Source: an uncultured Dehalococcoidales bacterium (GTDB taxonomy: Bacteria > Chloroflexota > Dehalococcoidia > E44-bin15). From it: a stretch of DNA of 64,000 nucleotides. The position numbers and the translations under genes are program-made. Location of the stretch: the NCBI GenBank assembly GCA_964443325.1, contig CAYUCL010000004.1, positions 5,885 to 69,884 on the forward strand, given 5' to 3'. The notes below the pieces were generated by a model, which did no database searches, was not told the origin of the DNA, and saw only the letters and a program-made list of their open reading frames with translations. This document shows, in pieces, positions 1 to 64,000 of the stretch (positions within the stretch are counted from its first letter, which is position 1; every line of letters begins with the position of its first letter).

Positions 1-1
1 G

Positions 2-880
2 GACATCTTGAACTCCAGAGGTGGCCAGACAAGCTACCGCAAGAGTGCCTTTGCCATAGGCATCGAAGGGACTCTGATCCGCGATACGGATATGCTCTTC
101 GTCGGCGAGATGGATAGCTCCTGTCGCCCGTTAAGAGAGTTTGAGCCACTAGCAGACAGCGTCATTCAGCAGCTTGAGATGGCAAAGCATACCGCCTCGG
201 TATCCACAGGGCGATCGCCGGTGATTTTGACCCCCAAGGGAGTGAGCAGTACCCTCTTCGCCCCCCTGGCGGTCGCTTTCAATGGCAAGATAGTGGTAGA
301 GGGGGCATCTCCCTTGGTGGGCAGACAAGGAAAACAGCTCTTTAGCAATAGGCTCTCTTTATGGGACGATGCCACTATCGAATACCGCCCTACTAGCCGC
401 CCCTGTGATGATGAAGGCATACCAAGCCAGGGGATACCTCTCATCGAAAAGGGAATGGTGGCAAACTTTCTTTATGATCTACAAACCGCCGCTCACGCCG
501 GTGCCGAGAGCACAGGTAGCGCCAGCAGGGGTCGAGGGAGCATGCCTGCACCATCAATAAGTGCCATGGTATTTGAGCAGGGGGACACCCGTTTTGAGGA
601 TATGCTTCGAGATATAAAAGAGGGGATAGTTATTGAGGAACTAATCGGGGCAGGCCAGGGGAATGTTTTGGGCGGCGACTTCAGTGGGAATGTGCTCCTG
701 GGATACAAGGTTGAGAATGGGGAAATCGTGGGGCGGGTAAAGGATACAATGATTTCAGGAAATATTTACAAGGCCCTCAAGGAGCTTATTGCCATCGGGC
801 AAGAGGCTAAGTGGGTTGGCAGTTCATTGAAAACGCCTGCTATCTATTTGGCTGGTTTGTCGGTGGTCAGCAAAACATGA
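2..880 (+). CDS. TldD/PmbA-family metalloprotease, C-terminal portion (5' end lies outside the window)
   Basis: Reading frame is open from the window edge. The C-terminal region (GNVLGGDFSGNVLLGYKVENGEIVGRVKD...) is typical of the PmbA/TldD family. Confidence 0.6.
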   Translation, partial: DILNSRGGQTSYRKSAFAIGIEGTLIRDTDMLFVGEMDSSCRPLREFEPLADSVIQQLEMAKHTASVSTGRSPVILTPKGVSSTLFAPLAVAFNGKIVVEGASPLVGRQGKQLFSNRLSLWDDATIEYRPTSRPCDDEGIPSQGIPLIEKGMVANFLYDLQTAAHAGAESTGSASRGRGSMPAPSISAMVFEQGDTRFEDMLRDIKEGIVIEELIGAGQGNVLGGDFSGNVLLGYKVENGEIVGRVKDTMISGNIYKALKELIAIGQEAKWVGSSLKTPAIYLAGLSVVSKT

Positions 881-896
881 CAACGGAGGTATCCCT

Positions 897-1817
897 TTGC
901 CGTTAGAGAGGTACTTCGCTGAGATCAGCGATAGTAAGAAACCTCTGGTTATCTCAAAGCTTGCTAACCTGTCAACCCTTTCATCTGAGGAGTTAACGTT
1001 ATTTTTGGAGACGTGGGTTAAGATGGATGTTGACAGGCAGAGGCAGATCGTGGGTCACCTCGTCGAACTGGCCGAAGAGAACCCTAATCTGAATTTCGAT
1101 GACATCTTTATTGCCTCTCTCCATGACCCCGACGAGACAGTCAGGACAAAGTCTATCGACGGCTTGTGGGAATGTGAGAGTTGCTCCCTAATTGACTCCT
1201 TTATCACCCTTCTCAGAGAGGATAGCAAGGAATCGGTGCGCGCTGCTGCAGCAATGGCGCTGGGCAAGTTTGCCATGCTTGCTGAACTGGGGAAATTACG
1301 CCCCGAACACAGACAAAAGGTGGAAAGTGCGCTGTCTGCTATTATCGATGACCAGGATGAGCAGATTGAGGTAGTGAGACGTGCTATAGAGGCGATAGCA
1401 CCCCTTAGTTTGCCGAGGGTGAATGAGATCATCCAAGAAGCCTACATGAGCGACGATGCCGTAATGCGAGTGAGCGCTGTCTACGCTATGGGCAAGAATA
1501 GCGACCTGGCCTGGCTTCCAACGCTGCTGAGGGAACTTGGTAGCGCAGATGCGGAGATGCGCTATGAAGCCGCAGAGGCCTGCGGAGAGCTTGGAGAGGA
1601 GGACGCGGTGCCTCATCTAAGCAGGCTCATCCATGATATCGATAGTCAGGTCTGCCTCTCCGCTATAGCTGCACTGGGAAAGATCGGGGGCAGCGAGGCT
1701 GAGGATATACTGCAAGAATGCCTGACTAATTCCGAAGAGCATATTCGTCAAGCAGCGGCGGAAGCCTTGGAAGAACTCGACTTCGAAAAGGACCCGTTAT
1801 CTTTCAGAATTCTTTAA
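897..1817 (+). CDS. HEAT/PBS-lyase-like repeat protein
   Basis: Repeated ~30-aa helical units (VRxxAAxALGKxG...) are characteristic of HEAT-like repeats. Confidence 0.55.
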   Translation: MPLERYFAEISDSKKPLVISKLANLSTLSSEELTLFLETWVKMDVDRQRQIVGHLVELAEENPNLNFDDIFIASLHDPDETVRTKSIDGLWECESCSLIDSFITLLREDSKESVRAAAAMALGKFAMLAELGKLRPEHRQKVESALSAIIDDQDEQIEVVRRAIEAIAPLSLPRVNEIIQEAYMSDDAVMRVSAVYAMGKNSDLAWLPTLLRELGSADAEMRYEAAEACGELGEEDAVPHLSRLIHDIDSQVCLSAIAALGKIGGSEAEDILQECLTNSEEHIRQAAAEALEELDFEKDPLSFRIL

Positions 1818-2381
1818 GTGGGTGTTCTTATGTTGAAGGGCAAGAAGGTAGTTCTCAGGGAAAAGAAATGGGAGGATGTCACCAACGATTATGCCTGGCG
1901 TAGTGATGAGGAGCTTGCTCGCCTCGATGCTGCCGAGCCTATAAGGATACCCTATACGGAGTATCTTTTTGAACACGCCACTGAGTTGGGTAGTCCAAGT
2001 GAGCGGCGACGCCGCTTTGCTATCGAGAGCTTAGACGGTAAGCACATAGGCAATTGCATGTACTATGACATCGATAAAAAGAGGAACCAGGCGGAACTAG
2101 GCATAATGATCGGCGACCGTAACTACTGGAAGCAGGGTTATGGCGCCGACGCTGTGACCGTTCTCTTAAACCACATCTTCAGCGCAACGAGCCTCAACAG
2201 AGTCTATCTCAAAACCCTCAACTGGAACGTCAGAGCGCAGGCCTGCTTTCAGAAATGCGGCTTTGTCCCCTATGGCCAAGTGAAAAAGCGAAACAACAAC
2301 TTCATAACGATGGAGCTAATGCGAAAAGATTGGGAGAGGCGAAATTTGGCCTCTCCCAATGATAACCCACCAAATCCTTAA
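1818..2381 (+). CDS. GNAT family N-acetyltransferase
   Basis: Length and motifs (GYGADAVTVLLNHIF, RVYLKTLNWN) fit the GNAT fold. The start codon directly abuts the stop of the preceding gene. Confidence 0.6.
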   Translation: MGVLMLKGKKVVLREKKWEDVTNDYAWRSDEELARLDAAEPIRIPYTEYLFEHATELGSPSERRRRFAIESLDGKHIGNCMYYDIDKKRNQAELGIMIGDRNYWKQGYGADAVTVLLNHIFSATSLNRVYLKTLNWNVRAQACFQKCGFVPYGQVKKRNNNFITMELMRKDWERRNLASPNDNPPNP

Positions 2382-2388
2382 AGGTCCT

Positions 2389-3300
2389 CTATTGCTTTGG
2401 CGCTGCCGGTGGCGATGGATTCTCCAAGCCCCGTGCCAGTGTCTTCGGAATCAGATCACAGAGCTCGTCGACGGTCCACATACCCTCTTTGAAGATGGAA
2501 CGGAAGTTCTCGGGCTCTGTATAGAGGCCTACGTTCCCGCCACCGATATCGAACGTGCGGCCGTTGATGTTGGCCGCTTCGTCGGTGCACAGGAATACCA
2601 CCAGCGGTGAAACATCCTCAGGTTGTGGGAACATCCCTTGTATCTGTTCCTCGGTCATGCCCCGCTTCTTCCAGGCCTCAAACAGCTCAGTAGTCAGTGT
2701 CAGCCTTGTGCCTGCCAAGGGGCGAATGGCATTGCATGTGATGCCGTATCTACCCATGTCTATGGCTACTGTCCTGGTCAAGCCAATTATTCCTTCTTTG
2801 GCCGCGCTATAGTTAGCCTGCCCCATGTTCCCCAGACCCGCTGATGAGGATGTATTTATAATACACCCGCTCCTCTGCTGCCTCATGACGACGCAGGCGT
2901 GCTTGGTGGTGTTGAAATGGCCATAGAGATGGACCTTAAGTGCCGTGTCCCACTCCTCTTCGGTCATGTTGAACACCATACGGTCTCGGAGCACACCAGC
3001 ATTGTTCACCAAGATGTCTAACTTGCCAAAACTGTCAATGGCGGTTTTAACTATGTTCTCCCCAGCTTCGTAGCTAGCCACGCTGTCATAGTTAGCAACA
3101 GCCTCTCCACCCATCTTCTTGATCTCTTCCACCACCTCGTCGGCTGGCCCCTTGGCCGCCCCGGTGCCATCTACAGCGCCACCAAGGTCATTAATAACCA
3201 GCTTTGCCCCCTCAGCGGCAAGCGCCAGAGCGTGGCATTTGCCGAGGCCACGACCTGAGCCCGTTACTATTGCAACTTTTCCTTTTAGTCTATCACCCAT
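2389..3300 (-). CDS. SDR-family NAD(P)-dependent oxidoreductase (MFE-2-type hydroxyacyl-CoA dehydrogenase-like), paralog 1
   Basis: N-terminal GKVAIVTGSGRGLG Rossmann motif, NNAG motif and a Y..K catalytic pair. A ~50-aa C-terminal extension is shared by all three paralogs. Confidence 0.8.
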   Translation of the reverse strand: MGDRLKGKVAIVTGSGRGLGKCHALALAAEGAKLVINDLGGAVDGTGAAKGPADEVVEEIKKMGGEAVANYDSVASYEAGENIVKTAIDSFGKLDILVNNAGVLRDRMVFNMTEEEWDTALKVHLYGHFNTTKHACVVMRQQRSGCIINTSSSAGLGNMGQANYSAAKEGIIGLTRTVAIDMGRYGITCNAIRPLAGTRLTLTTELFEAWKKRGMTEEQIQGMFPQPEDVSPLVVFLCTDEAANINGRTFDIGGGNVGLYTEPENFRSIFKEGMWTVDELCDLIPKTLARGLENPSPPAAPKQ

Positions 3301-3330
3301 TTTGCCTCCTTAGCCTCGTTGAACTTCCTA

Positions 3331-4248
3331 TTACTTCGGTGGTTCCGCTGGCGATGGATTTACCAGGCCTACCGCCAGTGACTGTGGGACATCCCTGCAA
3401 AGCTCGTCCACAGTCCATCTCCCGTCTTTGTGGATACTTCTGCATATTGTTGGATCAGTCATAAGACTGATCTGGCCGGAACGAACATAGAAGATATGCC
3501 CATTTATATTTGCCGCCTCGTCGGTGCACAAGAACGCCACCAAGGGCGCGATCGCTTCAGGCGCCAAGCTTGTGAGGTCATATGCTGGCGGCGGCTGTCC
3601 CGTTTCTTCTCTTTTCTTCCGAGCAGCCTCCATCTCAGGGGATACTGTCATCCTCGTGGCGGCAGCCGGGCGAATAGCGTTGCAGGTGACGCCATATCTG
3701 CCCATATCCCTAGCCACTGTCCTGGTGAACCCAGCGATACCCTCCTTGGCCGCAGCATAATTGGCTTGACCTCTATTACCGAGACCCGATGTAGAAGAGG
3801 TATTCACTATGCGGCCGCCTCTCTGCTGCCTCATGACGACACAGGCGGGTTTGGTGCAATGAAAGTGCCCATAAAGATGGACTTTCAGCACTGTGTCCCA
3901 TTCCTCTTCGGTCATGTTGAAGACCATGCGGTCTCGGAGCACACCAGCGTTGTTCACCAGAATGTCCAGCCTGCCAAAATTGTCAATGGCAGTTTTAATT
4001 ATGTTCTCTCCACCCTCCGGTGTAGTCACCGAGTCGTAGTTGGCAACGGCCTCTCCACCTGCCTTCTTAATCTCCTCTACCACCTCATCGGCTGGCCCCT
4101 TAGCTGCCCCTGTGCCATCTGGAGCGCCACCAAGGTCATTAACCACCACCTTTGCCCCCTCAGCAGCGAACAATAGCGCATGGCCCCTGCCAATACCCCG
4201 ACCTGCGCCTGTTATCACTGCGACTTTCCCTTTTAACCTATCACCCAT
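3331..4248 (-). CDS. SDR-family oxidoreductase, paralog 2
   Basis: About 75% identical to paralog 1 across its length, with the same motifs. Confidence 0.8.
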   Translation of the reverse strand: MGDRLKGKVAVITGAGRGIGRGHALLFAAEGAKVVVNDLGGAPDGTGAAKGPADEVVEEIKKAGGEAVANYDSVTTPEGGENIIKTAIDNFGRLDILVNNAGVLRDRMVFNMTEEEWDTVLKVHLYGHFHCTKPACVVMRQQRGGRIVNTSSTSGLGNRGQANYAAAKEGIAGFTRTVARDMGRYGVTCNAIRPAAATRMTVSPEMEAARKKREETGQPPPAYDLTSLAPEAIAPLVAFLCTDEAANINGHIFYVRSGQISLMTDPTICRSIHKDGRWTVDELCRDVPQSLAVGLVNPSPAEPPK

Positions 4249-4404
4249 TTTGCCTCCTTATCTATTTAGCCTCGCTAGCTCCACAACTCTGCATTATATT
4301 CTATCAATAGCTGAGGTAATGTTCCAACTGAGCGCTCACCTAACCGAGATTAGTTCCGACTTATACAGTTTGATTTACTCCCCAGCCCTGTTTAATGCAG
4401 TGTC

Positions 4405-5352
4405 CTAGAAAAGCCCTGCTTCCCTGAAGGGCGTCGATACGTCTTCTTTTGGAGGAGCTTTCTTCATCAACTCCTTGACTGCCTTATCAAGCTCCTCCGG
4501 GGTCCATCTAGCCTTCTCTTCTTTAGCTTGCACATCTACTGTGTGCCAGCCCCCAAGTAACCAAACCTTGTTCCCTACAAGCCTGAAGACATTGCCATTT
4601 ATGTCCTTGGCTTTATCGGATGCCAGGTAAACTACAAGGGGAGCCATGTTTTCTGGGTCAAGCATGTCAAACTCGCCTGGCGGTGGAGTCTTCTCCATAA
4701 ATGCCCTCATCGATGGGGTAGCATCAGTTGTCAGTCTTGTCCGTGCCACCGGGACAATGACGTTGCAGGTTACGCCGTATCTTTCCATTTCCCTGGCGAG
4801 GATATTAGTAAGGGCAGCAATTCCTGCCTTAGCTGCTCCATAATTGGTTTGACCAACATTTCCCAAGAGCCCAGCATCAGAAGTAGTGTTTATAATTCTC
4901 CCCTCATGGACCCTCTCAGCTTTGTGTTCTTCCCTCCAGTAGGCACAAGCATGCCTAGAACAGTTAAAAGTACCCTTCAGGTGAACATTTAGCACGGCAT
5001 CCCACTCCTCCTCTGCCATGTTGAAGAACATCCTATCCCGCAGGATGCCGGCGTTATTGACTAAAATGTTCAATTTGCCAAAGTTCTCGACAGCGCATTC
5101 AATAATCTTCTTTGCCGCCTGAAAATCGGTTACACTCTCGTAGTTGGCCACTGCTTCTCCACCAAAGGACTTGATCTCTGCCACTACTTCATCTGCCGGA
5201 CCCGCAGCGGCCCCCGCGCCATCAAAGCCTCCACCGAGGTCATTAACCACTACTTTAGCTCCCTCTTTTGCTAACAGTAGTGCTTCCCCTCTTCCTAATC
5301 CTCTTCCCGCTCCCGTAACAATCGCTACTTTTCCTTCCAGCAACTTTGCCAC
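4405..5352 (-). CDS. SDR-family oxidoreductase, paralog 3 (more divergent)
   Basis: TGAGRGLG, NNAG and Y..K motifs are present. It has a longer C-terminal tail than the other two. Confidence 0.8.
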   Translation of the reverse strand: MAKLLEGKVAIVTGAGRGLGRGEALLLAKEGAKVVVNDLGGGFDGAGAAAGPADEVVAEIKSFGGEAVANYESVTDFQAAKKIIECAVENFGKLNILVNNAGILRDRMFFNMAEEEWDAVLNVHLKGTFNCSRHACAYWREEHKAERVHEGRIINTTSDAGLLGNVGQTNYGAAKAGIAALTNILAREMERYGVTCNVIVPVARTRLTTDATPSMRAFMEKTPPPGEFDMLDPENMAPLVVYLASDKAKDINGNVFRLVGNKVWLLGGWHTVDVQAKEEKARWTPEELDKAVKELMKKAPPKEDVSTPFREAGLF

Positions 5353-5486
5353 CTTTATCCCCTTTCAATTAGATCCCTATTATTAATCTTCCCCACCCAA
5401 ATTAGTAATCTCCTTTTTATCACCCCCCATTTATCATCAATGAGATGAAATTGTCTCTCTATCTATTTACAGCCTGCACCTCAGGC

Positions 5487-5957
5487 TTAAGCCTTCTTCG
5501 AGGGAAGGATAACCGTGGCACTGCCTGGTGTGGTCTTTTCCCCTTTCCCATTCTCCACCCATATGTCACACTCAACAAGGTGCTGGCCATCCTCTACTTT
5601 CTTATTGGCAACCGTCCCCTTACAAAGCCATGTTTCCCCTTCTGCAGGATCTCCCATAGTCGCCATCCTTCGAGGATAGTCCATGCCTCGATACTGGCAG
5701 GCGAACTTCTTAACTCGTCCCTCGGCACCTATCCAGTCAGTCACTAGCTGGACCAGCCATGCCCTTTTGAGAGCGCCGTGGGTAATGATGCCGCCCGTCC
5801 CCTGAGTTGCAGCGAAGCTCTCATCCCAGTGAAGGGGATTAAAGTCTCCTGATGCCCCAGCCCATCTAACCGCCATCTGGGTTGTGGAGATCTTCTCCAG
5901 AGTAGGCACTTCACTGCCAACCTCCACATCTTCGTAATAAATTTGCTTTTTCGCCAT
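5487..5957 (-). CDS. MaoC-like (R)-specific enoyl-CoA hydratase, hot-dog fold
   Basis: Hot-dog hydratase motif region (GDFNPLHWDESFA...). Confidence 0.7.
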   Translation of the reverse strand: MAKKQIYYEDVEVGSEVPTLEKISTTQMAVRWAGASGDFNPLHWDESFAATQGTGGIITHGALKRAWLVQLVTDWIGAEGRVKKFACQYRGMDYPRRMATMGDPAEGETWLCKGTVANKKVEDGQHLVECDIWVENGKGEKTTPGSATVILPSKKA

Positions 5958-5967
5958 TTCTTCCCCC

Positions 5968-6447
5968 TTATCTAGCGATAATCGTTGCCCGGTTTACAGC
6001 TACTGTGTCGCCGTTCTGGTTCAAATAGGTGGTCTCTACCGTGGTAAATATCATCTTTCCCGCCTTCCCCTCCCTCTCCCTGATATCTGCGATCTTCGAG
6101 TAGGCGGTGAGGATATCACCGGCACGGATGGGAATGTAGAACTCCTGGTCCACGCCGCCATCGAGAATACGGAAGAGGCCAGCTTTTACCAGCACAGCCC
6201 CAACTATGGACATGCCTCCTATAGTTGCCCTCCCCTTGATAGGCCAACCCCAGAAACCAGGCGGGCAGATGATATCCTCATATCCAGCAGCCTTTGCATC
6301 CTCCACCTCATGGAAAAGAGGGTTTTCATCGCCCACAGCATCGGCATACCTTCTTATCGCTACCCTCCCCACCTCCATTATGACTGGTTCCGACAACGTA
6401 CCAATCATCGCCTTAATCTCATCCGTCATTATCGACTCGTCAGCCAA
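5968..6447 (-). CDS. MaoC N-terminal-like hot-dog dehydratase subunit
   Basis: Second hot-dog-fold protein (RYADAVGDENPLFH). It is adjacent to and co-oriented with the MaoC hydratase, as in split hydratase-2 systems. Confidence 0.6.
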   Translation of the reverse strand: MADESIMTDEIKAMIGTLSEPVIMEVGRVAIRRYADAVGDENPLFHEVEDAKAAGYEDIICPPGFWGWPIKGRATIGGMSIVGAVLVKAGLFRILDGGVDQEFYIPIRAGDILTAYSKIADIREREGKAGKMIFTTVETTYLNQNGDTVAVNRATIIAR

Positions 6448-6609
6448 TTCGCTACCTCCTTATTTTTTCTTTGGCTAGAGTAAATCTTACCTTCCTAAAA
6501 CACAGTAAAAAGCACCAAACAGACTCCATCCAAGCCATCGAAAGTCTACACAAACCCAATCGCCCTGTCAAGTATCTTAGGTCTGTTTTGCTTCGCTGGA
6601 CCACGACTA

Positions 6610-8751
6610 TCATATCCTCTCCAGAGGTGCCAAGCTCAACAGCAATCTCTTCAGCCCGGCATCTCCCTTGAACGCTACAGTGACCTCATGGTCGTCCTTA
6701 GAGTGCCAACAGTTGATTACTATTCCTTCACCGAATACAGCGTGGCGCACATGGTCCCCTGCATTTAGAGGCGGCTTTACTGTCGAATTTGTGGTTAAGG
6801 TTGGCTGTGCAGCCTTTGCCTGGTTACGCCCCGTAGGTGTCATTACCAGGTGAGAGGGAATATCAAGGAGAAAGCGTGAAGGAAGCGTTGGCCCACTGCT
6901 TCCCATCAGTCTACGTCGGAAGGCACGGACAAGATAAAGACGCTCCTTGGCTCGAGTAATCCCAACATAGCACAGACGGCGTTCCTCCTCCATCTGGTAT
7001 GGATCATCAAAAGACTTCCGATGAGGAAGCAGCCCTTCCTCCATACCAACTATGAACACTACCGGAAACTCCAGACCCTTGGCTGCGTGAAGTGTGATTA
7101 ATGTCACCGCGTCAATCTTCTCTTCGTAACTGTCTACATCAGAGACCAGTGCCACCCCTTCAAGAAAAGAGGAAAGGCTATCTTCAGGTGCCAGATAGCG
7201 ATAATCATTTGCTACCGTTCGCAACTCCATGATATTTTCCCACCTATCCTCCCCATCGTCCTTATCCAAGATATATTCTTTGTAACCAGAGCGCTCCACC
7301 ACCAGGTCGAAAAGCTCGATGACGTTTAGCTCCTTGCTTCTCATGATCAGTTCGTTGAGAATGGTCAGAAAGCTGGTTAAAACTTTGGCAAAGCGGGGGC
7401 CAAAAGGAGATTTATCGCCTTCATCAGCGAGCGTCTGCAAAGCAGCATAAACAGGTAGAGATTGCCCCTTTGCCCACTGCGACAGCTCATCTATTGTGCG
7501 CTTGCCGATCCCCCGCGTCGGCACATTGATAATCCTTAAGAGGCTCACGCTATCATATGGGTTGTGGACCAGCCGGAGGTAAGCGATGACATCCCTGACC
7601 TCCCGCCGCTCGTAAAAGCGGGTGCCGCCTACCAGCCGGTAGGACATCCCATAGCGAATAAAAGCCTCCTCAATGACCCTCGACTGGGCATTGGTGCGAT
7701 ACATCACAGCGCAATCGCCCCGCTTGAAATGTTCCTGAGTAGTGAGCTTCTCCACTTCACTCACCACAGACTGGGCCTCTTCTTCCTCGGTGTAGGTCTC
7801 AGCAACAGTAATCTGCACCCCCTCCTCATTCTCAGTCCACAGTCCCTTCTCCTTTCGTTTACTATTGGCCGAGATCACATGATGTGCCACTTCGAGGATT
7901 GTCTTGGTGGAGCGGTAGTTCTGCTCAAGATATACCACCGTTGCATCGGGGTAATCCCGCTCGAAGCTCATGATGTTTCTCATATCGGCGAATCGCCATG
8001 AGTAGATCGATTGATCTGGGTCGCCAACTACACATATATTGCGATATCCCCCAGCCAGTTGTTTTGCCAGGACATACTGCGCAATATTGGTATCCTGAAA
8101 TTCATCGATAAGCACATGATAGTAGCGTTGCTGGTACTTGGAGAGAACCTCAGGGCGGTGGCGGAAGAGGTAGACGGCCTTCATTAAAAGGTCATCGAAA
8201 TCAAGGGCCTTGCTCTCGCCAAGGAGGTTCTGGTAGCGCTGGTACACCCGCTGCACTACCTCATCGAAGTAGGAGTTATTGACATAATCATCGGGCGCGA
8301 TAAGGCGGCTCTTGGCTGCGGATATTGCGGAAAGCATGACGCGAGGCAGATAGCGCTTTGGGTCGAGATCCAATTCCTGAAGGCTGCGCTTGACCAGAGT
8401 GAGTTGATCATCACCATCGTAAATAACAAACCTTGGATCAAGACCTATATGTGCCCCCTCTATTCGCAGGATGCGAGCGCAGGTAGCATGGAAGGTGCCC
8501 AAGGTCAAGTCCTCTACTGAGCTGCCAAGAAGCTGGTACAGGCGCTCCTTCATCTCTCTGGCTGCCTTGTTGGTAAAAGTAACAGCCATGATATGGTAGG
8601 GACTGATGCCCCAAACCTTGATCAGGCAGGCCACACGATGGGCAATAACCCGTGTCTTGCCGCTGCCGGGGCCAGCCAGTATGAGTAGCGGCCCCTCAAT
8701 AGACTCCACTGCCTCCCGCTGCGCCCGATTCAACCCCTCAAGAACATCCAC
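6610..8751 (-). CDS. pcrA: ATP-dependent DNA helicase PcrA/UvrD
   Basis: Walker A motif GPGSGKT. UvrD helicase motifs are present (DEFQDTN, VGDPDQSIY, conserved C-terminal region). Confidence 0.85.
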   Translation of the reverse strand: MDVLEGLNRAQREAVESIEGPLLILAGPGSGKTRVIAHRVACLIKVWGISPYHIMAVTFTNKAAREMKERLYQLLGSSVEDLTLGTFHATCARILRIEGAHIGLDPRFVIYDGDDQLTLVKRSLQELDLDPKRYLPRVMLSAISAAKSRLIAPDDYVNNSYFDEVVQRVYQRYQNLLGESKALDFDDLLMKAVYLFRHRPEVLSKYQQRYYHVLIDEFQDTNIAQYVLAKQLAGGYRNICVVGDPDQSIYSWRFADMRNIMSFERDYPDATVVYLEQNYRSTKTILEVAHHVISANSKRKEKGLWTENEEGVQITVAETYTEEEEAQSVVSEVEKLTTQEHFKRGDCAVMYRTNAQSRVIEEAFIRYGMSYRLVGGTRFYERREVRDVIAYLRLVHNPYDSVSLLRIINVPTRGIGKRTIDELSQWAKGQSLPVYAALQTLADEGDKSPFGPRFAKVLTSFLTILNELIMRSKELNVIELFDLVVERSGYKEYILDKDDGEDRWENIMELRTVANDYRYLAPEDSLSSFLEGVALVSDVDSYEEKIDAVTLITLHAAKGLEFPVVFIVGMEEGLLPHRKSFDDPYQMEEERRLCYVGITRAKERLYLVRAFRRRLMGSSGPTLPSRFLLDIPSHLVMTPTGRNQAKAAQPTLTTNSTVKPPLNAGDHVRHAVFGEGIVINCWHSKDDHEVTVAFKGDAGLKRLLLSLAPLERI

Positions 8752-8862
8752 ACCCAGATTATAGCATCCTGGGGTAATCTGAAAAAGGGATGCGCCTCCT
8801 TGACTTATGACCGAATGTTATCAACAATGGGCGTTGCAAAGTAACTTAAAAGGAGGTAGCAA

Positions 8863-10083
8863 ATGGCAAACCATCTTGCAATCGATGTGCTGGACACCGA
8901 AGAGGCTAAAATGGCTCGTTCGCTGGCACGACAGTTCGTGGACAACGAGATCCTCCCGGTGAGGCAGCAGATCGACGACGACAAGGATCATAGCAAGGTC
9001 ATCGAACCATTGTTCAGGAAGATAATGATTGAACTTGGCATGGGAAGAGTCATGGCGGCAGACCAAACTTTGGCCTTGACCAATCAAATGGGATTTCTGG
9101 AGGAGCTGTCCCGTGGCGATAGTGGCATAGCCGTTGCCATGGCGTGCACTGGCTGGTGCCTGTTTCCCATCAGAATTGATCCATATAGAAGACCGGACCT
9201 GATAGAGGAACTGGCTGGCGTTTTCCCCGAGGACGAAGTTGCATTCGGCTGTTTCGCCATGACGGAACCTGAAGGTGGTTGCGACATCGAGAATCCTCGG
9301 ATGGAGGGACACAAAATCCACACCACCGCACGCCTTGATGGTGAGGAGTGGGTGATAAACGGGGTTAAGCAGTGGCCCACCAATAGCGGTGTATCTTACC
9401 TTTATCTCACCGTGTGCACCACCGATCCCAACCTGGGAGATGATGGGATCGCCCTTATCTACGTCCCTTATCCTATCGATGGTGTCTCCTTCGGCAGGTT
9501 CGAGAACAAGTCGGGGATGCAGGCAGATAGAAACTGCTCCATCTTCTACGATAACGTGAGGGTGCCCAAGAGGTATCGAGCAGCAGGGCCAGGGGATGAT
9601 GCCAACCTTCTTCACCAAAACCTGGTCCTGGGTTCCATCGGCAGCGCTGCGATGTCGATAGGAACAGCCCAGAACATCTTTGAAATTGTTACCGATTACG
9701 CCACAAAAAGGGTGGCCGGTGGGAAACCGATCAAGGAGCACAGTGTAATTGCATGCAGCTTGGCGGACATGGTCACCGGTATCGAGACCGCCAGGACCTA
9801 TGCATTAAGTGTTTCCTACATGTGGGATCGCCCTGAGATATACGGGCCGCGATGGTCAGCGGAGATGTTGGCCAAATCAAGAATTGCCAAGACCTATGCT
9901 GCCGATATAAGCGTCATGGTGGCCAACAGGGCGATGGAGATGATGGGCTCCTATGGCTATACCAGGGACGCAGACGTGGAGAAGCACTGGCGAGACAACA
10001 AGATGATGCAACAGTGGCTGGGAGGGTCGCACGTGGCGCGGCTGGACATCGCCCGTCACTTTTGCAATCTGGAAACGCTTTAA
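8863..10083 (+). CDS. Acyl-CoA dehydrogenase family protein
   Basis: ACAD fold, 406 aa, with conserved N-terminal and middle-domain regions. Confidence 0.7.
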   Translation: MANHLAIDVLDTEEAKMARSLARQFVDNEILPVRQQIDDDKDHSKVIEPLFRKIMIELGMGRVMAADQTLALTNQMGFLEELSRGDSGIAVAMACTGWCLFPIRIDPYRRPDLIEELAGVFPEDEVAFGCFAMTEPEGGCDIENPRMEGHKIHTTARLDGEEWVINGVKQWPTNSGVSYLYLTVCTTDPNLGDDGIALIYVPYPIDGVSFGRFENKSGMQADRNCSIFYDNVRVPKRYRAAGPGDDANLLHQNLVLGSIGSAAMSIGTAQNIFEIVTDYATKRVAGGKPIKEHSVIACSLADMVTGIETARTYALSVSYMWDRPEIYGPRWSAEMLAKSRIAKTYAADISVMVANRAMEMMGSYGYTRDADVEKHWRDNKMMQQWLGGSHVARLDIARHFCNLETL

Positions 10084-10112
10084 CCATTCATCGAAGCTGG
10101 GGATGCCCAAAT

Positions 10113-11021
10113 TCAGGGCTGATAGATAAAGAAAGGCTCTTGCTCAGTTATTATTCTCTCTTCTTGGTCTATAGCCTCCCTCAAGGTCTTGGGGAGCGTG
10201 AAAAGGCCCCGGTGGGTGAGGCCATCATAGAACCTCAGCCCCTCTTTCATTCTTGAGGAGAGCTTGCGGTCTATCCCCTTTGAGGGGAGAAGGTTCAGCG
10301 TCTGTGAAGCGACAGCAAAGCCCCATACGCTGGCATAGCTTGGAATATGAGTAGCATAAGGGTAGACATGGGAGAAAACTGATTTCAGAGTATTGATAAT
10401 CGCGGTAAAGCACTCGTGACTTCCCCAGGAACTGGAGCCTGCCTGGAGGGAAAGGACACCTTCTGGGCCTAGCTTATCGGCAACAAGTTGATAGAACTCC
10501 TTAGTGTGCAGCGTACTGGCTGGCCCTTCCTCTATAGGCTCAGGCAGATCGAGAATAATCACATCGAACTTCTCCTGGCACTTCTCAAGATACCCTTTGA
10601 CATCAACGATGTGCAGCTCCAAACGGCTATCGTCAAAGGAGCCCTGGTGAAAGGAGGGGAGGAAACGGCGGCAGATATCGATTACCTCTTTGTCGATGTC
10701 AACCATAACCACCCTTTTCACCGAGGGATGCCTCAGCACCTCCCTGGCGGTCGCCCCCTCGCCACCCCCAGCGATGAATACGCTTTCGGGGTAGGGCTGA
10801 GTAATCATTGCGGGGTGAACCAGGGCTTCATGGTAGATAAATTCATCCTTTTCGCTCGACTGGATTTTGCCATCCAAGACTAAACATCTGCCAAAGCCGC
10901 CAGTGTCGATAATCTCAATAGATTGAAACTGAGTTTTCCCAGAATAGATCGTCTCTTTGATGCTATGGAGTTGAACCATATCAGGGGTGATATGGTCATA
11001 AAACCAGCTACTTTCACTCAT
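10113..11021 (-). CDS. speE: Polyamine aminopropyltransferase (spermidine synthase)
   Basis: FIAGGGEGATAREVL and VDIDKEVI motifs. The start overlaps the upstream speH by 8 nt. Confidence 0.85.
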   Translation of the reverse strand: MSESSWFYDHITPDMVQLHSIKETIYSGKTQFQSIEIIDTGGFGRCLVLDGKIQSSEKDEFIYHEALVHPAMITQPYPESVFIAGGGEGATAREVLRHPSVKRVVMVDIDKEVIDICRRFLPSFHQGSFDDSRLELHIVDVKGYLEKCQEKFDVIILDLPEPIEEGPASTLHTKEFYQLVADKLGPEGVLSLQAGSSSWGSHECFTAIINTLKSVFSHVYPYATHIPSYASVWGFAVASQTLNLLPSKGIDRKLSSRMKEGLRFYDGLTHRGLFTLPKTLREAIDQEERIITEQEPFFIYQP

Positions 11022-11385
11022 GGCTTACCGGGGATTTCACAATCCCCCTCTTTAGCTCTACAATAGAGGAGTCTTTAGCTTGAAGCTCTCTTACCAGGAG
11101 GTCTACTGCCATCTCTGGGCGAACGCGGCTGCCACAGGTGAAGATATCCACCGCAGCGTAGCCATGCTCCGGCCATGTATGAACCGAGAGGTGGGATTCA
11201 AGGACGATCACCACGCCGCTTACGCCGCCATAAGGCGGGAAAGTATGAAAGGAGTCGCTTATTATAGTAGCGCCTGCCTCTCTAGCAGCAGAGAGCAGAG
11301 CATCTCTCAGGAAATCTATGTCGCTTAAACGCTCCCTATTACAATCATTGAGTTCTAAGAGCACATGTTTTGCCAAAGCATCCAA
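11014..11385 (-). CDS. speH: S-adenosylmethionine decarboxylase proenzyme (small, class 1A)
   Basis: The SHLSVHTWPE self-processing motif (pyruvoyl-forming serine) is present. Confidence 0.8.
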   Translation of the reverse strand: MDALAKHVLLELNDCNRERLSDIDFLRDALLSAAREAGATIISDSFHTFPPYGGVSGVVIVLESHLSVHTWPEHGYAAVDIFTCGSRVRPEMAVDLLVRELQAKDSSIVELKRGIVKSPVSHE

Positions 11386-11475
11386 TCGGCCTACCTCCTC
11401 TAGTAAACACTGATCTACGTCTAGTTGTAGATTTTATATAATATCAGGCAGTTTAGCAATACATACCGCCGCTCA

Positions 11476-12207
11476 ATGGAACCGGTTGAAATGGAAAAGC
11501 TGCTATTTGAGAGCGAAAAAATAGACCTTGCTCAGGGAGCTTTGATCGCCTCAGGAGTGAACGAGGTACGTGAATTCAATAGCTGTATGGCTAAGATAGA
11601 CCAGTTCTGCCAGGAAATCGCTCACAATCTAAAAGGAAGCGAGGTAGAAAGGGCAAAGGAAATCTTCCACTGGCTATGGAAGTCTAAACCACATCGCTAC
11701 CAACAGCGTGGGAGCTTCAAGTTAAACGATGTTATAGATGCCCAGCTTGGTGAAACAGAGCCAGTAGGCAATTGCCTGGGACTAACAGTCCTCTATAACG
11801 TGCTCGTACAGAGATTCGGACTTGAGGTAAAGGCAGTTCACCTGGAATATGCCTTTGGTATTGGGCCTCATGTGTTCACTGTACTACACGCTGGGTCGCG
11901 CTCCATCGATATCGAGCACAGTCTCTCTTACGGCTTTGAATACCGTGTGCACAAGTATAATCCGCAAAGGGAGGAGTGGGGAGATAGGGAGCTTGTCGCC
12001 GATATTTACCATAGCGTGGCAAATAGTTCTGCTGAAGTTGGGAAGTGGGCAAAAGCCATCGAAGGTTACGATAAGGCAATTGGGTTGAACCCAGAATATA
12101 ACAAAGCACGCCTTAATAAAGGGATCGCCTTAGCCGAACTCGGTCGAGTTGAGGAGGCGAAGGACTGGTTTAAAGAGAAGTCGCCCGGAGCGCCCTGCGG
12201 CTCTTGA
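11476..12207 (+). CDS. Transglutaminase-like domain protein with C-terminal TPR
   Basis: GNCLGLT...H...D core consistent with a transglutaminase-like cysteine-protease fold. C-terminal TPR-like helices. Confidence 0.4.
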   Translation: MEPVEMEKLLFESEKIDLAQGALIASGVNEVREFNSCMAKIDQFCQEIAHNLKGSEVERAKEIFHWLWKSKPHRYQQRGSFKLNDVIDAQLGETEPVGNCLGLTVLYNVLVQRFGLEVKAVHLEYAFGIGPHVFTVLHAGSRSIDIEHSLSYGFEYRVHKYNPQREEWGDRELVADIYHSVANSSAEVGKWAKAIEGYDKAIGLNPEYNKARLNKGIALAELGRVEEAKDWFKEKSPGAPCGS

Positions 12208-12673
12208 GCCACGGCCCCAGAGCGAGGAACTCGCCTCGGTGAAATAGTATTTGGAAAGCCAGGGCGAGGAGGAAAAAGTCGAGGGCTAGAGTTTGCGACC
12301 CCAGCACCACCGCTACCTCACCGAAGCAGCCGCAGGGCATTTCCATCCCCCTGGCAAAGGCCATGCTCTTAGCAATAACGAAGCTGATAAGCACCAGAAT
12401 GCTCAACGAGGAGCTGATTCTTAATAGTAATCCTGAGACCAGAAAAACGCCAAAGGCCACCTCAAGTGGAGGAAGAACATAGCCATAAATCTGAACAAAC
12501 GAATAGTAGGGAAATACTTGATATTCGTTGACAATCTGTACGAACCCCTGAAGCTGTCCTAGTTTGGCCGCTCCGGCAAAGATAAATACACCACCCAGCG
12601 CAAACCTGGTGAAAAGAGTGAGGTAGCGATGGGTCAGCACTTGCCCGATTCGGTTGATGCTTGGTGCAGGCAC
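12170..12673 (-). CDS. DoxX/MauE-like membrane protein
   Basis: Four predicted TM helices and a CGCFG motif. Confidence 0.45.
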   Translation of the reverse strand: MPAPSINRIGQVLTHRYLTLFTRFALGGVFIFAGAAKLGQLQGFVQIVNEYQVFPYYSFVQIYGYVLPPLEVAFGVFLVSGLLLRISSSLSILVLISFVIAKSMAFARGMEMPCGCFGEVAVVLGSQTLALDFFLLALAFQILFHRGEFLALGPWLKSRRALRATSL

Positions 12674-12750
12674 GCTGAAATTATACCACAGTTCGCCTTA
12701 CCTTTCTCTCTTTGTTGACATCATAATAGGCGAGAACATAAAATACTCCT

Positions 12751-12828
<78 letters not shown>

Positions 12829-12873
12829 TAAAGCAACCAGCAACTCCTTGAGAGACATGACGTAGATAAAAAG

Positions 12874-12959
12874 GCCGGAGTGGCGGAATAGGTAGACGCG
12901 ACGGTCTCAAAAACCGTTGGGGGGCGACTCCCGTGTCGGTTCGATCCCGACCTTCGGCA
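12874..12959 (+). tRNA. tRNA-Leu (CAA)
   Basis: Long variable arm, anticodon loop CTCAAAA, T-loop GGTTCGATCC. CCA is not encoded. Confidence 0.8.
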
Positions 12960-13048
12960 TTGTTTCGAGCGCTGGCATATATAGCTGTTCCTCAGCAACG
13001 AAAAGCGTTAAGTCCAAAGAGAAACTGGAACACAAAAGGGTGAGAGAT

Positions 13049-13122
13049 TGCCGAGTTGTGTAGTGGTAGCACGGGGGACTTTGGATCCCTAAGCCCAGGT
13101 TCGAATCCTGGCTCGGCAGCCA
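13049..13122 (+). tRNA. tRNA-Gln (TTG)
   Basis: U1:A72 pair with a G73 discriminator, typical of bacterial tRNA-Gln. Anticodon loop CTTTGGA and an encoded CCA. Confidence 0.7.
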
Positions 13123-13152
13123 CGTGAGGATAATCAGCAAGAGGGTTTCATT

Positions 13153-14340
13153 TTGGCTACAGCATTGCAGCATATCAAGGTATTGGATTTCACCAGGGCC
13201 CTGGCCGGCCCTTTTTGCACATTTAAGTTAGCACAACTGGGGGCGGAGGTAATCAAAATCGAGATACCCGGGGAGGGGGATGCATCCAGAACGAACGATC
13301 CCCAGACAGAGGGTGGGGAAAGCTATATGTTCATCAGCGTGAATCGCGGAAAGAAAAGCATCACCTTGAATCTGGCCGCTGAGAAGGGTCGGGAGATATG
13401 CAAACAGTTGGTTGAAAAGGTGGACGTTGTAGTCGAGAATTTTAGCCCCGGGGTGATGGTCAGGCTTGGCCTTGATTATGAAGAACTCAGTAGAGTTACC
13501 CCAGGATTGATATATGCTTCATCGTCAGGGTTTGGGCACACCGGTCCTTACAGTGCACGACCAGCATACGACACAATAGCTCAAGCCATGGGAGGGCTGA
13601 TGAGCCAAAATGGGTTTCCTGATGGCCCACCTACTATGGTGGGAGTGGCAGTATCGGATATGCTCGCTGGCCTCTATAATACAATCTCTATTCTAGCAGC
13701 ATTACAACACCGGTCGATAACAGGCGAAGGCCAATACATCGACATATCGATGCAGGACTGCACATGGGATGTTGCCGGCGCGGGGGCCGCTGCCTTGTAC
13801 TATGGGACCGGCCAGATTCCGCAGAGAAAGGGCAATCGCTACTTCGGTACCTTTGGTGTTTTTCCCGCCAAGGATGGCGATGTGGTGATAGACGTTGTCA
13901 CCATTGGACAATGGGAAAACCTAATGCGGGTTATGGGAAGAGAGGACTTGTTAGAGATTGAACAGTATGTGGACCGAACAAAGCGAACGGAAGTTTCGGG
14001 GGAAATAAGTGCCCTGGTGGAGGCATGGACTGGAGAAAGGACTATAGAAGAGATAGTTAAGCTGCTCAGCGACGCTCACTTGCCAGCGTCACCGGTTCCT
14101 CCATTTGAACAGGTGGCTAATGACCCTCAACTCCTGAGTCGAAATATGGTAGCCGAAGTCGACCAGGTTATCTCAGGCAAAGTCAAGGTGACTGGATCCC
14201 CCTTTAAATTGTCAAAAACGCCAGGTGACCCAACGCTCCCTGCCCCTTTTCTTGGCCAGCATAACCACGAGATATACTGCGATGTCCTGGGATATAGCGA
14301 ACAAGAAATACGGCAATTATCCGATGATGGTATAATATAA
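13153..14340 (+). CDS. CoA-transferase family III (CaiB/BaiF-like)
   Basis: An N-terminal FTRALAGPFC-type motif and the 395-aa length are typical of CoA-transferase family III. Confidence 0.8.
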   Translation: MATALQHIKVLDFTRALAGPFCTFKLAQLGAEVIKIEIPGEGDASRTNDPQTEGGESYMFISVNRGKKSITLNLAAEKGREICKQLVEKVDVVVENFSPGVMVRLGLDYEELSRVTPGLIYASSSGFGHTGPYSARPAYDTIAQAMGGLMSQNGFPDGPPTMVGVAVSDMLAGLYNTISILAALQHRSITGEGQYIDISMQDCTWDVAGAGAAALYYGTGQIPQRKGNRYFGTFGVFPAKDGDVVIDVVTIGQWENLMRVMGREDLLEIEQYVDRTKRTEVSGEISALVEAWTGERTIEEIVKLLSDAHLPASPVPPFEQVANDPQLLSRNMVAEVDQVISGKVKVTGSPFKLSKTPGDPTLPAPFLGQHNHEIYCDVLGYSEQEIRQLSDDGII

Positions 14341-14384
14341 AGAGTAGCCAGCGTCTTCTTATGACGTCATTATGAACAACAGGT

Positions 14385-14459
14385 TCCCCGGTAGCTCAAT
14401 GGTAGAGCGGGCGGCTGTTAACCGCTAGGTTGTAGGTTCGAATCCTTCCCGGGGAGCCA
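14385..14459 (+). tRNA. tRNA-Asn (GTT)
   Basis: Acceptor TCCCCGG/CCGGGGA, anticodon loop CTGTTAA, T-loop GGTTCGAATCC, CCA encoded. Confidence 0.85.
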
Positions 14460-14682
14460 TTTTGCTTTCTTTAAAACTGACTAGATACAAAATGCTCCGA
14501 AATTTGGGATTTTGCCCTATAAGACCAAAATTTGCTTGTTGAAGGGGAGCTTACTATAATAGATCTGATAGAAATAAAAGCGATATGAAGAAAACAGGTA
14601 CTGAAGACAATAGACATAAAGTTTAATGTTTTCATTGTGAGGTGATTTTACCTTAGAATCTTCTGTAAATTGGGAGGCACCA

Positions 14683-15453
14683 ATGCGATATTGGGTACTT
14701 AAAACTACGGAAGGCCGATACGGAACAGATTACTGGGAACGATTCTTGCAGAAAAAGGTTATTGCCATAGGGTGGCACGAGATCCCCGTGAGTCCAGATA
14801 AGGTTAGCCAAGAAGAGCTTGAATCATCTCTGAGGGAGACATATCCCTGTACTGAACGAGGTGCTAAGTACGCTGCTAGGACGGTCAGAAGGTTTGTAAA
14901 CATTGGTGAGAAAGATATCATTCTACTGTGCCGAGGATATCCAGCCAACTATGACGGGGACATCCACATTTATGGAGTTGCTCAGGTAGCTGGACCTTTC
15001 TACGACGATCGAGATTCTGATTGGTGGAGATTTAAACATAAAGCAAATATTCAAGTCATAGAAAGATATGTTCCAAAGAGCCTTCTAGTAAAAACACTTA
15101 AGAAAGCCAGTATGCTCCAGACGTTACACAAGATCGACGTAAAGGGATTTGACGAACTTCTATCAGCGCTGCGCTCAGACTACGGGATCAACATTGACAT
15201 TATTGAGGGACGAGGAGGTGATTTTAAGGTTCGTCAATTTAAAATAATAGTTGAAAAGGCCCCAGATGGCTATGTGGCGTATCCTTTAGGGTTAAAAGGC
15301 GTTGTGATAGGGCAAGGGGATACCTATGAGGAAGCCGTCTCTGACGTAAAATCTGCAATCCAGTTCCATATTGAGACTTTCGGCAAAGAAGTCGTTGAAC
15401 TGGAGCCCCCTGTTCTTGAAGCCTTCATTGCTGAGGTAGGAGTAACTGTTTGA
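14683..15453 (+). CDS. HicB-family antitoxin with a ~165-aa N-terminal PUA/EVE-like extension
   Basis: The C-terminal ~70 aa (GYVAYPLGLKGVVIGQGDTYEEAVSDVKSAIQFHIE) match the HicB/UPF0150 fold. The N-terminus (MRYWVLKT...IAIGW...DIILL...IYGVAQV) resembles the EVE/PUA pattern. The stop overlaps the hicA start by 4 nt. Confidence 0.6.
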   Translation: MRYWVLKTTEGRYGTDYWERFLQKKVIAIGWHEIPVSPDKVSQEELESSLRETYPCTERGAKYAARTVRRFVNIGEKDIILLCRGYPANYDGDIHIYGVAQVAGPFYDDRDSDWWRFKHKANIQVIERYVPKSLLVKTLKKASMLQTLHKIDVKGFDELLSALRSDYGINIDIIEGRGGDFKVRQFKIIVEKAPDGYVAYPLGLKGVVIGQGDTYEEAVSDVKSAIQFHIETFGKEVVELEPPVLEAFIAEVGVTV

Positions 15454-15692
15454 CAGAGAAGTTTCCTGTGGATGCGCCCAAGTCACGGGTCATAAAGGCA
15501 TTTGAGATTCTGGGCTTCAGACTGGTTAGGGAAAAGGAACATATTTCGATGGTACGCGAAAACCCTGACGGGAGTAAAACGCCTCTGACAATGCCAGGTC
15601 ATCAGAGGATAAAGAGTTCAACATTGAGGACAATATGTGCTAAAGCAGGGATACCGAGAGACGACTTTTTAAAAGCCTACAATAAGACATAG
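15450..15692 (+). CDS. hicA: HicA-family mRNA interferase toxin
   Basis: An 80-aa YcfA/HicA fold with RVIKAFEILGFRLVREKEHISMVRENPDG...TMPGH...TLRTICAKAGI. Confidence 0.8.
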   Translation: MTEKFPVDAPKSRVIKAFEILGFRLVREKEHISMVRENPDGSKTPLTMPGHQRIKSSTLRTICAKAGIPRDDFLKAYNKT

Positions 15693-15858
15693 CTTATGTA
15701 ATAGCATTTGTCACCGCATATACGCATCACGCTAACAAACCACACATTGAAAAAAGTTCGAGTTTTCCCACTGCTCGGGGAGCCAAGACTATTTAAACAA
15801 AGAACTTTCTCACTCACCGCTAGCTACTCCATCTTCAAGAGGAGGAGCGCCGACCACG

Positions 15859-17040
15859 TCATCGCGTTCTGGTGAATGCCGGGATACCAGTAATATCAGA
15901 CCCCAGAATGAGTGTGTGGATATGATCGGTGCCCTGATACGTATACACTGACTCAATATTTGCCATGTGTCTCATCGGAGAATAATCCAGAGATATGCCA
16001 TTTGCCCCCAGCAGTTCACGCGCCGTGCTGACACACATGCGGGCAACAGAGACATTGTTCTTCTTAGCCATAGAAATCTGCTGGTGCCTGGCTTTCCCCT
16101 CATCAAGGAGTCTTCCCAACCTGTAGGCTAAGAGTTGCCCTTTGGTAATCTCCATCAACATTGTTACAAGTTTATCCTGCACCAATTGGTAGGAAGCGAT
16201 GGGCGACCCAAACTGTTCCCTTTCCTTAGCGTAATTCAAGGCTGTCTCATAGCAATCCATGGCAGCACCAATCGCTCCCCATGCTATGGCATACCGCGCC
16301 TGATTAAGGCACATAAACGTAGACCGCAAACCTGTTGTTTCTGGCAGTGCGTTCTCGCCTGCTATAACGCAGTCTGAAAACCCGAGTTCGCCAACATCGC
16401 CGGCTCTCATTGAGCCCTTGTGATCTTGGAAACTTTGAGTGAATCCCTCCGTGCCTCGTTCCACCAGAAACCCTCTTACTCCATCATCCGTCCGCGCCCA
16501 AACAACCGCGATATCAGCGACCGACGCTTCGCTTATCCACTGTTTTGTTCCATTGATAACCCATTTGTTGCCATCCTTTCTCGCCACCACTTCCATTGAG
16601 GCTACGTCTGAGCCGTAGTTTGGCTCCGTTAGCCCAAAGCACCCTATGACTTCTCCTTTAGCGATGGATGGCAGCCATTTATTCTTCTGCTCTTCGGACC
16701 CAAATCTCCATATGGGATACATCACCAATCCCGATTGAACACCGACAAAGCTCCTGAGAGCGCTGTCCACCCTCTCCAGCTCCTGGCATATAAGTCCAAA
16801 TGTCATATAGTTTGCACCGGCGGCACCATACTCTTTGGGAACAACGGGGCCAATTATACCCAACTCCCCCATCCTGGGAGCAAGTTCCCGCGTATTCAAC
16901 GGCTCCTCCTGGTGGAAGGCGTTAACAATAAGCGGCTCAATATCTTTTTCCAGGAAATCCCTTACCATGTTTCTGGTCATCTTCTCTTCATCGGAAAGCA
17001 ACTCATCGATATCATAGTAATCTACACCTTCGAACTTCAT
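15859..17040 (-). CDS. Acyl-CoA dehydrogenase (glutaryl-CoA dehydrogenase-like)
   Basis: ACAD domains, 393 aa, with a conserved C-terminal helical domain. Confidence 0.75.
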   Translation of the reverse strand: MKFEGVDYYDIDELLSDEEKMTRNMVRDFLEKDIEPLIVNAFHQEEPLNTRELAPRMGELGIIGPVVPKEYGAAGANYMTFGLICQELERVDSALRSFVGVQSGLVMYPIWRFGSEEQKNKWLPSIAKGEVIGCFGLTEPNYGSDVASMEVVARKDGNKWVINGTKQWISEASVADIAVVWARTDDGVRGFLVERGTEGFTQSFQDHKGSMRAGDVGELGFSDCVIAGENALPETTGLRSTFMCLNQARYAIAWGAIGAAMDCYETALNYAKEREQFGSPIASYQLVQDKLVTMLMEITKGQLLAYRLGRLLDEGKARHQQISMAKKNNVSVARMCVSTARELLGANGISLDYSPMRHMANIESVYTYQGTDHIHTLILGSDITGIPAFTRTR

Positions 17041-17160
17041 GCGAGATTCACCTCCTCAAAGCTTCGTTCTGCACTTCGCCAGCAGCGCTGGCGCAACATG
17101 ATGGATGGCTTACCGACAAGCTTTACCCTGCTTGTCACGAATACAACCACTGGTTACCAA

Positions 17161-17532
17161 TTACTTTATCTCGTAGGAGCCAAAGATAAAGTCTAAGTCC
17201 TCTTCCAACGCCGAGACATTGGCGGGACGAAACAGCTTCTCATCGATATCAAGCATCATTTTCGTTTCACCGATGGCCGACCCCACAATGTGCACCCTTA
17301 CACACTCCTTTTGCCCTTTGCCTCCCTGGGTAGGCATTTTGAATGTAATAGTCGCCCGGGAAACGTGCGATGACCCTCCGGGAAGCGAGTATGTTTCCAG
17401 TTTTCTTTCCCCTAATGTTGCACCCTGCTTTATGACAAGGTCTTGCACCTCGTCATAGAGCATCTCCGGGTTAATGTTCTTGTATGCTTTTTTCACCTGC
17501 ATTCTTTTCCTTCTCCCTTTCCAAATCTCCAC
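17161..17532 (-). CDS. Hypothetical protein
   Basis: Open frame of 123 aa with no recognisable family. Tightly spaced with the downstream GGCT-like gene. Confidence 0.3.
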   Translation of the reverse strand: MEIWKGRRKRMQVKKAYKNINPEMLYDEVQDLVIKQGATLGERKLETYSLPGGSSHVSRATITFKMPTQGGKGQKECVRVHIVGSAIGETKMMLDIDEKLFRPANVSALEEDLDFIFGSYEIK

Positions 17533-17535
17533 GGT

Positions 17536-17937
17536 TCATACGATTCCCCAGTCTTTGTAACCCTGCTGTATTATTGCCACATATTCCAGAGAAGGCTGTG
17601 TCTCCTCTGATTGCTCCCGCATAATGTAGGTTATGGATTCCACACGCTCAGCATCCTCTGTTATCACCATCTTATTCACCCGATTGTAAATGGTGGGGTA
17701 GCCCTCATGCTTATCCAGCGACCTCAAGCATTTGTCCGAAATTTCATAAATAGCTCCGATAACTTTCTCACCTTGAAATGGCCTGATGGTGGCAGTTCCA
17801 CCGTGCCAATTTCTTGACCATCCAGAAAATATCAGCTTATGATTCGGCAAGGTAGCTACGAATTTGGGCTGACAATCAGGGCAGCGTGCCGACATCTGCC
17901 TACGACTTAGATTGGAGGCATAGGCAAAATAATTCAT
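17536..17937 (-). CDS. Gamma-glutamyl cyclotransferase-like (AIG2/GGCT) protein
   Basis: The MNYFAYASNL start matches the family's YGSNM motif region. The tracked ORF has a 32-aa N-terminal extension that is probably not translated. Confidence 0.6.
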   Translation of the reverse strand: MNYFAYASNLSRRQMSARCPDCQPKFVATLPNHKLIFSGWSRNWHGGTATIRPFQGEKVIGAIYEISDKCLRSLDKHEGYPTIYNRVNKMVITEDAERVESITYIMREQSEETQPSLEYVAIIQQGYKDWGIV

Positions 17938-18191
17938 TATGCTCTCTCTCCCCACCTGCCTGACTGGACCTACAGCGTACTTCACGGTATTATAACATCT
18001 TGCAGTTCCGTTTATAACTGTTGAAGACGACAAGCCGCTTGTTTGCAGGCTGGCAGGAAAATCCTCTGTGGATTGCGGCCTCTTGGCCTTCCCATCATTG
18101 ACCCAGCAGATACATTCTGTTACAGTGCACGTTAACTACAGACAATCTACTTATCATCAAGTCAAGGAGCTATGCTCGGCAAGGTACGACA

Positions 18192-20195
18192 ATGAACGAT
18201 AAAGCTGATACTGTTAAGGAAACAAACCGGTTATTACAAGGCATCGGATGGCTGGCAGATCGACCCCTTTTGACCGAGCTCAGTCTTCTAGCGCTAACGG
18301 TTCTTTTCGGGCTACAGGTGCTGAGGATGCTGGTGCCTGGTCTCGTCTGGTTGCTGGGCGACCGAATGGGCTGGAGCGCAATAGAGGCGGGCGGACTTGC
18401 CGCCATTATATTCCTCACCGCTTTCCTGGCAGGGCCACTCCGCCGTTTGCTGGGCAACCGCCTGGTAGTGATGGTCACCGCCGGCGGACTAGGTCTATTG
18501 CGATTAGTCATGCAGATTTGCCCGGGTATGCCATTGGTCCATCTGATCCTGGCAATGGTGGCAACAGCGCTGTTCGTTCTTTTCCTACCACCTTATCTGC
18601 GCAATTTGCGTAGCCGTGGCCGCCGGAGCATGGGCCACCTTGCTCTAGCACTATTAGTGGGTCTGATATTGGATACCGCCATTCACGGCGCCTTTAATAC
18701 CTATGACATAGGCTGGCAATCAGGTTTGCTGCCCTTGCTATTGACGCTATTCCTGGTACTGGTTCAATGGATAATGTTAGCAGGTATGACGTTCACGAGG
18801 AGTGTACATGCTGCCGGGACGCCCGATACCACAGCTCACGGAGTGCCAATGGGAAAGTCGTTTACCTGGTTGGCTATCGGACCCTTCCTGTTCCTTCAGT
18901 TGGTGATTTTCCAGAACATAGCCCGTCTGGCAGTGCTAACTGGTTGGCGGCTACCTTTAGCTTTTGGCTGGATACTGCTGGGCCAACTAGTTGGTCTAAT
19001 CGCCGCCGTATGGGTGCTACGTTGGAGACCGCGGACCTCGTGGCCCCTGGCCCTGATCTGCGGCCTTGGTCTGGTTGTCATTCTGGCGTTACAACACGTT
19101 CAAGTCGAGGTGCCAGCAGCCGTACTGTTCCTGGTCGGACAGATACTGTTATCGCTGCTAATCGTTCTGGTTTTCATTGGCATTGGAGAGAGCGCCCCGA
19201 AAGCGGGCTTCTCTAGCATCAACGTGGCCAATGGCCTGGGTATGATCCTTTTGCTGCTATTTATCCTCGCCTATTATGCGGTCTATGACATGAATCTTCC
19301 TTATAGTAACACCATCATAGAGCCCATAGCAGCTTTCGTTGTGGCAGCCTGCGCCATAGGTGCGTCTACTGGCCTGCGCCAAAGGATAAGGCTCCCCCGC
19401 AGGGTATGGCTGGCACCAGCCCTGGCGCTGCTCCTGCTGATAATACCCCTGGTAGGGGCTACCACCTGGCGGGCGCCGACTGCGGTCTCCGGTGAAGGCT
19501 TTCCAGTTCGCGTAATGACCTACAATCTGCACAACGGCTTCAACACGGAGGGGCGTCTTGATATGGAGGCGCTGGCCCAGGTCATTGAGGATAGCGATCC
19601 TGATATCGTAGCGCTACAAGAGATATCCAGGGGATGGGTAGTCAGCGGCAGACTCGATATGCTGATATGGCTATCGCAGCGGCTCGACTTGCCATATATT
19701 TTTGGCCCCACTGCAGACCCCTGCTGGGGAAATGCAATCCTCAGCCGCTACCCTATCGTAGAATATACCCAGCATGATTTGCCGCCTCGCGATCTAATCG
19801 TACCACGAGGCTTCACCGCGGCACTGATAGACCTGGGCAACGGCGATAGCCTGTGGGTCATCGCCACCCACTATCATCACATCGAGGGAGACACCGATAT
19901 TCGCCAGGTTCAATCCCATAGCATCATTGCCTTCTGGGAGGGTGAAGAGCGTACTGTGCTAATGGGAGACCTGAACGCGGAACCCAACGATGTTGAGATG
20001 GAGATGCTGCAGACCGTCGGCCTTGCGGATGCTATGGCAGGAATAGACCCTCCAGAATATACTTTCCCCTCGTTCGATCCCGACAGACGTATCGATTATA
20101 TACGAGTCTCGCCTGACCTAAGTGCCAGCAATGCTCACGTGCCGGTGAGCACCGCCTCTGATCACCTACCCGTAGTCGTAGAAATTGACCGCTAA
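18192..20195 (+). CDS. Polytopic membrane protein with C-terminal endonuclease/exonuclease/phosphatase (EEP) domain
   Basis: About 12 hydrophobic helices. The C-terminus has EEP motifs (VMTYNLHNGFN, ALQEISRGW, GDLNAEPN, SDHLPV). Confidence 0.7.
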   Translation: MNDKADTVKETNRLLQGIGWLADRPLLTELSLLALTVLFGLQVLRMLVPGLVWLLGDRMGWSAIEAGGLAAIIFLTAFLAGPLRRLLGNRLVVMVTAGGLGLLRLVMQICPGMPLVHLILAMVATALFVLFLPPYLRNLRSRGRRSMGHLALALLVGLILDTAIHGAFNTYDIGWQSGLLPLLLTLFLVLVQWIMLAGMTFTRSVHAAGTPDTTAHGVPMGKSFTWLAIGPFLFLQLVIFQNIARLAVLTGWRLPLAFGWILLGQLVGLIAAVWVLRWRPRTSWPLALICGLGLVVILALQHVQVEVPAAVLFLVGQILLSLLIVLVFIGIGESAPKAGFSSINVANGLGMILLLLFILAYYAVYDMNLPYSNTIIEPIAAFVVAACAIGASTGLRQRIRLPRRVWLAPALALLLLIIPLVGATTWRAPTAVSGEGFPVRVMTYNLHNGFNTEGRLDMEALAQVIEDSDPDIVALQEISRGWVVSGRLDMLIWLSQRLDLPYIFGPTADPCWGNAILSRYPIVEYTQHDLPPRDLIVPRGFTAALIDLGNGDSLWVIATHYHHIEGDTDIRQVQSHSIIAFWEGEERTVLMGDLNAEPNDVEMEMLQTVGLADAMAGIDPPEYTFPSFDPDRRIDYIRVSPDLSASNAHVPVSTASDHLPVVVEIDR

Positions 20196-20299
20196 ACCAG
20201 GAGGGCAGCTTCCAACCCCATTACAGAGATGGGTGCTGCTCTCGCCTTTGAGATTTCGTTGCCACACGAATCCTTGGGGAGCTTTCCTGTTTAGCTATA

Positions 20300-21556
20300 T
20301 TACTCCCTCTCCACTATGGTCGCGATGCCACATCCCGCACCACCGCATAACGTCTGCATACCCCATCTGAGGTTGTTGCGCACCATCCAGTGAACCATCT
20401 CGGTGAAGTAGAGGACACCAGAACAGCCTATTGGATGCCCGATGGCTATCGCTCCACCCGTGGGGTTAATTCGCGGGTCGTCATAAGCTATGCCGAACTC
20501 GTCACAGAAGGCCATGACTGGTGATGCAAAGGCTTCGTTAGGCTCCCAAACTTCCATATCATCCATGGTGCGCCCGGCACGAGCGAGTGCCTTCTTCATC
20601 GCTGGTATTGGGGCAAGAAGCTGTATCTTGGGCTCGCCACCAGCCACCGCCATCGATCTTATGGTCGCCATGGGCTCCAATCCCAATTCCTTCGCCTTCT
20701 CCTTTGACATCAGCATGCAGGCTGCCGCACAATCGACAATGCCCGACGAACTCCCGGCGGTCACCTTCCCTCCCTCTTCCGCTTTCTTGAACCTCGGTTC
20801 AAGCTTCTGCATCCTCTCCCACGCAGCATCAGGGTTATCCAGTGCCTCAGCCCTTGGGGTCTCATCCTTGTCGACGATCACCGGTGGCTGGCCATCAACC
20901 TCCACCTTGGCGGGGATGACCCTCTTCCTGTACCACTCCTCATCTCTGATGGCCTTAACCGCCTTCTGATGGCTCCACAGCCCTAACCTGTCCATGTCCT
21001 CGCGCGAATAGTCATATCTCTGGGCAATCGCCTCAGCGGAGAGACCCATGTTCAGAATCTCAGCACCCCCTCTCCTCACAACATCGGGGTGGAAGGACAC
21101 AGGCAATCCCGCTTTCATCGCCGCCTGAACCTGGGAGCCCATGGCGTAGTGGCTCATGTTCTCCACCCCGCAAGCAATGAAGATGTCGCCGCAGCCGGTC
21201 ATGATCGCCTGTGCCTGAGAGTTGACCGCCTGGAGGCCCCCATTGCAGTAGCGGTCAATTGTCCAACCGGGAACCTCGTCTGGGAGCCCCGATGCCAGAA
21301 CGGCAAACCTACCGATATTTCCCCCTTGCTCGCCGATTTGCATCGAGCACCCACAGGCTACATCCTCGATCCAAAGAGGATCGAATTCGGGGCACTTCTC
21401 CTTCACACGCGCCATCAATCCCTGTATCGCCTGGGCGATGAGGACTTGCGCCGAGACGTTCATGTAGGCCCCGGCCTTCTCCATCCCCTTCCATCCCGAC
21501 TTCCCGCTTGGAAGCCGGACCGCATCTACGACCACAGCTTCAGTTAGTTCTTTCAA
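20300..21556 (-). CDS. Thiolase-like protein (SCP-x/lipid-transfer-type thiolase)
   Basis: Thiolase fold with an active-site Cys region and a C-terminal GHPIGCSG motif. Confidence 0.7.
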   Translation of the reverse strand: MKELTEAVVVDAVRLPSGKSGWKGMEKAGAYMNVSAQVLIAQAIQGLMARVKEKCPEFDPLWIEDVACGCSMQIGEQGGNIGRFAVLASGLPDEVPGWTIDRYCNGGLQAVNSQAQAIMTGCGDIFIACGVENMSHYAMGSQVQAAMKAGLPVSFHPDVVRRGGAEILNMGLSAEAIAQRYDYSREDMDRLGLWSHQKAVKAIRDEEWYRKRVIPAKVEVDGQPPVIVDKDETPRAEALDNPDAAWERMQKLEPRFKKAEEGGKVTAGSSSGIVDCAAACMLMSKEKAKELGLEPMATIRSMAVAGGEPKIQLLAPIPAMKKALARAGRTMDDMEVWEPNEAFASPVMAFCDEFGIAYDDPRINPTGGAIAIGHPIGCSGVLYFTEMVHWMVRNNLRWGMQTLCGGAGCGIATIVERE

Positions 21557-21748
21557 CTTTTCCCCTCCTTAATATTATCTCTAAGAAGCCTCCATATTAT
21601 CTGCTTAGCTTCCATTACCACCCTCGCTGCTTCCCGTCCAAATCGACCCGTATCGTCTTAGCGTACACTATGCAGTAGTATACCATCTTATGCTGGCAAA
21701 GACAGCTTAAAAGAGCGCAGGCCTCATTTTTTTCAGACGTTGCCAAGA

Positions 21749-21837
21749 CACTATTTTTATTGATATTGACAGTAGATAGGAACGAGCCTAGACTTATCAT
21801 TGGATATGGATATACGAAATCTGAATAGTGCCCTGGA
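21749..21837 (+). repeat. Direct repeat, left copy (~90 bp); includes a truncated duplicate of the 5' end of the 24027 gene
   Basis: CACTATTTT...ACAGTAGATAG-GAACGAGCCTAGACTTATCATTGGATATGGATATACGAAATCTGAATAGTGCCCTGGAA matches 23970–24059 with a few substitutions and one indel. It encodes MDIRNLNSALEGQ* from an ATG at 21805. Confidence 0.85.
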
Positions 21838-21948
21838 AGGACAATGATAGATAAGGAAAAAGGAAATGAGTTTTAAAAATGAACCACAGCAAAAGATTGA
21901 TATTGAATAAGTAGAAGAGGTTCATACCAAACCAGTTTTATACAATTT

Positions 21949-22323
21949 GAATAGTCCCCAATAATTGACATAAAAATTACCAATTGCGATGGAAAAGGTC
22001 AGACATCCGGTCAATCAAAAAGATGGGAGGCTACAGTCTGGATTTGCTTAAAGATCAGGGAAGATAGAGTTTGGAAAGCAACTTGGTTTTCAACAGGGCT
22101 TGGAGGACTTATTACGGCATATGGAAGTGCCCTGACTGAAATGGTGAAAGGGAAAACAATAAGCGAAGCTTTGCGGATTCAAGCCGAGGATATATCTACA
22201 AGTTTGGATTTACATGAAACTGGATTTGGAGCTTGGTTTACAAGAACATTAGTAGAGGCAATCAACAATTACAATATTTATAAGTCAGCTCCATGGAAGA
22301 GAATGTATGAAAAGAAATATTAG
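21949..22323 (+). pseudogene. IscU/NifU-like scaffold remnant lacking the conserved cysteines and an in-frame start
   Basis: Translation (…TWFSTGLGGLITAYGSALTEMVKGKTISEALRIQAEDISTSLDLHETGFGAWFTRTLVEAINNY) aligns with IscU (…[62 protein letters not shown]). The first ATG in this frame is at 22141, and the Cys ligands are replaced. Confidence 0.35.
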
Positions 22324-22348
22324 AAGAATGGGGAAAGGAGGTGAAAGT

Positions 22349-22744
22349 ATGGAATTGTTAATAGCTTTCAGTACCGATGATGGTGAGAATTTGAACAATG
22401 GTCATGCAGGTGACGCCAAGTATTTCTATCTCTATAACTTTTTCGATAATAAGGAAGAGTTTGTTGAACAAAGAATGAATATCGAATTGAGGAGAGATCA
22501 ATCTCTAAAACCTGGAAGTCCAGAAATGGCCAAGGCTAGAGCTGCTGTTTTTAAGAACTTGGATGCATTGGTTGGTAAGGAATTCGGCCCAGGTCTTCCC
22601 AATTTGTTGAAGCAATTTGTCTGTGTATTGATAAGGGTAGACACTATCAGTAAGGCAATTGAAGTCGTGCGTAACAATCTGGACAGAATAAGGGAAGAGA
22701 AGGAGAAAAAAGAAGGTAGAAAACATATTGTGCTGAGACCATAG
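22349..22744 (+). CDS. NifX/NifB-like dinitrogenase FeMo-cofactor-binding domain protein with KE-rich tail
   Basis: MELLIAFSTDDGENLNNGHAGDAKYFYLY follows the MKIAxxSxDGxxxxxHFGxAxxFxIY pattern. A strong AAGGAGGTG RBS lies 7 nt upstream of the ATG at 22349 (the tracked ORF starts 42 nt earlier). Confidence 0.5.
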   Translation: MELLIAFSTDDGENLNNGHAGDAKYFYLYNFFDNKEEFVEQRMNIELRRDQSLKPGSPEMAKARAAVFKNLDALVGKEFGPGLPNLLKQFVCVLIRVDTISKAIEVVRNNLDRIREEKEKKEGRKHIVLRP

Positions 22745-22857
22745 CGGATAGTAGAGACCAATTGCAAAGATGGAGGTTGGAAGTTATTCTAAACAAGTAA
22801 AATAGCAGCAGAATAAGGGCGTTTTTTTAAACTTTAACAATGGAAGGTAAATAGAAA

Positions 22858-23247
22858 ATGGTAGCTAGAACAGACGTTAAAGAAAAGATAAAGAAAATTT
22901 ATGAGGTTTTGCCCAAATTGGATGACCAGCGATGTGGTTATAAAACTTGTGGGAAATTTGCTAAGGCAGTAGCTGAAGGAAAGGCGCCATGTTATGGATG
23001 TGTTAGTGGTGGGCCGGAGGTAGCTGCTAAAGTGTGTGAAATTATGGGAGCCAGAGTCCCTGAACAAGCAACTCGTCAGTCTGGCATTAATGCTGGATTT
23101 TACCAGCCCGCATTCGGTGGAGGTGGAAGGGTAGGAAGGGGCATGGGGCAAGGTTTTGGTAAAGGTCGGGGCATTGGACCAGGCCGAGGTATGGGTCGAG
23201 GTGGTGGCATGGGCCGAGGTTTTGGCAGGGGGCGACCTAGAAGATAA
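22858..23247 (+). CDS. RnfB-N-terminal-like Fe–S cluster domain fused to a Gly/Arg-rich (GRG-repeat) tail
   Basis: LPKLDDQRCGYKTCGKFAKAVAEGKAPCYGCVSGGPEVAAKVCEIMG resembles the RnfB N-terminal FeS domain (LPxTxCGxCGYPGCRxYAEAIxxGxA..CP). The C-terminal ~45 aa are GRGMGQGFGKGRGIGPGRGMGRGGGMGRGFGRGRPRR. Confidence 0.5.
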   Translation: MVARTDVKEKIKKIYEVLPKLDDQRCGYKTCGKFAKAVAEGKAPCYGCVSGGPEVAAKVCEIMGARVPEQATRQSGINAGFYQPAFGGGGRVGRGMGQGFGKGRGIGPGRGMGRGGGMGRGFGRGRPRR

Positions 23248-23303
23248 AGTAGAAAAAGGCAATAGTAGATTCCCTAATCATCGGTGGATTTAAGGAAGGA
23301 TAA

Positions 23304-23873
23304 ATGTTCCCGATAATAAAAAATCAGAGAAGGACTAAAGTTTTTTATGCTTTAACCTCGATAATCTACGACTCAATAAATCCTCACATCTACACAAAAG
23401 AAATGAAAGATATTCTAATTAAAGAGATCGAGGGAGATAAGATATTGGATGTTGGAGTTGGAACTGGTTATACCACTAGGGAATCTGAAATAGCAATTGG
23501 GATAGATATATCCAAAAGGATGCTGTTTCGAGCTAATGATTATAGAGGCTCTTTAATTTTGGCTGATGCTCTCTATGCGCCCTTTATACCAGGAACTTTC
23601 GATACCATTATCTCTGCTGGCTCTCTTTATTATTTCCCTGAGCCCTTGGAAGGATTAAGAATATTTCATTCCTTGCTAAAGGCAAACGGGGTAGTTCTGT
23701 ACCTCGGCCCAAATATAAAATTTTTAAAGTTGTTGGTTCAGGTCTACAACCAAGCAGAGCTAGAAGAATTGTTTGGACATAGTAGATTTAGAATTGAGAA
23801 AATAATGGAGGTAGGACGGGGTAACATTGCCTATTTTGCTAAGGCGAGGAAGCAAAGAGAGCATACCGGGTAG
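23304..23873 (+). CDS. Class I SAM-dependent methyltransferase
   Basis: ILDVGVGTGYTT glycine-rich SAM-binding motif. Confidence 0.65.
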   Translation: MFPIIKNQRRTKVFYALTSIIYDSINPHIYTKEMKDILIKEIEGDKILDVGVGTGYTTRESEIAIGIDISKRMLFRANDYRGSLILADALYAPFIPGTFDTIISAGSLYYFPEPLEGLRIFHSLLKANGVVLYLGPNIKFLKLLVQVYNQAELEELFGHSRFRIEKIMEVGRGNIAYFAKARKQREHTG

Positions 23874-23969
23874 TGCCAGATAGTCAGAATAGGGATTAGA
23901 ATATTTAGAGAAAGTAGAGAGAAAATGTTGTGTTTCAATGGATGTCATTCAGTCAGCTTGCTACCCAGT

Positions 23970-24059
23970 CACTATTTTGGGGACATTTACAGTAGATAGA
24001 GTACGAGCCTAGACTTATCGTTAAATATGGATACACGAAATCTGAATAGTGCCCTGGAA
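23970..24059 (+). repeat. Direct repeat, right copy (~90 bp), spanning the promoter and 5' end of the 24027 gene
   Basis: See the left copy at 21749–21837. Confidence 0.85.
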
Positions 24060-24653
24060 ACCTTATTAAAAGAAAACGCCGTCAACCAGTTGGCAAAGAT
24101 CTTAGCCTACGCCTCAAAAAAAGGCAGGATCTCCTACGAAGAGGCAGAACACGTACTTGATGATGACCCCGAGGATGCTTTGATTCTAGCTGAGCAGCAG
24201 AGGTTACTGATTCCGCTGAGATCAGTCAAAGATACGCTGGAATGGGATCATTCAGTTTTACTTCTCAAACCAGGTGAAATTTACAAGATGCCCAACGTGG
24301 TTAGGTATTTAGTAGAACAAGCTAGTAGAACCGGTCAATGGGATCCAGAATATGCTGTGGCCCAGATCTTCAGGGAGATGGGAGAGCCAAGCTGGAATAT
24401 AATGCCAGCATTGGTTAAGAAACTGGGAGAGGAAGCTAGCTATAACAAGCTCAATGCTGTTCAGATAAAGCAAGTATGTAGCCAGCTTGGGCTGGGAGGT
24501 AGGGTGGATTCACTAATCGCTGGACTCAAGGGAGCTGGAGCGATGAGCCCTAAGTTGAGTTCGATTGTTGAAGTGATCAGGGCAGGATCACCTATATATG
24601 AACTCAATCCCTCTCTTTTCATGTCGACATCTGGCAACGCAACCTCCACTTGA
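24027..24653 (+). CDS. Hypothetical protein immediately upstream of cas10 (possible HTH N-terminus)
   Basis: 208-aa ORF with no recognisable family. Its first 11 codons are duplicated at 21805. Confidence 0.4.
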   Translation: MDTRNLNSALETLLKENAVNQLAKILAYASKKGRISYEEAEHVLDDDPEDALILAEQQRLLIPLRSVKDTLEWDHSVLLLKPGEIYKMPNVVRYLVEQASRTGQWDPEYAVAQIFREMGEPSWNIMPALVKKLGEEASYNKLNAVQIKQVCSQLGLGGRVDSLIAGLKGAGAMSPKLSSIVEVIRAGSPIYELNPSLFMSTSGNATST

Positions 24654-24780
24654 TACTATTTCACTGCCTGTTAGAGCACGTCATTGCCATCCTTCAATAC
24701 CGGCCTATTTGACATCTTCCTAAGTGCCTGAGATAATTTGGTAACCCCATGGCCCTGGTTGGGCTCATGGCGGAGATGAT

Positions 24781-27201
24781 ATGTCCCAAGAAGAGAGCCT
24801 CATTCTTGCTGCTTTGCTCCACGATGTAGGTAAGTTCTGGCAACGAACTTCTCACCCGCTCGAACGGAAGGACCAAGCCCATGCCCTCCTCTCCCATCAG
24901 TTTATTCTGGACCACTTTGGCCAGAAATGGAGCCAAAGCGCCAGCCTGGCATCTGCACATCACCAACCTGACGATTACCTGGGCAAGTTGATTCAGCTTG
25001 CAGACCATCTATCGTCCCAAGAAAGGGATCACCAAGAGGAGGGCAACCCCGCTGTCAAACAGCTCCTGTCGGTCTTCTCGCAGGTTGGCTCCGGTAGCAG
25101 CCCTTATTATCTGCCTCTAAAGCCTCTGGACATTCACAGGGATCCTATCTTTCCCAAGCAAGAGACAGACAAGGAACCAGAGAAGTCCTACACTGCATTG
25201 TGGGATAACTTTGTCCAAGAAACGGCAACGGTCACGGGACTGTATGGGACAGATTTCCCAGCACTCATCAATACGTTTTATCACCTTCTGTGCAAGTTCA
25301 CCTGGTGCATCCCCAGCGCCTACAATGCGGACATCCCCGATGTCTCGCTGTTTGACCATCTCCGCACCACATGCGCCATCGCCCTCAGCCTATATCGCTC
25401 CGGCATCTCTGAGGCTGATGTGGATTTACTGCTCGCAGGCAGCTCTGATGCAGCGAAAGAGAAACAGTACCTGTCCCTGATAGGCGGCGATATTTGCGGC
25501 GTGCAGCGTTTTCTCTACACACAAACTTCCAGGGGGGTAGCCAAAGGGATTCGCGGGCGCTCGTTCTATCTGGAGCTCCTGACTGAGTTAGCAGCCCTTT
25601 GGCTGTCACGCCAGTTAGGGCTCTACACCATCAACCTGCTCTATGTCGGCGGGGGGCACTTTTATATTCTAGCCCACCACATAGACGGTCAGACGCTATC
25701 ATCTCTACGTAGGGATTTTTCACAGGCGCTATTAGAGCATCACCACGGTGCGCTGCACCTGGCTCTTGCAACTCAAGAACTGTGCCCGCAGGACTTCGGC
25801 CATTTCTCCAAAGCATTGGCTGGTGTACACAAACAGCTTGGCTGGGCAAAGCGGCGGCCATTTGGCGACCTGGCACCAGGGAAATTCTACGAAGAGATTC
25901 TCAAACCAAAAGGTGCCAGAGAACCTGCAGACGTATGCGCGGTGTGCGGGGCTGAGGGTGCGCACCATAAGCTCGGAGAGGGAGAGGAGAGAGAATGTGA
26001 CCTGTGCCATTCTCTCAAGCACCTGGGAGAGCAACTGGCGGATGCCAACTACCTCCTTATCGCCCCCAGACAAGAGGGACGGCAAGATGTTCAGGTTCAA
26101 GGATGGCAAAAGCTCTTTTTCTTTGGCCTAGGATTTGTGGTGAAGCTCTTGGATGAACCCCATCACTCGGATTTGAACAGGCTTGGCCCAGGGGCGACAT
26201 TGCTGCGACTGAACTCCACCGACTTTCTGAGCACCGAGGTAGTCAACGCTATCAAGACCGTGAAGAATCCACCAGCGCTTGGGTTTCGTTTTCTAGCCCA
26301 GGCGTCACCACGAAAGAAGGTGGAGCCTGCAGAGATTGCGGATTTTGAGACCGTGGCCCAGGCTTCTGAAGGAGTGCCTTTATTGGGTGTCTTGCGCATG
26401 GACGTGGACGACGTAGGATGGCTTTTCCAGCATGGGCTTGGCGAAGATGCCAGCATATCCAGAGTCTGCTCAATGAGTTTCCTTCTCCGTCTTTTTTTCG
26501 AGGGCTGGCTCAATAGCCTGTGTACCAGGTGGAACCCCCATGACGGGAAAGACAAGGTCTACGCCATCTATTCCGGGGGTGATGACCTTCTTATCACCAG
26601 CAGTTGGAGTGAGATAGCCGAACTTGCCTGGAATATACACCGCGACTTTTCAGAGTTTACTTGCTATAACCCCCAGGTGCACATCTCCGGCGGTACGACA
26701 GTCGATGACCCCCACCTCCCTCTGTATCAACTAATTAAAGCAGCTACAGAATCTTTGGAGAGCGGCGCCAAAAGAATGCCGGGGAAGAACGCCTTCACCT
26801 TCCTCGGCCAAACGCTCAACTGGTCACAGTTTCAGAAGGCGGGCGAGTGGCGCGATATCTTGAAGAGTATAATAGCCATCAATGGACGGATTGAAAAGGA
26901 TAAGGCGCCTCGAACCGTCCTTAATCTTTTGATGGAGCTTCACCAAAGCTACCTCGAAGGACAGAGTATGAATGACAGCAGGCGGCTGTTCCATGGGCCA
27001 ACGATTCACTACGGCCCCTGGATGTGGCACGCAGCCTATCATCTTTCCCGTATGATGGAAGGGGTAGAAGGCCCGGCCCAGGCCCAACTAGCAGAGATAA
27101 GGGAAGCTCTAATGCAAGCCGAGCGCCTGTCAGTTGAGCTTCCCCAGCTAGCACTGGCGGCACGGTGGGTGGAACTGCTCACTCGCACGGAGGGACTATG
27201 A
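24781..27201 (+). CDS. cas10: Type III CRISPR Cas10/Csm1 (HD nuclease + Palm/cyclase)
   Basis: N-terminal HD motif (ALLHDVGKF). A treble-clef zinc finger (CAVCG...CDLCHS). GGDD cyclase motif (IYSGGDDLLI). 806 aa. Confidence 0.9.
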   Translation: MSQEESLILAALLHDVGKFWQRTSHPLERKDQAHALLSHQFILDHFGQKWSQSASLASAHHQPDDYLGKLIQLADHLSSQERDHQEEGNPAVKQLLSVFSQVGSGSSPYYLPLKPLDIHRDPIFPKQETDKEPEKSYTALWDNFVQETATVTGLYGTDFPALINTFYHLLCKFTWCIPSAYNADIPDVSLFDHLRTTCAIALSLYRSGISEADVDLLLAGSSDAAKEKQYLSLIGGDICGVQRFLYTQTSRGVAKGIRGRSFYLELLTELAALWLSRQLGLYTINLLYVGGGHFYILAHHIDGQTLSSLRRDFSQALLEHHHGALHLALATQELCPQDFGHFSKALAGVHKQLGWAKRRPFGDLAPGKFYEEILKPKGAREPADVCAVCGAEGAHHKLGEGEERECDLCHSLKHLGEQLADANYLLIAPRQEGRQDVQVQGWQKLFFFGLGFVVKLLDEPHHSDLNRLGPGATLLRLNSTDFLSTEVVNAIKTVKNPPALGFRFLAQASPRKKVEPAEIADFETVAQASEGVPLLGVLRMDVDDVGWLFQHGLGEDASISRVCSMSFLLRLFFEGWLNSLCTRWNPHDGKDKVYAIYSGGDDLLITSSWSEIAELAWNIHRDFSEFTCYNPQVHISGGTTVDDPHLPLYQLIKAATESLESGAKRMPGKNAFTFLGQTLNWSQFQKAGEWRDILKSIIAINGRIEKDKAPRTVLNLLMELHQSYLEGQSMNDSRRLFHGPTIHYGPWMWHAAYHLSRMMEGVEGPAQAQLAEIREALMQAERLSVELPQLALAARWVELLTRTEGL

Positions 27202-27698
27202 CGCAGGTGGAAGGGTCTTCAGCGGAGTCTCAGCCACAAAAGGAACCGGCGTCTTCAGAGGAACTGCGCAAGATCATTGTCGACGGAGATGCCGAGGTAC
27301 TGGTAAACTGCGCCGAGCGTATAGGGAGGAAGCTGAAAGAAATGAACCTGGCGACGCATCAAATACGAGGCATCCTCGGTGCTATTCATATGATCGAGAC
27401 GACCTGGTCCTCTAATCCGGCTGAAGCACAGCGGGAGCTCCGTCTGCTGAAGCCCAAGCTGGCATATCAGTCAAAGAAAGTGAAGGAAACACTGGATGGG
27501 CAGGATGTATTTCCCGTGGAGGAATTGCGAGAGGTCATTTGCGGCGCTATTGACATCGTGCTCAAGCAAACAGACGAGCCAGAGGCAGGCGGAAAGGCAA
27601 ATGCGGGGGGGACGGAGCGCCACAACTCCTTCAGGCGCTTGGTGAGTTTCTTTGAGGCCATTGTCGCATATCACCGCTACCACGGCGGCAGGGACTAG
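27165..27698 (+). CDS. csm2: Csm2 (Cas11 small subunit); true start probably at 27195
   Basis: Small alpha-helical protein containing the LLKPKLAYQSKK motif typical of Csm2. Positioned between cas10 and csm3. Confidence 0.75.
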   Translation: MGGTAHSHGGTMTQVEGSSAESQPQKEPASSEELRKIIVDGDAEVLVNCAERIGRKLKEMNLATHQIRGILGAIHMIETTWSSNPAEAQRELRLLKPKLAYQSKKVKETLDGQDVFPVEELREVICGAIDIVLKQTDEPEAGGKANAGGTERHNSFRRLVSFFEAIVAYHRYHGGRD

Positions 27699-27707
27699 GG
27701 GAGTGTA

Positions 27708-28523
27708 ATGGCAGAAACCGAACGTAAAATCCAGTTGCATGGAAGGATATTCATCACCGGCAGCATAGAAATCGTGACTGGCCTGCACATCAGAGCGGCA
27801 AGGAGAGCTTTAGCCATTGGCGGTTTGGACAATCCTGTAGTGCGAAACCCCATTACCGGCCGCCCTTATATCCCCGGCTCCTCGTTAAAGGGAAAACTGC
27901 GCTCCCTGCTGGAAAAGCACTACAACAAGTCTCAACAATGGGCAATGGGTGGAGTTCGTATCCATGCCTGTTACAAGTTTGACGAAAAGGGAAACAGAAT
28001 ACCCGACGAAGAAGCCTACTCGAATTGTCAAATCTGTCCCATCTTTGGCATACCTGCAGGGTTCGCCGTGCTACCAACCCGCCTCATAGTGCGGGATGTG
28101 CCTCTTGACGAGAACAGCGCACAAAGGCTAGCCAGGACCAGGACGGAACTCCCCTTCACCGAGGTCAAATGGGAAACATCCCTTGACCGGGTTACCGCGG
28201 CGGCTACTCCCCGCCAGGTCGAGCGGGTGCCTGCCGGTGCCATCTTCGCCCCTTTGGAACTGGTCTACAATGTGTACGAGGATGCCGATGTGGACCGTTT
28301 CATGCACCTGCTGGACGCCATGCGGTTTCTGGAGGATGACTATCTCGGTGGCCTGGGAACCCGCGGCAGTGGCAAGATCGCTTTCCAGGAGCTTTCACTG
28401 ACCGCCCGCACCCGCGAGCGGTATATGGAGGAGAAGACTTTCGAGACAGGGTTATCCCTGAGAGATCTCATGGCCAAGGAAGAGGAGACGATGAACTGGC
28501 TACACCAGACGTTCTCCCGGTAG
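27708..28523 (+). CDS. csm3: Csm3 (Cas7 backbone RAMP)
   Basis: GGLDNPVVRNPITGRPYIPGSSLKGKLRSLLE is near-canonical for Csm3, including the G-rich loop. Confidence 0.9.
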   Translation: MAETERKIQLHGRIFITGSIEIVTGLHIRAARRALAIGGLDNPVVRNPITGRPYIPGSSLKGKLRSLLEKHYNKSQQWAMGGVRIHACYKFDEKGNRIPDEEAYSNCQICPIFGIPAGFAVLPTRLIVRDVPLDENSAQRLARTRTELPFTEVKWETSLDRVTAAATPRQVERVPAGAIFAPLELVYNVYEDADVDRFMHLLDAMRFLEDDYLGGLGTRGSGKIAFQELSLTARTRERYMEEKTFETGLSLRDLMAKEEETMNWLHQTFSR

Positions 28524-29576
28524 ATGTTGATCATGGCAGAGACATGGCTGTACAAGCTTAAGCCCCGCTCTTCCTTTCACTTCGGTGAGGGGGGCCTGGG
28601 CATTGAGGCTACGGACGAAGTCTTCCATTCCGATTCCTTTTTTGGTGCTCTGGCCATAGGTGTGAGAATGTGGGAGGGCGAGAATGCGCTGGTTGAGCTC
28701 CTCTCCCAGTTTCAGGAGCAGCCACCTTTCAGAATCACTTCCCTGTTCCCCTATGCTGGTGAGGTGCTTCTTTTCCCCAATCCCATGGTCAATCTCCCCC
28801 TTGAGGGAGAAGCCGAGGAAAAGCAAGGTATTCGGCTTAAATACGTACGCTTCATCTCCCAGGGTATCTTAGAACCAGTGCTTCGTAGCGAGCCTCTGGA
28901 TGGGCATCTAATCAGGGATAACCTTTGTCAGGGTGGAAGGGTGTGGCTTACGCAGCAGGAGCGCACCGCCTTGCCGCTAGCAGGAAATGAACCTATCCTG
29001 TGGCGACGCCACATCGTGACCAAGGTTGCCGTGGATCGGCTGGGTATGGCTTCACATAGCTATTACGCCGCACAGGTTGGTTTCTCCCCTGGCTGTGGTC
29101 TCTATTTCCTCCTCGAAGTAGAAGACCCTGCTTCAAAAAGGCTTGTGGAAAGCGCACTATATTATTTATCTGAGGCTGGACTTGGTGGCGAAAGGAGCGC
29201 TGGTCATGGCCAGTTTTCGTTCGAGTCCGCCAGCCCATTTGCACCATTCTGGCCTACGGATGGGGACTCGTTCATCACCCTCTCGCTTTATCACCCCACA
29301 CTGCCTGAGCTGGAGGCCGGTGTCCTAGACGGACAGGCCGCCTACGAACTTACTCAGAGGGGCGGGTGGGTGAACTCTCCAGAGCGAGCGGGGCAGAGGC
29401 GCAAGTCCGCCTCCTTCATCGGTGAAGGGTCTGTGCTATGCTCCCTGGGCAAGCCAAGCTATGGGGAACTGGTAGATGTTACACCGGAACTAGAGCCCGA
29501 GAAGCACCCTGTATATCGCTACGGGTTTGCCTTCCCCATTGGAGTTCATAGAAGGGTGGAAGTCGATGAGCCGTGA
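28524..29576 (+). CDS. csm4: Csm4 (Cas5-group RAMP)
   Basis: N-terminal YKLKPRSSFHFGEGG...SDSFFGAL is typical of Csm4. Its position in the operon also fits. Confidence 0.8.
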   Translation: MLIMAETWLYKLKPRSSFHFGEGGLGIEATDEVFHSDSFFGALAIGVRMWEGENALVELLSQFQEQPPFRITSLFPYAGEVLLFPNPMVNLPLEGEAEEKQGIRLKYVRFISQGILEPVLRSEPLDGHLIRDNLCQGGRVWLTQQERTALPLAGNEPILWRRHIVTKVAVDRLGMASHSYYAAQVGFSPGCGLYFLLEVEDPASKRLVESALYYLSEAGLGGERSAGHGQFSFESASPFAPFWPTDGDSFITLSLYHPTLPELEAGVLDGQAAYELTQRGGWVNSPERAGQRRKSASFIGEGSVLCSLGKPSYGELVDVTPELEPEKHPVYRYGFAFPIGVHRRVEVDEP

Positions 29577-30669
29577 ACTGCACAGCACCTATCGGCTGAC
29601 CCTGGAGACCCTCTCACCTATTCACATCGGCTCAGGGAAAGGTGAGTTGCTCCTGGACTACGATTTCATTGTGGAGGGGAACCGTGCACTGGTGGTGAAC
29701 CTGGAACGGCTGCTGGGAGAGATAGACGACAAGAGGCTCAAAGCGGCAGGAGCGGATCCAAAGCTGAGTCTTCTGCTGGCCCCAGAAGAGATAGAGCGAG
29801 TCAAAGCCTATGAGATAGATATCGCCGCAGGGCACCCCGACCGGATTCGGGAGCATGTGAAGGATGCCTTCGACAAGCTTTACATTCCCGGAAGCTCGAT
29901 AAAGGGGGCGCTGCGCACCGCCCTGGCCTGGTCCGCCCACCACGGCGCACTAACGCTGGGCGGGCTGGGTGAGCGCAATGACCCCACAAAGGCCGATGAC
30001 TCGGTTGAGGCGGGAATATTCGACTACGATCCGAGAGACACCCATCGCGAACTGCTACGCGCTATGCGGTTAACCGACGCATACCCGCAGGACGGTGTCA
30101 TGCCCAGAGCATTGCCGGTTACCGTCTTTTCGCTTTACGGTCAGCCACCCTCTCTCAAACCAAGGGGAGAGCCAACTTTTTTAGAGGTGATCCCCAAAGG
30201 CACCACCATTGAGTCTACCCTGACTCTGGATAGATATGTTCTTCGGCCTGAACGCAGGGTACGGCGAATGTATCACTTTCGCAGGCGACACTTTTTCGAC
30301 CAGTTGGTGGAACGCTGCCGTGCATTCTCCGCAGAGATAGTTAAGCTCGAGCTTGACTTCTATAGCGATTGCGGCATCTGGAAGCTGCAGGGGTTCTACG
30401 AAACGTTGGCGAGGAGACAGGCAGCACTGAAAGATAGCGAATTCCTCCTGCCCATCGGTTGGGGCACCGGTTGGTTGGGCAAGACCCTGGGGACCAAGTT
30501 GACCCCAGGTGAGGTGAGCACGGTTGCCGAGACCTATCACCTGGAGAAGTGGCACGGCTCGCTATTCCCCAAAGTCTTCCCCAAGACCAGGCGGCTCGTT
30601 GGCGATGGGCAAGCTAGAGAACCTCTCGGCTGGGTGAGAATTAGCCTGCAGGGCCCCACCGGCCGTTGA
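29566..30669 (+). CDS. csm5: Csm5 (Cas7-group RAMP)
   Basis: YRLTLETLSPIHIGSG and LYIPGSSIKGALRTAL RAMP motifs. The likely ATG at 29566 overlaps the end of csm4. Confidence 0.8.
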   Translation: MSRELHSTYRLTLETLSPIHIGSGKGELLLDYDFIVEGNRALVVNLERLLGEIDDKRLKAAGADPKLSLLLAPEEIERVKAYEIDIAAGHPDRIREHVKDAFDKLYIPGSSIKGALRTALAWSAHHGALTLGGLGERNDPTKADDSVEAGIFDYDPRDTHRELLRAMRLTDAYPQDGVMPRALPVTVFSLYGQPPSLKPRGEPTFLEVIPKGTTIESTLTLDRYVLRPERRVRRMYHFRRRHFFDQLVERCRAFSAEIVKLELDFYSDCGIWKLQGFYETLARRQAALKDSEFLLPIGWGTGWLGKTLGTKLTPGEVSTVAETYHLEKWHGSLFPKVFPKTRRLVGDGQAREPLGWVRISLQGPTGR

Positions 30670-30780
30670 GCCTGCCTGGAAATAGCCATAAACGAAAGCT
30701 GGCTGCCATAAAGAACGCTAATAGTCACAAGGAGCGCCTGGTTCACTAATCCTCGACACTTTCTGGAGGTAACAAAACAA

Positions 30781-31623
30781 ATGCTGCTGAGCGCCATCAT
30801 AGCGCTACAAGCCCGCAAGGAAGCATTATTGCCCCCCTACCTGGGCAAGGCAGCACATGCGCTATTCCTTCGACTTGTGGCCACTACTGACCCCAACATG
30901 GGAGCAAAGCTACACGATGATAGTGAGGCCAAGCCCTTCACTGTGTCGGGCCTTGTGGGCCTGCCCAGGAGGAGCGCAACAATGCATATCAATGCTGGCC
31001 AGGTTTGCTTATTGCGCTTCACTAGCTATGAGGACGACCTCTCAAACCTGCTGGCGGAAAAGGTGTTGCCATCGTTGCCTCAGGAGTTTGAACTTGAGAA
31101 CGCCCTCTTTTCAGTCGAGGATGTCTTCATGCAAAGCGGCGCTCATCCCTTGAGCAGACAAACGTCATATCAGGAGTTAGCTCAAGGGCATCTGCTCGAT
31201 GCCAGAAGCGCCCCCACAAGAGTCAAACTCTTTTTCATGTCGCCTACTACATTCAGGTCGGGGGGGAAGAATATACCGTTGCCGCTTCCAGGATTGGTGT
31301 TTGGCAGCCTCGCCGACCGATGGAATGCCGTGTCGCCAATCACCATCTCCAGAGAGGTAAGACGTTACGCTGAGGAATTTGTGGCAATTTCCCAATGCCA
31401 GCTCAAAACACGTACGGTGGAAATTGCTGGAGGCAAACAGGTAGGTTTTATCGGTTCGTGCTCGTATGTCGCGCTGAGGCATGACGCATACTGGCGTAGG
31501 GTTATGAACCTGCTGGCGGAGTTCGCCTTTTACAGCGGCGTGGGCTATAAGACAACCATGGGGTTTGGCCAGACGTTCACCCACCGTTTCGCTGCAAAAC
31601 GCTCCACCTCGCAATCAAGCTGA
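30781..31623 (+). CDS. cas6: Cas6 crRNA endoribonuclease
   Basis: The C-terminal glycine-rich loop GVGYKTTMGFGQ matches the Cas6 GhGxxxxxGhG signature. 280 aa. Confidence 0.8.
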   Translation: MLLSAIIALQARKEALLPPYLGKAAHALFLRLVATTDPNMGAKLHDDSEAKPFTVSGLVGLPRRSATMHINAGQVCLLRFTSYEDDLSNLLAEKVLPSLPQEFELENALFSVEDVFMQSGAHPLSRQTSYQELAQGHLLDARSAPTRVKLFFMSPTTFRSGGKNIPLPLPGLVFGSLADRWNAVSPITISREVRRYAEEFVAISQCQLKTRTVEIAGGKQVGFIGSCSYVALRHDAYWRRVMNLLAEFAFYSGVGYKTTMGFGQTFTHRFAAKRSTSQSS

Positions 31624-31743
31624 GACTTGTTGTAACCTCACTATCAGCCCGGCAGCACAAACCACCAAGCAAATAAACCTCTAATCTTGTTAAGATATAT
31701 GAATGACATCTTCACGCTGTGCCAGGCTTGTCCCTAGAGAATT

Positions 31744-31767
31744 AGGGGCGTTCAATTGAACGCCCCT
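31744..31767. promoter_or_regulatory. Perfect 24-nt palindrome AGGGGCGTTCAATTGAACGCCCCT downstream of cas6
   Basis: Exact self-complementary sequence with no T-tract following it. It could be a transcript-end hairpin or a dimeric protein binding site. Confidence 0.4.
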
Positions 31768-32168
31768 ACAAACGCCACAGGTTTCAGAGAGAGTCAAGAG
31801 GGTCCCACACGCGCCACGTGTCATTGCGAGGAGCGGCAGCGACGAAGCAATCTGAGCGACGTATTACTAATAGATGAGCTTGCTTCGATGCCACTTGGTC
31901 CCTGTCCGCCTTGCGGATTCCGATACCCCGTTCGTCCTGAGCCTGTCGAAGGGTTTCCCTTCTAGCACAGATCAAGGTGTGTCCCTATAAGCACATCCCA
32001 GAGTGGGTGAAAAAAAATAACAAGTACGCTGCGAAGCAGATATCATAGGGATGGGGTAAGGTTTCATAAACGAGTACAGCCACTTGCCAATGTTGGTCGA
32101 AAGTGGTAGCATTTTGGTACCGCAAAATGGTGCATATAGCTTAGATTTCGCCACATTGTTGTCGTCAG

Positions 32169-32243
32169 GGGCTCGTAGCTCAGCGGCAGAGCGATCGGCT
32201 CATAACCGATTGGTCGTAGGTTCGAATCCTGCCGAGCCCACCA
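32169..32243 (+). tRNA. tRNA-Met (CAT), elongator-type (could alternatively be tRNA-Ile2)
   Basis: Acceptor GGGCTCG/CGAGCCC, anticodon loop CTCATAA, T-loop GGTTCGAATCC, CCA encoded. It lacks the initiator hallmarks. Confidence 0.8.
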
Positions 32244-32252
32244 CGAAATGGT

Positions 32253-32290
32253 CCCCCCTGACTTACAAGGGGGATTTTTTGTTTTTGTTG
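32253..32290 (+). terminator. Rho-independent terminator after tRNA-Met
   Basis: A CCCCCT...AGGGGG hairpin followed by TTTTTTGTTTTTG. Confidence 0.75.
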
Positions 32291-32572
32291 ACAACCATAG
32301 TTGCTTCATGATATATTCCTGAACGACTGATAAGCTCTCTTGTAGTTTTCCGTGAAGAGCTTCTTTACTCGTGGTCAGGTCATTTCGGCCAGACCCCATT
32401 ATTTTGGCGTGAAAGTGCGCCTCGGGGTCTGGCCTGTTCTTATCTACGATTGTGCTTGATTGCGCTTTATTTTTGCAGTAGCAATAGATTGAACAATATG
32501 GTAGTTTATGGTATAGTTTGGTATGAACATATTATATGACTATCGATTCATACAATGCAATAAGGGGGAGCG

Positions 32573-32827
32573 ATGACCAGAACTGTTAAAGTAACTCTGA
32601 GCTTACCACATGGATTACTTCGCTTTGCTGATGGATTGGCTGCCAGGGAAAAGGTTAGTCGCAGCAAATTCATAGCTGGTGTTCTACAGAAGCTGGCTGA
32701 CAATGAAGAGGAACGTCTAATGGCAGAAGGCTATCTGGCTATGGCAAACGAAAACCAGGAATTTGCCGAGACTGTTGTGCCATTGGTTGATGAAGTATTA
32801 TCGGATTGGAAGCGAAATGGCCATTAG
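32573..32827 (+). CDS. Ribbon-helix-helix (CopG/MazE-like) antitoxin
   Basis: 84-aa N-terminal RHH (TVKVTLSLPHGLLRFADGLAAREKVSRSKFI). The gene overlaps the mazF start. Confidence 0.65.
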   Translation: MTRTVKVTLSLPHGLLRFADGLAAREKVSRSKFIAGVLQKLADNEEERLMAEGYLAMANENQEFAETVVPLVDEVLSDWKRNGH

Positions 32828-33158
32828 CCGTGGTGAGATATACTGGGTAAACTGGAATCCGGGAAGGGGTAGAGAGCAGGTCGGCATACGACCTGCTCTC
32901 GTTATTCAGAACGATACAGGCAATCAATACAGTCCGACGACCATCGTTGCTGCTATTACTACAGCCCCAGTCAAGGCATATCCATTTATCGTGCCCATTA
33001 CAGCCTCTGAAAGCGGATTGCCGCAGGACAGCAGTGTGAATCTCTCTACCATATTGACTGTCTCGAGAGATAGACTGAAAGATAAGTGTAGTGAGCTCAG
33101 TGCCCAAAAGATGGCCGAAGTGAATGATGCGATCAACAAGAGCCTGGCACTGGATTGA
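32820..33158 (+). CDS. mazF: MazF/PemK-family endoribonuclease toxin
   Basis: RGEIYWVNWNPGRGREQVGIRPALVIQND...TIVAAITT fits the PemK/MazF fold. The ATG at 32820 overlaps the antitoxin by 8 nt; the tracked ORF begins 57 nt earlier. Confidence 0.8.
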   Translation, partial: AISRGEIYWVNWNPGRGREQVGIRPALVIQNDTGNQYSPTTIVAAITTAPVKAYPFIVPITASESGLPQDSSVNLSTILTVSRDRLKDKCSELSAQKMAEVNDAINKSLALD

Positions 33159-33250
33159 AACAAACGTAGTGTCGAGGTTTCGCTCGTTCGTGGTAGCAAT
33201 ATAGATATAAAGCCTGTCTGACTCTGCACACAAGGAGATAACAGCCCCTT

Positions 33251-33385
33251 GATCCGTGAGTCCGGATTCAAAAGAGTCGTATGTTAGTTGGTTTTTTCTG
33301 AGGCGTGAAGGTCCTTCTGTGAAGGATTCCTTCACCAAAGCTGAGGGAGAGGACTCCCTCAGTCCTCAAGAAGAATCCACGGATT
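33251..33385 (+). repeat. Dispersed ~130-bp structured repeat element, copy A (MITE-like or small RNA)
   Basis: About 90% identical to 41830–41960. Internal hairpins GTGAAGG..CCTTCAC and GAGGGAG..CTCCCTC, with short inverted termini (GATCCGTG … CACGGATT). Confidence 0.7.
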
Positions 33386-33473
33386 AAGGAGCCAATCAAG
33401 TATCGATAAGAGCGTTGTGTATGCTATAATACTGGTGTATCACGATGGAAGGGGGGACTATGGGTATTGAATC

Positions 33474-33800
33474 CTATAGTTGCCCCTTCTGCTTTTCAAA
33501 CTTCCATCGATCATAGTATATGAACATGATATTACATCTAGCAGCCTTCCTTAACAAATGAGAACAACTATCCTGTCGGCACGCTATAACCAATTTGAAT
33601 ATATCCACACTGCGCAAATAATCCACTAAACATGCTATATCTCCATCGCCTGTTATGACTACAGCCTTATGGTTATTGTTAATAATTATCATTGCGTGTA
33701 GAACTATCTCGGCATCACAATTCCCCTTGATTTTTCCGTCAAGCAATGGGAGCACAGTCTTGTAGACTAGAGTGTACTCATAATCTTTTATGTCACTCAA
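33474..33800 (-). CDS. NYN-domain (LabA-like) protein, probably a truncated fragment
   Basis: GNCDAEIVLHAMII...AVVITGDGDIACLVDYL matches the C-terminal half of NYN/LabA domains. It lies in an AT-rich region, and 108 aa is short for the family. Confidence 0.5.
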   Translation of the reverse strand: MSDIKDYEYTLVYKTVLPLLDGKIKGNCDAEIVLHAMIIINNNHKAVVITGDGDIACLVDYLRSVDIFKLVIACRQDSCSHLLRKAARCNIMFIYYDRWKFEKQKGQL

Positions 33801-33900
33801 ATAATATTGTCAACATTTCAAATTGATCCACTACCGGATTTTTGTTGTTGTTATTGACAGTCCCCCTACCCTAAATTAGAATGAGGTAAGACGGTGAAAG

Positions 33901-34602
33901 GTGAGCAAAGGAAGACAGCTATACGAGCTTCAAGAGGTTGACCTGGAGATAGAGGCGAAGCAGGAAGCTCTGTCTAACGTGCAGAGCCGATTAGGCCAGA
34001 GCCAGGCTCTTGATGAGGCTCGCGCTAATCTTGCTACACAGAAGAACTGCGTTTATGAGCTAAATGCAAGCCAGCGAGCTGGGGAGTGGGAGGTGGAGGA
34101 CCTGCGAACGAAGGTAGCCGATATAGAGCAGAAGCTTTATGGTGGCGCGCTGAAAAACCCCAAAGAGCTGGCAAGTCTTCAGGAGCAGGCGGAACATCTT
34201 AAAAAAAGACGTAGGGAAGAGGAAGATAAAGTACTTGACATAATGACTGAATTAGAGGCGGCACAGGCGAAATTAGCGATGATAAGCCAGGAGGTAGAAA
34301 GTTTTGAGAAAAGCTGGAAGGAGGAGCAGACCGAGCTTTCCAGGGAGCAGGATAGGTTGAGCACTAATTTAGCTAACCTTGAGCAGAAGCGAAAAGACCT
34401 CGGCTCAAGGATCGATGCAGCGAGCCTGAGGCTTTATGAAGAACTAAGGACAAAGAAACAGGGCAGGGCAGTGGCCAAGGTTGAACAGGGCATGTGTCAG
34501 GGATGCAGAATTGTCCTCCCGGTGAGAGAGTTACAGCGAGCAAGAGCAAGTCAAGAATTGGTGCAGTGTGGTAGTTGTGAGAGGATTCTTTTCGTGAGCT
34601 AG
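33901..34602 (+). CDS. COG1579-type coiled-coil protein with C-terminal C4 zinc ribbon
   Basis: Long coiled-coil region followed by CQGCRIVLP...CGSCERIL. Confidence 0.7.
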   Translation: MSKGRQLYELQEVDLEIEAKQEALSNVQSRLGQSQALDEARANLATQKNCVYELNASQRAGEWEVEDLRTKVADIEQKLYGGALKNPKELASLQEQAEHLKKRRREEEDKVLDIMTELEAAQAKLAMISQEVESFEKSWKEEQTELSREQDRLSTNLANLEQKRKDLGSRIDAASLRLYEELRTKKQGRAVAKVEQGMCQGCRIVLPVRELQRARASQELVQCGSCERILFVS

Positions 34603-34605
34603 GCG

Positions 34606-36018
34606 ATGAGAACGATTGGCTATTTTCGAGTAACCGAAGAGACTGGAAGGTCCCCCTCACTGGTGGAGCAGCAGGAGGGTTTTGCCCGCTTTTGCCAGGA
34701 ACGGGGTTACCAGCCGGTAATGACATTTGTTGATACGGGCTCAACAGGGAAAGTTGGCCGAACTCAGTATCAGCGCATGCTCAGCTACATCCGGAGGGAT
34801 GGAACGGACACTGTAGTTGTGGTGAAAAGTCTTAGCCACCTTCACCCCGACGTGCAGGAATTGATGTATCGCCTTATTGAAATTGATGCCCTCGGGGCAA
34901 AGGTTCTCTCAATCGATGAAGAGCTTGCCAGCCCCTTGGAAACGGTTATCCAGATTTGGTCTACCCGGCGCCAGAGTGGAATAAGAGGGGATGCTGTGAG
35001 GGAGGCGATGAAGCTCAGGGCAGTCAGAGGAAAAGGATTGGGCAAGCCACCCTATGGCTATAAGCTGGGTGCCGACAAGAGGCTGGAGATCGTCCCTGAG
35101 GAGGCAGCCAATGTAGAACTCATCTATCAGCTTTATGTTCAAAAAAACATGGGCGTGCGCCTCATCGCTCGATACCTGAATGAGCAGGGCATCACCACCA
35201 GAAGAGGTGGCCTGTGGAGCATCGTTGGCATCCGAGATATCCTGCGCAATCGGGCATATCTGGGGACATCCTCCCGTTTCGGCTTCAGGGTTCCTGACAG
35301 CCACCGACCGATAATCAATCATGAAACCTTCAACAAAGTGCAGGAACGACTTACCGCCAAGACAAAGCCAAGGGGTCGCGTCCAAAGGTCGCCCTTCCCT
35401 CTATCAGGTCTGGCTTACTGTGGATACTGTGGCAACAGGATGACCGGCGTGAACCGCAGTCAAACCTGGACAACGCTCAAGAAGGGAGGGAAGAGGAAGG
35501 GGGAGTATCGCTACTACCAGTGCCAGTCGAGAACTAATCAAAGCGTTTGCCAATACCATACAAGGAGAGCTGAAGATTTAGAGGGCTTTGTGCTCGGTAC
35601 ACTACGGAGTTATAACAACCTTGAGGCTCTGGTACAATTGACGAAGGTGCGTGATTTCAGTGACGAACCGTCAGAGCACACGCGGCTAGAGAGAAAGCTG
35701 AAGACTCTGGATCGAAAATTCCGAGATCATCTCAACCAGGCGACCGATGGTGCCATCCCCTTGGAAGAATTCCGTGTTGTGAGTGGGGATTTGATTTGGG
35801 AGAGGCGGCTTTTGGAGGAAAGGATCGCCCTTCTTAAAGCTGAAGCAAAGCAGGAGATAACCTCCGAGCACCGGAAGGATTATATGTTGGAGAAGCTAGA
35901 AGAGCTTCAAGAGCGATGGGACACCATGACCTCACCGGCAAGAAAAGCGTTGCTTCAGCATATAATCGAACGCATTGTTGTCTACGACGACCATGTGGAA
36001 ACTATCCTCAGGCTGTGA
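34606..36018 (+). CDS. Large serine recombinase homolog with substituted catalytic residues (probable pseudo-recombinase)
   Basis: Resolvase-like N-domain (GYFRVTEETG) followed by a recombinase domain (GKPPYGYKL) and a zinc ribbon (CGYCGNRM...CQSR). The nucleophile Ser is replaced by Thr, and the DRLGR motif is replaced by SLSHLHP. Confidence 0.6.
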   Translation: MRTIGYFRVTEETGRSPSLVEQQEGFARFCQERGYQPVMTFVDTGSTGKVGRTQYQRMLSYIRRDGTDTVVVVKSLSHLHPDVQELMYRLIEIDALGAKVLSIDEELASPLETVIQIWSTRRQSGIRGDAVREAMKLRAVRGKGLGKPPYGYKLGADKRLEIVPEEAANVELIYQLYVQKNMGVRLIARYLNEQGITTRRGGLWSIVGIRDILRNRAYLGTSSRFGFRVPDSHRPIINHETFNKVQERLTAKTKPRGRVQRSPFPLSGLAYCGYCGNRMTGVNRSQTWTTLKKGGKRKGEYRYYQCQSRTNQSVCQYHTRRAEDLEGFVLGTLRSYNNLEALVQLTKVRDFSDEPSEHTRLERKLKTLDRKFRDHLNQATDGAIPLEEFRVVSGDLIWERRLLEERIALLKAEAKQEITSEHRKDYMLEKLEELQERWDTMTSPARKALLQHIIERIVVYDDHVETILRL

Positions 36019-36025
36019 TTAGCCT

Positions 36026-36430
36026 ATGGCAAAACGCATAACCATCTATACCGACGGCGCTGCTCAGCCCAACCCAGGGCCTGCCGGCGTAGGCATCGTC
36101 ATCCTGAATGAATCAGGAGCGGTTATATTCGAGGCCTCGCATAGTATTGGCTACGCCACAAACAACCAGGCAGAATATAAAGCTGTCATCAAAGGTCTCG
36201 AGGAAGCAGCAAGGCTACGCGCAGAGCATATTGAGGTCAGGTCTGACTCAGAGCTTCTGGTGAAGCAGATCAAAGGCGAATACCGAGTAAAGAATCCGGG
36301 GCTGAAGCCCCTATTTCAGCAAATCCACCAGCTAATTATAGCATTTCCGTCTTTTTCTATCGTCCACATCCCCAGGGAGCAGAACAGAGCAGCGGACGCA
36401 TTAAGCCGCAAGGCATTGAGACGCAGTTAA
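36026..36430 (+). CDS. rnhA: Ribonuclease HI
   Basis: TDGAAQPNPGPAG, NNQAEYKAV and SDSELLV motifs, with catalytic D/E/D residues present. 134 aa. Confidence 0.85.
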   Translation: MAKRITIYTDGAAQPNPGPAGVGIVILNESGAVIFEASHSIGYATNNQAEYKAVIKGLEEAARLRAEHIEVRSDSELLVKQIKGEYRVKNPGLKPLFQQIHQLIIAFPSFSIVHIPREQNRAADALSRKALRRS

Positions 36431-36458
36431 TTGATTTGGCGTCGGTTTTATTGTAAAC

Positions 36459-36846
36459 TGAAGGTGGCCAGGTAAACCGGGTGACCGCTCCCCGATTATC
36501 GGGGGGAGGAAAGTCCGAGCTCCACCGGGCAGGAGGCTGGGTAACTCCCAGGCCCCGATAACGTGAGTTATCGGGGACGGAAAGTGCCACAGAAACACAC
36601 CGGTCGCCTTAGGCGACTAAGGGTGAAATGGCGAGGTAAGAGCTCACCGCCCCGGTGGTGACACCGGGGGCAGGGCAAACCCCCTCCGGAGCAAGACCAA
36701 ATAGCGGGGAAGAGGACGCCCGGCCTCGTTACAACCCCCGGGTGGGTCGCTTGACCCTGATGGTAACATCAGGGCTAGATAGATGGTCACCGCCCCAACA
36801 CTGTTGGGGTACAGAACTCGGCTTATAGGTTTGCTTGGCCGGCTCT
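36459..36846 (+). ncRNA. rnpB: RNase P RNA (bacterial type A)
   Basis: Conserved blocks GGAAAGTCCGAGCTCCACCGGGCAGG, AGTGCCACAGAAA, GGTAAGAGCTCACC, AGGGTGAAATGG and ACAGAACTCGGCTTA. P1 pairing GGCCAGG…CTTGGCC. Confidence 0.9.
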
Positions 36847-36856
36847 TATATATACA

Positions 36857-37645
36857 ATGGCGCATCAGATGTATTCAACTTACCCAATCGACGACCTCAG
36901 GACGAGATTCATCGGCCAGAAGACCCTCTACTATCCGGTTACCTCCTCCACTATGGATGTAGCAAAACAGGCGATAAGAGATGGTGCAAGAGAGGGTACC
37001 ATCATCATTGCAGACTACCAAACCTCCGGCCGAGGGCGTCTAGGCCGCAAGTGGATTACCTCTCCAGATGACAGTATTTTGCTCTCCATTATCCTCTACC
37101 CAGAGATGGAAGATCTCCGCCTGCTCAACATGGTCGCTGCTCTTGCTGTTGCCCAGAGCATTGAGAAGCTTACCGACCTCAAGCCGATTCTTAAATGGCC
37201 CAACGACGTCCTTATCGAGGGGAAAAAGGTAAGTGGTGCCCTGATTGAGAGCGATGTCCAGGGAGAACAAGCCAATTCCGCCATCGTGGGCATCGGGTTA
37301 AATGTCAATCTCGATCCATCATCGATGCCCGAGATTTCAGAAACCGCTACCAGCCTTAAGGAGATGCTTGGGCGGGATGTTTCCCGCCTGAATATACTCG
37401 AGTCCTTGCTTTGCGAATTCGAAGAGCTATGTCAGGCATTGCGCCACGGTGAGCCTATCCACAAGGAATGGCAACGGCGACTGGATACCATAGGCAGAGA
37501 GGTTTCGGTAAAACAGGGTAATGAGGTTTTGGAGGGCTATGCTGAATCGGTCGATAAGGATGGGAACCTGCTTCTGCGGTGCCCTGACGGCACCCTAGCA
37601 ACGATTATAGCCGGGGATGTCACGCTCAAAGCGAAGAGCTATTAG
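36857..37645 (+). CDS. birA: Biotin—[acetyl-CoA-carboxylase] ligase (group I, no HTH)
   Basis: GRGRLGRKW, KWPNDVL..GKKVSGAL motifs. Confidence 0.85.
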   Translation: MAHQMYSTYPIDDLRTRFIGQKTLYYPVTSSTMDVAKQAIRDGAREGTIIIADYQTSGRGRLGRKWITSPDDSILLSIILYPEMEDLRLLNMVAALAVAQSIEKLTDLKPILKWPNDVLIEGKKVSGALIESDVQGEQANSAIVGIGLNVNLDPSSMPEISETATSLKEMLGRDVSRLNILESLLCEFEELCQALRHGEPIHKEWQRRLDTIGREVSVKQGNEVLEGYAESVDKDGNLLLRCPDGTLATIIAGDVTLKAKSY

Positions 37646-39609
37646 GCTAGAAGACCTGCGCCCTCCAATTTCTTAGCAATCTCGCCAAGATTTAATTTTT
37701 CCAGTTTAGCCTTTGTTTGAAAACCAGTGGCTATATCCCAACCCCGGATTTGGTAATACTCATCTTTCATCTTTTCAAACTGGTCCCGTTCAACAACCAT
37801 CCCCTTTCTGGATAGAACCTCGCCATCCTTGCCAGGAACTATGCAATTCGGGTTGCCATAATCGCCTTTCAACGGGACGGTGAAATTGAACTCCTCTAGA
37901 GAATCATGCTCCCTTCCTTCGTGTCCTTCCCTGGCGAGGATGGCCCGCTGCAGATTCAAGACCCTCTCCCCAATTTCATATAGACCCTCCTCACCCACAT
38001 CCTTTCCCGTTACTGCCGCCAAAACCTGGCTCTCTAGAGAAGGGTCACCGACGTGGTCCGCAGATAGCGTGCTATGAATAATAGGCCAGTAGAAATCACA
38101 CAGAATGAGGCATTCCTTAGCGTACTGGCGGTCCTGAATCTTGGCTGCGGCCAGGGCCTTTCCTTCATATGTGGAGAAGTCTGCTGCTATTTCACTCCCC
38201 CAGAATTGTTTACCTATTGCCCGCATAACCTCAGATGTAACGTAGATATTCTCCATCCCCAAGGTCCCCACAGCCCAAAACATAACCAGCGCACTTATCT
38301 CGTGAAGCTGCTGAATGGGCAATCTTGGCTCCATCGCGTAGAAAAGGCCAGTGGTAATATATAACCTGGGCCCATAGATGGCATTGGAGTCATTTCTAGT
38401 AATATAATCTGTAAGCAACGCCTGGCCCTTGCTGCCGAGGGTTTCGGCAGCTTTATGGGTGCCTTCAGCTAGCACATCCCCAAATCCATCACGGTGAGCT
38501 ACTTTCCACAGAAATGTTTCGATAAATTCCTTGCTCCCCAGCTTAGAGAGAGGAATACCGGTTTGCTCATCAGTTAAGAGCTTTGCCTGGTAGCACCTGG
38601 AGAGCCACATGATCATGGTCTCAACGGCACGGGTATCGACTCCATATTCATCGCAGAGTTTGTTGGCTTCAAAGGGAACCTCGTTTATTTCGCCGTAATA
38701 GCGTTGCGCCCGGGCTTGATAGACCAAGCCAGCCTGACACATGAATTTCCCCGTGATCCCACTCATCGCGGTATAGTTTGCTCGCATACAGCCGCTGATG
38801 CAGCCGTAACATATATCTTTCTTGAGTTTATCTGGATCCACCACTGTGGGTATTATAGCTGAGTATAATTCAGGTCTGTCCTTTGCTTCTCGACGCAGCC
38901 GTTTCCTCAGATTTGTAACTCTCTCCGCATCAGCCACCTCAACCCTTCTTTTGCTTCCTCTAACCGCGATGGCCTTTAAATTCTTGGAGCCCATCACAGC
39001 TCCCAATCCACCCGAGCCAGTGGCATCATTATCGGCTAAAACAGTGGCAAAGGTCACCATATTTTCACCGGCTGGGCCCACAGCCACCACCCGCACTGAT
39101 TTGCCCAACTCGTCCTTGAGTCTCTCACGGCACGAAATAGCGCCTTGGCCAACAAGATGAGTTGCCTCCCTTATTTCTACACGATCATCATTGACCCACA
39201 GGTAGACTGGCTTATCCGCCTTCCCATAAACAACCATGCCATCATAACCAGCGAATTTAAGCTCAGCACCCCAAGAACCGCCCAGGTTGCAATAGGAGAA
39301 TTGGTTGTTAATGGGGGATTTTCCATAAACTTGCCATCGAGAACCAGCGAAACCGGGAACGCCACCAAGGGGACCCGTTATGAAAATGAGTCTATTCTCT
39401 GGATCGAATGCTGTAATACCTGGGGGAACCTCATCCCAATAGATCTTTGCCGCTACCCCCCTTCCCCCGAGAAATAGCTCTTCATAACCAGCGGTGGGTA
39501 CTTTGTTGACATCCCCGGTCGAAAGATTCACGTATAAGATATTTCCGGCATATCCTACAAAATGGGTCATTGCCCCCCTAATTCGCTTGGGCTGCTCGCC
39601 CATGTCCAA
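37642..39609 (-). CDS. Aldehyde:ferredoxin oxidoreductase family (tungstopterin)
   Basis: AOR N-terminal domain and a 655-aa length. Conserved Cys-containing regions are present. Confidence 0.8.
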   Translation of the reverse strand: MDMGEQPKRIRGAMTHFVGYAGNILYVNLSTGDVNKVPTAGYEELFLGGRGVAAKIYWDEVPPGITAFDPENRLIFITGPLGGVPGFAGSRWQVYGKSPINNQFSYCNLGGSWGAELKFAGYDGMVVYGKADKPVYLWVNDDRVEIREATHLVGQGAISCRERLKDELGKSVRVVAVGPAGENMVTFATVLADNDATGSGGLGAVMGSKNLKAIAVRGSKRRVEVADAERVTNLRKRLRREAKDRPELYSAIIPTVVDPDKLKKDICYGCISGCMRANYTAMSGITGKFMCQAGLVYQARAQRYYGEINEVPFEANKLCDEYGVDTRAVETMIMWLSRCYQAKLLTDEQTGIPLSKLGSKEFIETFLWKVAHRDGFGDVLAEGTHKAAETLGSKGQALLTDYITRNDSNAIYGPRLYITTGLFYAMEPRLPIQQLHEISALVMFWAVGTLGMENIYVTSEVMRAIGKQFWGSEIAADFSTYEGKALAAAKIQDRQYAKECLILCDFYWPIIHSTLSADHVGDPSLESQVLAAVTGKDVGEEGLYEIGERVLNLQRAILAREGHEGREHDSLEEFNFTVPLKGDYGNPNCIVPGKDGEVLSRKGMVVERDQFEKMKDEYYQIRGWDIATGFQTKAKLEKLNLGEIAKKLEGAGLLA

Positions 39610-39660
39610 TTAGCCAAGGGACAGTTTATATCCAGTCTGCCCCTTGGCTGAATTACTGGC

Positions 39661-40419
39661 TTACTTCTTTTTATCTGGCAGGAAGGCGCTGAGCAGGTCC
39701 AGCGGCAAGGGGAACACCAGGGTTTGGGTTTTCTCCGTAGCGATCTCAGTGAGAGTCTGTAGATAACGTAGCTGCAGCGTTGTCGGCTCCCTGCCGATGA
39801 CTTCGCCTGCCTGAGCCAGCTTCTCGGAAGCCTGTAGCTCACCCTCGGCGTGGATGATCTTGGCTCTCCTCTCCCTTTCCGCTTCAGCCTGGGCTGCCAT
39901 AGCCCGCTGCATCGTGCTGGGTAGTTCCACGTCCTTGACCTCCACCACACTCACCTTAATCCCCCACGGCTCCGTCTGGTCATCGATAATCTGCTGTAGT
40001 TGCTGATTTATCTTATCACGGTGCGCCAGCAGCTCATCAAGCTCCGATTGACCGAGCACGCTCCTTAAGGTGGTCTGGGCGATCTGATAGGTCGCCAATC
40101 TGTAGTCATAGACCTCAATCACTGCAGCCTCTGGATGCATCACCCTGAAGTAGACCACTGCATTGACCTTGAGGGTGACATTGTCCCTGGTGATGGCCTC
40201 CTGAGAGGGGACATCCATGGTAATGACGCGAGTGTCCACCTTACGCATCTTGTCAAAGAAGGGTATGATGAAACGCAATCCTGGCTTTCTTGTGCTCTCC
40301 AGTCGTCCCAGTCGAAACACCACGCCAGCCTCATACTGATAGATGACCTTTATGGCAGACGTCAGCAGAAAGAGCACTACTATCGCAATTATGACATATA
40401 CTATCCAGTCCATCTTCAT
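39661..40419 (-). CDS. SPFH/band-7 (stomatin-like) protein
   Basis: N-terminal TM helix followed by an SPFH domain. Its start overlaps the end of the upstream nfeD gene by 4 nt. Confidence 0.85.
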
Positions 40420-41723
40420 TCACCTCCTGTTTTATTTTCCCTGGTTACCACTAGTCTTAGTCCATCGACCTTTGTTATGACCACCTCCTCTCCTGATTCA
40501 ACTTTTCCTTCATCTACTGTTGCCTCCCAGAGTTCCCCGTGCACAAAGACCTCACCTTTTGGGTCAAGGGGTGTTCTAGCCACCGCCACCTTGTCCACCA
40601 TCGCGTCTCGCCCTGTCTGCTGCCGTGTTCGATGAGTGCGCAGGATCGATGCAATGACGAAGATGAAAAAGGCGGTAACAGCGATCACCACCCCGGCTAT
40701 AAGGCCAGGATTTATACGAAACAGTGGATCGGTCATCAAGACCATCGAGCCTATGGTCAAAGAAGCGATACCCCCCAAAGCAAGCAAACCATTGGTTGCA
40801 GTGAACATCTCCGCAATAAACAGACCAAAGGCAAGCAACACCAGTATAATACCAATATAATTAACCGGCAGCATCCCCAGGCCATAGAAGGCGAGCAAGA
40901 GACAGATTGCACCGACAACTCCGGGAAAGATCGTCCCTGGATTGAATAACTCTAACATTATTCCAAGCATGCCCAGGCTCAAAAGGATATAGGCAATATT
41001 GGGGTCAGTGATGGCGAATAGTAAGCGCTCTATAGAGCCCATGCCGATGTAATCGACACTGATACCCTTGGTCTCGAGGGTGACAACCTCCCCACTTAAT
41101 AGTGTTACCTGCCATCCATCAAGCTGAGCCAGCAGGTCGTCCATATTATCGGCCATAATATCGATGACCCCTAGCTCCAGGGCCTCTGAAGCGGGGCTTG
41201 ACTTGCTCTCCCTCACCGCGGCTTCAGCCCAGTCAGCGTTGCGCCCTCTCGTTTCAGCAATGCTTCTAATGTAAGCGACGGCGTCGTTTACCACCTTCTT
41301 CTCCATGGTTTCATCCATCCCGTCCTCGCCAAGGGCAACGGGGTGAGCCGCGCCAATTTCTGTTGCCGGCGCCATCGCCGCCACATGAGCCGCCAAAGTG
41401 ATAAAGGCCCCAGCCGAAGCAGCCCTCGCCCCCGAAGGCATGTAGACCACTACAGGAACATCGGCTCCCATAATATGTTTCACGATATCGCGCATCGAGC
41501 TATCAAGCCCCCCCGGTGTATCCATCTCGATGATACAAGCGGTAGCCCCGTGCTCCTCAGCCAGCTCAATCCCCCGGTCAATATAGCCAGCCAGCACTGG
41601 AGTGATCGCCCCATTAACCCTCAGGACAGCGACTTGGGAGCTCTCGGCGCTCACCCCTCCAGATACCAGGGTAAGAAACAGCCCAAGAAATATAACGAAA
41701 AGCCAAAACTTTCTCATAATCAA
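40416..41723 (-). CDS. NfeD-like membrane-bound ClpP-class serine protease
   Basis: N-terminal ClpP-like domain, membrane helices and a C-terminal OB domain. The stomatin operon partner follows it. Confidence 0.8.
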
Positions 41724-41829
41724 CGCTGCCGAAGTTTATAGGTTTATTATAGTGGCGTCAAGGTCTTTTTACAATTGAGCACCCTTGGAAAGAGCAAGGC
41801 GTCACCAATCATATGAACGCCGCTTAATA

Positions 41830-41960
41830 CGTGATTCCAGATTCAAAAGACTCACCTATCAGGTAGCTCTTCCTGAGGCGTGAAAGTCCTTCTGTGAAGG
41901 ATTCCTTCACGAAAGATGAGAGAGAGGACTCCCTCAGCCCCCAGAAAGACGCCACGGATC
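41830..41960 (+). repeat. Dispersed ~130-bp structured repeat element, copy B
   Basis: See copy A at 33251–33385. Confidence 0.7.
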
Positions 41961-42036
41961 AAAGATGGCTGTGTAGCGTTGAAGGCTTAAGGCAATTGGT
42001 GTAGAATGGCCTCAACTTTGTAAAAAGGCGGCAAGA

Positions 42037-43272
42037 ATGAAGGTATCCAAGTGTAAAGGGATGGTCGATCTGCTTCCTCTTGACATGACCAAGTTTCGGC
42101 ATATAGAGCAGGTGTTTCGAGACTCCTGCCTAAAACGGGGCTATGATGAGATAAGAACACCGACTCTCGAATATCTCCACCTTTTCACTGCAAGTGGGAC
42201 GCTGACCCCAGATATGCTTGGTAGAGTGTATTCCTTCCTCGACTGGGATGGCTGGAGCGGGGAGAGGGTAGTTCTAAGACCTGATGGTACTATACCTGCT
42301 GTCAGGCTTTACCTGGAAAAACTAGAGAGCGATAAGATAACGAAGCTTTTCTATGTAGAAAACACCTTCACCTTTGAGGAAACTGGAAGCGAACGGAGGG
42401 AACGCTGGCAATGTGGCGCTGAACTGATCGGCAGTAGCGAGCCACTAGCTGACGTGGAGCTAATGCTTTTGGCCACAGAGGTTCTGAGAGAGCTTGGCAT
42501 TGGTCCGCTGATGGTGAGGCTGTCCCACGCTGGCTTAATCAAGACGCTCCTGGCGGAGCTCGGGCTGGGGGCAGCCGAGCAGACAGAGATATTCGATCGG
42601 GTCTTGGAGGGAGACATAAAGGCATTGGGTGCAATAAAGACCGATAATGCTGAGCTAGAGAGAGCTCTAGCCCTTTTGCTGGATGTCAAGGGCATCTCGC
42701 CTGAATTTGTGGGGAATGTCCGGGCTCTATTGGGGAAAGCCTTACCCAATTTTGAGCCTAGCCTCAATGACCTTGCCAGTATTACTGAAATGCTCAGTGC
42801 TATGGATTGCCCTTATGAAATCGACATCACCTCTGGGAGAGGCTTCGAGTACTACACCGGCATTATGTTTCAATTCTATTCCTCCACAGAGCGGGTAGGG
42901 GGAGGGGGAAGGTACGACGATTTGATCCCTCTGGTGGGCGGCCCACCTATCCCCGCCTCTGGATTTGCCCTATATGTGGATCGACTAATGGATATGTTGA
43001 AGATGGAGGCAATCTCATATCAAAGAGTTTTAGTCAAGCCCCTGGCCAGTGATATGAGCGTATTGAAGACAAGCTTGGAGACCGCCCGCCTTTTGAGAGA
43101 GGCAGGCTACATTACCGAGCTGGATTTAGGTCAAGAAAAACCATCTGGTTATCGATGGCTTCTTTCTATGCCCAAACATGGCCTATTCCAGTTGGTAGAT
43201 CAGGTTACCGGGAAAAAGAGTAAGGCATCTTCTCAAGCAGAGGTCTTGAAGATAATGGAGGAATCCAATTGA
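42037..43272 (+). CDS. hisZ: ATP phosphoribosyltransferase regulatory subunit (HisRS paralog)
   Basis: Class II aaRS-like fold without an anticodon-binding domain. It sits immediately upstream of hisG and overlaps its start by 4 nt. Confidence 0.8.
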   Translation: MKVSKCKGMVDLLPLDMTKFRHIEQVFRDSCLKRGYDEIRTPTLEYLHLFTASGTLTPDMLGRVYSFLDWDGWSGERVVLRPDGTIPAVRLYLEKLESDKITKLFYVENTFTFEETGSERRERWQCGAELIGSSEPLADVELMLLATEVLRELGIGPLMVRLSHAGLIKTLLAELGLGAAEQTEIFDRVLEGDIKALGAIKTDNAELERALALLLDVKGISPEFVGNVRALLGKALPNFEPSLNDLASITEMLSAMDCPYEIDITSGRGFEYYTGIMFQFYSSTERVGGGGRYDDLIPLVGGPPIPASGFALYVDRLMDMLKMEAISYQRVLVKPLASDMSVLKTSLETARLLREAGYITELDLGQEKPSGYRWLLSMPKHGLFQLVDQVTGKKSKASSQAEVLKIMEESN

Positions 43273-44669
43273 AGCTGGCGTTACCAAAGGGGCGACTTCT
43301 CCAAGACACGGCAGCTTTGCTTGAGAAAGCGGGGCTTGGTCTTACGGGATATAATGAAAGCGCTCGCTCCTATCGCCCCACATCCACCAAATTTAGTGAC
43401 CTATTCCCCAAGGTATTTCAAGAGAAGGATATCCCCATCCAAGTGGCGATTGGAAATTATGATTTGGGGATATGCGGTCTCGACTGGGTGGAGGAACTCC
43501 TGGCCAAATACCCTAGCGGCGACCTGGTGAAGGTGGGAGAGTTGGGCTATGGCAAGAACGATTTGTATGTAGTTGCCAGCAGGTATGCCGGTGTATCCTC
43601 TGTTGGAGAAATCAACAACGGATTTGAAAAGGTGCGAATCGTAAGCGAATATCAGAACCTGGCTGAATTATTTGCTCTCAGGCAGAGGTTAAGGAGGTTC
43701 AGCATTCTCCCCATATGGGGGGCTGCTGAGGTCTATCCACCAGAGAGCGCAGAGCTCGCCATAATTGCCGAAGCCTCGGTGGGCAGCTTTGCAAAGTATG
43801 ATCTTGTCCCCTTAGCCAGAATTCTCATGTCCAAAGCAGTTCTAATCGCCAATCGGAATAGCCTGGCAAAAGCCGCTATGAGCAAGCTTCTTACTTACAT
43901 TCGCACCACCGAGGCAGTGACTGAGGAAGAGTCGCCTATGCCCATTGTTATGGGAGGAAGGTTAAAGAAGCTGCCTAAGGACGATAGCGTGATTCGCCTT
44001 GCTCTGCCCGACGGACACCAACAGCGCCCTACTATGGAGTTCTTAAAAGAAGCAGGAATTGGCATCCGTGGCTATTCTGAGCCATTGAAAACTCGCCGAC
44101 CCGCTATAGACATGAATGGTACGAGTGTAAAGGTGATCAGACCTCAAGATATGCCAAGCCAAGTGGCGAATGAGAACTTTGATCTGGCGGTCACCGGGGA
44201 AGACTGGCTCAAAGACCATCTTTATCGCTTCCCTTCAAGCCCCGCGAAAAAGATTTTAGGCTTGGGCTTTGGCAGGGTAACCATTGTTGCCGTTGTCAGC
44301 GAAGATTTGCCCATTAACGATGTCAATCAACTCAGGAATCAAGTGGGAAGATTGCTTGTAACGGTTAGGGTAGCTTCGGAGTACGTCAACATCGCCGATA
44401 AGTATGCCAGGGATAATCATCTGGAGCGCTATAAGATAATCCCCACCTGGGGAGCAAGTGAGGCTTTTCTCCCCGAAGATGCCGACCTGCTAATCGAAAA
44501 CACTGAGACGGGGAAGACCTTGAGTAAACATAAACTTAGAGTTATCGAAACCCTTTTCAAATCTTCAGCATGCCTCATCGGCAGTAACAGCGCTCTGTCA
44601 GATCCAATAAAAAGAGGCAGGATCGAGCATATTATTAAGATTATGGAAGAAACAGCCAAAAGAGGCTAA
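43269..44669 (+). CDS. hisG: ATP phosphoribosyltransferase, tandem-duplicated fused form (2 × short HisG)
   Basis: Both residues 1–~230 (KLALPKGRLLQDT...) and ~235–466 (IRLALPDGHQQRP...) are HisG-like. Only the second half keeps the PRPP-loop ETGKTL; the first half has SVGSFAKYDL at that position. Confidence 0.8.
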   Translation: MKLALPKGRLLQDTAALLEKAGLGLTGYNESARSYRPTSTKFSDLFPKVFQEKDIPIQVAIGNYDLGICGLDWVEELLAKYPSGDLVKVGELGYGKNDLYVVASRYAGVSSVGEINNGFEKVRIVSEYQNLAELFALRQRLRRFSILPIWGAAEVYPPESAELAIIAEASVGSFAKYDLVPLARILMSKAVLIANRNSLAKAAMSKLLTYIRTTEAVTEEESPMPIVMGGRLKKLPKDDSVIRLALPDGHQQRPTMEFLKEAGIGIRGYSEPLKTRRPAIDMNGTSVKVIRPQDMPSQVANENFDLAVTGEDWLKDHLYRFPSSPAKKILGLGFGRVTIVAVVSEDLPINDVNQLRNQVGRLLVTVRVASEYVNIADKYARDNHLERYKIIPTWGASEAFLPEDADLLIENTETGKTLSKHKLRVIETLFKSSACLIGSNSALSDPIKRGRIEHIIKIMEETAKRG

Positions 44670-44845
44670 GTTGACAAATCCTCACCGGCAGATGACCATA
44701 CCGAAACATGGCTGCGAAGCAGGTTGCAAATAGGCTGTGACAGATACCGTTCGTGGTGAGCTTGTCGAACCATGAATGGCCCTTCGACAGGCTCAGGGCG
44801 AACTGAATAAATATATTTTAAGAATGGAGCATCAAGGTTGAAGAA

Positions 44846-45607
44846 ATGCCACCGCTTTGCCTACATTTGAGTATAATAAAAGAAGCAGCAGAGCTGCTTC
44901 AAAATCCCATATTGAACCAAAACATGGGGGGTTACGCTTTTGGAGCCACCTTGCCTGATGTTCATATCATTACAGGTCTCGATCGAGAAGAGACCCACTT
45001 CTTTGACCTTAGTAAGGAAGACTGTGAGAGCGGCACCAAGACCATTTTTAAGGCTCACCCTAATCTTGCCCAAGTTGAGAAACTGGATGGCGCAACCAAG
45101 TCCGTCGTTGCAGGCTATCTTTCTCATCTCATTACAGACGAAATCTGGATACTGGATATCTATCGGCCTCTCTTTAGCGATTCATCACCTCTTAGGGAAA
45201 ACGCAATGGCTAATATGTTCGATAAGCTGATCCAGTATGAGCTCGACCGTCGGGAGCGAGAAGATAGGGCAGCGATGGAAAAAATCCGAACTTATGTCAT
45301 TGGCTGGGAGCCAGGGGATGACATCGATTTTATCGATAAGCCTGCTTTGATAGAGTGGCGAGATTTCGTGTGCTCTGCAGCAATTCGCGAACCAAACCTG
45401 GCCCTTTTCCCTTTCTTTGCTAAAAGGTTTCTGTTACCCAGGCTAGAGGTGGATCCTACGCAGTTGGAACAATTCTTTTCCTCATTACATGCCAATTTGG
45501 AGTGGATCATCCAATATGTCACCCCTGAGCGACTCACCGCCTTCAGAGAAAAAGCAGTAAGCCAGTCTGTAGTGCTGGCGAGGGAGTATCTAGGTGAGGA
45601 TTATTAG
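44846..45607 (+). CDS. Hypothetical protein inserted in the his operon
   Basis: 253 aa with no confident family assignment. It overlaps the hisD start by 14 nt. Confidence 0.35.
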   Translation: MPPLCLHLSIIKEAAELLQNPILNQNMGGYAFGATLPDVHIITGLDREETHFFDLSKEDCESGTKTIFKAHPNLAQVEKLDGATKSVVAGYLSHLITDEIWILDIYRPLFSDSSPLRENAMANMFDKLIQYELDRREREDRAAMEKIRTYVIGWEPGDDIDFIDKPALIEWRDFVCSAAIREPNLALFPFFAKRFLLPRLEVDPTQLEQFFSSLHANLEWIIQYVTPERLTAFREKAVSQSVVLAREYLGEDY

Positions 45608-46925
45608 GGACTTCGAGGAAGCGAAAGCCATATTGCAGCGTTCTCCCTTCGAGCCCGACGAAATCCCTATTAACATGAAACAAAGGATAAAGAACGTCTT
45701 TAGCAAGGAGCTTACTCCTGAGGAGGCAGTGAGACGGATTATCGCTGATGTGCGAAATAAAGGGGATGCCGCCCTTTTTGATTACACCAAAAGGATCGAT
45801 GGTGCATTGCTTACCTCCCTGGAGGTGAGCACAAAAGAGTTCGAAGAAGCCCATGAAAAGGTTGACAGCGAGCTTATTTCCGCCCTCAATACCGCTGCTG
45901 AGCAGGTGCGCTCCTTTCACCAGCTCCAGATACGCCATGCCGTCAAGGAATTCACCGAGGGTGGGCTGGGGCAAATTGTGCGTCCCCTGGAGAGGGTGGG
46001 CGTCTACGTGCCCGGCGGCACAGCCTGTTATCCTTCAACGGTGCTGATGACCGCTATCCCCGCTAAAGTAGCAGGGGTCAATGAGGTAATCGTCGCCACA
46101 CCACCAACGCAGGATGGCGAGATTCCAGCACCTACGCTGGCGGCAGCGAACATAGCCAAGGTAGACAGGCTGTTCAAGGTGGGAGGCGCTCAAGCGATCG
46201 CCGCCCTTGCCTTCGGCACCCAGTCCATTCCCAAGGTTGACAAAATCTGTGGACCCGGCGGTCTTTTCATCATTCTGGCGAAAAGGATGGTTTTTGGCAC
46301 TGTCGATATCGATGGCCTGGCGGGACCCACCGAGACAGTGATTATAGCTGATGAATTGGCGAGTCCCACTCTTTGCGCCGCCGATCTCCTGGCACAAGCG
46401 GAGCATGACGTGATTTCCTCCGCCATCCTGATAACCACGTCATCCAAGTTGGCTGAAGAGACGAGCCAGGAAGTCGAGCGCCAGCTCAAGGAGCTGGAGA
46501 GGGCCCAAATCGCCCGACAATCGCTGGATGAAACGGGCAGGATAATCCTGGTCACTGATATGGACCAGGCTATCGCGTTGGTGAACCTTTACGCCCCGGA
46601 GCACCTTTCCCTTATGGTGCAAAAAGCCTCGTCTTATATAGAGAAGATCCGCCATGCAGGGGGAATCTTCATCGGCGAAAGCACCCCTGAGACCTTGGGC
46701 GACTATGTTGCTGGGCCAAGTCATGTTATGCCCACGGAAGGCACCGCTCGCTTCCGCTCCCCCCTCGGCGTCGGCGATTTCCTCAAGCTCACTACTGTTG
46801 TATCTTTGAGCGGTGAGGACTTGGAGAAACTGGGGCCCGCAGCCGCCACTATCGCCAATGCTGAGGGGCTCACCGCCCATGCACGCTCAGTTGAGTTACG
46901 GCTCAAGAAAGGGGATACGCAGTGA
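45594..46925 (+). CDS. hisD: Histidinol dehydrogenase
   Basis: The family length is right. Its stop overlaps the start of hisC. Confidence 0.85.
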   Translation: MRIIRDFEEAKAILQRSPFEPDEIPINMKQRIKNVFSKELTPEEAVRRIIADVRNKGDAALFDYTKRIDGALLTSLEVSTKEFEEAHEKVDSELISALNTAAEQVRSFHQLQIRHAVKEFTEGGLGQIVRPLERVGVYVPGGTACYPSTVLMTAIPAKVAGVNEVIVATPPTQDGEIPAPTLAAANIAKVDRLFKVGGAQAIAALAFGTQSIPKVDKICGPGGLFIILAKRMVFGTVDIDGLAGPTETVIIADELASPTLCAADLLAQAEHDVISSAILITTSSKLAEETSQEVERQLKELERAQIARQSLDETGRIILVTDMDQAIALVNLYAPEHLSLMVQKASSYIEKIRHAGGIFIGESTPETLGDYVAGPSHVMPTEGTARFRSPLGVGDFLKLTTVVSLSGEDLEKLGPAAATIANAEGLTAHARSVELRLKKGDTQ

Positions 46926-48034
46926 ACACCCCGAATAGAGGCATCGAGAAGATAATCAGAGGCGACCTGTTGCGCCTCAATGCCTACCAGCCTATTGTCC
47001 CCCTCGATGTACTCAGCCTAGAGGCTGGCGTCCCTGTAGAGGGCGTTATAAAGCTGGATGGCAACGAGAATCCATATGGCTGCTCGCAAAGGGTGAGGGA
47101 CGCCCTCGCTGCTTATCCCTTCTATCATATCTATCCTGACCCGGAGCAGAGAGAGGTACGCCAGGCTTTGGAGGGATACGTTGGGGTCGGGGCAGAGTAT
47201 ATCCTTGCCGGTGCCGGCAGTGATGAGCTTATCGACCTGATACTGCGTCTGTTCCTTAATCCCGGAGATAAGGTGATCAACTGCGTCCCCACCTTCGGCA
47301 TGTACTCTTTTTGCACCGAGGTCTGTGGTGGAGAAATAGTCGATGTGCCGCGGGACAAGTCCTATGCCGTCGACGTCGCTGGAGTGAAACAGGCTATCGA
47401 CGAGAAGACAAAGGTCGTCTTCATCGCCTCGCCAAACAACCCCACAGGAAACATCGCTGCAGAGAGCGATATCCTTGAACTGGTGAAAACGGGTATCGCG
47501 GTCGTGGTCGATGAGGCATATTACGAGTTCAGCGGAGTCACTGTAGCCCCCCTGGTTACTCAGTACCAGAACCTGATAGTATTGCGGAGCTTCAGCAAGT
47601 GGGCAGGGCTTGCCGGTCTACGCATCGGCTATGGAGTATTTCCAACCTCACTTATTGAACACCTCTTGAAAATCAAGCAGCCCTATAATATAAATGTGGC
47701 AGCTCAAATTGCAGTCAAGGAATCTTTTGCCGACATCGATTACCTCAAGGATACAGTGAAGGCGATAGTTGCGGAAAGAGAGCGGCTTCTCACCGAACTG
47801 GAGAACGTCAGGTTTCTCAAGCCATGGCCTTCTCAGGCAAATTTCATTTATTGCGCCGTGCTTGATGGAGATGCCCAGACGATCCACAAAGAGTTGCAGA
47901 AGAAGGGCATCTTCATTCGCTACTTCGACACCCCTCTGTTGAAGAACTCGCTCCGCATCAGCGTGGGCAAGCCGGAGCATACCGATGCCCTTATAGAAGC
48001 GCTTCGAGAAATAGGAGGAAAAGGCAGTGGGTAA
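46922..48034 (+). CDS. hisC: Histidinol-phosphate aminotransferase
   Basis: Class II aminotransferase carrying a PLP lysine motif (SFSKWAGLAGLRIGY). Confidence 0.85.
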   Translation: MNTPNRGIEKIIRGDLLRLNAYQPIVPLDVLSLEAGVPVEGVIKLDGNENPYGCSQRVRDALAAYPFYHIYPDPEQREVRQALEGYVGVGAEYILAGAGSDELIDLILRLFLNPGDKVINCVPTFGMYSFCTEVCGGEIVDVPRDKSYAVDVAGVKQAIDEKTKVVFIASPNNPTGNIAAESDILELVKTGIAVVVDEAYYEFSGVTVAPLVTQYQNLIVLRSFSKWAGLAGLRIGYGVFPTSLIEHLLKIKQPYNINVAAQIAVKESFADIDYLKDTVKAIVAERERLLTELENVRFLKPWPSQANFIYCAVLDGDAQTIHKELQKKGIFIRYFDTPLLKNSLRISVGKPEHTDALIEALREIGGKGSG

Positions 48035-48617
48035 AAGATCGGCTACCATAACCCGCGAGACTACCGAGACCAAGATAAGCATCGAACTCTCCCTCGATGG
48101 CACAGGCAAGTTTGACATTAAAACCGGCAGCAAGATGTTCGACCACCTGCTTACCCAGCTAGCTCGGCATGGCTTATTTGACATAAAGATTCGTGCCTCT
48201 GGATGGGACCAGCACCATGTGGTGGAGGATGTCTCCATATCGCTGGGCAAGGCATTTGGCGAGGCGCTTGGAGACAAAAAGGGCATCGATAGGATGGGCC
48301 ATGCATTTGTGCCCATGGATGAGGCACTAGCACTAGTGGCAGTGGACATCGGGGGTAGGGGATATGCCGTGGTCGAAGTCCCATTCAAGCGAAAGAAGAT
48401 CGGCGACCTGGAAAGCGACATGGTACGCCATTTCCTCGAGAGCTTCGCCATCGAGGCGAAGATGAACATACATGCCTGGGTGCTCGCTGGCATCAATGAG
48501 CATCACAAGGCGGAGGCGATGTTCAAGGCGCTAGGCCGGGCGCTGGATGCAGCTACCAAGCTGGACGAGCGAATCGCCGGGGCAGTGCCCAGCACCAAAG
48601 GATTAATCGAGAGCTAG
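48027..48617 (+). CDS. hisB: Imidazoleglycerol-phosphate dehydratase
   Basis: Two histidine-rich repeats (HHVVEDV, NIHAW...HHKAEA). 196 aa. Confidence 0.85.
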   Translation: MGKRSATITRETTETKISIELSLDGTGKFDIKTGSKMFDHLLTQLARHGLFDIKIRASGWDQHHVVEDVSISLGKAFGEALGDKKGIDRMGHAFVPMDEALALVAVDIGGRGYAVVEVPFKRKKIGDLESDMVRHFLESFAIEAKMNIHAWVLAGINEHHKAEAMFKALGRALDAATKLDERIAGAVPSTKGLIES

Positions 48618-49513
48618 AGTTCCTTTCCTACGAGATGGCGGTAGGCTTCGCGGTACCTCTTTGTCGTCTGCTCTATGACGTCAGGGGTCGGCGTGGGTGC
48701 CGGCGGCTGCTTGTTCCAGCCCGTAGCGGCGGCCCAGTCACGCACCGGCTGTTTGTCGAAGCTTGGCTGAGAGTGCCCCGGCTCGTAGAGGCTGGCTTCC
48801 CAGAAGCGGCTTGAGTCCGGGGTCAATAGCTCATCGATAAGTATCAGCTTACCATCGATCAACCCAAACTCCATTTTGGTATCGGCGATTATGATACTCC
48901 GCTCCAGCGCATAGTCGTGGGCGTAGCGATATACAAACAGGCACTTCTCCATCAGTTCCTCGGTGCGCGTCTCACCCAGAATCCCATTCACTTCATCGAT
49001 TGTCATAGGCTCATCGTGACCGCTTTCCGCCTTTGTCGTTGGGGTGAATATCGGCTCGGGAAGCTTCTCGCTCTCTACGAGCCGTTTTGGCAGAGAGATA
49101 CCGCAAATACTACCTTTCTCTTTATACTCGGCCCATCCCGAGCCAGAGATGTAGCCCCGAACCACGCATTCGATGTCGATGCGTTCAGCCTTGCGCACGA
49201 CCATGGAGCGCCGCGCCAGGAAGGGATAGTGCTCATCCTCCTCCACCACCTCAATAAAGTGGTTGGCAACAAGGTGAGCCGTCTTTTCGAACCAGAAAGC
49301 GGATAGCATGTTTAAAACGACTCCCTTGTCGGGGATGCCGCAGGGGAGGACCACATCGAAGACGGAGATGCGGTCGGTGGCCACGATGAGCAGCCTGTCG
49401 TCTCCGATGTCGTAGCCATCCCGCACCTTCCCCCGGAAGTACCGATTGGGCAAATTGGTTTCAATGACTGGTTCCATAGCTCCCCTCTTTCTTGGCTGTA
49501 AACACCTTGCCAA
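48614..49513 (-). CDS. purC: Phosphoribosylaminoimidazole-succinocarboxamide synthase
   Basis: YRGKVRD start region and the long SAICAR-synthetase form, 299 aa. Confidence 0.85.
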   Translation of the reverse strand: MARCLQPRKRGAMEPVIETNLPNRYFRGKVRDGYDIGDDRLLIVATDRISVFDVVLPCGIPDKGVVLNMLSAFWFEKTAHLVANHFIEVVEEDEHYPFLARRSMVVRKAERIDIECVVRGYISGSGWAEYKEKGSICGISLPKRLVESEKLPEPIFTPTTKAESGHDEPMTIDEVNGILGETRTEELMEKCLFVYRYAHDYALERSIIIADTKMEFGLIDGKLILIDELLTPDSSRFWEASLYEPGHSQPSFDKQPVRDWAAATGWNKQPPAPTPTPDVIEQTTKRYREAYRHLVGKEL

Positions 49514-49522
49514 AGTGACCAG

Positions 49523-50053
49523 CTAGTCTTGCCCTACCCCAGGCTCAGGCGGGCGAAGATCGCGTCGACATGGCGTGGAGGCTAGCCTAGCTTTTACCCC
49601 TGCCTCACCCACCATTTTTTTACGCCTCACAAAGAGCCTGAGCCCCTCCAGCCCCACCACTAACACCTCCTCGTCAGCGTTTAAAGCATAGTTGTTGGTC
49701 GATGATGCCTTCCAAAGCTCTCCACGGACTTTAATGAGACCCTCCGGGGTCAGGGGTGTCACCACCCTCCCCTCGAGGTCGATCATGCCCTCGGCGCCGG
49801 TTACTTGCTTCTGCTTCAGCACCGGGGGAATGAGTCTGTATAATATCACAGAAAGCACCACCAGCCCAACTACCAGGATGATTAGAGCCCATAGCGGCAG
49901 GCTTAGCCCCAACCTCCATAGGATGAGAAGTATAATCAGCACTATGGCTACATCGTCCAGAAGCAGAGCAAAAACAGCGAGTAGAGTCCTCATTGCTTCC
50001 TTCGTTCCTATAAGCCTATCCCAGCCCCAATGTTTCGAAGACAGCATCGACAT
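49523..50053 (-). CDS. NfeD-like short membrane protein (C-terminal OB-fold)
   Basis: Two or three TM helices followed by an OB-like segment (VTPLTPEGLIKVRGELWKA). Confidence 0.5.
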   Translation of the reverse strand: MSMLSSKHWGWDRLIGTKEAMRTLLAVFALLLDDVAIVLIILLILWRLGLSLPLWALIILVVGLVVLSVILYRLIPPVLKQKQVTGAEGMIDLEGRVVTPLTPEGLIKVRGELWKASSTNNYALNADEEVLVVGLEGLRLFVRRKKMVGEAGVKARLASTPCRRDLRPPEPGVGQD

Positions 50054-50234
50054 GGCGCAGGAAATATCAACGCTTTCCCCCCTTCAGTTGTGCGGCTCGC
50101 ATTTTCTCCACGATTTCTATCTTCTTAGCGAAGGGTAGATTCCTCAACTGCTTCCTCCTCGCCTGACGCTCTTCACTGAAGACTTTCCAAAATTCTTCCG
50201 AGTCTGTTATCGAGAGGAGTTTTTTCATCGCTCA

Positions 50235-50348
50235 CTCCTGTCATTGCGAGCGAAGCGAAGCAATCTCACCCCTCTTACCCTTAAAAAGATTGCTTCGTCG
50301 AGTTCCCTCACTTCGTTCGGGACAAGCCTCGCAATGATAAGCGTAACA
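50235..50348. repeat. Nested palindromic element (CATTGCGAG / CGAAGCAATC arms)
   Basis: GTCATTGCGAGCGAAGCGAAGCAATCT … AGATTGCTTCGTCGAG … CTCGCAATGA forms a long imperfect hairpin. A related copy lies at 31817–31895. Confidence 0.6.
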
Positions 50349-50486
50349 ATCCCAAACCCCTACCACTGCGAAGCATATTCCAACAAGCCTCGCTTCTCTG
50401 CATTCTCCCCTACACCAGCCCCAACCGCTCGAAGACCGCATCCACGTGGCGTAGGTAGCTGTCAAAGTTGAAAGGCCTCTGCGGGT

Positions 50487-51191
50487 TCACTTTTGCCATG
50501 CCAAGAACAACATGGGGCCACTAAAGAAAAACAGCCTGTAGCCAATGGTTTTCCAGAAAGGGAGTCCTGCTATCTCAGGAAACCAGAACCTGATTTTGCA
50601 CCGGAACCCATTTTGGCTAAGGGTTCGCCGCAGCGAAAAGGGGCTCTGTTCATTAACATGCATGGTACGAAGGTAATACGCCAAGTCGGGGCTGAGTAGC
50701 GTCAGCAACTGTGGCTGAAAAACGAGCCTGTCCCACCATCGGATGAGTCGGCGTAGCCTATTCGGGGTCTCGATAAGGAGAATGCCTCCCGTCTTCAAGA
50801 CTCGGCTTATCTCCATCAGGCAAGCGTTGAAATCGTGTTGGTCAAGGTGCTCAACCACATCGATGAGAGCCACCTTATCGAAGGTTGCGTCTGTGAAGGG
50901 GAGGTAGGTAGCGTTGGCAGCGATGGTAGCTCCGCTGTCTCTCGAGAGCTTTATTGCCGCAGGGGAGTAGTCTATACCTACCGCATAAGCTCCCAGTCGC
51001 TCACTTTCCCTGACTAGCTCGCCCCGTCCACAGCCAATATCGAGAACCCTCTCTCCAGGCTTCACATTTAGATACTTGAGCACTATCCGGTGCCGTGGCG
51101 AGAGCTCCCCCATCTGGAATTCACGGAAGCCTTCGCAGGCGTTTAGGTAATATTCGCGAGTATATTCCTCAGGGAGTGGCGTTTTCCTCAT
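50487..51191 (-). CDS. Class I SAM-dependent methyltransferase
   Basis: VLDIGCGRGEL motif. Translationally coupled to the upstream purB (4-nt overlap). Confidence 0.7.
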   Translation of the reverse strand: MRKTPLPEEYTREYYLNACEGFREFQMGELSPRHRIVLKYLNVKPGERVLDIGCGRGELVRESERLGAYAVGIDYSPAAIKLSRDSGATIAANATYLPFTDATFDKVALIDVVEHLDQHDFNACLMEISRVLKTGGILLIETPNRLRRLIRWWDRLVFQPQLLTLLSPDLAYYLRTMHVNEQSPFSLRRTLSQNGFRCKIRFWFPEIAGLPFWKTIGYRLFFFSGPMLFLAWQK

Positions 51192-52480
51192 ACCAGCCCT
51201 AGCCGCTCAAAGATTGCATCGACATGGCGGATGAAGTAGGCGTAATCGAAAATGTCCTCCAGTTCGGCCTTTGACAGGTGCTTGCCGACTTCGGCATCGC
51301 CTATTAGAAGGTCAAGGAAGCTCGCCCTATCTTTCCACGCCTGCATCGCATTGCGCTGCACTATCCTGTAAGCCTCCTCCCGGCTGAGGCCCTTCTCAAT
51401 CAGCGCCAGCATCACCCGCTGGGAAAAGACAAGCCCCTTAGTCAACTCAAGGTTCTCCCTCATGCGTTCGGGGTAGACCTGGAGTCCCTTCATAATGTAG
51501 GTAAAGATGTACATGACATAGTCAAGCACCAGGCAGGAATCGGGGAGGATGATACGCTCGGTGGAAGAGTGGCTGATGTCCCGTTCATGCCACAGAGCGA
51601 TATTCTCCATCGATGTCAGGGCATGTCCCCTAACCAGCCTTGCCAGGCCGCAGACTCGCTCGCAAAGCTCAGGGTTTCGCTTATGCGGCATCGCCGAAGA
51701 GCCCGTCTGCCCCGCTTCGAAGGGCTCTTCAGCCTCCAGAATCTCTGTTTGCTGCAAGCCCCTGATCTCCAAGGCGAACTTCTCCAGCGAGCTGGCGATG
51801 ATGGCTAATGTTGTTACAAACTGGGCATGGCGGTCGCGCTGTATAATCTGAGTGGAAACCAGCGCTGGCTCAAGCCCCAGCTTGGAACAGGCGATCCTCT
51901 CCACATCGGGGCTCAGGGTAGCATAGGTGCCCACCACGCCTGAGATTTTTCCTACAGAGATCGCCTTCCTGGCCTCTTCTAGCCTGTGTGCGTTCCTCTT
52001 CATCTCCTCCACCCACAGAGCAAGCTTCAAACCGAAGGTGATAGGCTCAGCATGTACGCCGTGGGTGCGACCTATCATGATGGTCTTCTTGTGCTCTATC
52101 GCCTTCTCCTTCAACACCTCGATAAGCTCGGCTATGGCTCGAGTGAGTATGTCGCACGCCTCACGCAACTGCAGATTGAGGGCTGTGTCCCAGACATCGT
52201 TGGTGGTGAGCCCCAAGTGAATGAAGCGGCTCTCCTCCCCCAGGCTCTCCGCCACCGAACCGAGGAAGGCAGTCATATCGTGGTGGGTTTTCTTGAGAAT
52301 CTCGCCGAAGCGCCCGAGGTCGAAGCGTGCCTTTCGGATCTGGGGGATCGCCTCCCTGGGAATGGCTCCCAGCTCAGCCCAGGCTTCGCAAACTGCGATC
52401 TCAACCTGGAGCCACTTGTCGAACTTCGTTTCATCGGACCAGACTTTTTTCATCTCTGGCCTTGAGTATCTCTCGATCAT
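51188..52480 (-). CDS. purB: Adenylosuccinate lyase
   Basis: Fumarase/ASL family with a signature serine loop region (GSSAMPHKRNP). 430 aa. Confidence 0.9.
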   Translation of the reverse strand: MIERYSRPEMKKVWSDETKFDKWLQVEIAVCEAWAELGAIPREAIPQIRKARFDLGRFGEILKKTHHDMTAFLGSVAESLGEESRFIHLGLTTNDVWDTALNLQLREACDILTRAIAELIEVLKEKAIEHKKTIMIGRTHGVHAEPITFGLKLALWVEEMKRNAHRLEEARKAISVGKISGVVGTYATLSPDVERIACSKLGLEPALVSTQIIQRDRHAQFVTTLAIIASSLEKFALEIRGLQQTEILEAEEPFEAGQTGSSAMPHKRNPELCERVCGLARLVRGHALTSMENIALWHERDISHSSTERIILPDSCLVLDYVMYIFTYIMKGLQVYPERMRENLELTKGLVFSQRVMLALIEKGLSREEAYRIVQRNAMQAWKDRASFLDLLIGDAEVGKHLSKAELEDIFDYAYFIRHVDAIFERLGLV

Positions 52481-52582
52481 CTTCTCAACCTTTTTTGAGT
52501 TTTAAACCGGATTCAATGTTGGGCTTTGTTGTCCTGCATTAGTATATCATGTCCACCGTCGACGCTAAAGGCTCGATGAGAC

Positions 52583-53944
52583 CTAGAGTGTAGCCTTTCT
52601 GACCAGCTTTGGCTTACGGGCAAGAAGAAGCGCCGAAATCGACACAATATATGCACCAAGGAAGACGACTAGACCAACAAAGTAGCTTCCCGAAACATCA
52701 TAGATAGCTCCCATTATGATTGGTCCCAGAGCGGAGCCTACAGCAGCGGCGGCTAGAACCCAGCCGAAGATAGTGCCAAAGGATGCCATCCCGAAGAACT
52801 GTCCGGTAACGAGAGGCTCTAAAGTAAGCCATCCTCCCATGGCGAACCCGTAGACGAAGACAAAGACCCAGACCATAGCCGTCGTATGAGTCATCATGAG
52901 GATAACAAGTCCGACAATTTGCAGGGCAATGCAGAGAATACTGGCATACTTTGGGGTAAATCTGTCCGCTACAAAACCAAAGACTACTTTGCCTACGCCA
53001 CCTATCCCTCCGGTCAAACCCAGAGCGAACGAAGCAGTCGCCAACGGAACTTCCATGTCTTTCAGAATGTTGACCTCATGCTGGAGCACGCCAGCTACCA
53101 CCGAGCCAGCACAAAAAAAGGTAGCCAGCACCAACCAGAATGGAAGGCTGCGGAATGCCATGGAGAGTGTCCAGCTCTCCTCATTGGCGCTGGTAGTTCG
53201 GTTTGGATTGGAAGGAGCAGGCACACCAGCCGTTGCAGGCACCGTCTCACCTTCTCCAGGCTTGGCACCATAAGGCAATAGTCCCAATTCCTTTGGCCTG
53301 TTCCTCATGACAAACATGACTGGGATGATGATTAGAACCGCAGTAAGCACTCCCAGAATTACAAATGCCATCCGCCATCCAGTGTATACTATTAAATAAT
53401 GGGCCAAAGGGGCAATAACTATGGCTCCCAGGGATACCCCTGCCATAGTAATACCCATAGCTATGCCTCTTCTTCTGTCGAACCAGTTGGAGATGGCAAC
53501 GCCCACTGGTACAAACCCTGCCCCACTCATCCCTATCCCCACAATGAAGTAGAAGACATACAAATGCCAGACGGCATTAGCCACGCCGAGGAGCATTAAC
53601 CCAGCGGCACCAATCGCGGCGCCTATAAGTATCAGCTTCTTGGGCCCGTATTTATCCGTCAATTTGCCCGCTATCGGTCCAGTCAGTCCCACCATCAACA
53701 TATAGAGCGAACCTGCTCCTGCGATAACCGTTGCGCCAGATTTGAACTCATCGAGCAGCGTAGGCAAGAATCTACTGAATGCGTAGAAGGCAGCCCCTGC
53801 ATGAAACATGGTAACGAGTATGCATACCACGACAATCCACCAGCCATAGAAGATTCTTCCCTTTCCCAGTGATTGCGTCATAACCTCTCCTTTATTGCCA
53901 AATACTTCCTGCCGTCCTTGGCAGAGTATAGCCTGCCACACCAC
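52583..53944 (-). CDS. MFS transporter (oxalate/formate antiporter-like), paralog A
   Basis: 12 TM helices. The MFS motif DRRRG is present. Confidence 0.75.
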   Translation of the reverse strand: MVWQAILCQGRQEVFGNKGEVMTQSLGKGRIFYGWWIVVVCILVTMFHAGAAFYAFSRFLPTLLDEFKSGATVIAGAGSLYMLMVGLTGPIAGKLTDKYGPKKLILIGAAIGAAGLMLLGVANAVWHLYVFYFIVGIGMSGAGFVPVGVAISNWFDRRRGIAMGITMAGVSLGAIVIAPLAHYLIVYTGWRMAFVILGVLTAVLIIIPVMFVMRNRPKELGLLPYGAKPGEGETVPATAGVPAPSNPNRTTSANEESWTLSMAFRSLPFWLVLATFFCAGSVVAGVLQHEVNILKDMEVPLATASFALGLTGGIGGVGKVVFGFVADRFTPKYASILCIALQIVGLVILMMTHTTAMVWVFVFVYGFAMGGWLTLEPLVTGQFFGMASFGTIFGWVLAAAAVGSALGPIIMGAIYDVSGSYFVGLVVFLGAYIVSISALLLARKPKLVRKATL

Positions 53945-53972
53945 AATGAAGGTACCAAAGGCTTCTTGAAGG

Positions 53973-55265
53973 CTAGGTCGTGGAATCCCCAGTTGCTAGT
54001 TTCGGTTTTCTGGCGAAAAGGAGAGCGGCAAACGCCACAGCATACGCCACAATGAAGATGATAAGACCCAGTGTGTAGCTCCCTGAAGCATCATATATTA
54101 GCCCCATCAGAACCGGACCCAAGGCCGAGCCGATCGCCCCACCAAGTAGCACCCAACCAAAGATGGCACCGAAAGAGCGTACACCAAAGAATTGCCCGGT
54201 AATAAGAGGCTGTACAGCGATATTCCCTCCCATGGCAAACCCGAAGACGAATACGAAGACCCAGACCATAGCCGTGGTATGGGTAAACATAAGAATGACT
54301 ACCCCGATTAGTTGCAAGGCGATACAGACGATAGCCGTATATTTGGGTGACATTTTGTCTGCTATGAAGCCGAAACCTATCTTGCCCCCGCCACCTATAA
54401 ATCCAGTCAAACCCAAAGCGAACGAAGCAGTCGCCAATGATACTTCCATGTCTTTCAGAATGTTGACCTCGTGCTGGAGCACACCTGCTACCCCAGCGCC
54501 AGCGAAGAAGAAAGTTACCAGCACCAACCAGAACGGTAAGGTCTTCATGGCCCTGCCCATGGACCAGTCTGCCTCGATACTACCCCTCGTTTCTTTTACC
54601 TGAGACGAGCTCACCTGCTCTGATGATGCCTCATCACCTGTGGCCCTTGCGCCATCGGGCAATAGGCCAATATCCTCAGGCCTCTTCTTCAGCACTAGCA
54701 GCGCCAATGGGATGAGCAATACTGCGGTGAGCACCCCGAGGACCATGTATGCCATATGCCAGCCGATTTCCTCGATAAGATAATTAGCAAGTGGGGCCAT
54801 GACTATTGCTCCTACGGATATCCCAGCCAGGGTGATTCCCATAGCTAGCCCCCGCCTCCTGTCGAACCAGTTAGCAATGGTGACACTTACCGGTGCAATC
54901 CCAGCCCCACTGAACCCTATCCCCAGCACAAAGTAGAGGACATATAGCTGCCACAGCGCACTGGTCAGGCTCAGCAGCATGAGCCCAGCGGCAGCGACCA
55001 CAGCCCCCGAGACTATCACCTTCTTAGGGCCATATTTATCGGTCAGTTTGCCCACTATCGGACCAGTAAGCCCCATCACGAGCAAATAGATCGATACTGC
55101 CGCGGAGATTGCCGCTGTGCTGGATCCCAACGCGTCTATGAGGGTAGGCATAAACCTCCCGAAGGCATAGAATGCAACTCCCGCGTGAAACATGAGTACA
55201 ATTATGCCTACCGCGACAATCCACCAGCCATAAAAGATCCTTCCCCTTCTCGGTGCCTGCTCCAT
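53973..55265 (-). CDS. MFS transporter, paralog B (tandem duplicate)
   Basis: Highly similar to paralog A along the whole length. Confidence 0.75.
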   Translation of the reverse strand: MEQAPRRGRIFYGWWIVAVGIIVLMFHAGVAFYAFGRFMPTLIDALGSSTAAISAAVSIYLLVMGLTGPIVGKLTDKYGPKKVIVSGAVVAAAGLMLLSLTSALWQLYVLYFVLGIGFSGAGIAPVSVTIANWFDRRRGLAMGITLAGISVGAIVMAPLANYLIEEIGWHMAYMVLGVLTAVLLIPLALLVLKKRPEDIGLLPDGARATGDEASSEQVSSSQVKETRGSIEADWSMGRAMKTLPFWLVLVTFFFAGAGVAGVLQHEVNILKDMEVSLATASFALGLTGFIGGGGKIGFGFIADKMSPKYTAIVCIALQLIGVVILMFTHTTAMVWVFVFVFGFAMGGNIAVQPLITGQFFGVRSFGAIFGWVLLGGAIGSALGPVLMGLIYDASGSYTLGLIIFIVAYAVAFAALLFARKPKLATGDSTT

Positions 55266-55445
55266 ATCCTCTCCTCTAATTCGAAAATAGATTCTCCTAC
55301 TTCACCTTGGGTGGATTGGTCGCCTTATACTACCGATCACACCTAGAGCACCCCGATATAATCGGGTTAGGCTACCCTCTGTTCTTATGGTTTGTCAGCG
55401 GGCAACTGCCCATTGAGAGTTTACTATGAGGTACTTCCACGCCAT

Positions 55446-55898
55446 CTACTGATTCGTTAAACGTTGCCGATACCCTTCATATGCCTGTCTAATATCCTCG
55501 TGTTTGAGGCCGAGGATCGCAGCAGCAAGGAGTGCGGCGTTTTTGGCACCGTCGATGGCGACGCAGGCTACTGGCACACCAGCGGGCATCTGAACCACGG
55601 AATAGATGGCATCTACTCCCTTGAGTTCGCTCGTTGCAAGAGGAACGCCGATCACCGGAAGGGGGGTCCAGCTAGCGATAACACCAGGCAGGTGTGCTGC
55701 CCATCCAGCTCCAGCGATAATAACCTCAAATCCCTTTTCTCGAGCATTTTGCCCATATTCCCTGGCCTTCTCCGGCGTTCGATGTGCCGAAATGATGGAT
55801 ACCTCATACTCAATCCCCAGCTCACCGAGCATATCCAGCGCTGGTTGCATCAACGGCTCATCCGATTTGCTTCCCATGACTACTCCAACGAGTGCCAT
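55446..55898 (-). CDS. purE: N5-carboxyaminoimidazole ribonucleotide mutase
   Basis: VGVVMGSKSD..., SAHRTPE motifs. Confidence 0.9.
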   Translation of the reverse strand: MALVGVVMGSKSDEPLMQPALDMLGELGIEYEVSIISAHRTPEKAREYGQNAREKGFEVIIAGAGWAAHLPGVIASWTPLPVIGVPLATSELKGVDAIYSVVQMPAGVPVACVAIDGAKNAALLAAAILGLKHEDIRQAYEGYRQRLTNQ

Positions 55899-55901
55899 TT
55901 C

Positions 55902-57164
55902 TTAACCAACCTCCCTTTGGGCGATGTCTTTCCTATAATGGCAACCTTGAAAACGAATGCGAGGCAGATTGCCATAGACCTTTTCCTTCGCCTCAACAAT
56001 GCTTTTACCTCTAGCGGTAACTGTGAGTACCCTTCCCCCATCGGTATAAATCACGCCTCCCTCTGCCCTCGTCCCAGCATGGAAGACCAGGATGTCTTTA
56101 TCAACCATGTCCAGGCCAGTGATGGGGAAACCTGTTTTATAGCTGCCGGGATAGCCTCCTGAAGCCACAACCACACCAACACAGGCTTCATCGCTCCACT
56201 CAACCTTGATCTCATCCAGCCTGCCTTCGATGACTGCTAGCATGATTTCCACCAGGTCGCTTTCGAGGCGGGGCATCATCACCTGATTCTCAGGATCACC
56301 AAAACGAGCGTTAAATTCTAAAGCCTTGGGACCATCATCAGTGACCATCAATCCGGCATAGAGAACACCTTTATAAGGCTTCCCCTCTTTCGCCATCGCC
56401 CGCACTGCAGGTTCAAGGATGGTCTCCTTTACCATATTCATCATCTCTGTATCGAAGAAATTTGGAGGGCTGTAAGCCCCCATACCGCCGGTATTCGGGC
56501 CTTGGTCTCCATCGAACACCCTCTTGTAATCGCAGGCAGGCACCATAGGAACGACTGCCTTGCCATCGGTGAGGGCGAGAAGGCTTACCTCCTTCCCCTC
56601 GAGGCACTCCTCCACCAGCACCTGATCGCCAGCGCTACCCAAGATGCGATCCTGCATAATGGCGGACAATGCATTTAGCGCATCATCGATAGAGTAGGCT
56701 ACAATGGCCCCTTTGCCTGCCGCTAACCCATCAGCCTTGACCACGATAGGGGGCTTTTGCGAGCTAGTATAGTCCTTCGCCTCACGATAGGACGAAAAAA
56801 TCCTGCTCTTGGCGCAGGGGATGCCATATTTCTGCATCAATTCCTTGGCGAAGACCTTGCTTGACTCTATCTTCGTAGCTTCTCTATCGGGGCCAAAGAT
56901 GGGGATATCACGACCTTGAAAGAGGTCCACAATGCCTGCTGCTAGCGGTACTTCGGGGCCAACAACCGCTAGCCCGATCTTTTTCTCTTTTGCGACGTGG
57001 GTCAGAGCATGGATATCTGTAGCTTGAATACCAAGGTTTTCTGCTATAAGCCCAGTGCCTGCATTTCCTGGAGCAACATACAGCTTGGTGACCCTAGGGC
57101 TCTGACTGAGCTTCCACACCAAGCTGTGTTCTCTTGCTCCGCTGCCAATGACAAGGATCTTCAT
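55902..57164 (-). CDS. purD: Phosphoribosylamine—glycine ligase
   Basis: ATP-grasp fold, MKILVIGSGAREH start. Confidence 0.9.
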   Translation of the reverse strand: MKILVIGSGAREHSLVWKLSQSPRVTKLYVAPGNAGTGLIAENLGIQATDIHALTHVAKEKKIGLAVVGPEVPLAAGIVDLFQGRDIPIFGPDREATKIESSKVFAKELMQKYGIPCAKSRIFSSYREAKDYTSSQKPPIVVKADGLAAGKGAIVAYSIDDALNALSAIMQDRILGSAGDQVLVEECLEGKEVSLLALTDGKAVVPMVPACDYKRVFDGDQGPNTGGMGAYSPPNFFDTEMMNMVKETILEPAVRAMAKEGKPYKGVLYAGLMVTDDGPKALEFNARFGDPENQVMMPRLESDLVEIMLAVIEGRLDEIKVEWSDEACVGVVVASGGYPGSYKTGFPITGLDMVDKDILVFHAGTRAEGGVIYTDGGRVLTVTARGKSIVEAKEKVYGNLPRIRFQGCHYRKDIAQREVG

Positions 57165-57180
57165 TCAATTCCTGTTTAAG

Positions 57181-57441
57181 CTATAGCCCCTCTCTCTTAA
57201 ACATTTCGGCCTGGATGGGATCCAGCTTCTGAATGAGTTTGGTTAGCTCGGCAACATGCTCTTTTTCATCATCGCGGATATGCTCTAGAACCTTTATCGA
57301 CTCTTCGTCATCCATGCTGTCGATATGCTCCTGATACTGATTAATGGCCTGAAGCTCCCCGACAAGGTCTTCCCGCAACATCTCCAGAACTATGTCTGTG
57401 TCTTCATCATCTTCATAGTCAGACTCGTATGTCATATGCAA
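57181..57441 (-). CDS. Small acidic protein with two ExxH motifs (ferritin-like half-domain?)
   Basis: 86 aa, with ELQAINQYQEH and DDEKEHVAEL pairs. Confidence 0.35.
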   Translation of the reverse strand: MHMTYESDYEDDEDTDIVLEMLREDLVGELQAINQYQEHIDSMDDEESIKVLEHIRDDEKEHVAELTKLIQKLDPIQAEMFKREGL

Positions 57442-57457
57442 CCTCCTTCAGCTTATT

Positions 57458-59128
57458 TCATTCCCACTCTATTGTTGACGGCGGCTTTGATGAGATATCA
57501 TAAACCACCCGGTTCACTCCATGTACCTCATTGACGATGCGATTGGCGATGCGAGCCAACAGGTCATAGGGCAGACGGGCCCAGTCTGCAGTCATAGCAT
57601 CCTCAGAGGTTACTGCACGGAGGGCAATAAGGTAACCATAAGTTCGATAATCCCCCATCACCCCAACGCTCTTGGTGTCAGTCAAGATAGCGAAGCTCTG
57701 CCAAAGATCGCGGTAGAGCTTAGCTTGTTTTATCTCATTCATCACAATCCAGTCGGCAGCCCGCAATATATCCAGCTTCTCCTTGGTCACCTCGCCGATG
57801 ATACGTATAGCAAGGCCGGGGCCAGGGAAAGGTTGGCGCAGTACCATCTCCTCTGGCATGCCCAAGGCGAGCCCGACCTCCCTCACCTCGTCTTTGAATA
57901 GATACCTAAGCGGCTCGATCAAGTTGAAGGTCATACTTGTGGGTAGCCCACCTACGTTGTGATGGGTCTTAATCTTTGCAGAGGCCATACTTTCTGGAGC
58001 AGTGCTCTCAATAACATCGGGGTAAAGGGTGCCTTGAGCAAGGAAACCTACCTTCCCCATCTTCGCAGCCTGTTCCTCGAAGACAGCTATGAATTCCTCG
58101 CCTATCAGGCGGCGCTTCATCTCAGGATCGGTAACCCCATTAAGACGCCCTAAGAACCTATCGGTGGCATCAATATAGTCAATATTCATCCTCAGATTTC
58201 GCCGAAAGGTATTGATGGTTCGCTCGGCCTCGTCACGGCGAAGGAGGCCGTTGTTAACAAAGATGCAGGTTAGCCGATCGCCAATGGCGCGGTGAACCAG
58301 CGCGGCTGTAACTGCGGAATCAACGCCACCAGAGAGAGCACAGATAACCCTTCCCTCCCCCACCTGCTTCCTGATACGCTCTATGCTTTCAGCGATAAAG
58401 CTGCCCAATGTCCAGTTACCGCTACAACCGCAGATACGATGAAGAAAGTTCGCTAGGATATTTTTCCCCTGAGGGGTATGTGACACCTCAGGGTGAAACT
58501 GCAGTCCGATAAGCCCATGCTTATTGCCCATAACCGCAATAGGTGAGTTTTCAGTATAACCAAGAGAGGTGAAGTCAGGCGGCAACTCCACTATCTGGTC
58601 TCCATGGCTCATCCAAACTGGCATGGAAGCAGGCAAATCGGCGAAAATGGGCGACTCTACATCCCCCTGATGGAGGATGGCATGACCATACTCGCGCCTC
58701 GTCCCTAGGGCAACCCTCCCGCCAAGCTGATGGGCGAGCACCTGCATCCCGTAGCAGATTCCCAATATCGGGAGATGGGTTTCATAGATATATGCTGGAG
58801 CCAGAGGCGCCCCCGGCTCATACACACTGCCCGGCCCTCCGGAGAAGATGAATCCCCTGGGTTTAAGGGATGCAATCTTTTGCCAAGGGGCATCATAGGG
58901 CAATACCTCACTATAGACATGACACTCCCGCACCCTTCTGGCGATGAGCATGTTATATTGGGAGCCGAAGTCGATGACCAACACCGTCTCGCGATCAGCC
59001 TCAGGTGCCTCAGCAGGAATTGGCTGCTCACCCGCTTTTTGCTTGGCGATCTCTAAATAGGTAGAGACCTCCAAGTCGTCGCTGGTAGTGATTCGAAGAC
59101 TCGTATTCTCTTGACTTTCCGCCGTCAT
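57458..59128 (-). CDS. guaA: GMP synthase (glutamine-hydrolysing)
   Basis: GATase1 domain (catalytic triad Cys in GICYGMQ), ATP-PPase SGGVDS motif and a C-terminal dimerisation domain. Confidence 0.9.
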
Positions 59129-59543
59129 CTCAAGGTCAACCTTACTACATAATAAGCCATGTAAGTATCATATTGGTGATACCCTTACTCAAAATCAGAA
59201 ACCCCTCACCCCTAATCCACTCCACGGATAGCACATACATCTTCTCAACTGGCCTGGGATGAAGTCCTAGCTTGTATCTCAGCATACTATCGTATGTAAG
59301 GATATGTTAAGAAGTTTATCAGCAAGATGTCGACAAACCAGCTACCACACGTAGCAGCTCTAAACTTGAATTATAGCCCATATTTGAGTTGGGGGTCAAT
59401 GGCTTAGCGGAGCGCACCTTCGTTGACAGGTCAAATCACCTGTGATAACATGCTTGGCTGCCACCAATAGAACGGGGGTATAGCAGCTGACAAGAACAAA
59501 GCTCATCGGCCTCATATTAGGGCTCGCGATATTTGCTCTGTTC

Positions 59544-60959
59544 TTGGTAATACCCCCGATTGGGGCAATGACACCGCTGGGCATGAGGACGGTGGGAGTA
59601 TTCCTGCTCGTTCTATGCTGGTGGCTGTTCACGCCGGTGCCTATCGGTGTTTCCTCTTTCTTTGGCCTAGCGTTATGGGTGGTAGTAGGTGTGCTGCCAG
59701 CCAAGGATGCTTTTGGCTACTTCGGCCACTGGATCAACATCTTCCTTATCGCTTCGTTCGGCATCGCTGCCGCCCTGCACACCACCGGGGCAGCGCGGCG
59801 CTACGCCCTTACTATGCTCAACCTCTCCTTCATCAGGGGAAGACCGTGGCGCCTTTTCACCATATACTTCGTGGCCTGCGGCATCTTGAGCGCCTTCACC
59901 TCCAATACCGCCTCCACCATTATATTTGTCAGCCTGGCCCTTCCTCTCCTAGAGACCGCTGGTATCAAGAAGGGCGATAAGTTCGCCTTGTTCTTCATCC
60001 TCAGCATCGCTTGGGCAGCTAACTTTGGCGGGATGATCACTCCAGTGGGTACCGTCATAAACATCGTGGCCATGGGTATAGTGGAGGAGATGGCGGGCTA
60101 CTACATGGGCTTCGGCCAGTGGTGTATCCCCGGTATACTCATTTTCATCACCACCACTATCGTCACCATCCTGGTTGTCCGATATGTGATGAGGCCCGAT
60201 ATCTCAGCGTTGAAGGCCCTGGATAGTAAATTTCTCACCGAGGAACTAAAGAAGATGGGGCCAATGCACCTTGGTGAAAAGCTGGCCTGGGGATTCCTGG
60301 CCCTGGCGGTAATCTGCTGGATGATCCCCGACCCTATCCGGTATATCAGCACAGACATCTATGCAGTCATAAAGGAGCCCCTGAACTGGGGAGTTACTGC
60401 CATCATCATCGTCACCATCATGTGCATGGTGCCTTACAAGGCAGGGGGTGAGAGGAGAACGCTGCTCACCTTCCGAGATTGGGCCGCCAACGTGGACCTC
60501 GGCACGGTCAGCCTGGTGGCCATATGTCTCGCCCTTGCCGGCGTCTTGGGCAACCCAGAGACGGGCATCATAGAGACCCTCAGCAGTACCTTATCGCCTG
60601 TCGTCAGCGGGTTAGCGCCGCTGGCAATGGTGGTGGTACTCAGCCTAGTTACAGTAATGATGGCCAACTTCATGTCACACATGACCTCGATGACGGTGTG
60701 GGTTTTGGTGGGTGTAACTCTCTCTACACAACTTGGCGTGGGCAATCCCATTGCCCTTGCGGTTGCCCTCACCGGCGCCGCTAACATGGGTGGGGCCTTC
60801 CCATCCGCCACCACTACCACAGCAATAGTCTACGGCACGGGCTTCATCACAATACCGGAGATGCTCAGGTCGGGGCTACTAATCACAATAATATCCGCTA
60901 TTTTAGCTGGACTCATCGGATACTTGGTGGCGTGCGTCGTTTTCCCTTGGCCCGTTTAG
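59544..60959 (+). CDS. DASS/SLC13-type anion permease
   Basis: Polytopic protein with repeated SNTAST-type re-entrant hairpin motifs. Confidence 0.6.
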   Translation: MVIPPIGAMTPLGMRTVGVFLLVLCWWLFTPVPIGVSSFFGLALWVVVGVLPAKDAFGYFGHWINIFLIASFGIAAALHTTGAARRYALTMLNLSFIRGRPWRLFTIYFVACGILSAFTSNTASTIIFVSLALPLLETAGIKKGDKFALFFILSIAWAANFGGMITPVGTVINIVAMGIVEEMAGYYMGFGQWCIPGILIFITTTIVTILVVRYVMRPDISALKALDSKFLTEELKKMGPMHLGEKLAWGFLALAVICWMIPDPIRYISTDIYAVIKEPLNWGVTAIIIVTIMCMVPYKAGGERRTLLTFRDWAANVDLGTVSLVAICLALAGVLGNPETGIIETLSSTLSPVVSGLAPLAMVVVLSLVTVMMANFMSHMTSMTVWVLVGVTLSTQLGVGNPIALAVALTGAANMGGAFPSATTTTAIVYGTGFITIPEMLRSGLLITIISAILAGLIGYLVACVVFPWPV

Positions 60960-61310
60960 TGATTGCTGGGATACCCAGGCCATCAGCTCAATGGCGGTGT
61001 ATTGTTTAAGATATGGGTAACACTTTTTGCAGATGACGTGTACAATGTATAACAACACTAAATGCGGTGCAGAGAGAGTATGTTTATCAAGCTACTACCG
61101 ATGTTCCCCCTGGTCTCAAGGATGAGAGCCTCACCACTTTAAACTGATACTTTTATATATTAGAGCAGTGTATCACCGGCAAGAACTTCCCCATTCTCGT
61201 TGACCGGTCATATCTATGGTAGTAGAATCCAACCAAAGAGGTCGAGGCCGACACGGTAGTAAATCTTTAACTTCGGAGCCAACGAAACTGAAGGAAAGGA
61301 GAGGTAATAT

Positions 61311-61622
61311 ATGGAGTGGTATGCTTATCTTGCTTACTTCTTTGCCGGCATTTTTCTGGCCAACGGCGTGCCCCACTTCGTTCATGGCATATCTGGGAAT
61401 AGATTTCAAAGCCCTTTCGCCTCACCACCCGCTGTTGGAGAATCATCCCCGTTAGTGAACGTCATCTGGGGGCTGGTCAACTTCATTATTGGCTATGCGC
61501 TCATCTATGGAGTAGGGGACTTCACCTTTGGCTTTAGCCCTGATGTCCTGATGGTTGGTCTGGGCACAATCGTCGCCGCAGTGGCACTGGCCTTCCATTT
61601 TGGGCGCGTGCGCAGTCGCTGA
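61311..61622 (+). CDS. Small membrane protein
   Basis: Three predicted TM helices. Confidence 0.35.
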   Translation: MEWYAYLAYFFAGIFLANGVPHFVHGISGNRFQSPFASPPAVGESSPLVNVIWGLVNFIIGYALIYGVGDFTFGFSPDVLMVGLGTIVAAVALAFHFGRVRSR

Positions 61623-61944
61623 GTTCCCCTATAGTGCTTACACCTCGGAGTTTTACGCCGACACATCTACATCGTAGATGTGAAACACACTGCCAGCCTG
61701 GAATTAGCGACTCTCATCGAGGACACCGTAGTTCGGCAGACATGTCTTATAATTGTCTGGCTGTACCTAAGTCAGAGGACCGGCAAGTATTCCTTGAGCT
61801 CATAGTCGGTCACTTGAGCCCGATACCTGTCCCACTCGATTTTCTTGTTTTTGATGAAGGCATCGAAAACGTGATCGCCGAGGGCCTTTCGCACAACTTC
61901 GCTCCCCTCGGTGATTGGAGCCCGTTTGCTACGCATTGCTATAC

Positions 61945-62313
61945 TCAGTTCTCAACGGTGACTTCTACCACATTCTCCCTCGCGATGGCTCGTTCGACAT
62001 CACCTTCCCTTATAAAGACATGCATCATTCCGAACACCTCGTATTGCCCGTTCTCCAACTTTGACGTGTCCCATCTTACTGCGAAGTTCTCGCTCCTTTC
62101 GCTGGACTCCCCAATCTTGACCCAAGTATGCGTGCCCTTCTTGCGGTAGTACCACGGGTTGCTCACCCTCGTGATGGGGCCATGGATACCAAGTTCCTCC
62201 AACTCCTTGGCTAGCAACTGTTCATCGTACTGCTCCCGCAGGCGGACCACGCCCGAGAAATTCTTGAGAATCTCAGAAGGCACAATATATTGCGGTCCCC
62301 AATCGTATGGCAT
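61945..62313 (-). CDS. Hypothetical protein
   Basis: 122-aa open frame with no recognisable family. Confidence 0.3.
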   Translation of the reverse strand: MPYDWGPQYIVPSEILKNFSGVVRLREQYDEQLLAKELEELGIHGPITRVSNPWYYRKKGTHTWVKIGESSERSENFAVRWDTSKLENGQYEVFGMMHVFIREGDVERAIARENVVEVTVEN

Positions 62314-62518
62314 AGTTAACCTCCTTTGTCTTTTTTTGTGGAATGTAACACGTGCATTTCAACTGAGCCGAAGTCTCGCTACAACTCTAGGAAATTCGTC
62401 ATTTGTTCATAATCGACCATCCCACTCTAGGCTATGCTTTTGACTTCTATCCCGACTTTCACCGCTGCAGCCATGCCAACCTCCTTCTTAGGGGAAAAAA
62501 AATAGAGAGATAATACAT

Positions 62519-64000
62519 TTACCATCCTTTGAACCGATTTGTAATTGGCAACCTCCTGTCTCGCCCAAATGCCTTGGTAGTTATCTTAATTCCTGGTGGC
62601 GCCTGACGACGCTTGTACTCGCTTCTGTCTACCAATCGGGCCACCTGCTCGACCACAGCCTCATCAAATCCCATGGCAACAATCTGCTCTACGCTCTTAT
62701 CTTCCTCCACGTAGGCCATCAGTACTGGATCCAGAACGTCGTAGGTCGGCAGGCTGTCGGTATCCACCTGGTCAGTCCGCAGCTCGGCTGAAGGCGGCTT
62801 GGCTATCACGCACGACGGGATGAGGTCCTGGCCTGCGATTGAGTTTCGATATCTGGCAAGCTGGTACACCATCGTTTTGGTCACATCCTTGATGACCGCA
62901 AATCCACCCGCCATATCCCCATATAAAGTGGCATAGCCAGTGGCCATTTCACTCTTATTCCCGGTGGTCAGAACAAGCCAGCCGAATTTGTTTGATAACG
63001 CCATAAGCAGGTTACCCCTAATACGAGCTTGGATGTTTTCCTCAGCTACGTTAGGCCCCGTCCCGGTAAAAGGCTCAGCCAGAGCATCCAGGTAGGCCTG
63101 GAACGGCGTTTCGATGGGAATGCTAATCAGCCTGATGCCGATGTTCTGCGCAAGAAGCTCCGCGTCGGACGTACTCCCCGCAGAGGAATACCTGGACGGC
63201 ATTGACACGCCAACCACGTTGGAAGGCTCCAATGCGTCGACTGCAATGACTGCTACGAGGCTGGAATCAATTCCGCCTGATAGGCCAATGACAACCTTGT
63301 CAAAGCCGTTCTTCCAGATGTAGTCATGCGTACCCAGCACCAGCGCGTTGTACACCTCTTCCAGACCATTTCTCTTGGTAGGACGACTCTTCCGCAGCGG
63401 CGGTCTTGCAACTGCAGAACGTTCTTGAGACACCTCCTTTCTGGTTGTCTTCCATTCCTTGCTGCCTGGTAGTGGTGCTTCCTTTCTTAACCTTGAGTCC
63501 CGCAGGCGGCTTCGCAAGACTGCCTCGACGTCGAGATCCACCACAACTAGGTCTTCCTCAAACTGCTTGCCTCTCGCCAGCAACCTGCCCTGCTCGTCGA
63601 GCGCCATGCTGTTGCCATCAAAGACCAACTCATCTTGGCCACCGACTAGGTTACAGTGGACTACTAGAGCTACGTTGTCCGCAGCACGCGTCGCCAGCAT
63701 CCTTTCCCTATAGTCCCCTTTGCCGGAGTGATAGGGCGATGCGCTTATATTTACGATGACTTCAGCGCCAGCATATGCTTGTGCCGTCGCTGGCCCTGCC
63801 TCAAACCAGATGTCCTCACAGATGTTGACGCCTGTTCGGACACCGTTGATCACGTACACAGGACACTCGCTGCCCGCCCTGAAATAGCGGTTCTCGTCGA
63901 ACACGCCGTAGTTAGGGAGGTAGATCTTGCGATAGACGTCGACCAGACTGCCGTCGTAGATGACCGCCGCAGCATTATAGATGTCCTCCGCAGCGTCGAC
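62519..64000 (-). CDS. nadE: Glutamine-dependent NAD+ synthetase (CN-hydrolase + NAD synthetase domains), N-terminus beyond window
   Basis: C-terminal NAD synthetase domain ([13 protein letters not shown]-loop). The upstream frame remains open through a CN-hydrolase domain to the window edge. Confidence 0.8.

Follow-up and report, generated by a model that had tools for sequence, protein, structure and literature searches.

An insertion of 1.4 kb that lacks an integrase adjoins a tRNA-Asn gene in the genome of an uncultured member of the Dehalococcoidia (Dehalococcoidales), and it encodes a HicA toxin together with a HicB antitoxin whose N-terminus is an EVE-like domain. Two questions follow: what such a domain does on an antitoxin, and how the gene pair came to lie beside a tRNA. 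We propose that the segment is the remnant of an islet carrying a hicBA pair with a fused antitoxin, in which the EVE-like domain may gate HicA through modified nucleic acid, and we consider this explanation, taken as a whole, moderately probable.

Organization of the locus

The window, by which we mean the whole stretch of DNA analysed (64,000 nt), was first described in a sequence-only reading as holding a tRNA-Asn gene at 14385-14459 followed by an AT-richer segment. The tRNA calls and the base composition both agree with that description: GC content over 14300-15800 is 0.37-0.46, against ~0.48-0.54 in the flanks. Only two credible genes lie between the tRNA and an acyl-CoA dehydrogenase (ACAD) gene, an ORF of 256 codons and hicA, and the ORF survey and Pfam concur with the claim that hicA and an antitoxin with a HicB domain are the sole genes of the segment. 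No integrase-like ORF is present in 14460-15858, as had been stated, nor is there one in three of the other sequences discussed below (L001, L010 and L102). An Rfam search over 12500-16500 returned tRNAs and no other match. The features of the locus are as follows.

14385-14459, + strand: intact tRNA-Asn(GTT) with encoded CCA (ARAGORN; Rfam tRNA, 69.5 bits), the left border of the islet
14436-14459, + strand: T-arm/acceptor 3' part of the tRNA, the repeat copy on the attL side; aligns to 15756-15785 and lies inside a 73-nt block shared with L102
14460-14507, + strand: element-borne left arm of 48 nt directly 3' of the tRNA, TTTTGCTTTCT..CTGACTAGATACAAAATGCT..
14532-14560, + strand: candidate promoter read from the sequence, TTGCTT, 17-nt spacer, TATAAT
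14683-15453, + strand: 256-aa ORF, the EVE-like-HicB fusion
14683-15204, + strand: DUF8426 (PF28530) domain, residues 1-174, with an EVE/YTH-like fold of the PUA superfamily
15205-15228, + strand: linker E175-K182, a translated former hicB ribosome-binding site, with GGAGGT (15214-19) coding for Gly-Gly
15229-15453, + strand: short HicB antitoxin domain without a DNA-binding domain, residues 183-256 and stop codon
15450-15692, + strand: hicA, 80 aa from a TTG start (74 aa as the alternative of gene callers), overlapping the stop codon of the fusion by 4 nt
15756-15785, + strand: decayed repeat of the T-arm/acceptor 3' part of tRNA-Asn, placed as an attR would be (GTTCGA, a divergent stretch of 14 nt, CGGGGAGCCA)
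15786-15836, + strand: right non-coding arm, found in islet-bearing relatives and missing, by alignment, from the islet-free L011
15859-17040, - strand: ACAD gene, convergent

A scan for consensus promoters and terminators performed no better than on shuffled sequences; it missed the candidate promoter because the -35 hexamer matches the consensus at just three of six positions.

An EVE/YTH-like domain on the antitoxin

The N-terminal domain had been proposed to be an EVE/PUA-like unit of ~165 residues, with an unrelated fold named as the outcome that would speak against it. Fold comparison places it among PUA-like folds as in EVE and YTH, although its length is ~174 residues. We conclude with high confidence that DUF8426, which forms the reader half of the PADLOC candidate system PDC-S02, belongs to the EVE/YTH fold clade. 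At the level of sequence the resemblance is faint. Identity to the EVE/YTH readers compared (the EVE-HNH restriction endonuclease VcaM4I, PDB 6yex; PH1033; THYN1; YTHDF/DC; the N-domains of McrB) is merely 9-16%. The window domain has no Pfam match at E<=1, and only 7 of 122 family members match the EVE model (PF01878), all weakly (best E 0.0045); the family itself is Pfam DUF8426. A sequence search of the PDB with the full fusion returned nothing, the family profile matched only the PLD parts of fused relatives, and NCBIfam gave no match. Residues W4, W18, W31, W115, F21 and F71 are near-invariant in the family; these would be compatible with an aromatic pocket that takes up a flipped modified base.

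Elsewhere DUF8426 most commonly stands alone, or it is fused to nucleases of the PLD/HKD, HNH and PD-(D/E)xK types; the partners found were PLD/NgoFVII, HNH, NOV_C, EAD7 and, in one member (P0126), an Xre-type HTH. The nuclease architectures make up PDC-S02, which resembles type IV restriction. The PDC-S02 profile has 324 positions, of which 5-158 are matched by residues 4-164 of the fusion (E 6.7e-8); its C-terminal nuclease half is unmatched, and HicB stands in its stead. PDC-S02 is itself a candidate system, and one representative failed to protect E. coli B from T4, T5 or T7. The EVE/YTH assignment supplies a hypothesis for ~160 protein clusters, namely specificity for a modified base.

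Origin of the fusion

The C-terminal part of the ORF has the HicB fold (partial RNase-H-like), although its score with the Pfam HicB model stays under the threshold, and a search of the PDB with a HicB profile returned TTHA1756 and HicB entries, all non-significant. In 39 HicB homologs the initial methionine falls exactly where the window has V183, and the former position of the hicB start now reads AAG or GTT (15226-31). A stand-alone hicB in L093, where hicB and hicA follow one another unfused, reads GGAGGTTGTGATGGTAAAGCAATTCAAA in the region that matches the linker. The linker thus derives from what was once the hicB ribosome-binding site, which points to a fusion of two adjacent genes, with DUF8426 upstream. 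Presumably, a DUF8426 gene lay directly in front of hicB, the two reading frames were joined, and the ribosome-binding site came to be translated within a linker of eight residues. Since the hicB start codon is gone, the HicB moiety can be produced solely as the C-terminal portion of the 256-aa product. This is a clear case of a new domain architecture arising from lost intergenic signals, with the former ribosome-binding site still legible.

An unfused DUF8426-hicB-hicA operon was not found: none of the five stand-alone DUF8426 genes examined adjoins hicBA, and their neighbours are unidentified proteins, a weak HNH_5 match and a weak UDG match. Misassembly does not explain the fusion, because it is 100% identical in seven contigs from six samples and is also present in three related Dehalococcoidia MAGs (L001, L008 and L010). 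A survey for HicB proteins bearing an EVE-like N-terminus, as the sequence-only reading had suggested, confirms that the architecture exists, but as one cluster of three sequences among ~15 billion.

The toxin gene and the maintenance of the fusion

HicA matches Pfam HicA_toxin (PF07927) with E 4.7e-9 and 36.7 bits, above the cut-off of 27, over positions 3-58 of the 58 in the profile; a PDB search by sequence gave no match. In an alignment with the HicA of L102, its H31 (..EKEHISM..) falls opposite the GSH-motif His (..RGSHIRL..), presumably the catalytic His of HicA toxins. In the lineage of the window the gene is intact; the other three of the four lineages have lost it, L008 by a nonsense codon, L010 by frameshifts, and L001 by a frameshift together with 3' truncation. 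A working toxin is therefore not required to keep the fusion. The fusion gene itself is kept by purifying selection and is intact while the hicA of the relatives is broken; against L001 its dN/dS is 0.27, with 0.35 in the EVE part and 0.04 in the HicB part.

What, then, would the protein do? We hypothesize that the HicB moiety binds and neutralizes the HicA RNase, and that the 4-nt overlap couples translation of hicA to that of the fusion. The EVE-like moiety would bind nucleic acid with modified bases, such as hypermodified phage DNA, and this would localize, titrate or destabilize the antitoxin. HicA thus freed would arrest translation, with an outcome resembling abortive infection. Such a putative antitoxin gated by modified nucleic acid is plausible. 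The idea rests on one lineage with an intact hicA, and the architecture has a narrow range, a single clade within the Dehalococcoidia. A functional coupling would mean that recognition of modified nucleic acid can be linked to a toxin-antitoxin switch by way of the antitoxin, in a compact system of two genes. A stricter version, in which binding of a modified base in phage DNA or RNA by DUF8426 releases or inactivates HicB and so unleashes the RNase, strikes us as rather unlikely. If true, it would couple the recognition logic of type IV restriction to an abortive-infection RNase and not a DNase, and would make DUF8426 a new branch of modified-base readers.

The best surviving alternative, which we regard as a real if minority possibility, is that the fusion is a clade-restricted accident in a decaying toxin-antitoxin locus. 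The EVE-like part would keep a role of its own with no regulatory coupling, HicB would be at most an anti-addiction or oligomerization appendage, and HicA would be on its way to being lost. Such an accident would fit the three different lesions in three relatives, the single small cluster, the linker that is visibly a former ribosome-binding site, and the mostly stand-alone occurrence of DUF8426, with hicBA absent from the neighbourhoods inspected. It would also fit the HicB motif EKHPDGY, in which the near-invariant His has become Ala in all fusions. However, selection on the HicB part is strongly purifying across the comparisons with relatives (dN/dS 0.04-0.14). The toxin gene was likewise under constraint for the greater part of the divergence (dN/dS 0.06 against L008, at dS 0.45), so the lesions are recent, and the hicA of the window is whole, overlaps the stop codon of the fusion and retains the presumed catalytic His. 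These observations speak against a mere accident.

A probable remnant islet at tRNA-Asn

The segment from ~14460 to ~15836 is best explained as the integrase-less remnant of a small islet targeting tRNA-Asn, with a short-HicB hicB-hicA operon as its cargo. The segment was said to close with a decayed copy of the 3' half of the tRNA beginning at 15752; the copy, GTTCGAGTTTTCCCACTGCTCGGGGAGCCA, is indeed there, but it begins at 15756. Its final CGGGGAGCCA equals the last 10 nt of the tRNA and has just this one further exact copy (15776-15785) on the + strand of the 64-kb window. In a gapped alignment of the last 40 nt of the tRNA with the 166-nt spacer between hicA and the ACAD gene, the score was 12. 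This score was reached in 17 of 5000 dinucleotide shuffles, so the similarity exceeds the expectation from shuffled sequence that had been set as its test; when the window was cut into 1496 tiles of 166 nt, 13 of them reached it (p about 0.003-0.009 for an exact 10-mer and 6-mer in gapped alignment with a length difference of 6 nt). Taken alone, the repeat beats chance, though only moderately. The proposed likeness to an attL/attR pair gains from this and from presence and absence among relatives, but the repeat is short and gapped and sits ~50 nt inside the right junction as defined by L011.

Relatives fill in the picture. The islet is carried by L001, L008 and L010 and is missing from a further MAG, L011, whose flanks are 89-92% identical to the window; the degenerate copy at 15756-15785 is kept in L010 and L008. 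L011 was considered as a clean empty site and rejected, as it has a CoA-transferase paralog after the tRNA, at the position of the islet, and lacks the 50 nt that follow the repeat on its right side. In all relatives homology picks up again ~20-25 nt before the ACAD stop codon. The islet of the relatives stands behind a second, decayed tRNA-Asn copy; the left arm follows this copy in L001 and L010, and the intact tRNA-Asn of L010 and L011 is followed by ..CCTATCGGC.. and not by the left arm. The abutment of intact tRNA and islet in the window is therefore probably a recombinant junction. In L010 an extra GIY-YIG insertion lies between the intact tRNA and the decayed copy that precedes the islet. 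A recent horizontal arrival of the islet was also considered and rejected, its identity to the relatives (~90-97%) being barely above that of the flanks (81-92%).

In the unrelated contig L102, the tRNA 3' part with its arm (14436-14507) recurs at 82% identity between different flanks, and there it precedes TIR, pentapeptide-repeat and other HicBA genes. The right arm is weakly similar to the tail of the L102 islet (score reached in 9 of 2000 shuffles); the similarity of the L102 spacer to the tRNA is not above chance (1503 of 2000 shuffles). Searches of viral contigs gave no copy of the left arm, and the exact 3' end of the tRNA occurred there only as part of tRNA arrays on two large phage contigs, an unrelated occurrence.

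A second explanation, which we think improbable, is that 15756-15785 is debris of local segmental duplications of a module of CoA-transferase and tRNA-Asn and no att site, the hicBA segment having come by another route. In L001 a CoA-transferase paralog lies ahead of the full-length decayed tRNA-Asn, with a spacer between them that by eye looks homologous to the one before the intact tRNA, and the paralog in L011, the moderate statistics of the repeat and its offset from the right junction would all be at home in this explanation. Integrase-generated repeats at tRNA-targeting islands, however, copy only the 3' part of the tRNA, and this is what the right end does. L102, moreover, has the 3' part and the 48-nt arm with different defence and toxin-antitoxin cargo and no CoA-transferase, and the GIY-YIG gene of L010 represents a further independent insertion at the same tRNA. 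With tRNA-targeting integrative islands the locus shares its location at the 3' end of a tRNA, a partial copy of that end on the far side, GC lower than the flanks, presence and absence among relatives, defence or toxin-antitoxin cargo and an arm conserved in another genome. It differs from them in having no integrase or excisionase, in the decayed and gapped repeat, and in the second decayed tRNA-Asn copy that precedes the islet in relatives.

Relation to known systems

The pair shares with type II HicAB systems a HicA of PF07927 with a conserved His, and its short-HicB gene order is that of the unfused operon in L093. The solved examples considered were HicB of Burkholderia pseudomallei (6g1c/6g1n), HicA3-HicB3 of Yersinia pestis (4p78) and HicB3 of E. 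coli (6u0i). The window antitoxin differs in its N-terminal domain of 174 aa, in the loss of the hicB start codon and in the absence of an RHH or HTH domain, the kind of DNA-binding domain that canonical (long) HicBs carry. Its C-terminus ends with the HicB fold, as do stand-alone short HicBs, the closest of which have ~73 aa; since these also lack a DNA-binding domain, its lack is not a defining trait within the short subfamily. It is very improbable that the EVE-like domain replaces the missing one and tethers the antitoxin or the complex to DNA at or close to the operon's promoter, perhaps where that DNA is methylated, for autoregulation (which would be housekeeping control of the pair and not the sensing of an invader). 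In favour of this, the HicB moiety does stop at residue 256 without RHH or HTH, EVE-like domains bind nucleic acids to judge from the fold matches, and P0126 offers a fusion to HTH. Against it, hundreds of stand-alone short HicBs of this subfamily do without a DNA-binding domain, and the sequence upstream of the ORF holds no convincing inverted repeat of operator type. Nucleases, the other partners of the domain, also suggest that it recognizes targets and not an operator.

The gating we propose has a conceptual parallel in the fused CapRel(SJ46), where the cue is a capsid protein and toxin and antitoxin are on one polypeptide. In both, an antitoxin element would double as the sensor of a phage cue that releases a translation-blocking toxin, the sensing being hypothesized in our case; the two proteins are not known to be homologous.

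The claim of a novel toxin-antitoxin architecture holds in that the EVE-like-HicB antitoxin fusion is real and rare, but the novelty is narrower than first claimed, because EVE domains in toxin-antitoxin contexts have already been described, in predicted systems with (PIN)-GNAT-EVE fusions and HTH or ASCH partners (Bell, Wolf and Koonin 2020, PMC7641849). Those systems have in common with the window an EVE-type reader joined to a toxin-antitoxin component, a defence-like context and a proposed recognition of modified nucleic acid. HicA goes unmentioned in that paper, and our literature search found no paper naming an EVE domain and HicB together. In the described systems EVE is on the toxin side (GNAT, PIN), whereas in the window it is on the antitoxin of a HicAB pair. 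A similar displacement separates the window protein from VcaM4I, quite apart from its belonging to DUF8426 and not to Pfam EVE: VcaM4I carries its DNase fused in cis, and the partner of the reader in the window is an antitoxin controlling a separate RNase.

Gene content of the islet

The locus couples a HicA RNase gene to a HicB-fold antitoxin that is itself tethered to an EVE-like domain. It lies between tRNA-Asn and an acyl-CoA dehydrogenase gene (ACAD), in an interval with a GC of 0.37-0.46 vs. ~0.5 in the flanks, which bears out the AT-richer segment that the sequence-only reading had described behind the tRNA.

Features of the locus
13153-14340, family III CoA-transferase gene, upstream of tRNA-Asn
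14385-14459, + strand, tRNA-Asn(GTT), on which ARAGORN and Rfam concur
14683-15453, 256-aa ORF, the fusion
15450-15692, 80-aa ORF, HicA toxin (Pfam E 4.7e-9, exceeding the cut-off)
15859-17040, - strand, ACAD, downstream and convergent

A tRNA-Phe, tRNA-Leu, tRNA-Gln cluster also lies upstream of tRNA-Asn. The fusion and hicA overlap by 4 nt and are the only credible ORFs between tRNA-Asn and ACAD; no integrase gene is present among the ORFs of this interval. ORF survey and Pfam thus agree with the earlier picture of an islet reduced to hicA and its antitoxin, its integrase gone.

A DUF8426 domain joined to HicB

By homolog searches, fusion residues 1-174 belong to PF28530/DUF8426, a small Pfam family (~160 clusters at 50% identity, with 1.84 billion representatives searched). 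Its members either stand alone, at 160-190 aa, or form C-terminal fusions to PLD/HKD (NgoFVII-like) nucleases or N-terminal fusions to HNH or NOV_C/PD-(D/E)xK-type domains; rarer forms are fused to EAD7 (P0226) or an Xre-type HTH (P0126), and in the 497-aa protein P0210 the domain makes up the C-terminal part. These last three are further conflict-system-type architectures. The neighbors of one stand-alone gene (P0013, at L096 1322-2931 and L097) encode a 258-aa protein that weakly matches HNH_5 (E 1.2e-5) and a protein weakly annotated as UDG-family, an arrangement that may be a split version of reader-nuclease systems.

The structural relatives of the domain are the EVE-HNH restriction endonuclease VcaM4I (11.5), the EVE protein PH1033 (11.3), YTH domains (about 9), THYN1 bound to 5mC DNA (8.4), the McrB N-domain bound to m5C DNA (7.8) and ASCH (7.7). 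Foldseek places residues 1-174 in the same clade, and seven DUF8426 family members weakly match Pfam EVE. Together these support the EVE/PUA-like assignment first made from the sequence alone, at the level of the fold; the N-domain is not a Pfam-EVE member in the strict sense. PADLOC matches the domain to the N-terminal half of the candidate defense system PDC-S02 (E 6.7e-8), a representative of which (n=1) gave no protection of E. coli B against T4, T5 or T7, and which remains an unvalidated candidate.

The origin of the fusion can be read from an unfused hicB locus (L093), which reads GGAGGT-TGTG-ATG-GTA-AAG-CAA-TTC-AAA; its counterpart in the window is GGAGGT-GATTTT-AAG-GTT-CGT-CAA-TTT-AAA. 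The Shine-Dalgarno sequence is kept and translated as Gly178-Gly179, and the hicB start position is AAG or GTT with no in-frame start codon nearby, so the HicB moiety can be produced only as part of the fusion. An assembly error can be dismissed: seven contigs from six samples carry the identical fusion, and three other lineages also have it. Among ~15 billion proteins, this architecture forms one cluster of three sequences. In the alignment, every fusion has Ala (A194, window 15262-15264) where the HicB motif EKHPDGY has a near-invariant His, giving EKAPDGY, or EKALDGY in the relative L008.

An exact 12-mer, GAGGTGATTTTA, occurs twice in the window, at 14639-14650, 32 nt 5' of the fusion ATG, and at 15215-15226, within the linker that was once the ribosome-binding site of hicB. 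They lie 576 nt, or 192 codons, apart and could mark a DUF8426 cassette inserted into the hicB leader. Some exact 12-mer repeat would occur in 1.6 kb by chance with a probability of ~0.08, and the two copies resemble each other less in the relatives L001 and L010.

Putative function, selection and decay

EVE domains are known as fusions to HNH, PLD, PD-(D/E)xK and GIY-YIG nucleases and McrB, and (PIN)-GNAT-EVE fusions belong to predicted toxin-antitoxin systems (Bell, Wolf and Koonin, PMC7641849). As in the latter, one toxin-antitoxin component of the window locus carries an EVE-type reader, but here that component is the antitoxin of a HicAB pair, in a decayed tRNA-Asn islet. Since 'HicA' is absent from the text of that paper, and our literature search found no paper pairing 'EVE domain' with 'HicB', we regard this as a known theme in which the placement of the reader is new.

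We hypothesize that HicB would neutralize HicA and that the EVE-like domain would bind nucleic acid carrying a modified base, a role known from its structural relatives and implied by the nuclease partners of the family. Ligand binding might then modulate the availability of the antitoxin, setting HicA free on invasion; this gated-antitoxin step we consider rather unlikely. The sequence-only interpretation is supported wherever it is testable, with the sensor-antitoxin function putative.

State of hicA in the islets
Window: intact
L008: nonsense codon at position 28
L010: -1 and +2 indels
L001: +2 indel; 3' part swapped for an unrelated 214-aa ORF

The fusion ORF is intact in L001, L010 and the part covered in L008 (residue 38 onward). 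Its dN/dS vs. L001 is 0.27 (EVE-like part 0.35, HicB part 0.04), a ratio indicative of purifying selection. For hicA vs. L008, dN/dS is 0.06 at dS 0.45, so its inactivation is recent. These observations bear on the main alternative, that the fusion is restricted to one clade, has no functional coupling and sits in a toxin-antitoxin locus in decay: broken hicA genes and a single cluster of fusions speak for it, selection on the HicB part of the fusion speaks against it, and we consider it possible but doubtful. That the EVE-like domain, some of whose structural relatives bind DNA, stands in for a missing DNA-binding domain in autoregulation is improbable.

The dS of the fusion gene (14683-15453) is 0.13-0.15, about one third of the 0.40-0.50 for ACAD and the hicA 5' half, and in L010 (8363-8240) the first ~40 fusion codons are a divergent allele (63% nt identity, window 14700-14799). 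Both suggest recombination or gene conversion within the islet.

History of the tRNA-Asn site

The last 10 nt of tRNA-Asn (CGGGGAGCCA) have a single further exact copy on the + strand of the 64-kb window, at 15776-15785. The tRNA-like repeat reported earlier is present, although it spans 15756-15785 and so starts 4 nt later than claimed. Gapped alignment of the last 40 nt of the tRNA to the 166-nt hicA-ACAD spacer pairs GTTCGA and, past a divergent stretch that differs by 6 nt in length, CGGGGAGCCA; 17/5000 dinucleotide shuffles and 13/1496 real window tiles reach the alignment score of 12. The signal is genuine, exceeding shuffled expectation, but modest taken alone.

Close relatives were gathered via the ACAD protein (uncultured Dehalococcoidia/Dehalococcoidales MAGs, 90-91% identity).

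Gene order at the site (window orientation)
Window: CoA-T(a), tRNA-Asn, islet, tRNA 3' fragment, ACAD
L011: CoA-T(a), tRNA-Asn, CoA-T paralog, ACAD; flanks 89-92% identical to the window
L010: CoA-T(a), intact tRNA-Asn, 78-aa GIY-YIG gene (8654-8890, - strand, Pfam E 1.7e-15), partial decayed tRNA-Asn, same islet, same tRNA 3' fragment, ACAD
L001: intact tRNA-Asn 3' end, two CoA-T genes, full-length decayed tRNA-Asn, islet
L008: islet; contig stops inside the fusion gene

The tRNA-to-ACAD interval of L011 holds neither islet nor tRNA fragment. Against L011, the right junction falls ~50 nt past the repeat, and L011 offers no clean empty site; both points weaken the case for a simple attL/attR pair. 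Behind the intact tRNAs of L010 and L011 the sequence runs ..CCTATCGGC.., whereas it is TTTTGCTTTCT..CTGACTAGATACAAAATGCT behind the tRNA of the window and behind the decayed copies; this puts the left border of the islet at the very end of the tRNA. The most likely origin of the window arrangement is recombination between two tRNA-Asn copies.

In the decayed copy before the islet (L001 2926-3013; L010 8645-8580, - strand, lacking its 5' part), ~12 nt that form a hairpin (TCCTTCAGCGGAAGGA) are inserted into the anticodon stem and the acceptor stem is broken; the copy gets no ARAGORN call in these relatives. The GIY-YIG gene was inserted at this tRNA in a second, independent event, making the site an insertion hot spot. 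The 214-aa ORF of L001 (4357-5001), without a Pfam match, replaces the hicA 3' part and the attR-like fragment and is another cargo exchange at this spot. Between the CoA-transferase paralog and ACAD, L011 (7290-7380, - strand) carries a ..GCCCTGAGCCTGTCGAAGGGC..-type repeat, presumably a dispersed repeat of Chloroflexi genomes, that matches window 44747-44819 (97.5% over 40 nt, 88% over 43 nt).

A metagenome scan with a 20-mer of the 48-nt arm behind the tRNA found one further contig (L102, 1-1660; Ga0114919_10033501). It shares only 14436-14507 with the window, the tRNA T-arm/acceptor part plus the arm (82% identity to the window, 87% to the L010 copy), in unrelated flanks; behind the block come a TIR-domain gene (E 1.2e-14), a gene encoding pentapeptide repeats and a hicB-hicA pair (70 and 80 aa) distinct from that of the window. 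Such a layout is what one would expect of an att region carried by an element whose defense and toxin-antitoxin cargo can be exchanged. The spacer before this hicB weakly resembles the window hicA-ACAD spacer, attR-like stretch included (9/2000 shuffles reach the score).

Follow-up and report, generated by a model that had tools for sequence, protein, structure and literature searches.

How did a low-GC gene cassette flanked by direct repeats come to lie just upstream of a type III-A CRISPR operon in a Dehalococcoidales genome, and does it have any part in CRISPR immunity? This question was raised by the initial annotation of the 64,000-nucleotide stretch of DNA analysed here (the window), which read the Fe-S-themed genes placed next to cas10 as a duplicative insertion or a recombination cassette. 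The features of the insertion site are the following.

20300-21556, minus strand: thiolase gene (Pfam Thiolase_N/C), conserved on the left side of the insertion site
21743-21838, plus strand: left repeat copy, with the native promoter and the first 11 codons of an AF_2141-family gene
21766-21794, plus strand: promoter-like site TTGACA-17-TAGACT in the left copy (10/12 matches), kept in the empty sites and now facing the cassette
21806-21847, plus strand: remnant open reading frame MDIRNLNSALEGQ with its stop (ATG at 21806, TGA at 21845-21847), made up of 11 native codons, two new ones and the stop
21839-23957, plus strand: foreign insert of ~2.1 kb, GC 0.40, missing from the related contigs L010, L011, L012, L021, L013 and L023
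23964-24059, plus strand: right repeat copy, the real start of the AF_2141-family gene, with a weakened promoter-like site TTTACA-18-TAGACT at 23986-24015
24027-24653, plus strand: target gene of the AF_2141 family (PF27374), 208 aa, regulator-like, with predicted winged-helix domains

The two repeat copies aligned over 97 columns with 85.6% identity, one 1-nt indel and a spacing of 2221 bp. Identity was unevenly distributed: the 3′ 57 nt were 93% identical and the final 35 nt contained a single mismatch, while the promoter half was more diverged, and the exact run shared by both copies measured ~25 bp. The earlier description of the repeats as near-identical is therefore apt for this 3′ portion and does not hold for the repeats as a whole. 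Their existence was borne out, and the boundaries first given (21749–21837 and 23970–24059) fell short by a few bases at the left edges, which lie at 21743 and 23964. The 35-nt repeat core occurred exactly twice within the window, against 0 expected from 100 shuffles. Weaker homology began at ~21724 in the left copy and reached back to ~23945 in the right copy, the latter indicating that the duplicated target measured ~115 bp. The left copy proved to be the truncated duplicate of the promoter and 11 codons that had been proposed, and its remnant open reading frame was exactly as first described.

Comparison with related genomes established that the event was an insertion. Six related contigs (L010, L011, L012, L021, L013 and L023), the closest at ~91% DNA identity, carry the thiolase gene followed by the AF_2141-family gene, and the cassette is missing from all of them; these empty sites with a single repeat copy confirmed the proposed duplicative insertion. 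The thiolase gene showed 94% protein identity to its counterpart in L021 and ~96% DNA identity to that in L010. The L010 contig aligned to window positions 19655-21838 (91.6%) and 23953-31764 (90.9%), and its single copy matched both repeats. In three of the six contigs (L010, L013 and L023), cas10 is the next gene after the AF_2141-family gene. A scan of metagenome contigs with the junction core CGRAATCTGAATAGYGCCCTGGAA for other occupants of the site returned one contig, L012, which is empty.

The enclosed DNA was lower in GC than its flanks, as had been claimed (40% versus 54-58%): positions 21839-23963 had a GC of 0.396, compared with 0.577 in the thiolase gene, 0.539 in cas10 and 0.461 in the target gene. 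Inspection of open reading frames together with a Pfam scan also upheld the absence of a recombinase inside the insert. Its genes are listed below.

21867-22323, plus strand: Cys-less IscU-like pseudogene, interrupted by an in-frame TAA (21909-21911) and by a frameshift near 21970
22349-22744, plus strand: NifX-like protein, 131 aa, intact; PF02579 (Nitro_FeMo-Co), E=4e-6, 27.4 bits against a cut-off of 26.3
22858-23247, plus strand: FeS-domain protein with a Gly-Arg repeat tail, 129 aa; PF04060 (RnfB/CFeSP N-terminal type), 4 Cys, E=1.4e-7
23304-23873, plus strand: class I SAM-dependent methyltransferase, 189 aa; Methyltransf_11, 6.5e-11

HMM scans sustained the NifX-like, FeS-domain (PF04060) and SAM methyltransferase assignments. 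Like the NifX/NafY/NifB-C-terminal (PF02579) and RnfB/CFeSP-type FeS (PF04060) proteins of anaerobes, the two Fe-S-related products scored above the Pfam cut-offs, marginally so in the case of predicted PF02579 membership, and they keep company with IscU-like, CbiA/ParA-type ATPase, thioredoxin and methyltransferase genes. They differ from NifX and RnfB themselves, scoring far below the equivalog cut-offs: the NifX-like protein reached 18.7 bits against 112 for TIGR02663, and nif genes were absent nearby, while the FeS protein reached 38.9 bits against 68.7 for TIGR01944 and carried PF04060 without the ferredoxin-type 4Fe-4S domains of RnfB. The PF04060 match spans residues 18-49 of the FeS protein, the remainder being the Gly-Arg tail. 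DUF5320, which had been suggested as a further family, gave no match at E<=0.1 in the Pfam scan, where the FeS protein matched PF04060 and, weakly, Cyanophycin_syn, and nothing else. The first gene had been described as an IscU-like remnant that lacks its Cys ligands. Its IscU-like nature was supported by tblastn with the intact 151-aa ortholog from L085, which matched the window with residues 1-35 in one frame and 37-151 in another (67% identity); the 60-aa open reading frame in the window scored 13.3 bits for NifU_N, under the 22-bit cut-off that the L085 ortholog passes with 38 bits. The lack of Cys extends to intact members of the family: the intact L085 protein has zero Cys and likewise misses the three conserved Cys ligands of the IscU/NifU_N scaffold; the window copy is a pseudogene in addition.

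Relatives of the cassette were found in several contigs. The IscU-like, NifX-like and FeS/Gly-Arg genes occur in L085-L087 in the same order and spacing as in the window, with DNA identities of 86% over 22102-22748 and 74% over 22824-23300, and the methyltransferase module shares 88.5% DNA identity with L014-L016 over 23240-23925. Homologs of the NifX-like protein were 82-88% identical and equal in length, and those of the FeS/Gly-Arg protein were found in L085 (127 aa) and L018 (120 aa). In L018, the FeS (68% aa identity) and methyltransferase (67% aa identity) homologs lie near an AF_2141 gene. The cassette genes thus correspond to parts of large redox/Fe-S islands in low-GC organisms, with gene order kept and DNA identities of 74-88%. 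An archaeal origin was hinted at by methyltransferase matches of at most 52% identity; the closest relatives stood at 67-88%. A phage or plasmid origin was rejected, since profile scans of viral contigs for the NifX-like, methyltransferase and AF_2141 families and blastn searches of plasmid and phage collections returned no relatives.

The junctions and the two repeat copies bear on the route of entry. On the left, the junction falls in intergenic DNA of a donor-type island, 28 bp before the IscU-like ATG, and homology to L085 begins within ~5 bp of 21839. On the right, homology to L014 stops at ~23957, and the donor-type (L014) and native (L010) sequences overlap by ~13 bp (TTATTCACTTAGC / TTATTTTTTCAGC). 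The single copies of L010, L011 and L012 align collinearly with the left copy at 88-92% identity. The left copy differs from these by 8-12 of 97-99 positions, fewer than the 15 of 97 by which the repeat copies differ from each other. The right-copy allele, CACTATTTTGGGGACATTTACAGTAGATAGAGTACGAGCC (also given as GGGGACATTTACA...AGAGTAC), has states in common with L021 (GGACATT) and L010 (AGAG.AC), and the left copy has states in common with L011 and L012. From this pattern of shared states, the right copy appears to have been imported and the two copies look to be of separate ancestry.

On balance, the cassette is probably a 2.1-kb fragment of a redox/Fe-S ‘maintenance’ island that was acquired horizontally from a lower-GC organism and integrated with the help of homology into the AF_2141 gene. 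The point of integration would lie within the resident coding sequence, 33 bp from its start, and the homology used would have been ~100-115 bp comprising its promoter and 5′ segment. Two routes may be envisaged. A circular DNA bearing the promoter and 5′ segment could have entered by a single (Campbell-type) crossover, or linear DNA from a related strain, with the cassette already upstream of its own AF_2141 copy, could have entered by homology-facilitated illegitimate recombination. Either route would duplicate the segment, leaving the native copy on the left, truncated after codon 11, and a diverged, imported copy on the right that is joined to the intact gene. As the sequence stands, the native promoter TTGACA-17-TAGACT is directed into the cassette, AF_2141 retains the weaker copy, and no terminator-like site was found between the captured promoter and AF_2141. 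The cassette would accordingly be placed under the captured promoter, with possible read-through into AF_2141, and its products would probably serve Fe-S or cofactor handling, as in the source islands, and have no role in CRISPR immunity.

The locus resembles the product of a Campbell-type integration in that a direct homology segment is present twice, the left gene is truncated, the right one is intact with its own promoter copy, and foreign DNA lies between them; the repeats are the homology segment itself, and relatives have a single-copy empty site. It differs in being natural, in involving ~100 bp of ~85-90% homology, and in that a circular intermediate and an origin were not observed. 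A circle or excision junction formed by recombination between the repeats would read ...CAGTCAGCTTGCTA, one repeat copy, GGACAATGATAGATAAGG; exact-protein look-ups yielded integrated forms only and no circular form, nor was a donor contig found in which a close relative of the AF_2141 gene directly follows the cassette. Homology-facilitated illegitimate recombination is known from naturally competent bacteria and from conjugation in E. coli (PMC3240628). The insertion would share with it one homologous anchor and one microhomology-type junction, alongside the absence of mobile-element functions, and the junction anatomy and the imported appearance of the right copy are compatible with it. The outcome here is duplicated recipient DNA, and both the donor, of which none was found, and competence in Dehalococcoidales are assumptions. 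In Vibrio cholerae, incoming T6SS modules reportedly enter through recombination in a conserved flank, with traces of the previous arrangement staying behind. The genes and organisms differ from ours, and the remnant in the window is a promoter with an 11-codon stub. The V. cholerae study, on T6SS effector/immunity modules and their sequential displacement, uses the term homology-facilitated illegitimate recombination (PMC5361080).

A homology of 100 bp at ~85-90% identity is short for RecA-dependent recombination, and the AF_2141 gene downstream of the right copy is ~96% identical to L010, equal to the thiolase side, so that no donor tract can be seen past the repeat; a comparison by sliding identity with L010 and L011 likewise led us to reject a donor tract there. 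These points bear on an unlikely alternative, a one-step illegitimate insertion in which the segment was duplicated in situ at a staggered break or by template switching (MMBIR-like), with copying resumed ~100-115 bp upstream, so that both copies are resident and diverged later. Microhomology at the right junction, breakpoints that are arbitrary relative to the donor genes, the absence of a recombinase, and further scars of rearrangement in islands of this kind (L080 and additional ~100-bp repeats) would all fit such an event. The region between the thiolase and AF_2141 genes also evolves fast, with 70-72% identity to L010 immediately upstream of the repeat, so that relaxed constraint following duplication in situ could account for part of the right copy's divergence. 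What weighs against it is that divergence between the two copies exceeds that between the left copy and the sister empty sites, though the sisters lack the insertion, and that about six of the differences are states found in other lineages instead of unique changes.

Homology-assisted entry, which we prefer, also has to be set against a non-autonomous site-specific cassette of the CIME or integron kind, with the repeats as attL and attR and a recombinase acting in trans. We regard this as very unlikely. Flanking direct repeats with a right copy that looks imported would suit it, a large serine recombinase is encoded 10.5 kb downstream (34606-36018), and a second Dehalococcoidales genome (L048) has a similar architecture. 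In L048, a 510-bp, 99.4% identical duplication of the promoter and 108 codons of a SHOCT-domain gene, truncated on the left and intact on the right, encloses 7.3 kb with AF_2141, Fur, two Trx, DnaJ, TrxR and other genes, and no recombinase was present among the ten open reading frames scanned. In both cases, however, the repeat is local target sequence, and its sequence and length differ (97 bp in the window, 510 bp in L048). The att sites of serine recombinases are short, with a 2-bp crossover, and their action creates no 100-bp repeats. The insert lacks inverted repeats and attC-like folding and ends at arbitrary points of the donor island, and all six related sites are empty, none holding another cassette. 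Like integron cassettes and CALINs, the inserted genes are small, compact, co-oriented, foreign in composition and recurrent in different contexts; unlike them, they have no attC hairpins, intI or attI, and the repeats are target copies, not recombination sites. The spacers at 22745-22857, 23248-23303 and 23874-23963 folded no better than shuffles on either strand (z -1.2 to +1.4), and an integron or attC identity was rejected. Among the open reading frames scanned beside the insert, there was no tyrosine recombinase or integron integrase, the serine recombinase at 34606-36018 being the only recombinase seen. A transposon, IS or MITE was rejected on the lack of terminal inverted repeats and of a transposase domain and on a duplication of ~100 bp, which is not short. 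An integrative element or CIME is disfavoured because no integrase lies inside and the six related sites are empty, none being occupied by another element. A 160-nt repeat at 33231 and 41806, which encloses a serine recombinase, was weighed as a possible second insertion and rejected because the RNase P RNA lies between the copies and both are a structured motif upstream of minus-strand genes.

The L048 locus invites a broader speculation, to which we give very little credence: segments of redox/Fe-S islands might move between Dehalococcoidales by a recombinase-free ‘homology-handle’ route, each equipped with a short stretch that repeats the promoter and 5′ end of its landing gene, and AF_2141, whose product is a predicted multi-winged-helix DNA-binding protein, might mark or promote the junctions. 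The junction lies inside the 5′ end of AF_2141 in the window and 64 bp upstream of it in L048, and in L080 a scar abuts an AF_2141 remnant; all three loci were chosen for containing AF_2141, and the ascertainment bias is therefore strong.

The relation to CRISPR turns on two features downstream of the target gene.

24709-24737, plus strand: cas10's own promoter-like site, TTGACA-17-(TG)GATAAT, 11/12 matches
24781-31623, plus strand: type III-A operon cas10-csm2-csm3-csm4-csm5-cas6, a neighbour of the insertion and outside it

The initial annotation implied a link with cas10 and type III-A systems, which would make the cassette a new accessory module whose Fe-S and methyltransferase proteins would act together with Cas10/Csm, in signalling or regulation for instance. 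The insert does end only 722 bp upstream of cas10 in shared orientation, and the clade retains AF_2141 ahead of cas10 (in the window, L010, L013 and L023). Several observations make such a module extremely improbable. The cassette is missing from all related type III-A loci, its first gene is a pseudogene, the islands that hold close homologs of its genes have no cas genes, cas10 has a separate promoter-like site, and PADLOC gave only a generic methyltransferase-domain match. As raw counts among 64 genome loci of AF_2141, an FeS-domain homolog was found near the gene (within 10 kb) in 18, a NifX-like homolog in 5, an IscU-like homolog in 4 and cas10 in one, which points to a functional link with the target gene and not with CRISPR. 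The cassette adjoins the CRISPR operon by accident of position, and the event is thus an ordinary, though neatly documented, gene acquisition.

The source metagenomes are JGI 3300031643, 3300031575 and 3300031553 and SRR8556697, SRR8556704 and SRR9694931. A metagenome assembly chimera joined through a short repeat is virtually out of the question: the window is evidently metagenome-assembled and its repeats share the ~25-bp exact run, but two independent JGI assemblies (L002 and L007) run across both junctions with 100% identity, the right junction alone is covered at 100% by L001 (which starts inside the insert), L003 and the Logan assemblies L004 and L005 and at 99.8% by L006, and a chimera would yield no second, diverged target copy, so that an assembly artefact is excluded.

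The PF27374 label of the target gene comes from a precomputed annotation on the identical protein and on all 120 homologs listed; a local Pfam scan assigned no family. A sequence search of PDB structures gave no significant match (best E=0.56), and a literature search gave no relevant paper. By their representatives, the commonest neighbour clusters of AF_2141 were thioredoxin, pyridine-nucleotide-disulfide oxidoreductase, a small FeS protein, a Fur-type regulator and methyltransferase, together with a 216-aa protein, a CbiA/ParA-type ATPase and a putative 2Fe-2S-containing 643-aa protein; the names DUF8180, DUF1638 and PF04060 given to neighbours are precomputed Pfam labels of similar genes or come from reading of the sequence. 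The roles proposed for the cassette and for AF_2141 are suggested solely by domains and gene neighbourhoods. AF_2141 islands are large and co-directional and occur in Dehalococcoidia, Desulfobacterales and Asgard archaea.

These results document a natural gene gain with both occupied and empty sites, in which an insert with neither integrase nor transposase is accompanied by a ~100-bp duplication that hands the resident promoter to the incoming genes. They also remove the tempting inference that the Fe-S proteins form a new type III CRISPR accessory module, which is wrong. More than the insertion itself, the lead to follow is the association of AF_2141 (PF27374, predicted winged-helix) with redox genes, an uncharacterised association in which its companions are small FeS-domain, NifX-like, Cys-less IscU-like, thioredoxin-system and methyltransferase genes.

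Repeat searching, MAFFT alignment and blastn placed the two copies of the direct repeat at 21743-21838 and 23964-24059, 2221 bp apart, with 85.6% identity over 97 aligned columns and a single 1-nt indel. The initial annotation had described the copies as near-identical, which holds for the 3′ 57 nt (93% identical, with one mismatch in the last 35 nt) but not for the more diverged promoter half. Within the window the 35-nt core has exactly two occurrences, against zero expected from shuffles. Reading of the sequence also confirmed the truncated ORF in the left copy, and the enclosed DNA is indeed lower in GC than its flanks (0.396 versus 0.577 in the thiolase gene and 0.539 in cas10; 0.461 in the gene at 24027-24653). 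An assembly artefact is excluded because independent contigs match the window at 100%, two of them (L002 and L007) across both junctions; L001, which begins within the insert, L003, L004 and L005 cover only the right junction at 100%, and L006 matches the window at 99.8%.

Features of the repeat-bracketed locus
21766-21794, native promoter-like site TTGACA-17-TAGACT, now in front of a 13-codon stub and the cassette
21806, +, remnant ORF in the left copy: ATG and 10 more native codons, then GGA CAA TGA (product MDIRNLNSALEGQ*)
21867-22323, +, IscU-like gene
22349-22744, +, NifX-like gene
22858-23247, +, FeS/Gly-Arg gene
23304-23873, +, SAM methyltransferase gene
23986-24015, weaker promoter-like site TTTACA-18-TAGACT in the right copy
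24027-24653, +, AF_2141 gene, product assigned to Pfam PF27374
24781-31623, type III-A operon (cas10, csm2-5, cas6)

Empty sites were sought on the contigs of the closest homologs of the AF_2141 protein. In L010 (94% protein identity), the thiolase gene (-) is followed by AF_2141 (+) and cas10-csm2-csm3-csm4-csm5-cas6, with nothing between. Blastn aligned L010 1-2182 with window 19655-21838 (91.6%) and L010 2079-9870 with window 23953-31764 (90.9%); since these matches overlap, about 104 bp of L010 corresponds to both repeat copies. Thiolase is likewise followed directly by AF_2141, without the cassette, in L011 and L012 (89%), in the Dehalococcoidales MAG L021 (83%), in L013 (63%) and in the Chloroflexota MAG L023 (57%). 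In L013 and L023 cas10 comes after AF_2141, and the contigs L011, L012 and L021 stop short of an annotatable next gene. In the window, the thiolase gene and the left copy keep their native spacing. Because these relatives have thiolase directly followed by AF_2141, the cassette is, as judged from sequence comparison, a gain specific to the lineage of the window's Dehalococcoidales bacterium, and the empty sites in all six contigs support the duplicative insertion originally proposed.

Pfam supported three of the four domain assignments suggested for the insert, namely the NifX-like protein (PF02579, 27.4 bits versus a cut-off of 26.3), the FeS-domain protein with its Gly-Arg (GRG) repeat tail (PF04060, residues 18-49, E=1.4e-7) and the product of the fourth gene, a class I SAM methyltransferase. 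DUF5320, also put forward for these ORFs, had no match in the Pfam scan, and no insert protein was assigned to a named equivalog by NCBIfam. The remaining assignment, an IscU-like remnant without Cys ligands, stood in part. The gene is degraded, with an ATG at 21867, an in-frame TAA at 21909 and a frame shift near 21970 detected by tblastn, and is a pseudogene. The absence of Cys is no sign of this decay, as the intact ortholog in L085 (151 aa, NifU_N 38 bits) also contains zero cysteines; the Cys-less state is thus a trait of this IscU-like subfamily.

Homologs of the cassette genes were found in other genomes within long co-directional islands. In L085, L086 and L087 (GC 0.41-0.44), an IscU-like gene, a 25-bp gap, a NifX-like gene (88% at the amino acid level) and a gene for a 127-aa FeS/Gly-Arg protein are ordered and spaced as they are in the window, with DNA identities of 86% over 22102-22748 and 74% over 22824-23300. 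The methyltransferase module (23240-23925) shares 88.5% DNA identity with L014-L016, where it comes after a KaiC-like ATPase gene. Contig L088 carries the NifX-like gene (87% DNA identity) in a different gene order again, and the 175-kb contig L018 encodes, consecutively, AF_2141, a molybdopterin oxidoreductase, an FeS protein (68% aa), a Zn ribbon protein and a methyltransferase (67% aa). These islands also contain thioredoxins (some with a DUF8180 domain), thioredoxin reductase-type flavoproteins, glutaredoxin, Cpn10, DnaJ, FeS_assembly_P, CbiA/ParA-type ATPases, an FeS-CobA fusion, DUF1638, DUF3786 and several methyltransferases, and no cas genes were present in them.

Long co-directional runs of small redox/cofactor genes occupy positions 1-11500 in L017/L018 and 1-16396 in L085, comprising Grx, Cpn10, FeS_assembly_P, TrxR-type flavoprotein, DUF8180 thioredoxins, DUF1638, DnaJ, nitroreductase, several methyltransferases, AF_2141, molybdopterin oxidoreductase, FeS-CobA fusion, KaiC-like ATPase, MBL-fold protein and DUF3786. 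Gene order varies among genomes, and single modules retain 74-88% DNA identity to the window cassette.

A profile of 40 AF_2141 proteins identified 64 loci in GTDB species genomes, from Dehalococcoidia, Desulfobacteraceae, Desulfatiglandales, Syntrophus, Bipolaricaulota and Promethearchaeota. When neighbours within 10 kb of AF_2141 were counted by tblastn with the window proteins, homologs of the FeS-domain protein occurred at 18 of the 64 loci, NifX-like at 5, IscU-like at 4 and Cas10 at one (L023). All ORFs of these loci were then clustered, and the commonest neighbours were named by the sequence of the cluster representative.

Commonest AF_2141 neighbours among the 64 loci
Thioredoxin, ~175 aa, 21 loci
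Pyridine-nucleotide-disulfide oxidoreductase, ~446 aa, 21 loci
216-aa protein, taken to be a putative DUF1638 protein, 20 loci
Small FeS protein, ~123 aa, 16 loci
CbiA/ParA-type ATPase, 15 loci
643-aa protein with an N-terminal 2Fe-2S ferredoxin motif, taken to be a putative corrinoid-activase-like protein, 14 loci
Fur-family regulator, 13 loci
Methyltransferase, 11 loci

On the basis of these counts and clusters, the cassette would belong functionally with AF_2141 and not with CRISPR. It lies close to cas10 because, in this clade, AF_2141 is conserved as the gene upstream of the csm operon, and in L010, L013 and L023 the type III-A operon follows AF_2141 without the cassette. The suggested new CRISPR-associated module is therefore not upheld, given the cas-free islands and the single locus with Cas10. 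Neither a CRISPR array nor cas1/cas2 was detected in the 64-kb window.

As initially annotated, the insert contains no recombinase; no recombinase or transposase domain was found inside it, nor inverted repeats at its ends. None of its three intergenic spacers, on either strand, forms a better fold than shuffled sequence; attC-like sites are thus absent, and nothing points to self-mobility. Searches of viral contigs, plasmids and phages yielded no relatives. A large serine recombinase (34606-36018; Resolvase, Recombinase and Zn_ribbon_recom) lies about 10.5 kb downstream of the cassette, with a CT398-like coiled-coil/Zn-ribbon gene (33901-34602) on one side and an RNase H-like gene (36026-36430) on the other; no att site was recognised for it.

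The left junction reads ...GCCCTGGAA up to the breakpoint and GGACAATGATAGATAAGG beyond it. Homology to L085-type islands begins within ~5 bp of this point, in donor intergenic DNA, 28 bp upstream of the ATG of the IscU-like gene. At the right junction, homology to L014 extends to ~23957, ~85 bp beyond the methyltransferase stop and within the next called L014 ORF, and overlaps the native intergenic homology beginning at ~23945 in an imperfect microhomology of ~13 bp (TTATTCACTTAGC / TTATTTTTTCAGC). With one end in intergenic DNA and the other inside an ORF, the breakpoints are arbitrary relative to donor genes, as expected for illegitimate joining and not for site-specific recombination.

The two copies of the repeat look unlike a recent duplication, differing from each other at 15 of 97 positions, whereas the left copy differs from L012, L011 and L010 at 8, 9 and 12, and about six of the between-copy differences are states seen in other lineages: the right copy has GGACATT in common with L021 and AGAG.AC with L010, and the left copy has TTATTGATATTG and AGGA-AC in common with L011 and L012. 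Against these differences, in-situ duplication of the target by template switching keeps a small residual likelihood, as the thiolase-AF_2141 spacer evolves fast (70-72% identity to L010 over window 21594-21743, just upstream of the repeat, with flanking genes at ~96%) and no tract of donor sequence can be seen past the repeat, AF_2141 being ~96% identical to L010 as is the thiolase gene. Most simply, the left copy would be resident and the right copy would have come in from a related strain together with the cassette. Such an import is compatible with two routes. A circular DNA with the cassette and one segment copy could have integrated by a single (Campbell-type) crossover in the identical last ~25 bp of the repeat, or a donor whose own AF_2141 gene was preceded by the cassette could have contributed it by homology-facilitated illegitimate recombination, as defined in PMC3240628. 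Gain of foreign DNA by homology-assisted/illegitimate recombination with target duplication is a known type of event, of which the window is a new instance.

No terminator-like site was found on the + strand in 21400-25000. The NifX-like, FeS/Gly-Arg and methyltransferase genes would be transcribed from the captured promoter, and AF_2141 would be expressed through read-through and/or its own weakened promoter copy. The type III-A operon is presumably unaffected by the insertion.

The AF_2141 loci were also screened for any direct repeats of at least 70 bp and for repeats that include the start region of AF_2141. In L048, a Dehalococcoidales MAG, a 510-bp direct repeat (9422-9931 / 17200-17709, 99.4% identity) comprises the upstream region (promoter) and first 108 codons of a SHOCT-domain gene, truncated in the left copy and intact in the right. 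It encloses 7.3 kb with AF_2141 first, 64 bp past the junction, followed by Fur, two thioredoxins, DnaJ, a thioredoxin reductase-type flavoprotein, an ICMT-type methyltransferase and an Exo_endo_phos protein; none of the ten scanned ORFs of this island is a recombinase. The insertion architecture is the same as in the window. The 111-bp repeat of L080 (1222-1332 / 2904-3014, 97% identity) consists of an internal piece of a CbiA/ParA-type ATPase gene, recurring after a methyltransferase and an internally deleted AF_2141 remnant (89 aa), and is a related rearrangement scar in an AF_2141 island. Beside the window, these two cases suggest that duplicative gain of island pieces, without a recombinase on the insert, recurs in Dehalococcoidales. 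The closeness of the junctions to AF_2141 may be an ascertainment effect, since all loci were chosen for containing AF_2141.

Farther downstream in the window, another direct repeat (33231-33390 / 41806-41965, ~160 nt, 79% identity) has a nearly identical ~100-nt core with two perfect hairpins, CTGAGGGAG..CTCCCTCAG and GTGAAGGA..TCCTTCAC. The copies are each found a short way upstream of genes on the minus strand, namely a hypothetical gene (32739-33338) and an NfeD/SPFH(Band_7) pair (39661-41723), and the repeat matched no Rfam family at gathering score. We rejected an insertion here because the RNase P RNA (36469-36841) lies between the copies, and regard the repeat as a candidate cis-regulatory motif of RNA or DNA.

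No description seems to exist of how the redox/cofactor islands that hold homologs of the cassette genes function or are regulated. These uncharacterised AF_2141-centred redox/Fe-S islands, together with the recurrence of the insertion architecture in L048, are the more useful lead.

Follow-up and report, generated by a model that had tools for sequence, protein, structure and literature searches.

RnfB/RsxB and the large subunit (AcsC/CdhE) of the corrinoid iron-sulfur protein, CFeSP, share an N-terminal [4Fe-4S] domain, PF04060, which functions in them as a one-cluster electron-entry module. Its canonical ligand spacing is C-x2-C-x4-C-x16-C. For corrinoid reactivation in CFeSP, electrons enter through the homologous domain, and in systems of the PduS/PduO and RACo/CFeSP type, Fe-S proteins deliver the electron for conversion of Co(II) to Co(I). 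Repeats rich in Gly and Arg are found in the eukaryotic GAR or RG/RGG domains, examples of which are fibrillarin, nucleolin and FUS-type proteins. DUF5320 (PF17253) consists of uncharacterised small proteins of bacteria and archaea, with a Gly/Arg-rich N-terminal half and a coiled-coil C-terminal half.

Here we describe a gene in a 64-kb stretch of DNA (the window) that joins a variant PF04060 domain to a Gly-Arg repeat tail. The product is an uncharacterised variant of known domain kinds. In our literature search this architecture was not the subject of any paper found, and PF04060 and DUF5320 were named in passing only; DUF5320 was not the topic of any title or abstract found. Searches of the literature on CooC, NifX and Dehalococcoidia and on RGG motifs in prokaryotes found nothing specific.

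Results

An ORF search placed the coding sequence at 22858..23247 on the forward strand (129 aa, ATG start, stop codon included). A Shine-Dalgarno-like GGAAGG, read from the sequence, is present at 22842..22847 (+) and ends 10 nt 5' of the ATG. The protein is identical to P0001, with 7 contigs on record. A total of 473 database proteins match it at E <= 1e-3, and the best 120 of these have 68-100% identity to it over the aligned part. Family members, several hundred in number, are 123-135 aa long and come from Dehalococcoidia genome bins, and the subfamily is almost confined to this class. Rfam at gathering thresholds identified no known RNA or riboswitch in the vicinity of the gene, nor in any of six related loci; over the whole window, the same search returned tRNAs and RNase P RNA only.

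The protein can be divided into three parts: an N-terminal Fe-S domain, a linker and the tail. The dN/dS values against relatives were approximately 0.08-0.19 in the domain, 0.3-0.7 in the linker, the highest of the three parts, and 0.14-0.46 in the tail, the latter at dS of approximately 0.4-2. Purifying selection acts on the tail despite its predicted disorder. Some features of the locus could suggest an artefact, in which the tail would go untranslated: the reading frame might have been wrongly called across G-rich repetitive DNA, or the gene might be undergoing decay in this lineage. The tail DNA is a G-rich repeat with an 18-nt period (23191-23235, TRF), an ORF of 142 aa on the opposite strand overlaps the coding region, and the NifU-like gene upstream is a pseudogene. 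However, the frame is kept open in more than 100 homologues, the constraint on the tail is as given above, and a GRGFGRGRRGR C-terminus is almost invariant; the window protein itself ends in GRGRPRR. Among the best 120 matches, 110 have odd lengths, and this predominance is consistent with indels of whole G-X units. An artefact is largely refuted by these data and hardly conceivable. The region 22858..23247 is a genuine, conserved small-protein gene of uncultured Dehalococcoidia.

The N-terminal domain covers residues 1-66 (22858..23055, +), as defined by Pfam and NCBIfam matches, alignment with RnfB, AF2 and Foldseek. Its resemblance to the RnfB N-terminal Fe-S domain, which an earlier note had pointed out from the letters of the DNA, was confirmed. 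PF04060 ('FeS') matched residues 18-49 (22909-23004, +) of the full protein with an E-value of 1.4e-7 and 31.6 bits, compared with a gathering cut-off of 23, over HMM positions 1-32 of 33. The N-terminal 76 aa alone gave an E-value of 4.7e-8 and 33.1 bits. Residues 3-72 align with the RnfB chains 8ahx_B and 7zc6_B of the PDB (E 1.5e-5 and 5e-5, respectively). The NCBIfam RnfB models matched partially (residues 4-72; model positions approximately 33-99) and far below their cut-offs, NF041836 with a score of 42 against 445 and TIGR01944 with 38.9 against 68.7. A full-length RnfB/RsxB identity was rejected, since the scores are below the cut-offs and the C-terminus carries the Gly-Arg tail and not ferredoxin-type 4Fe-4S domains. 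There is no N-terminal membrane anchor, and the start MVARTDVKEKIKK has no hydrophobic segment. No Rnf genes were found around the gene or in related loci.

AF2 predicted helices at residues 2-17, 31-40 and 53-63 when the domain was modelled alone (pLDDT 71, pTM 0.57), and no helix past residue 74 when the full length was used (pLDDT 51). Confidence is moderate for the domain model, and the full-length model was set aside as too poor. The three top Foldseek matches of the domain model were all the [4Fe-4S] N-domain of CFeSP, namely 4c1n_G, 2ycl_A and 4djd_C, with probabilities of 0.97, 0.93 and 0.66, a TMq of 0.51-0.52 and, for the first of these, an rmsd of 2.5 A. Their E-values of 0.26-1.1 are not significant because the domain is small. 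The predicted three-helix fold appears to match CFeSP best, and the LP...C-G-x-x-x-C...GG spacing of Cys2-4 is kept as in RnfB and CFeSP. The window protein lacks the transmembrane anchor and the ferredoxin-type domain of RnfB, and it has neither the TIM barrel nor the corrinoid-binding part of CFeSP. It is a stand-alone protein of 129 aa, and no rnf or acs operon surrounds its gene.

Alignment with PDB RnfB showed that three of the four canonical PF04060 cysteines, Cys2-4, are kept as C26, C31 and C48, whereas the Cys1 position is occupied by D23. C45 forms an additional CxxC with C48. The missing first Cys and the extra downstream CxxC had both been noticed earlier; a fifth Cys, C60 in the following helix, was found in addition. 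An alignment of 41 sequences showed no variation at any of the five Cys or at D22/D23. The candidate ligands are D23, C26, C31, C45, C48 and C60. The Asp and the extra Cys occur together. Among representatives at 50% identity, those with Asp at the Cys1 position have C45 in 9/9 and C60 in 8/9 cases, whereas neither extra Cys is found in 114/125 of those that have Cys1. Within the close family, 119 of the best 120 matches have D, C45 and C60. The domain most likely still holds one Fe-S cluster, which may be ligated by C26, C31 and C48 together with either C45 or D23. C45 and C60 are possible substitutes for the replaced Cys1. With ligands of this kind, a shift in the potential or the lability of the cluster would be expected.

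The linker, residues 67-86 (23056..23115, +), was delimited by alignment and dN/dS; it is variable and ends in a conserved G-F-Y-Q-P. The tail follows at residues 87-129 (23116..23244, +) and was delimited by composition, register, AF2 and dN/dS. It had been described as nearly pure GRG/GFG repeats, and this description holds: the 43 residues are a strict (G-X)n in which X alternates between R/K/Q and M/L/F/I. There are 22 Gly, 10 Arg, 3 Met, 2 Phe and 2 Pro, no Asp or Glu, and the net charge is +11. Gly accounts for 81% of the positions in one register, compared with 15% in the other. With 6 RG, 6 GRG and 1 RGG, the tail is of the clustered-RG kind (>= 3 RG). It is predicted to be disordered in AF2 (pLDDT < 50, no secondary structure).

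The tail is similar to eukaryotic GAR and RG/RGG domains in that RG is repeated among hydrophobic and aromatic residues in a disordered, strongly cationic segment. It differs from them in its strict G-X alternation, its single RGG and its bacterial origin, and it is joined to a metal-binding domain and not to an RRM, KH or helicase domain. The resemblance is one of composition and does not demonstrate homology. The tail also weakly resembles the RG-rich tail of the eukaryotic ribosomal protein S10e. In sister small Fe-S proteins, the Gly-Arg tail is replaced by His-rich or coiled-coil tails.

A relation to DUF5320, which the earlier note had proposed to check, was found in the sister proteins and not in the window protein. 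The latter gave no PF17253 hit, either at full length (E <= 1) or with the tail alone (E <= 10). P0298, P0300, P0303 and P0124, which have the same variant domain and 'GFYQ' linker, scored both PF04060 and DUF5320, the latter with 39.2, 38.0, 42.8 and 30.8 bits, respectively (cut-off 27). P0300 is 72% identical to the window protein over residues 1-83. The N-terminal part of the PF17253 HMM sits on the Gly/Arg(/Met) repeat of the sister proteins, and in P0298, P0300 and P0303 the match starts on this repeat. The window tail is at the same position after the same linker, and since sister proteins with the same domain and linker score DUF5320, it corresponds to the Gly/Arg half of that family. 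The sister proteins run on into a coiled coil, whereas this C-terminal half is wholly missing from the window protein. Direct DUF5320 membership was therefore rejected, because the coiled-coil half is absent and the protein is below detection in Pfam.

Within the window, a promoter-like site, TTGACA-17-TAGACT (a consensus match only), is located at 21766..21794 (+), 5' of the gene cluster. The first gene of the cluster, at 21866..22323 (+), is NifU_N-like, as judged from a weak Pfam hit and tblastn against the intact orthologue in locus L009. The window copy contains two in-frame TAA codons, together with a frameshift and a TAG, and is a pseudogene; the NifU-like neighbour protein is Cys-less. 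Directly upstream of the Fe-S/Gly-Arg gene is a NifX/NifB-like gene (PF02579, Pfam) at 22307..22744 (+). It is 88% identical to L009 5556-5951, and its relatives begin with MELLIAF, which corresponds to 22349 in the window. This gene probably shares an operon with the Fe-S/Gly-Arg gene. Neither a CooC-like gene nor genes of the thioredoxin block were found anywhere in the 64 kb. With these absent and the NifU-like gene a pseudogene, the neighbourhood argument is weaker in the window than in the related loci.

We called and compared genes in 15 genome-bin loci and other metagenome loci, and found NifU-like, NifX-like, CooC-like, ArsR-like, thioredoxin-system and methyltransferase neighbours. 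The order in L009-L011 is NifU_N, NifX-like, Fe-S/Gly-Arg gene and then a CbiA-family ATPase. The adjacency of the NifX-like and Fe-S genes is also seen in the fused reads P0070 and P0306. In L006, L014, L015, L017, L020, L021 and L024, the Fe-S/Gly-Arg gene is followed by the ATPase and then by an HTH gene, and the HTH gene 3' of the CooC-like gene is of the ArsR type. The best PDB match of the CbiA-family ATPase is CooC1 (3kje, E 5.8e-21), and the alignment includes the CxC metal motif. The usual setting in relatives is a thioredoxin/ferredoxin/methyltransferase island. Many unrelated genes for redox proteins and methyltransferases lie in this island, so adjacency names no specific partner.

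A class I SAM methyltransferase gene (Pfam, NCBIfam) is located at 23304..23873 (+), 57 nt 3' of the stop codon. It was rejected as a conserved partner because it is not beside the gene in relatives, and no homologues were found in the other loci at E <= 1e-5. A SAM-dependent methyltransferase nearby might use the tail as its substrate, and Arg methylation of the RG motif might regulate interactions as in GAR domains. A methyltransferase gene is 1-3 genes away from a gene with a Gly-Arg module in four different arrangements: that of the window (23304-23873), an FkbM-type gene that overlaps an RG-tailed Zn-ribbon gene (L006, L007, L009, L014, L015), and those of L023 and of L029-L032. However, the islands carry 4-5 methyltransferases per 12 kb, so such adjacency is expected by chance. 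The methyltransferases of the different arrangements are not orthologous, they resemble small-molecule or ArsM/UbiE-type enzymes, and the bacterial PRMT-type signature was not found. We regard regulation of this kind as very improbable.

Approximately 1.5 kb downstream of the gene, at 24781, is the start of a type III-A cas operon; two genes lie between them. The earlier note had pointed to the unusual position of the protein beside this operon, as an Fe-S sensor fused to a nucleic-acid-binding tail. In this reading, the tail would bind RNA or DNA or drive condensation and, in a variant of this idea, the protein would be functionally linked to type III CRISPR-Cas. The six RG and one RGG at a charge of +11 and the weak likeness to S10e are in line with nucleic acid binding, and Cas10 is approximately 1.5 kb downstream. 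The ArsR-type HTH gene after the CooC-like gene in relatives and an Asp ligand would agree with a sensor, as some sensor clusters typically have a non-Cys (Asp) ligand. However, no known nucleic-acid-binding domain was found with Pfam and NCBIfam, and the tails of the sister small Fe-S proteins are, as noted above, His-rich or coiled-coil and not Gly-Arg. We saw cas genes beside the Fe-S/Gly-Arg gene in the window and in L001-L003, three metagenome contigs with an identical protein and the same gene order, but in no other case: none was found among the genes called or compared in L006-L032 (approximately 25 related loci). The operon has its own promoter-like site (11/12, with a TG extension), and its flanking tRNA gene and serine recombinase suggest that it is an inserted cassette. 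A search of the 64 kb for CRISPR arrays found none. The position beside the CRISPR genes is incidental, a functional link with them is not supported, and the protein has no bearing on CRISPR biology. A sensor that binds nucleic acid is not supported either, and the reading as a whole is unlikely.

Discussion

Our analysis suggests, at a probability of about one half, that the protein is a small soluble Fe-S module that serves metallocofactor maturation, in redox reactions or in cluster handling, and carries a cationic tether. It may relay electrons or pass on a labile cluster during the maturation or repair of a metallocofactor. This role is inferred from its usual neighbours, which are NifU-like and NifX-like proteins, the CooC-type ATPase, the ArsR-type protein and thioredoxin/ferredoxin. 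The disordered polycationic tail would serve as a tether between the Fe-S module and either an acidic partner or a polyanionic surface.

In related Dehalococcoidia, the variant Fe-S domain is fused to CobA (L009 7636-8364, and 7 clusters, P0328-P0334), and the variant motif is kept in all five fusions read from the 7 clusters. Fusion of the domain to a CobA-type adenosyltransferase resembles corrinoid reduction by PduS/PduO and RACo/CFeSP. PduS is described as an Fe-S corrin reductase that serves an adenosyltransferase (PMC2982820). The window protein differs in that it has no sequence relation to PduS or RACo, and no corrinoid enzyme adjoins the gene in the window. There are thousands of CobA proteins but only 7 clusters with the fusion, and at this rarity it is no more than a hint to function.

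The tail might instead handle metal. Its Met/Arg-rich repeat could directly bind a soft metal ion, as the His-rich tails of sister proteins might, which would make the protein a metallochaperone partner of the CooC-type ATPase instead of an electron carrier. The sister PF04060 small proteins P0137, P0156, P0180, P0183 and P0186 have His-rich tails, which are reminiscent of Ni chaperones. The tails of the family contain 3.5 Met on average, long GMGMGRGMG runs occur in P0298, P0300 and P0317, and the CooC-type neighbour has the aligned CxC metal site. However, Met is freely swapped with L, F, I and V, the dominant Arg and Gly are poor metal ligands, and the window tail has just 3 Met. A metal-binding tail is therefore quite improbable, and we prefer a cationic tether.

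The (G-R-G-hydrophobic)n segment is found not only on the Fe-S domain but also on Zn_ribbon_8 proteins and on a second Zn-ribbon type within the same islands. A stand-alone gene for the N-terminal part of DUF5320 with a Zn-ribbon is present in the same island type (L017 10644-10868). A more speculative proposal, to which we give a small chance, is that this segment is a portable tag of anaerobes that gathers the metal-binding proteins of the island into a hub for metallocofactor assembly or repair, where a labile Asp/5-Cys cluster is handed on. Gathering might occur by multivalent, condensate-like association or by docking on the CooC/MinD-type ATPase, and neighbouring methyltransferases might tune the tag by arginine methylation. 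The Asp/5-Cys site would in that case hold a deliberately labile or unusual cluster and not a fixed redox centre.

If the proposed role in metallocofactor maturation is true, it would give the first functional handle on DUF5320, which is a widespread family. The family adds a natural ligand-swapped version of the RnfB/CFeSP-type domain, with an Asp and two extra Cys, and this variant is useful for studies of how the potential or lability of an Fe-S cluster depends on its ligands. For work on disordered cationic regions, a GAR-like tail on a prokaryotic metalloprotein would also be of interest. Dehalococcoidia of marine sediment depend on corrinoid and Fe-S enzymes, and the gene points to a poorly understood redox/metallocofactor island in these bacteria.

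Results

The Fe–S/Gly-Arg gene (22858–23247, + strand) encodes 129 amino acids from an ATG start; the ORF was confirmed, and a Shine-Dalgarno-like GGAAGG was read in the sequence 10 nt 5′ of the ATG. Residues 18–49 match the Pfam family PF04060, 'putative Fe-S cluster' (E 1.4e-7, 31.6 bits against a gathering score of 23), and the N-terminal 76 residues by themselves score 33.1 bits. RnfB chains 8ahx_B (E 1.5e-5) and 7zc6_B (E 5e-5) lead the matches to solved structures, and the large subunit of the corrinoid iron-sulfur protein (CFeSP) comes next. In the RnfB alignment, D23 stands where RnfB has its first cluster Cys (Cys1), and C26, C31 and C48 fall at Cys2–4; C45 and C48 form an additional CxxC, and the following helix contributes a fifth Cys, C60. 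An earlier note had described an RnfB-N-terminal-like Fe–S domain that lacks its first Cys, gains a CxxC and carries an Arg/Gly repeat tail, and the domain match, the Cys pattern and the tail composition bear this description out. The protein lacks the four-Cys signature of PF04060, although its profile score places it in that superfamily. RnfB identity was rejected: NCBIfam RnfB models cover only residues ~4–72 and score far under their cut-offs (e.g. 42 versus 445 bits), the protein has neither a membrane anchor nor ferredoxin domains, and rnf genes are absent nearby. An AF2 model of the domain alone (pLDDT 71, pTM 0.57) has helices at residues 2–17, 31–40 and 53–63. The top three Foldseek matches of this model in the PDB are all the CFeSP [4Fe-4S] N-domain (4c1n_G, 2ycl_A and 4djd_C; probabilities 0.97, 0.93 and 0.66; TMq ~0.52), with E-values of 0.26–1.1 that are not significant, the domain being so small; the rmsd for the best match is 2.5 Å over 55 columns.

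Among 150 representatives at 50% identity, proteins with Asp at the Cys1 position have C45 in 9 of 9 cases and C60 in 8 of 9, whereas of the 125 proteins in which Cys1 is present, 114 have neither extra Cys. This covariation suggests compensation for the missing Cys1 ligand. The fourth ligand would be either C45, or D23 with another role for C45 and C60. In the related loci L009–L011, this variant domain also occurs joined to a CobA-type cob(I)yrinic acid a,c-diamide adenosyltransferase. This fusion is rare (7 clusters), and the D/C45/C60 pattern is kept in all five such proteins read.

A search of 5.8 billion proteins gave 473 matches at E ≤ 1e-3, and those from genome bins are nearly all from uncultured Dehalococcoidia/Dehalococcoidales. 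The best 120 of the 473 are 122–158 aa long (123–135 aa in 110 of them), and all combine PF04060 with the tail. In their source databases, family members carry no label more specific than '(Fe-S)-binding protein' or 'hypothetical', and our literature search found no paper on this architecture. Y15, L18, P19, L21, D22, D23, C26, G27, C31, G32, A37, G41, C45, C48, S50, G51, G52 and C60 are invariant in a 41-sequence alignment. When the window gene was compared codon by codon with 12 relatives (dS mostly 0.4–1.4), dN/dS was 0.08–0.19 for the Fe–S domain, about 0.3–0.7 for the linker and 0.14–0.46 for the tail, which indicates that the tail is translated and under stronger constraint than the linker. 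These selection and conservation data oppose the view that the protein is an artefact, which we consider extremely improbable.

The tail (residues 87–129) contains 22 Gly, 10 Arg, 3 Met, 2 Phe and 2 Pro without any acidic residue, and has a net charge of +11. It is a strict (Gly-X)n repeat, Gly making up 81% of one register and 15% of the other over the last 40 residues, and X is chiefly Arg or hydrophobic (M, L, F, I or V). Lengths are odd (123, 125, ... 135) in 110 of the best 120 of the 473 members, so indels are whole G-X units. AF2 leaves the tail unstructured (pLDDT < 50).

The suggested link to DUF5320 (PF17253) stood only by way of sister proteins; directly, Pfam gave no PF17253 match for the protein, nor for the isolated tail at E ≤ 10. 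One sister, P0300, is 72% identical to the window protein over residues 1–83, GFYQ linker included. P0298, P0300, P0303 and P0317 run from this linker via GRGMG/GMGMG repeats into a coiled coil and score 39.2, 38.0, 42.8 and 21.7 PF17253 bits, respectively (cut-off 27), the N-terminal part of the HMM falling on the repeats. Further PF04060–PF17253 fusions are P0124 and the P0271–P0291 group. The window protein differs from DUF5320 in not passing its model and in lacking the coiled coil, but the position of its tail equals that of the Gly/Arg segment, and the tail is the Gly/Arg half of DUF5320. Since the sisters share the domain and the GFYQ linker and score with PF17253, the 129-aa family is their architecture without the coiled-coil half.

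The representative search also returned small sister proteins with a canonical four-Cys PF04060 domain and Gly-Arg-rich, His-rich or coiled-coil tails. The His-rich C-terminal tails (e.g. HHHGHHHGGHG) of P0137, P0156, P0180, P0183 and P0186 are reminiscent of nickel-chaperone tails. A 115-aa paralogue in the same islands (L006 11820–12167, L015 13784–14131, L016 4953–5309, L024 651–998) has the canonical domain and a coiled-coil tail without the Gly-Arg repeat; each half of DUF5320 is in effect carried by a different Fe–S-domain paralogue. The Gly-Arg module is also found on other small metal-binding proteins of these islands, including one at L007 3176–3460 and Zn_ribbon_8 proteins (L006 8307–8606, L015 10313–10609) with a C-terminal GRGMGRGLGRG... 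tail, whose genes overlap an FkbM-type methyltransferase gene. At L017 10644–10868 (− strand), the encoded 74-aa protein begins with an MPRGDGTGP...GRG stretch that matches DUF5320 HMM positions 1–39 (26 bits) and continues as a Zn ribbon.

Within the window, a promoter-like site (21766–21794) precedes a same-strand cluster whose third gene is the Fe–S/Gly-Arg gene. Upstream lie a NifU_N-like pseudogene (21866–22323, +) and a NifX-like gene (PF02579 by Pfam; 22307–22744, +). The pseudogene is broken in this lineage by TAA at codon 15, a second in-frame TAA, a frameshift near 21955–21962 and TAG at 21952. Its intact orthologue (L009 5075–5530) encodes 151 aa with zero cysteines and therefore cannot be a conventional IscU-type scaffold. 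P0070 (158 aa) and P0306 (130 aa) join a NifX-like N-terminus (MELLIAFGTDD...) in frame to the Fe–S/Gly-Arg protein; both probably arose by deletion or as assembly chimeras, and are independent evidence that the two genes adjoin on other contigs. A class I methyltransferase gene (23304–23873, +) follows the Fe–S/Gly-Arg gene in the cluster, and then comes an AF_2141-like gene. That the Arg-rich tail is a methyltransferase substrate is very unlikely.

In relatives, the recurrent upstream order is FeS_assembly_P, ferredoxin, thioredoxin-reductase-like, methyltransferase, thioredoxin/DUF8180 and optional NifU_N and NifX-like genes; downstream follow a CbiA-family ATPase, an ArsR-type HTH gene, an FkbM-type methyltransferase, the RG-tailed Zn ribbon, DUF1684 and a second NifX-like gene. 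The ATPase lies directly 3′ of the Fe–S/Gly-Arg gene in eight loci (L006, L009, L014, L015, L017, L020, L021 and L024). Among solved structures, this ATPase is closest to CooC1 (3kje; E 5.8e-21, full length, CxC metal motif aligned), a chaperone for nickel insertion. The CooC-like gene and the thioredoxin block are absent from the 64-kb window. A metal-binding tail or metallochaperone role for the window protein is improbable. In relatives, a called 33-aa ORF (L006 6387–6488, L009 6381–6482) overlaps the Fe–S/Gly-Arg stop codon and the CooC-like start, and may be a spurious call or a sign of translational coupling.

Downstream in the window lies a complete-looking type III-A operon (cas10/csm1, csm2, csm3, csm4, csm5 and cas6; 24781–31623, +), with its own strong promoter-like site (24709–24737; 11/12 matches, TG extension). 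The earlier note called such a protein beside a CRISPR type III operon unusual, but cas neighbours are limited to the window and three metagenome contigs with the identical protein and gene order; none was seen among the genes called or compared in other related loci. We therefore take the adjacency as incidental, in line with the operon's own promoter-like site and with the observations that follow. A tRNA gene (32169–32240) and a large serine recombinase (34606–36018) after the operon suggest an inserted cassette, with which its arrangement is compatible. An NYN-domain ORF, a CT398-like/Zn_ribbon_9 gene and the recombinase lie within 33474–36018. A CRISPR array was looked for across the 64 kb and not found, nor were cas1, cas2 or csm6 among the neighbouring ORFs scanned. 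Between the methyltransferase gene and cas10, the AF_2141-like gene (PF27374, 208 aa; 24027–24653, +) recurs at or near the Fe–S/Gly-Arg gene on unrelated Dehalococcoidia contigs (L022 7078–7815, L020 823–1095, L024 3960–4124), indicating that its association is with the redox island rather than CRISPR. The likeness of the tail to eukaryotic GAR/RG domains is compositional only. An Fe–S sensor with a nucleic-acid-binding tail is unlikely, if somewhat less so than the other alternatives. Elsewhere in the window (12753–13119, 14385–14456 and 36469–36841) are a four-tRNA cluster, one more tRNA and a bacterial class A RNase P RNA (291 bits).

Discussion

Our data establish that this small protein is genuine and under constraint. 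Its PF04060-type domain has an alternative set of ligands that covary, its polycationic tail is related to DUF5320 and predicted to be disordered, and metallocofactor and redox genes make up its conserved neighbourhood. The domain would bind one Fe–S cluster via C26, C31, C48 and either C45 or D23. In RnfB and CFeSP, the PF04060-type domain is an electron-entry module. This role, and the occasional fusion to an enzyme that requires Co(II)-to-Co(I) reduction, make it most likely that, in a maturation or repair system of the CooC/NifX type, the protein relays low-potential electrons or passes on a labile cluster. The tail may be a flexible, cationic element that tethers the protein to a polyanionic surface or to a partner that is acidic. 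We give this reading as a whole a probability of about one half. We are more confident that this is an Fe–S-domain/DUF5320-type protein unrelated to CRISPR, and less confident of any specific partner.

Nothing in the protein is categorically new, and the CRISPR angle of the earlier note falls away. Both the swapped ligand and the modular Gly-Arg tag nevertheless merit experimental study.

Follow-up and report, generated by a model that had tools for sequence, protein, structure and literature searches.

A predicted two-winged-helix protein of the AF_2141 family lies between thiolase and type III-A csm genes, probably through lineage-specific synteny

The 208-aa protein encoded directly upstream of cas10 is an ordinary AF_2141-family protein (PF27374) and is atypical in its genomic position alone, i.e., in the gap between a thiolase gene and a csm operon. 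We consider it probable that this protein is native to a genomic island of redox, Fe-S, corrinoid, and methyltransferase genes, where it would act as a DNA-binding regulator through the second of its two winged-helix domains, and that it adjoins the csm genes only through the synteny of one lineage. An earlier reading had instead proposed, from the sequence alone, that this uncharacterised gene could encode a regulator or an ancillary component of the Csm system.

The gene is encoded on the plus strand of the window, by which we mean the whole 64-kb stretch of DNA that was analysed, and has the following setting.

20300..21556, minus strand: thiolase gene, the conserved left anchor of a syntenic block
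24027..24653, plus strand: AF_2141-family gene (PF27374) with ATG start, 208 aa, two predicted winged-helix domains
24781..31623, plus strand: type III-A effector operon cas10/csm1-csm2-csm3-csm4-csm5-cas6
24781-27201, plus strand: cas10/csm1 (TIGR02578, E=3.7e-183), the next same-strand gene after the 208-aa ORF
27165-27698, plus strand: csm2
27708-28523, plus strand: csm3
28524-29576, plus strand: csm4
29527-30669, plus strand: csm5
30781-31623, plus strand: cas6

A distance of 127 bp separates the stop codon of the 208-aa gene from the ATG of cas10, which confirms the position directly 5' of cas10 and the shared orientation given by the sequence-only reading. The 208-aa ORF is a real gene, and dN/dS values of 0.32 against relative L012, 0.32 against L152, and 0.22 against L013 place it under purifying selection. 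The Cas10 sequence of the window has an intact GGDD motif, and no CRISPR array was found across the whole 64 kb.

When 5.8 billion proteins were searched with the 208-aa protein, 156 homologues were obtained, and all 120 homologues listed among these 156 carry a precomputed PF27374 (AF_2141) domain. One of them (P0001), annotated with PF27374.1, covers 100% of the query at 100% identity, so that the protein matches the family over its full length by precomputed domain annotation. The gene had been said to have no recognisable family, and this remains correct for a copy of Pfam-A without the PF27374 model, for NCBIfam, for PADLOC, and for PHROGs, none of which gave a credible match (the NCBIfam and PHROGs lines at E=0.02-0.03 are noise), but not in view of the PF27374 domain on the identical protein and on all listed homologues. 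A sequence-profile search of the PDB gave nothing below E=1. The description of the gene as uncharacterised still holds since PF27374, which takes its family name from AF_2141 of Archaeoglobus fulgidus, is a family without described function, and our literature search on AF_2141/PF27374 returned only unrelated papers that do not mention it.

The family is small (243 clusters at E<=1e-3 when a profile was run against 1.84 billion representative proteins) and ranges over Dehalococcoidia/Chloroflexota, Desulfobacterota, Bipolaricaulota, and Promethearchaeota (Asgard archaea). Its members are nearly all standalone proteins of ca. 200 aa with a few fused doubles, and no homologues were found in plasmid or phage collections. 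Rare fusions to an MGS/AICARFT fragment or a HAD hydrolase are uninformative. In an alignment of 24 sequences with 45-94% identity, the residues W73, E84, Y86, P89, W105, L163-I164-A165, K168, G171, S174, P189, Y191, E192, N194, and P195 are invariant, and the window protein keeps every one of them. The last of these residues form part of a C-terminal wing motif, P-x-Y-E-x-N-P, with the consensus PIYELNPS, and C151 is the sole nearly invariant cysteine of the family.

An AlphaFold2 model of the 208-aa protein built on this alignment (mean pLDDT 87.9, pTM 0.85) predicts an N-terminal helix, a first winged-helix domain (WH1, residues ~19-88), two linker helices, and a second winged-helix domain (WH2, ~121-200). 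The modelled fold thus consists of two helix-strand-helix-helix-wing units, with a poorly ordered wing in WH1 and a short helix inserted into the wing of WH2. The N-terminal helix-turn-helix suspected earlier is thereby modelled as a winged helix. WH2 is basic (net charge +3, pI 9.3), WH1 and the linker are acidic, and the whole protein has a pI of 5.3 (family median 5.5-6.3). The best fold matches in the PDB were the tandem winged-helix protein Pol III C82/RPC62 and the ArsR/MarR regulators SqrR, SrnR, PagR, and MarR, and a Foldseek search of one fold library gave no match at E<=1e-3. The model comprises winged-helix units and linker helices only and has no Rossmann-like domain or beta-alpha-beta unit, and no CARF, SAVED, WYL, HEPN, nuclease, or protease domain was found in the protein with Pfam, NCBIfam, PADLOC, or the model.

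The genomic surroundings of the family were read from 80 species-level loci of a genome collection and five loci from long metagenome contigs, with the 72 species-level loci whose usable flank amounts to 3 kb or more serving as informative loci. Genes of the csm system were found by tblastn with the Cas proteins of the window in only one of these 72 loci (L014). Instead, in Dehalococcoidia, Desulfobacterota, Bipolaricaulota, and Asgard archaea alike, the family is surrounded by a mostly co-directional set of other genes, which were called as longest ORFs, grouped by single-linkage clustering, and named from annotated cluster representatives. Since this heuristic and this clustering make all neighbour counts lower bounds, at least the following shares of the 72 loci carry the respective families: DUF1638 (18/72), thioredoxin (13/72), metallo-beta-lactamase fold proteins (12/72), RACo/RamA-like activators (10/72), CbiA/ParA-like NTPases (10/72), PF04060 Fe-S proteins (9/72), two kinds of pyridine-nucleotide disulfide oxidoreductase (9/72 each), Fur (8/72), DUF1684 (7/72), ArsP_2 permeases (6/72), and, as ORF clusters, NifX-like and NifU_N proteins (5/72 each). 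Further neighbours include several clusters of ArsM/UbiE/CpaM-like SAM methyltransferases, Mrp/NBP35, nitroreductase, and thioredoxin-reductase-like genes. Proteins of the DUF1638 and RamA-like families have genetic links to B12 reactivation (PMC5764234), and a literature search on the island components found no description of such an island.

At least one of these island families lies within 5 kb in 42/72 AF_2141 loci compared to 3/34 control loci, and at least two do so in 36/72 compared to 2/34, though the controls are a small set of thiolase-centred loci from similar organisms and the enrichment is partly circular and somewhat inflated because the families were chosen from the same loci. 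The island is heterogeneous, and 30 of the 72 loci have none of the listed families. A gene order of FeS, NifX, DUF1638, methyltransferase, and AF_2141 recurs in L016, L019, and L083, and the AF_2141 gene is often preceded directly, in the same orientation, by a methyltransferase or DUF1638 gene. Tandem pairs of AF_2141 paralogues are present in 21/78 loci, and their second copies form a separate deep clade.

All homologues with at least 55% identity to the window protein and with readable context are found in one and the same block, which runs from a membrane EEP-family protein through the thiolase (minus strand) and AF_2141 to cas10 (L012, L014, L155, L156, L157, L096, and L152). In L013, the thiolase is present, too, and the contig ends at the AF_2141 gene. 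In a neighbor-joining tree, the csm-adjacent copies form one clade that is nested among island-associated Dehalococcoidia sequences. This single clade and single syntenic block indicate that the association of AF_2141 with csm arose once and was then inherited. We therefore found no recurrence of a type III association in independent contexts, and co-occurrence with csm operons in related genomes, which had been suggested as a check on a role in the Csm system, is confined to this one Dehalococcoidales block. Mechanistically, a single AF_2141 copy would have come to lie between the thiolase and the type III-A csm genes in one Dehalococcoidales lineage and would have been passed on vertically.

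The gene is also not retained wherever the csm operon persists in close relatives. A scan of metagenomes anchored on the thiolase identified three loci (L093, L094, and L095) in which the thiolase is followed by csm without AF_2141. In L093 and L094, whose Cas10 is 88-89% identical, a 437-bp spacer holds a divergent 69-aa XRE/HTH_3 gene, and in L095, with a Cas10 of 56% identity, a 330-bp spacer holds neither AF_2141 nor an XRE gene. Elsewhere, the adjacency of AF_2141 and csm is kept down to ca. 50% Cas10 identity. Taken together, the homologues lie overwhelmingly in non-CRISPR contexts. This comes close to what the sequence-only reading had named as evidence against its own proposal, i.e., homologues found only in non-CRISPR contexts and with a known, unrelated function, except that the family itself is still uncharacterised.

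The 5' end of the gene is duplicated around an inserted cassette, as had been noticed from the sequence, and our comparison with related loci bears this out through a direct repeat and eight empty sites. The features of this region are as follows.

21741..21838, plus strand: direct-repeat copy 1, the duplicated promoter and codons 1-11, collinear on its left side with the spacer next to the thiolase at the empty sites
21766..21794, plus strand: promoter-like site in the upstream repeat copy, TTGACA-17-TAGACT, 10/12 match, positioned to drive the insert
21806..21847, plus strand: stub ORF of 13 codons left by the duplication
21839..23961, plus strand: inserted mosaic cassette, ca. 2.1 kb, AT-rich, absent from eight related loci
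~21915..22316, plus strand: degenerate NifU_N-like remnant (tblastn match at E=2e-9 to a NifU_N protein encoded near AF_2141 at a different locus)
22307..22744, plus strand: cassette gene for a NifX-like protein (Pfam Nitro_FeMo-Co)
22858..23247, plus strand: cassette gene for a small PF04060 "FeS" protein that resembles the RnfB N-terminus and carries a Gly/Arg-rich repeat tail
23304..23873, plus strand: cassette gene for a class I SAM methyltransferase
23962..24059, plus strand: direct-repeat copy 2, the promoter region and codons 1-11 of the AF_2141 gene itself

The two repeats span 98 bp at 84.8% identity; a 57-bp core reaches 93%, and fainter similarity continues back to 21722/23944. They end exactly after codon 11 (..CTGGAA), and the upstream copy consequently leaves the 13-codon stub MDIRNLNSALEGQ followed by a stop. 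An independent metagenome contig (L007) carries both copies base for base, which shows that the duplication is not an assembly artefact. The distance from thiolase to AF_2141 is 2470 bp in the window and in the same-strain contigs L006 and L007 but only 198-270 bp in the eight related loci with empty sites (L012, L013, L014, L096, L152, L155, L156, and L157), so that, by parsimony, the insertion occurred in the lineage of the window. The empty site of L012 is collinear on the left with the upstream repeat copy and on the right with the gene copy. Variants within the repeats near ACAGTAGATAG were also considered as marks of a crossover point that could separate a Campbell-type insertion from a loop-out deletion, and this argument was dropped because L013 showed them to be polymorphisms shared among lineages.

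At 39.6%, the GC content of the cassette is below that of the flank (52.9%) and of csm (54.9%), and the cassette is made of the usual neighbour families of AF_2141. Homologues of its proteins were found directly in AF_2141 loci, with PF04060 in 20 and the NifX-like protein in eight of them. The NifU_N-like remnant is interrupted by an in-frame stop and no longer has the cluster-ligand cysteines, and its 3' part is called as a 60-aa ORF (22141-22323). In an AF_2141 island (L161 and L162), the gene that immediately follows a PF04060 gene encodes a relative with 67% identity to the cassette methyltransferase. An 86% identical relative (L158) lies in an unrelated context beside a KaiC-like ATPase and shares only positions 23240-23925 of the window, from which we conclude that the cassette is a mosaic; its donor was not found. 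The cassette probably integrated at the promoter and 5' end of the AF_2141 gene by recombination on ca. 100 bp of homology to this region, which would yield the observed structure, with a single crossover involving a circular intermediate or homology-facilitated illegitimate recombination as candidate mechanisms. Such an event would have created a second copy of the promoter and of codons 1-11, and the downstream copy would still drive the intact gene. Judging from the position of its promoter-like site, it is plausible that the upstream copy drives the cassette.

Two further promoter-like sites lie closer to the csm genes.

23986..24015, plus strand: promoter-like site of the AF_2141 gene, TTTACA-18-TAGACT, 11 nt between the -10 hexamer and the ATG
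24709..24737, plus strand: promoter-like site of cas10, TTGACA-17-TGnGATAAT, 11/12 match

The pattern TTGACA-N17/18-(GCC)TAGACT-N11-ATGGAT is kept in the GC-rich relatives L156, L157, and L096, which implies a near-leaderless transcript of the AF_2141 gene. The cas10 site and the Shine-Dalgarno region are kept in L012, L014, L093, L094, and L095, i.e., with or without AF_2141, and the sequence around this conserved site is diverged or replaced in these relatives. We infer from these sites that the AF_2141 gene and csm are likely separate transcription units. No terminator-like site was found between the AF_2141 gene and cas10, so that read-through into csm would be possible. Across the clade, no operator-like motif common to the AF_2141 and cas10 promoters was found beyond inconsistent 7-8-mers, and no conserved palindrome was found in AF_2141's own promoter except in L157.

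What the protein does in its native island depends on how its two domains are read. We favor a DNA-binding regulator in which the basic, ArsR/MarR-like WH2 would bind DNA and regulate the island, and the acidic WH1 would serve sensing or oligomerisation. The lack of a fold match at E<=1e-3 and the acidic character of the whole protein count against this reading. The latter, together with a WH1 that is acidic where its recognition helix would start, would fit a winged-helix adaptor or ligand-binding subunit that makes protein-protein contacts with DUF1638, the SAM methyltransferase, and the RACo-type corrinoid activator, a reading that we regard as rather unlikely but as the chief alternative for the molecular function. 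Winged-helix proteins that do not bind DNA and work by protein contacts include ScpB/MukE and Pol III C82, and the top fold matches of the AF_2141 model include C82 and MukE alongside cullin WH-B. In addition, the invariant residues W73, E84, Y86, P89, and W105 and the wing motif resemble an interaction or ligand site more than an operator-reading surface, the tandem pairs of paralogues and the fused doubles point to obligate hetero-oligomers, and the frequent position directly downstream of methyltransferase or DUF1638 genes would suit such partners. However, WH2 is basic with an ArsR-like helix-turn-helix pattern, no partner gene is invariant, and the only other obvious regulator of the island, Fur, is present in a minority of islands, all of which argues against an adaptor.

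A role at the csm operon would have to be a property of the one Dehalococcoidales lineage, in which the AF_2141 copy might have been co-opted as a transcriptional regulator of csm, with a "regulator slot" held by either AF_2141 or an XRE-family protein. In at least eight sequence-distinct relatives with Cas10 identities from 50% to 100%, the gene does directly precede cas10 in the same orientation, it encodes a winged-helix fold with a basic WH2, no terminator-like site precedes cas10, and L093 and L094 carry the divergent 69-aa HTH_3 gene at the same position. Nevertheless, we consider such co-option unlikely because all cases belong to a single syntenic block and clade and amount to one independent event, and because L095 has neither regulator gene and still keeps the cas10 promoter-like site in its 330-bp spacer. 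Moreover, no motif is common to the AF_2141 and cas10 promoters across the clade, the conservation of all family-invariant residues gives no sign of a changed function, and the gene attracted an insertion of island-type genes rather than cas genes. It is highly improbable that the protein serves Csm as an ancillary effector or in signalling, for instance as a sensor of cyclic oligoadenylates or a ring nuclease, for which only the proximity to a Cas10 with intact GGDD motif speaks: no CARF, SAVED, WYL, HEPN, or nuclease domain was detected in it, it has no PADLOC or Pfam match and no Rossmann-like domain in the model, csm loci of close relatives lack the gene, CRISPR loci account for hardly any of the family's members, and no homologues were found in the phage or plasmid collections. 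The earlier proposal of a Csm regulator or component is thus not supported, given the single csm-associated locus among the 72, the relatives with 88-89% identical Cas10 that lack the gene, and the cas10 promoter-like site that is conserved in its own right. Regarding the synteny itself, its survival down to ca. 50% Cas10 identity could reflect selection rather than inertia, and the XRE-family gene in the same slot of two relatives also counts against a mere passenger. A broader scenario seems decidedly unlikely to us: the family would comprise unstudied two-winged-helix sensors or regulators of an unnamed anaerobe island (thioredoxin, DUF1638/RACo, PF04060 Fe-S, NifX/NifU-like proteins, and SAM methyltransferases), and one Dehalococcoidales copy would have been rewired to couple a redox or cofactor signal to type III-A expression in a slot interchangeable with XRE.

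Our favored reading of an island regulator next to csm by lineage-specific synteny has implications beyond this locus. It cautions that a "hypothetical gene upstream of cas10" may look conserved and yet be a passenger retained through the synteny of one lineage, and such a gene should consequently not join lists of type III accessory genes. For PF27374, the analysis adds a predicted fold of two winged helices, a taxonomic range, and a reproducible neighbourhood whose thioredoxin, Fe-S, corrinoid-reactivation, and methyltransferase genes make the function of AF_2141 testable. The insertion would cleanly illustrate, in a natural setting, how ca. 100 bp of homology at a promoter and 5' end can capture a foreign cassette and duplicate the promoter.

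Among known systems, Csa3-type CRISPR-associated regulators combine a CARF domain with a winged helix-turn-helix (PMC8699464, PMC8844856, PMC4012209). Like these, the window protein is a predicted winged-helix protein whose gene adjoins a CRISPR-Cas effector operon with a Cas10 that is presumably able to make cyclic oligoadenylates. However, it is not a regulator of this type because it has no CARF domain, and the family has no CRISPR association beyond one syntenic lineage. The most frequent specific neighbours of the family, DUF1638 and RACo (RamA-like), are not homologues of AF_2141, and neither gene is present in the window. The best whole-chain Foldseek match was Pol III C82/RPC62 (E=5.9e-3, probability 0.97), which likewise has several winged-helix domains in series. 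Unlike AF_2141, this protein is eukaryotic and two to three times longer, and with TM-scores of 0.15-0.32 and 14% identity the likeness is an architectural resemblance, not homology. Regulators of the ArsR/SmtB and MarR families differ from AF_2141, whose chain has two winged-helix domains, a helical insertion in the wing, and no metal-binding cysteine cluster, and their Pfam models (e.g., HTH_5, HTH_20, and MarR) did not match the 208-aa protein at E<=0.1. The likeness to these regulators lies in WH2, which in the model has a similar helix-turn-helix and beta-wing topology (SqrR 6o8k, SrnR 7p6f, PagR 2zkz, and MarR 3vod; Foldseek probabilities 0.6-0.9 and local TM-scores (TMt) up to 0.6, with E above 0.1) and whose pattern L-x-x-L-K-x-x-G-h-h-S, followed by a wing with Y-x-L, resembles that of both families.

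The junction between the thiolase gene and cas10 is a hot spot of gene turnover. In two relatives whose Cas10 is 88–89% identical to that of the window (L093 and L094), the slot occupied in the window by AF_2141, a member of the PF27374 family with two winged-helix domains, instead holds a gene of the XRE family that is oriented divergently from cas10; in a third locus (L095) the slot is a 330-bp spacer without AF_2141.

L093, 781–1047, + strand: XRE-family HTH_3 gene, ca. 69 aa (equivalent region in L094)

The GC content of the window AF_2141 gene (24027–24653) is 46.1%, below both the thiolase-side flank (52.9%) and the csm operon (54.9%) and above the AT-rich cassette inserted upstream of it (39.6%). 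Because of this intermediate value, the composition is consistent with AF_2141 being an older import too. The cassette itself contributes two features of note:

21915–22316: decayed NifU_N-like gene on the cassette's left edge
23133–23235: Gly/Arg-rich C-terminal tail (GRGMGRGGG-like) of the PF04060 Fe-S protein, encoded by imperfect 18-bp repeats

The NifU_N-like remnant is 27% identical to a NifU_N neighbor of another AF_2141 locus, is interrupted by a stop codon in frame, and no longer has the cysteines that ligate the cluster; the ORF call covers only its final 60 codons (22141–22323). A similar Gly/Arg-rich tail is found on a DnaJ-like neighbor in L062, another AF_2141-family locus.

Downstream of AF_2141, the window encodes a Cas10 whose sequence still has its HD motif at the N terminus as well as the GGDD motif. 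No CRISPR array was found anywhere in the 64-kb window when searching for direct repeats spaced by up to 120 bp and for TRF arrays. In L012, a relative without the cassette, the alignment of the csm4 homolog is split over two frames (6649–7494 and 7488–7655; ORF called, 297 aa), which is explained by a frameshift or by an error in the assembly. The region following cas6 has the appearance of an integration hot spot or of what is left of a mobile element, and would form the boundary of the csm island.

24781–31623: type III-A effector operon (csm)
32169–32243: tRNA-Met, directly 3' of cas6
32573–33158: HicB-like/MazF (PemK) pair
34606–36018: large serine recombinase gene
within 32169–36427: NYN-domain gene
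within 32169–36427: CT398-like zinc-ribbon protein gene
within 32169–36427: RNase H/RVT_3 gene

Adjacent tandem pairs of AF_2141 are frequent, occurring in 21 of the 78 loci (including L041, L055, L062, L065, L067–L076, and L079). The downstream member of each pair belongs to a deep clade of its own, and in some representatives two copies are fused into a double of ca. 410 aa (P0121, P0123, and P0126). Together, these observations suggest that the family has a heterodimeric form.

In anaerobes, a recurrent co-directional island (L001–L005, L016–L083, and L161–L162) comprises:

redox genes: thioredoxin/DUF8180, TrxB-like and CoA-disulfide-reductase-like flavoproteins, nitroreductase
corrinoid and Fe-S genes: DUF1638, RACo, PF04060 Fe-S, NifX/NifU-like proteins
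NTPases: Mrp and CbiA-type
further genes: DUF1684, Fur, ArsP_2 permease, several ArsM/UbiE-like methyltransferases

This thioredoxin/DUF1638/RACo/methyltransferase island merits separate study and apparently has no name so far.
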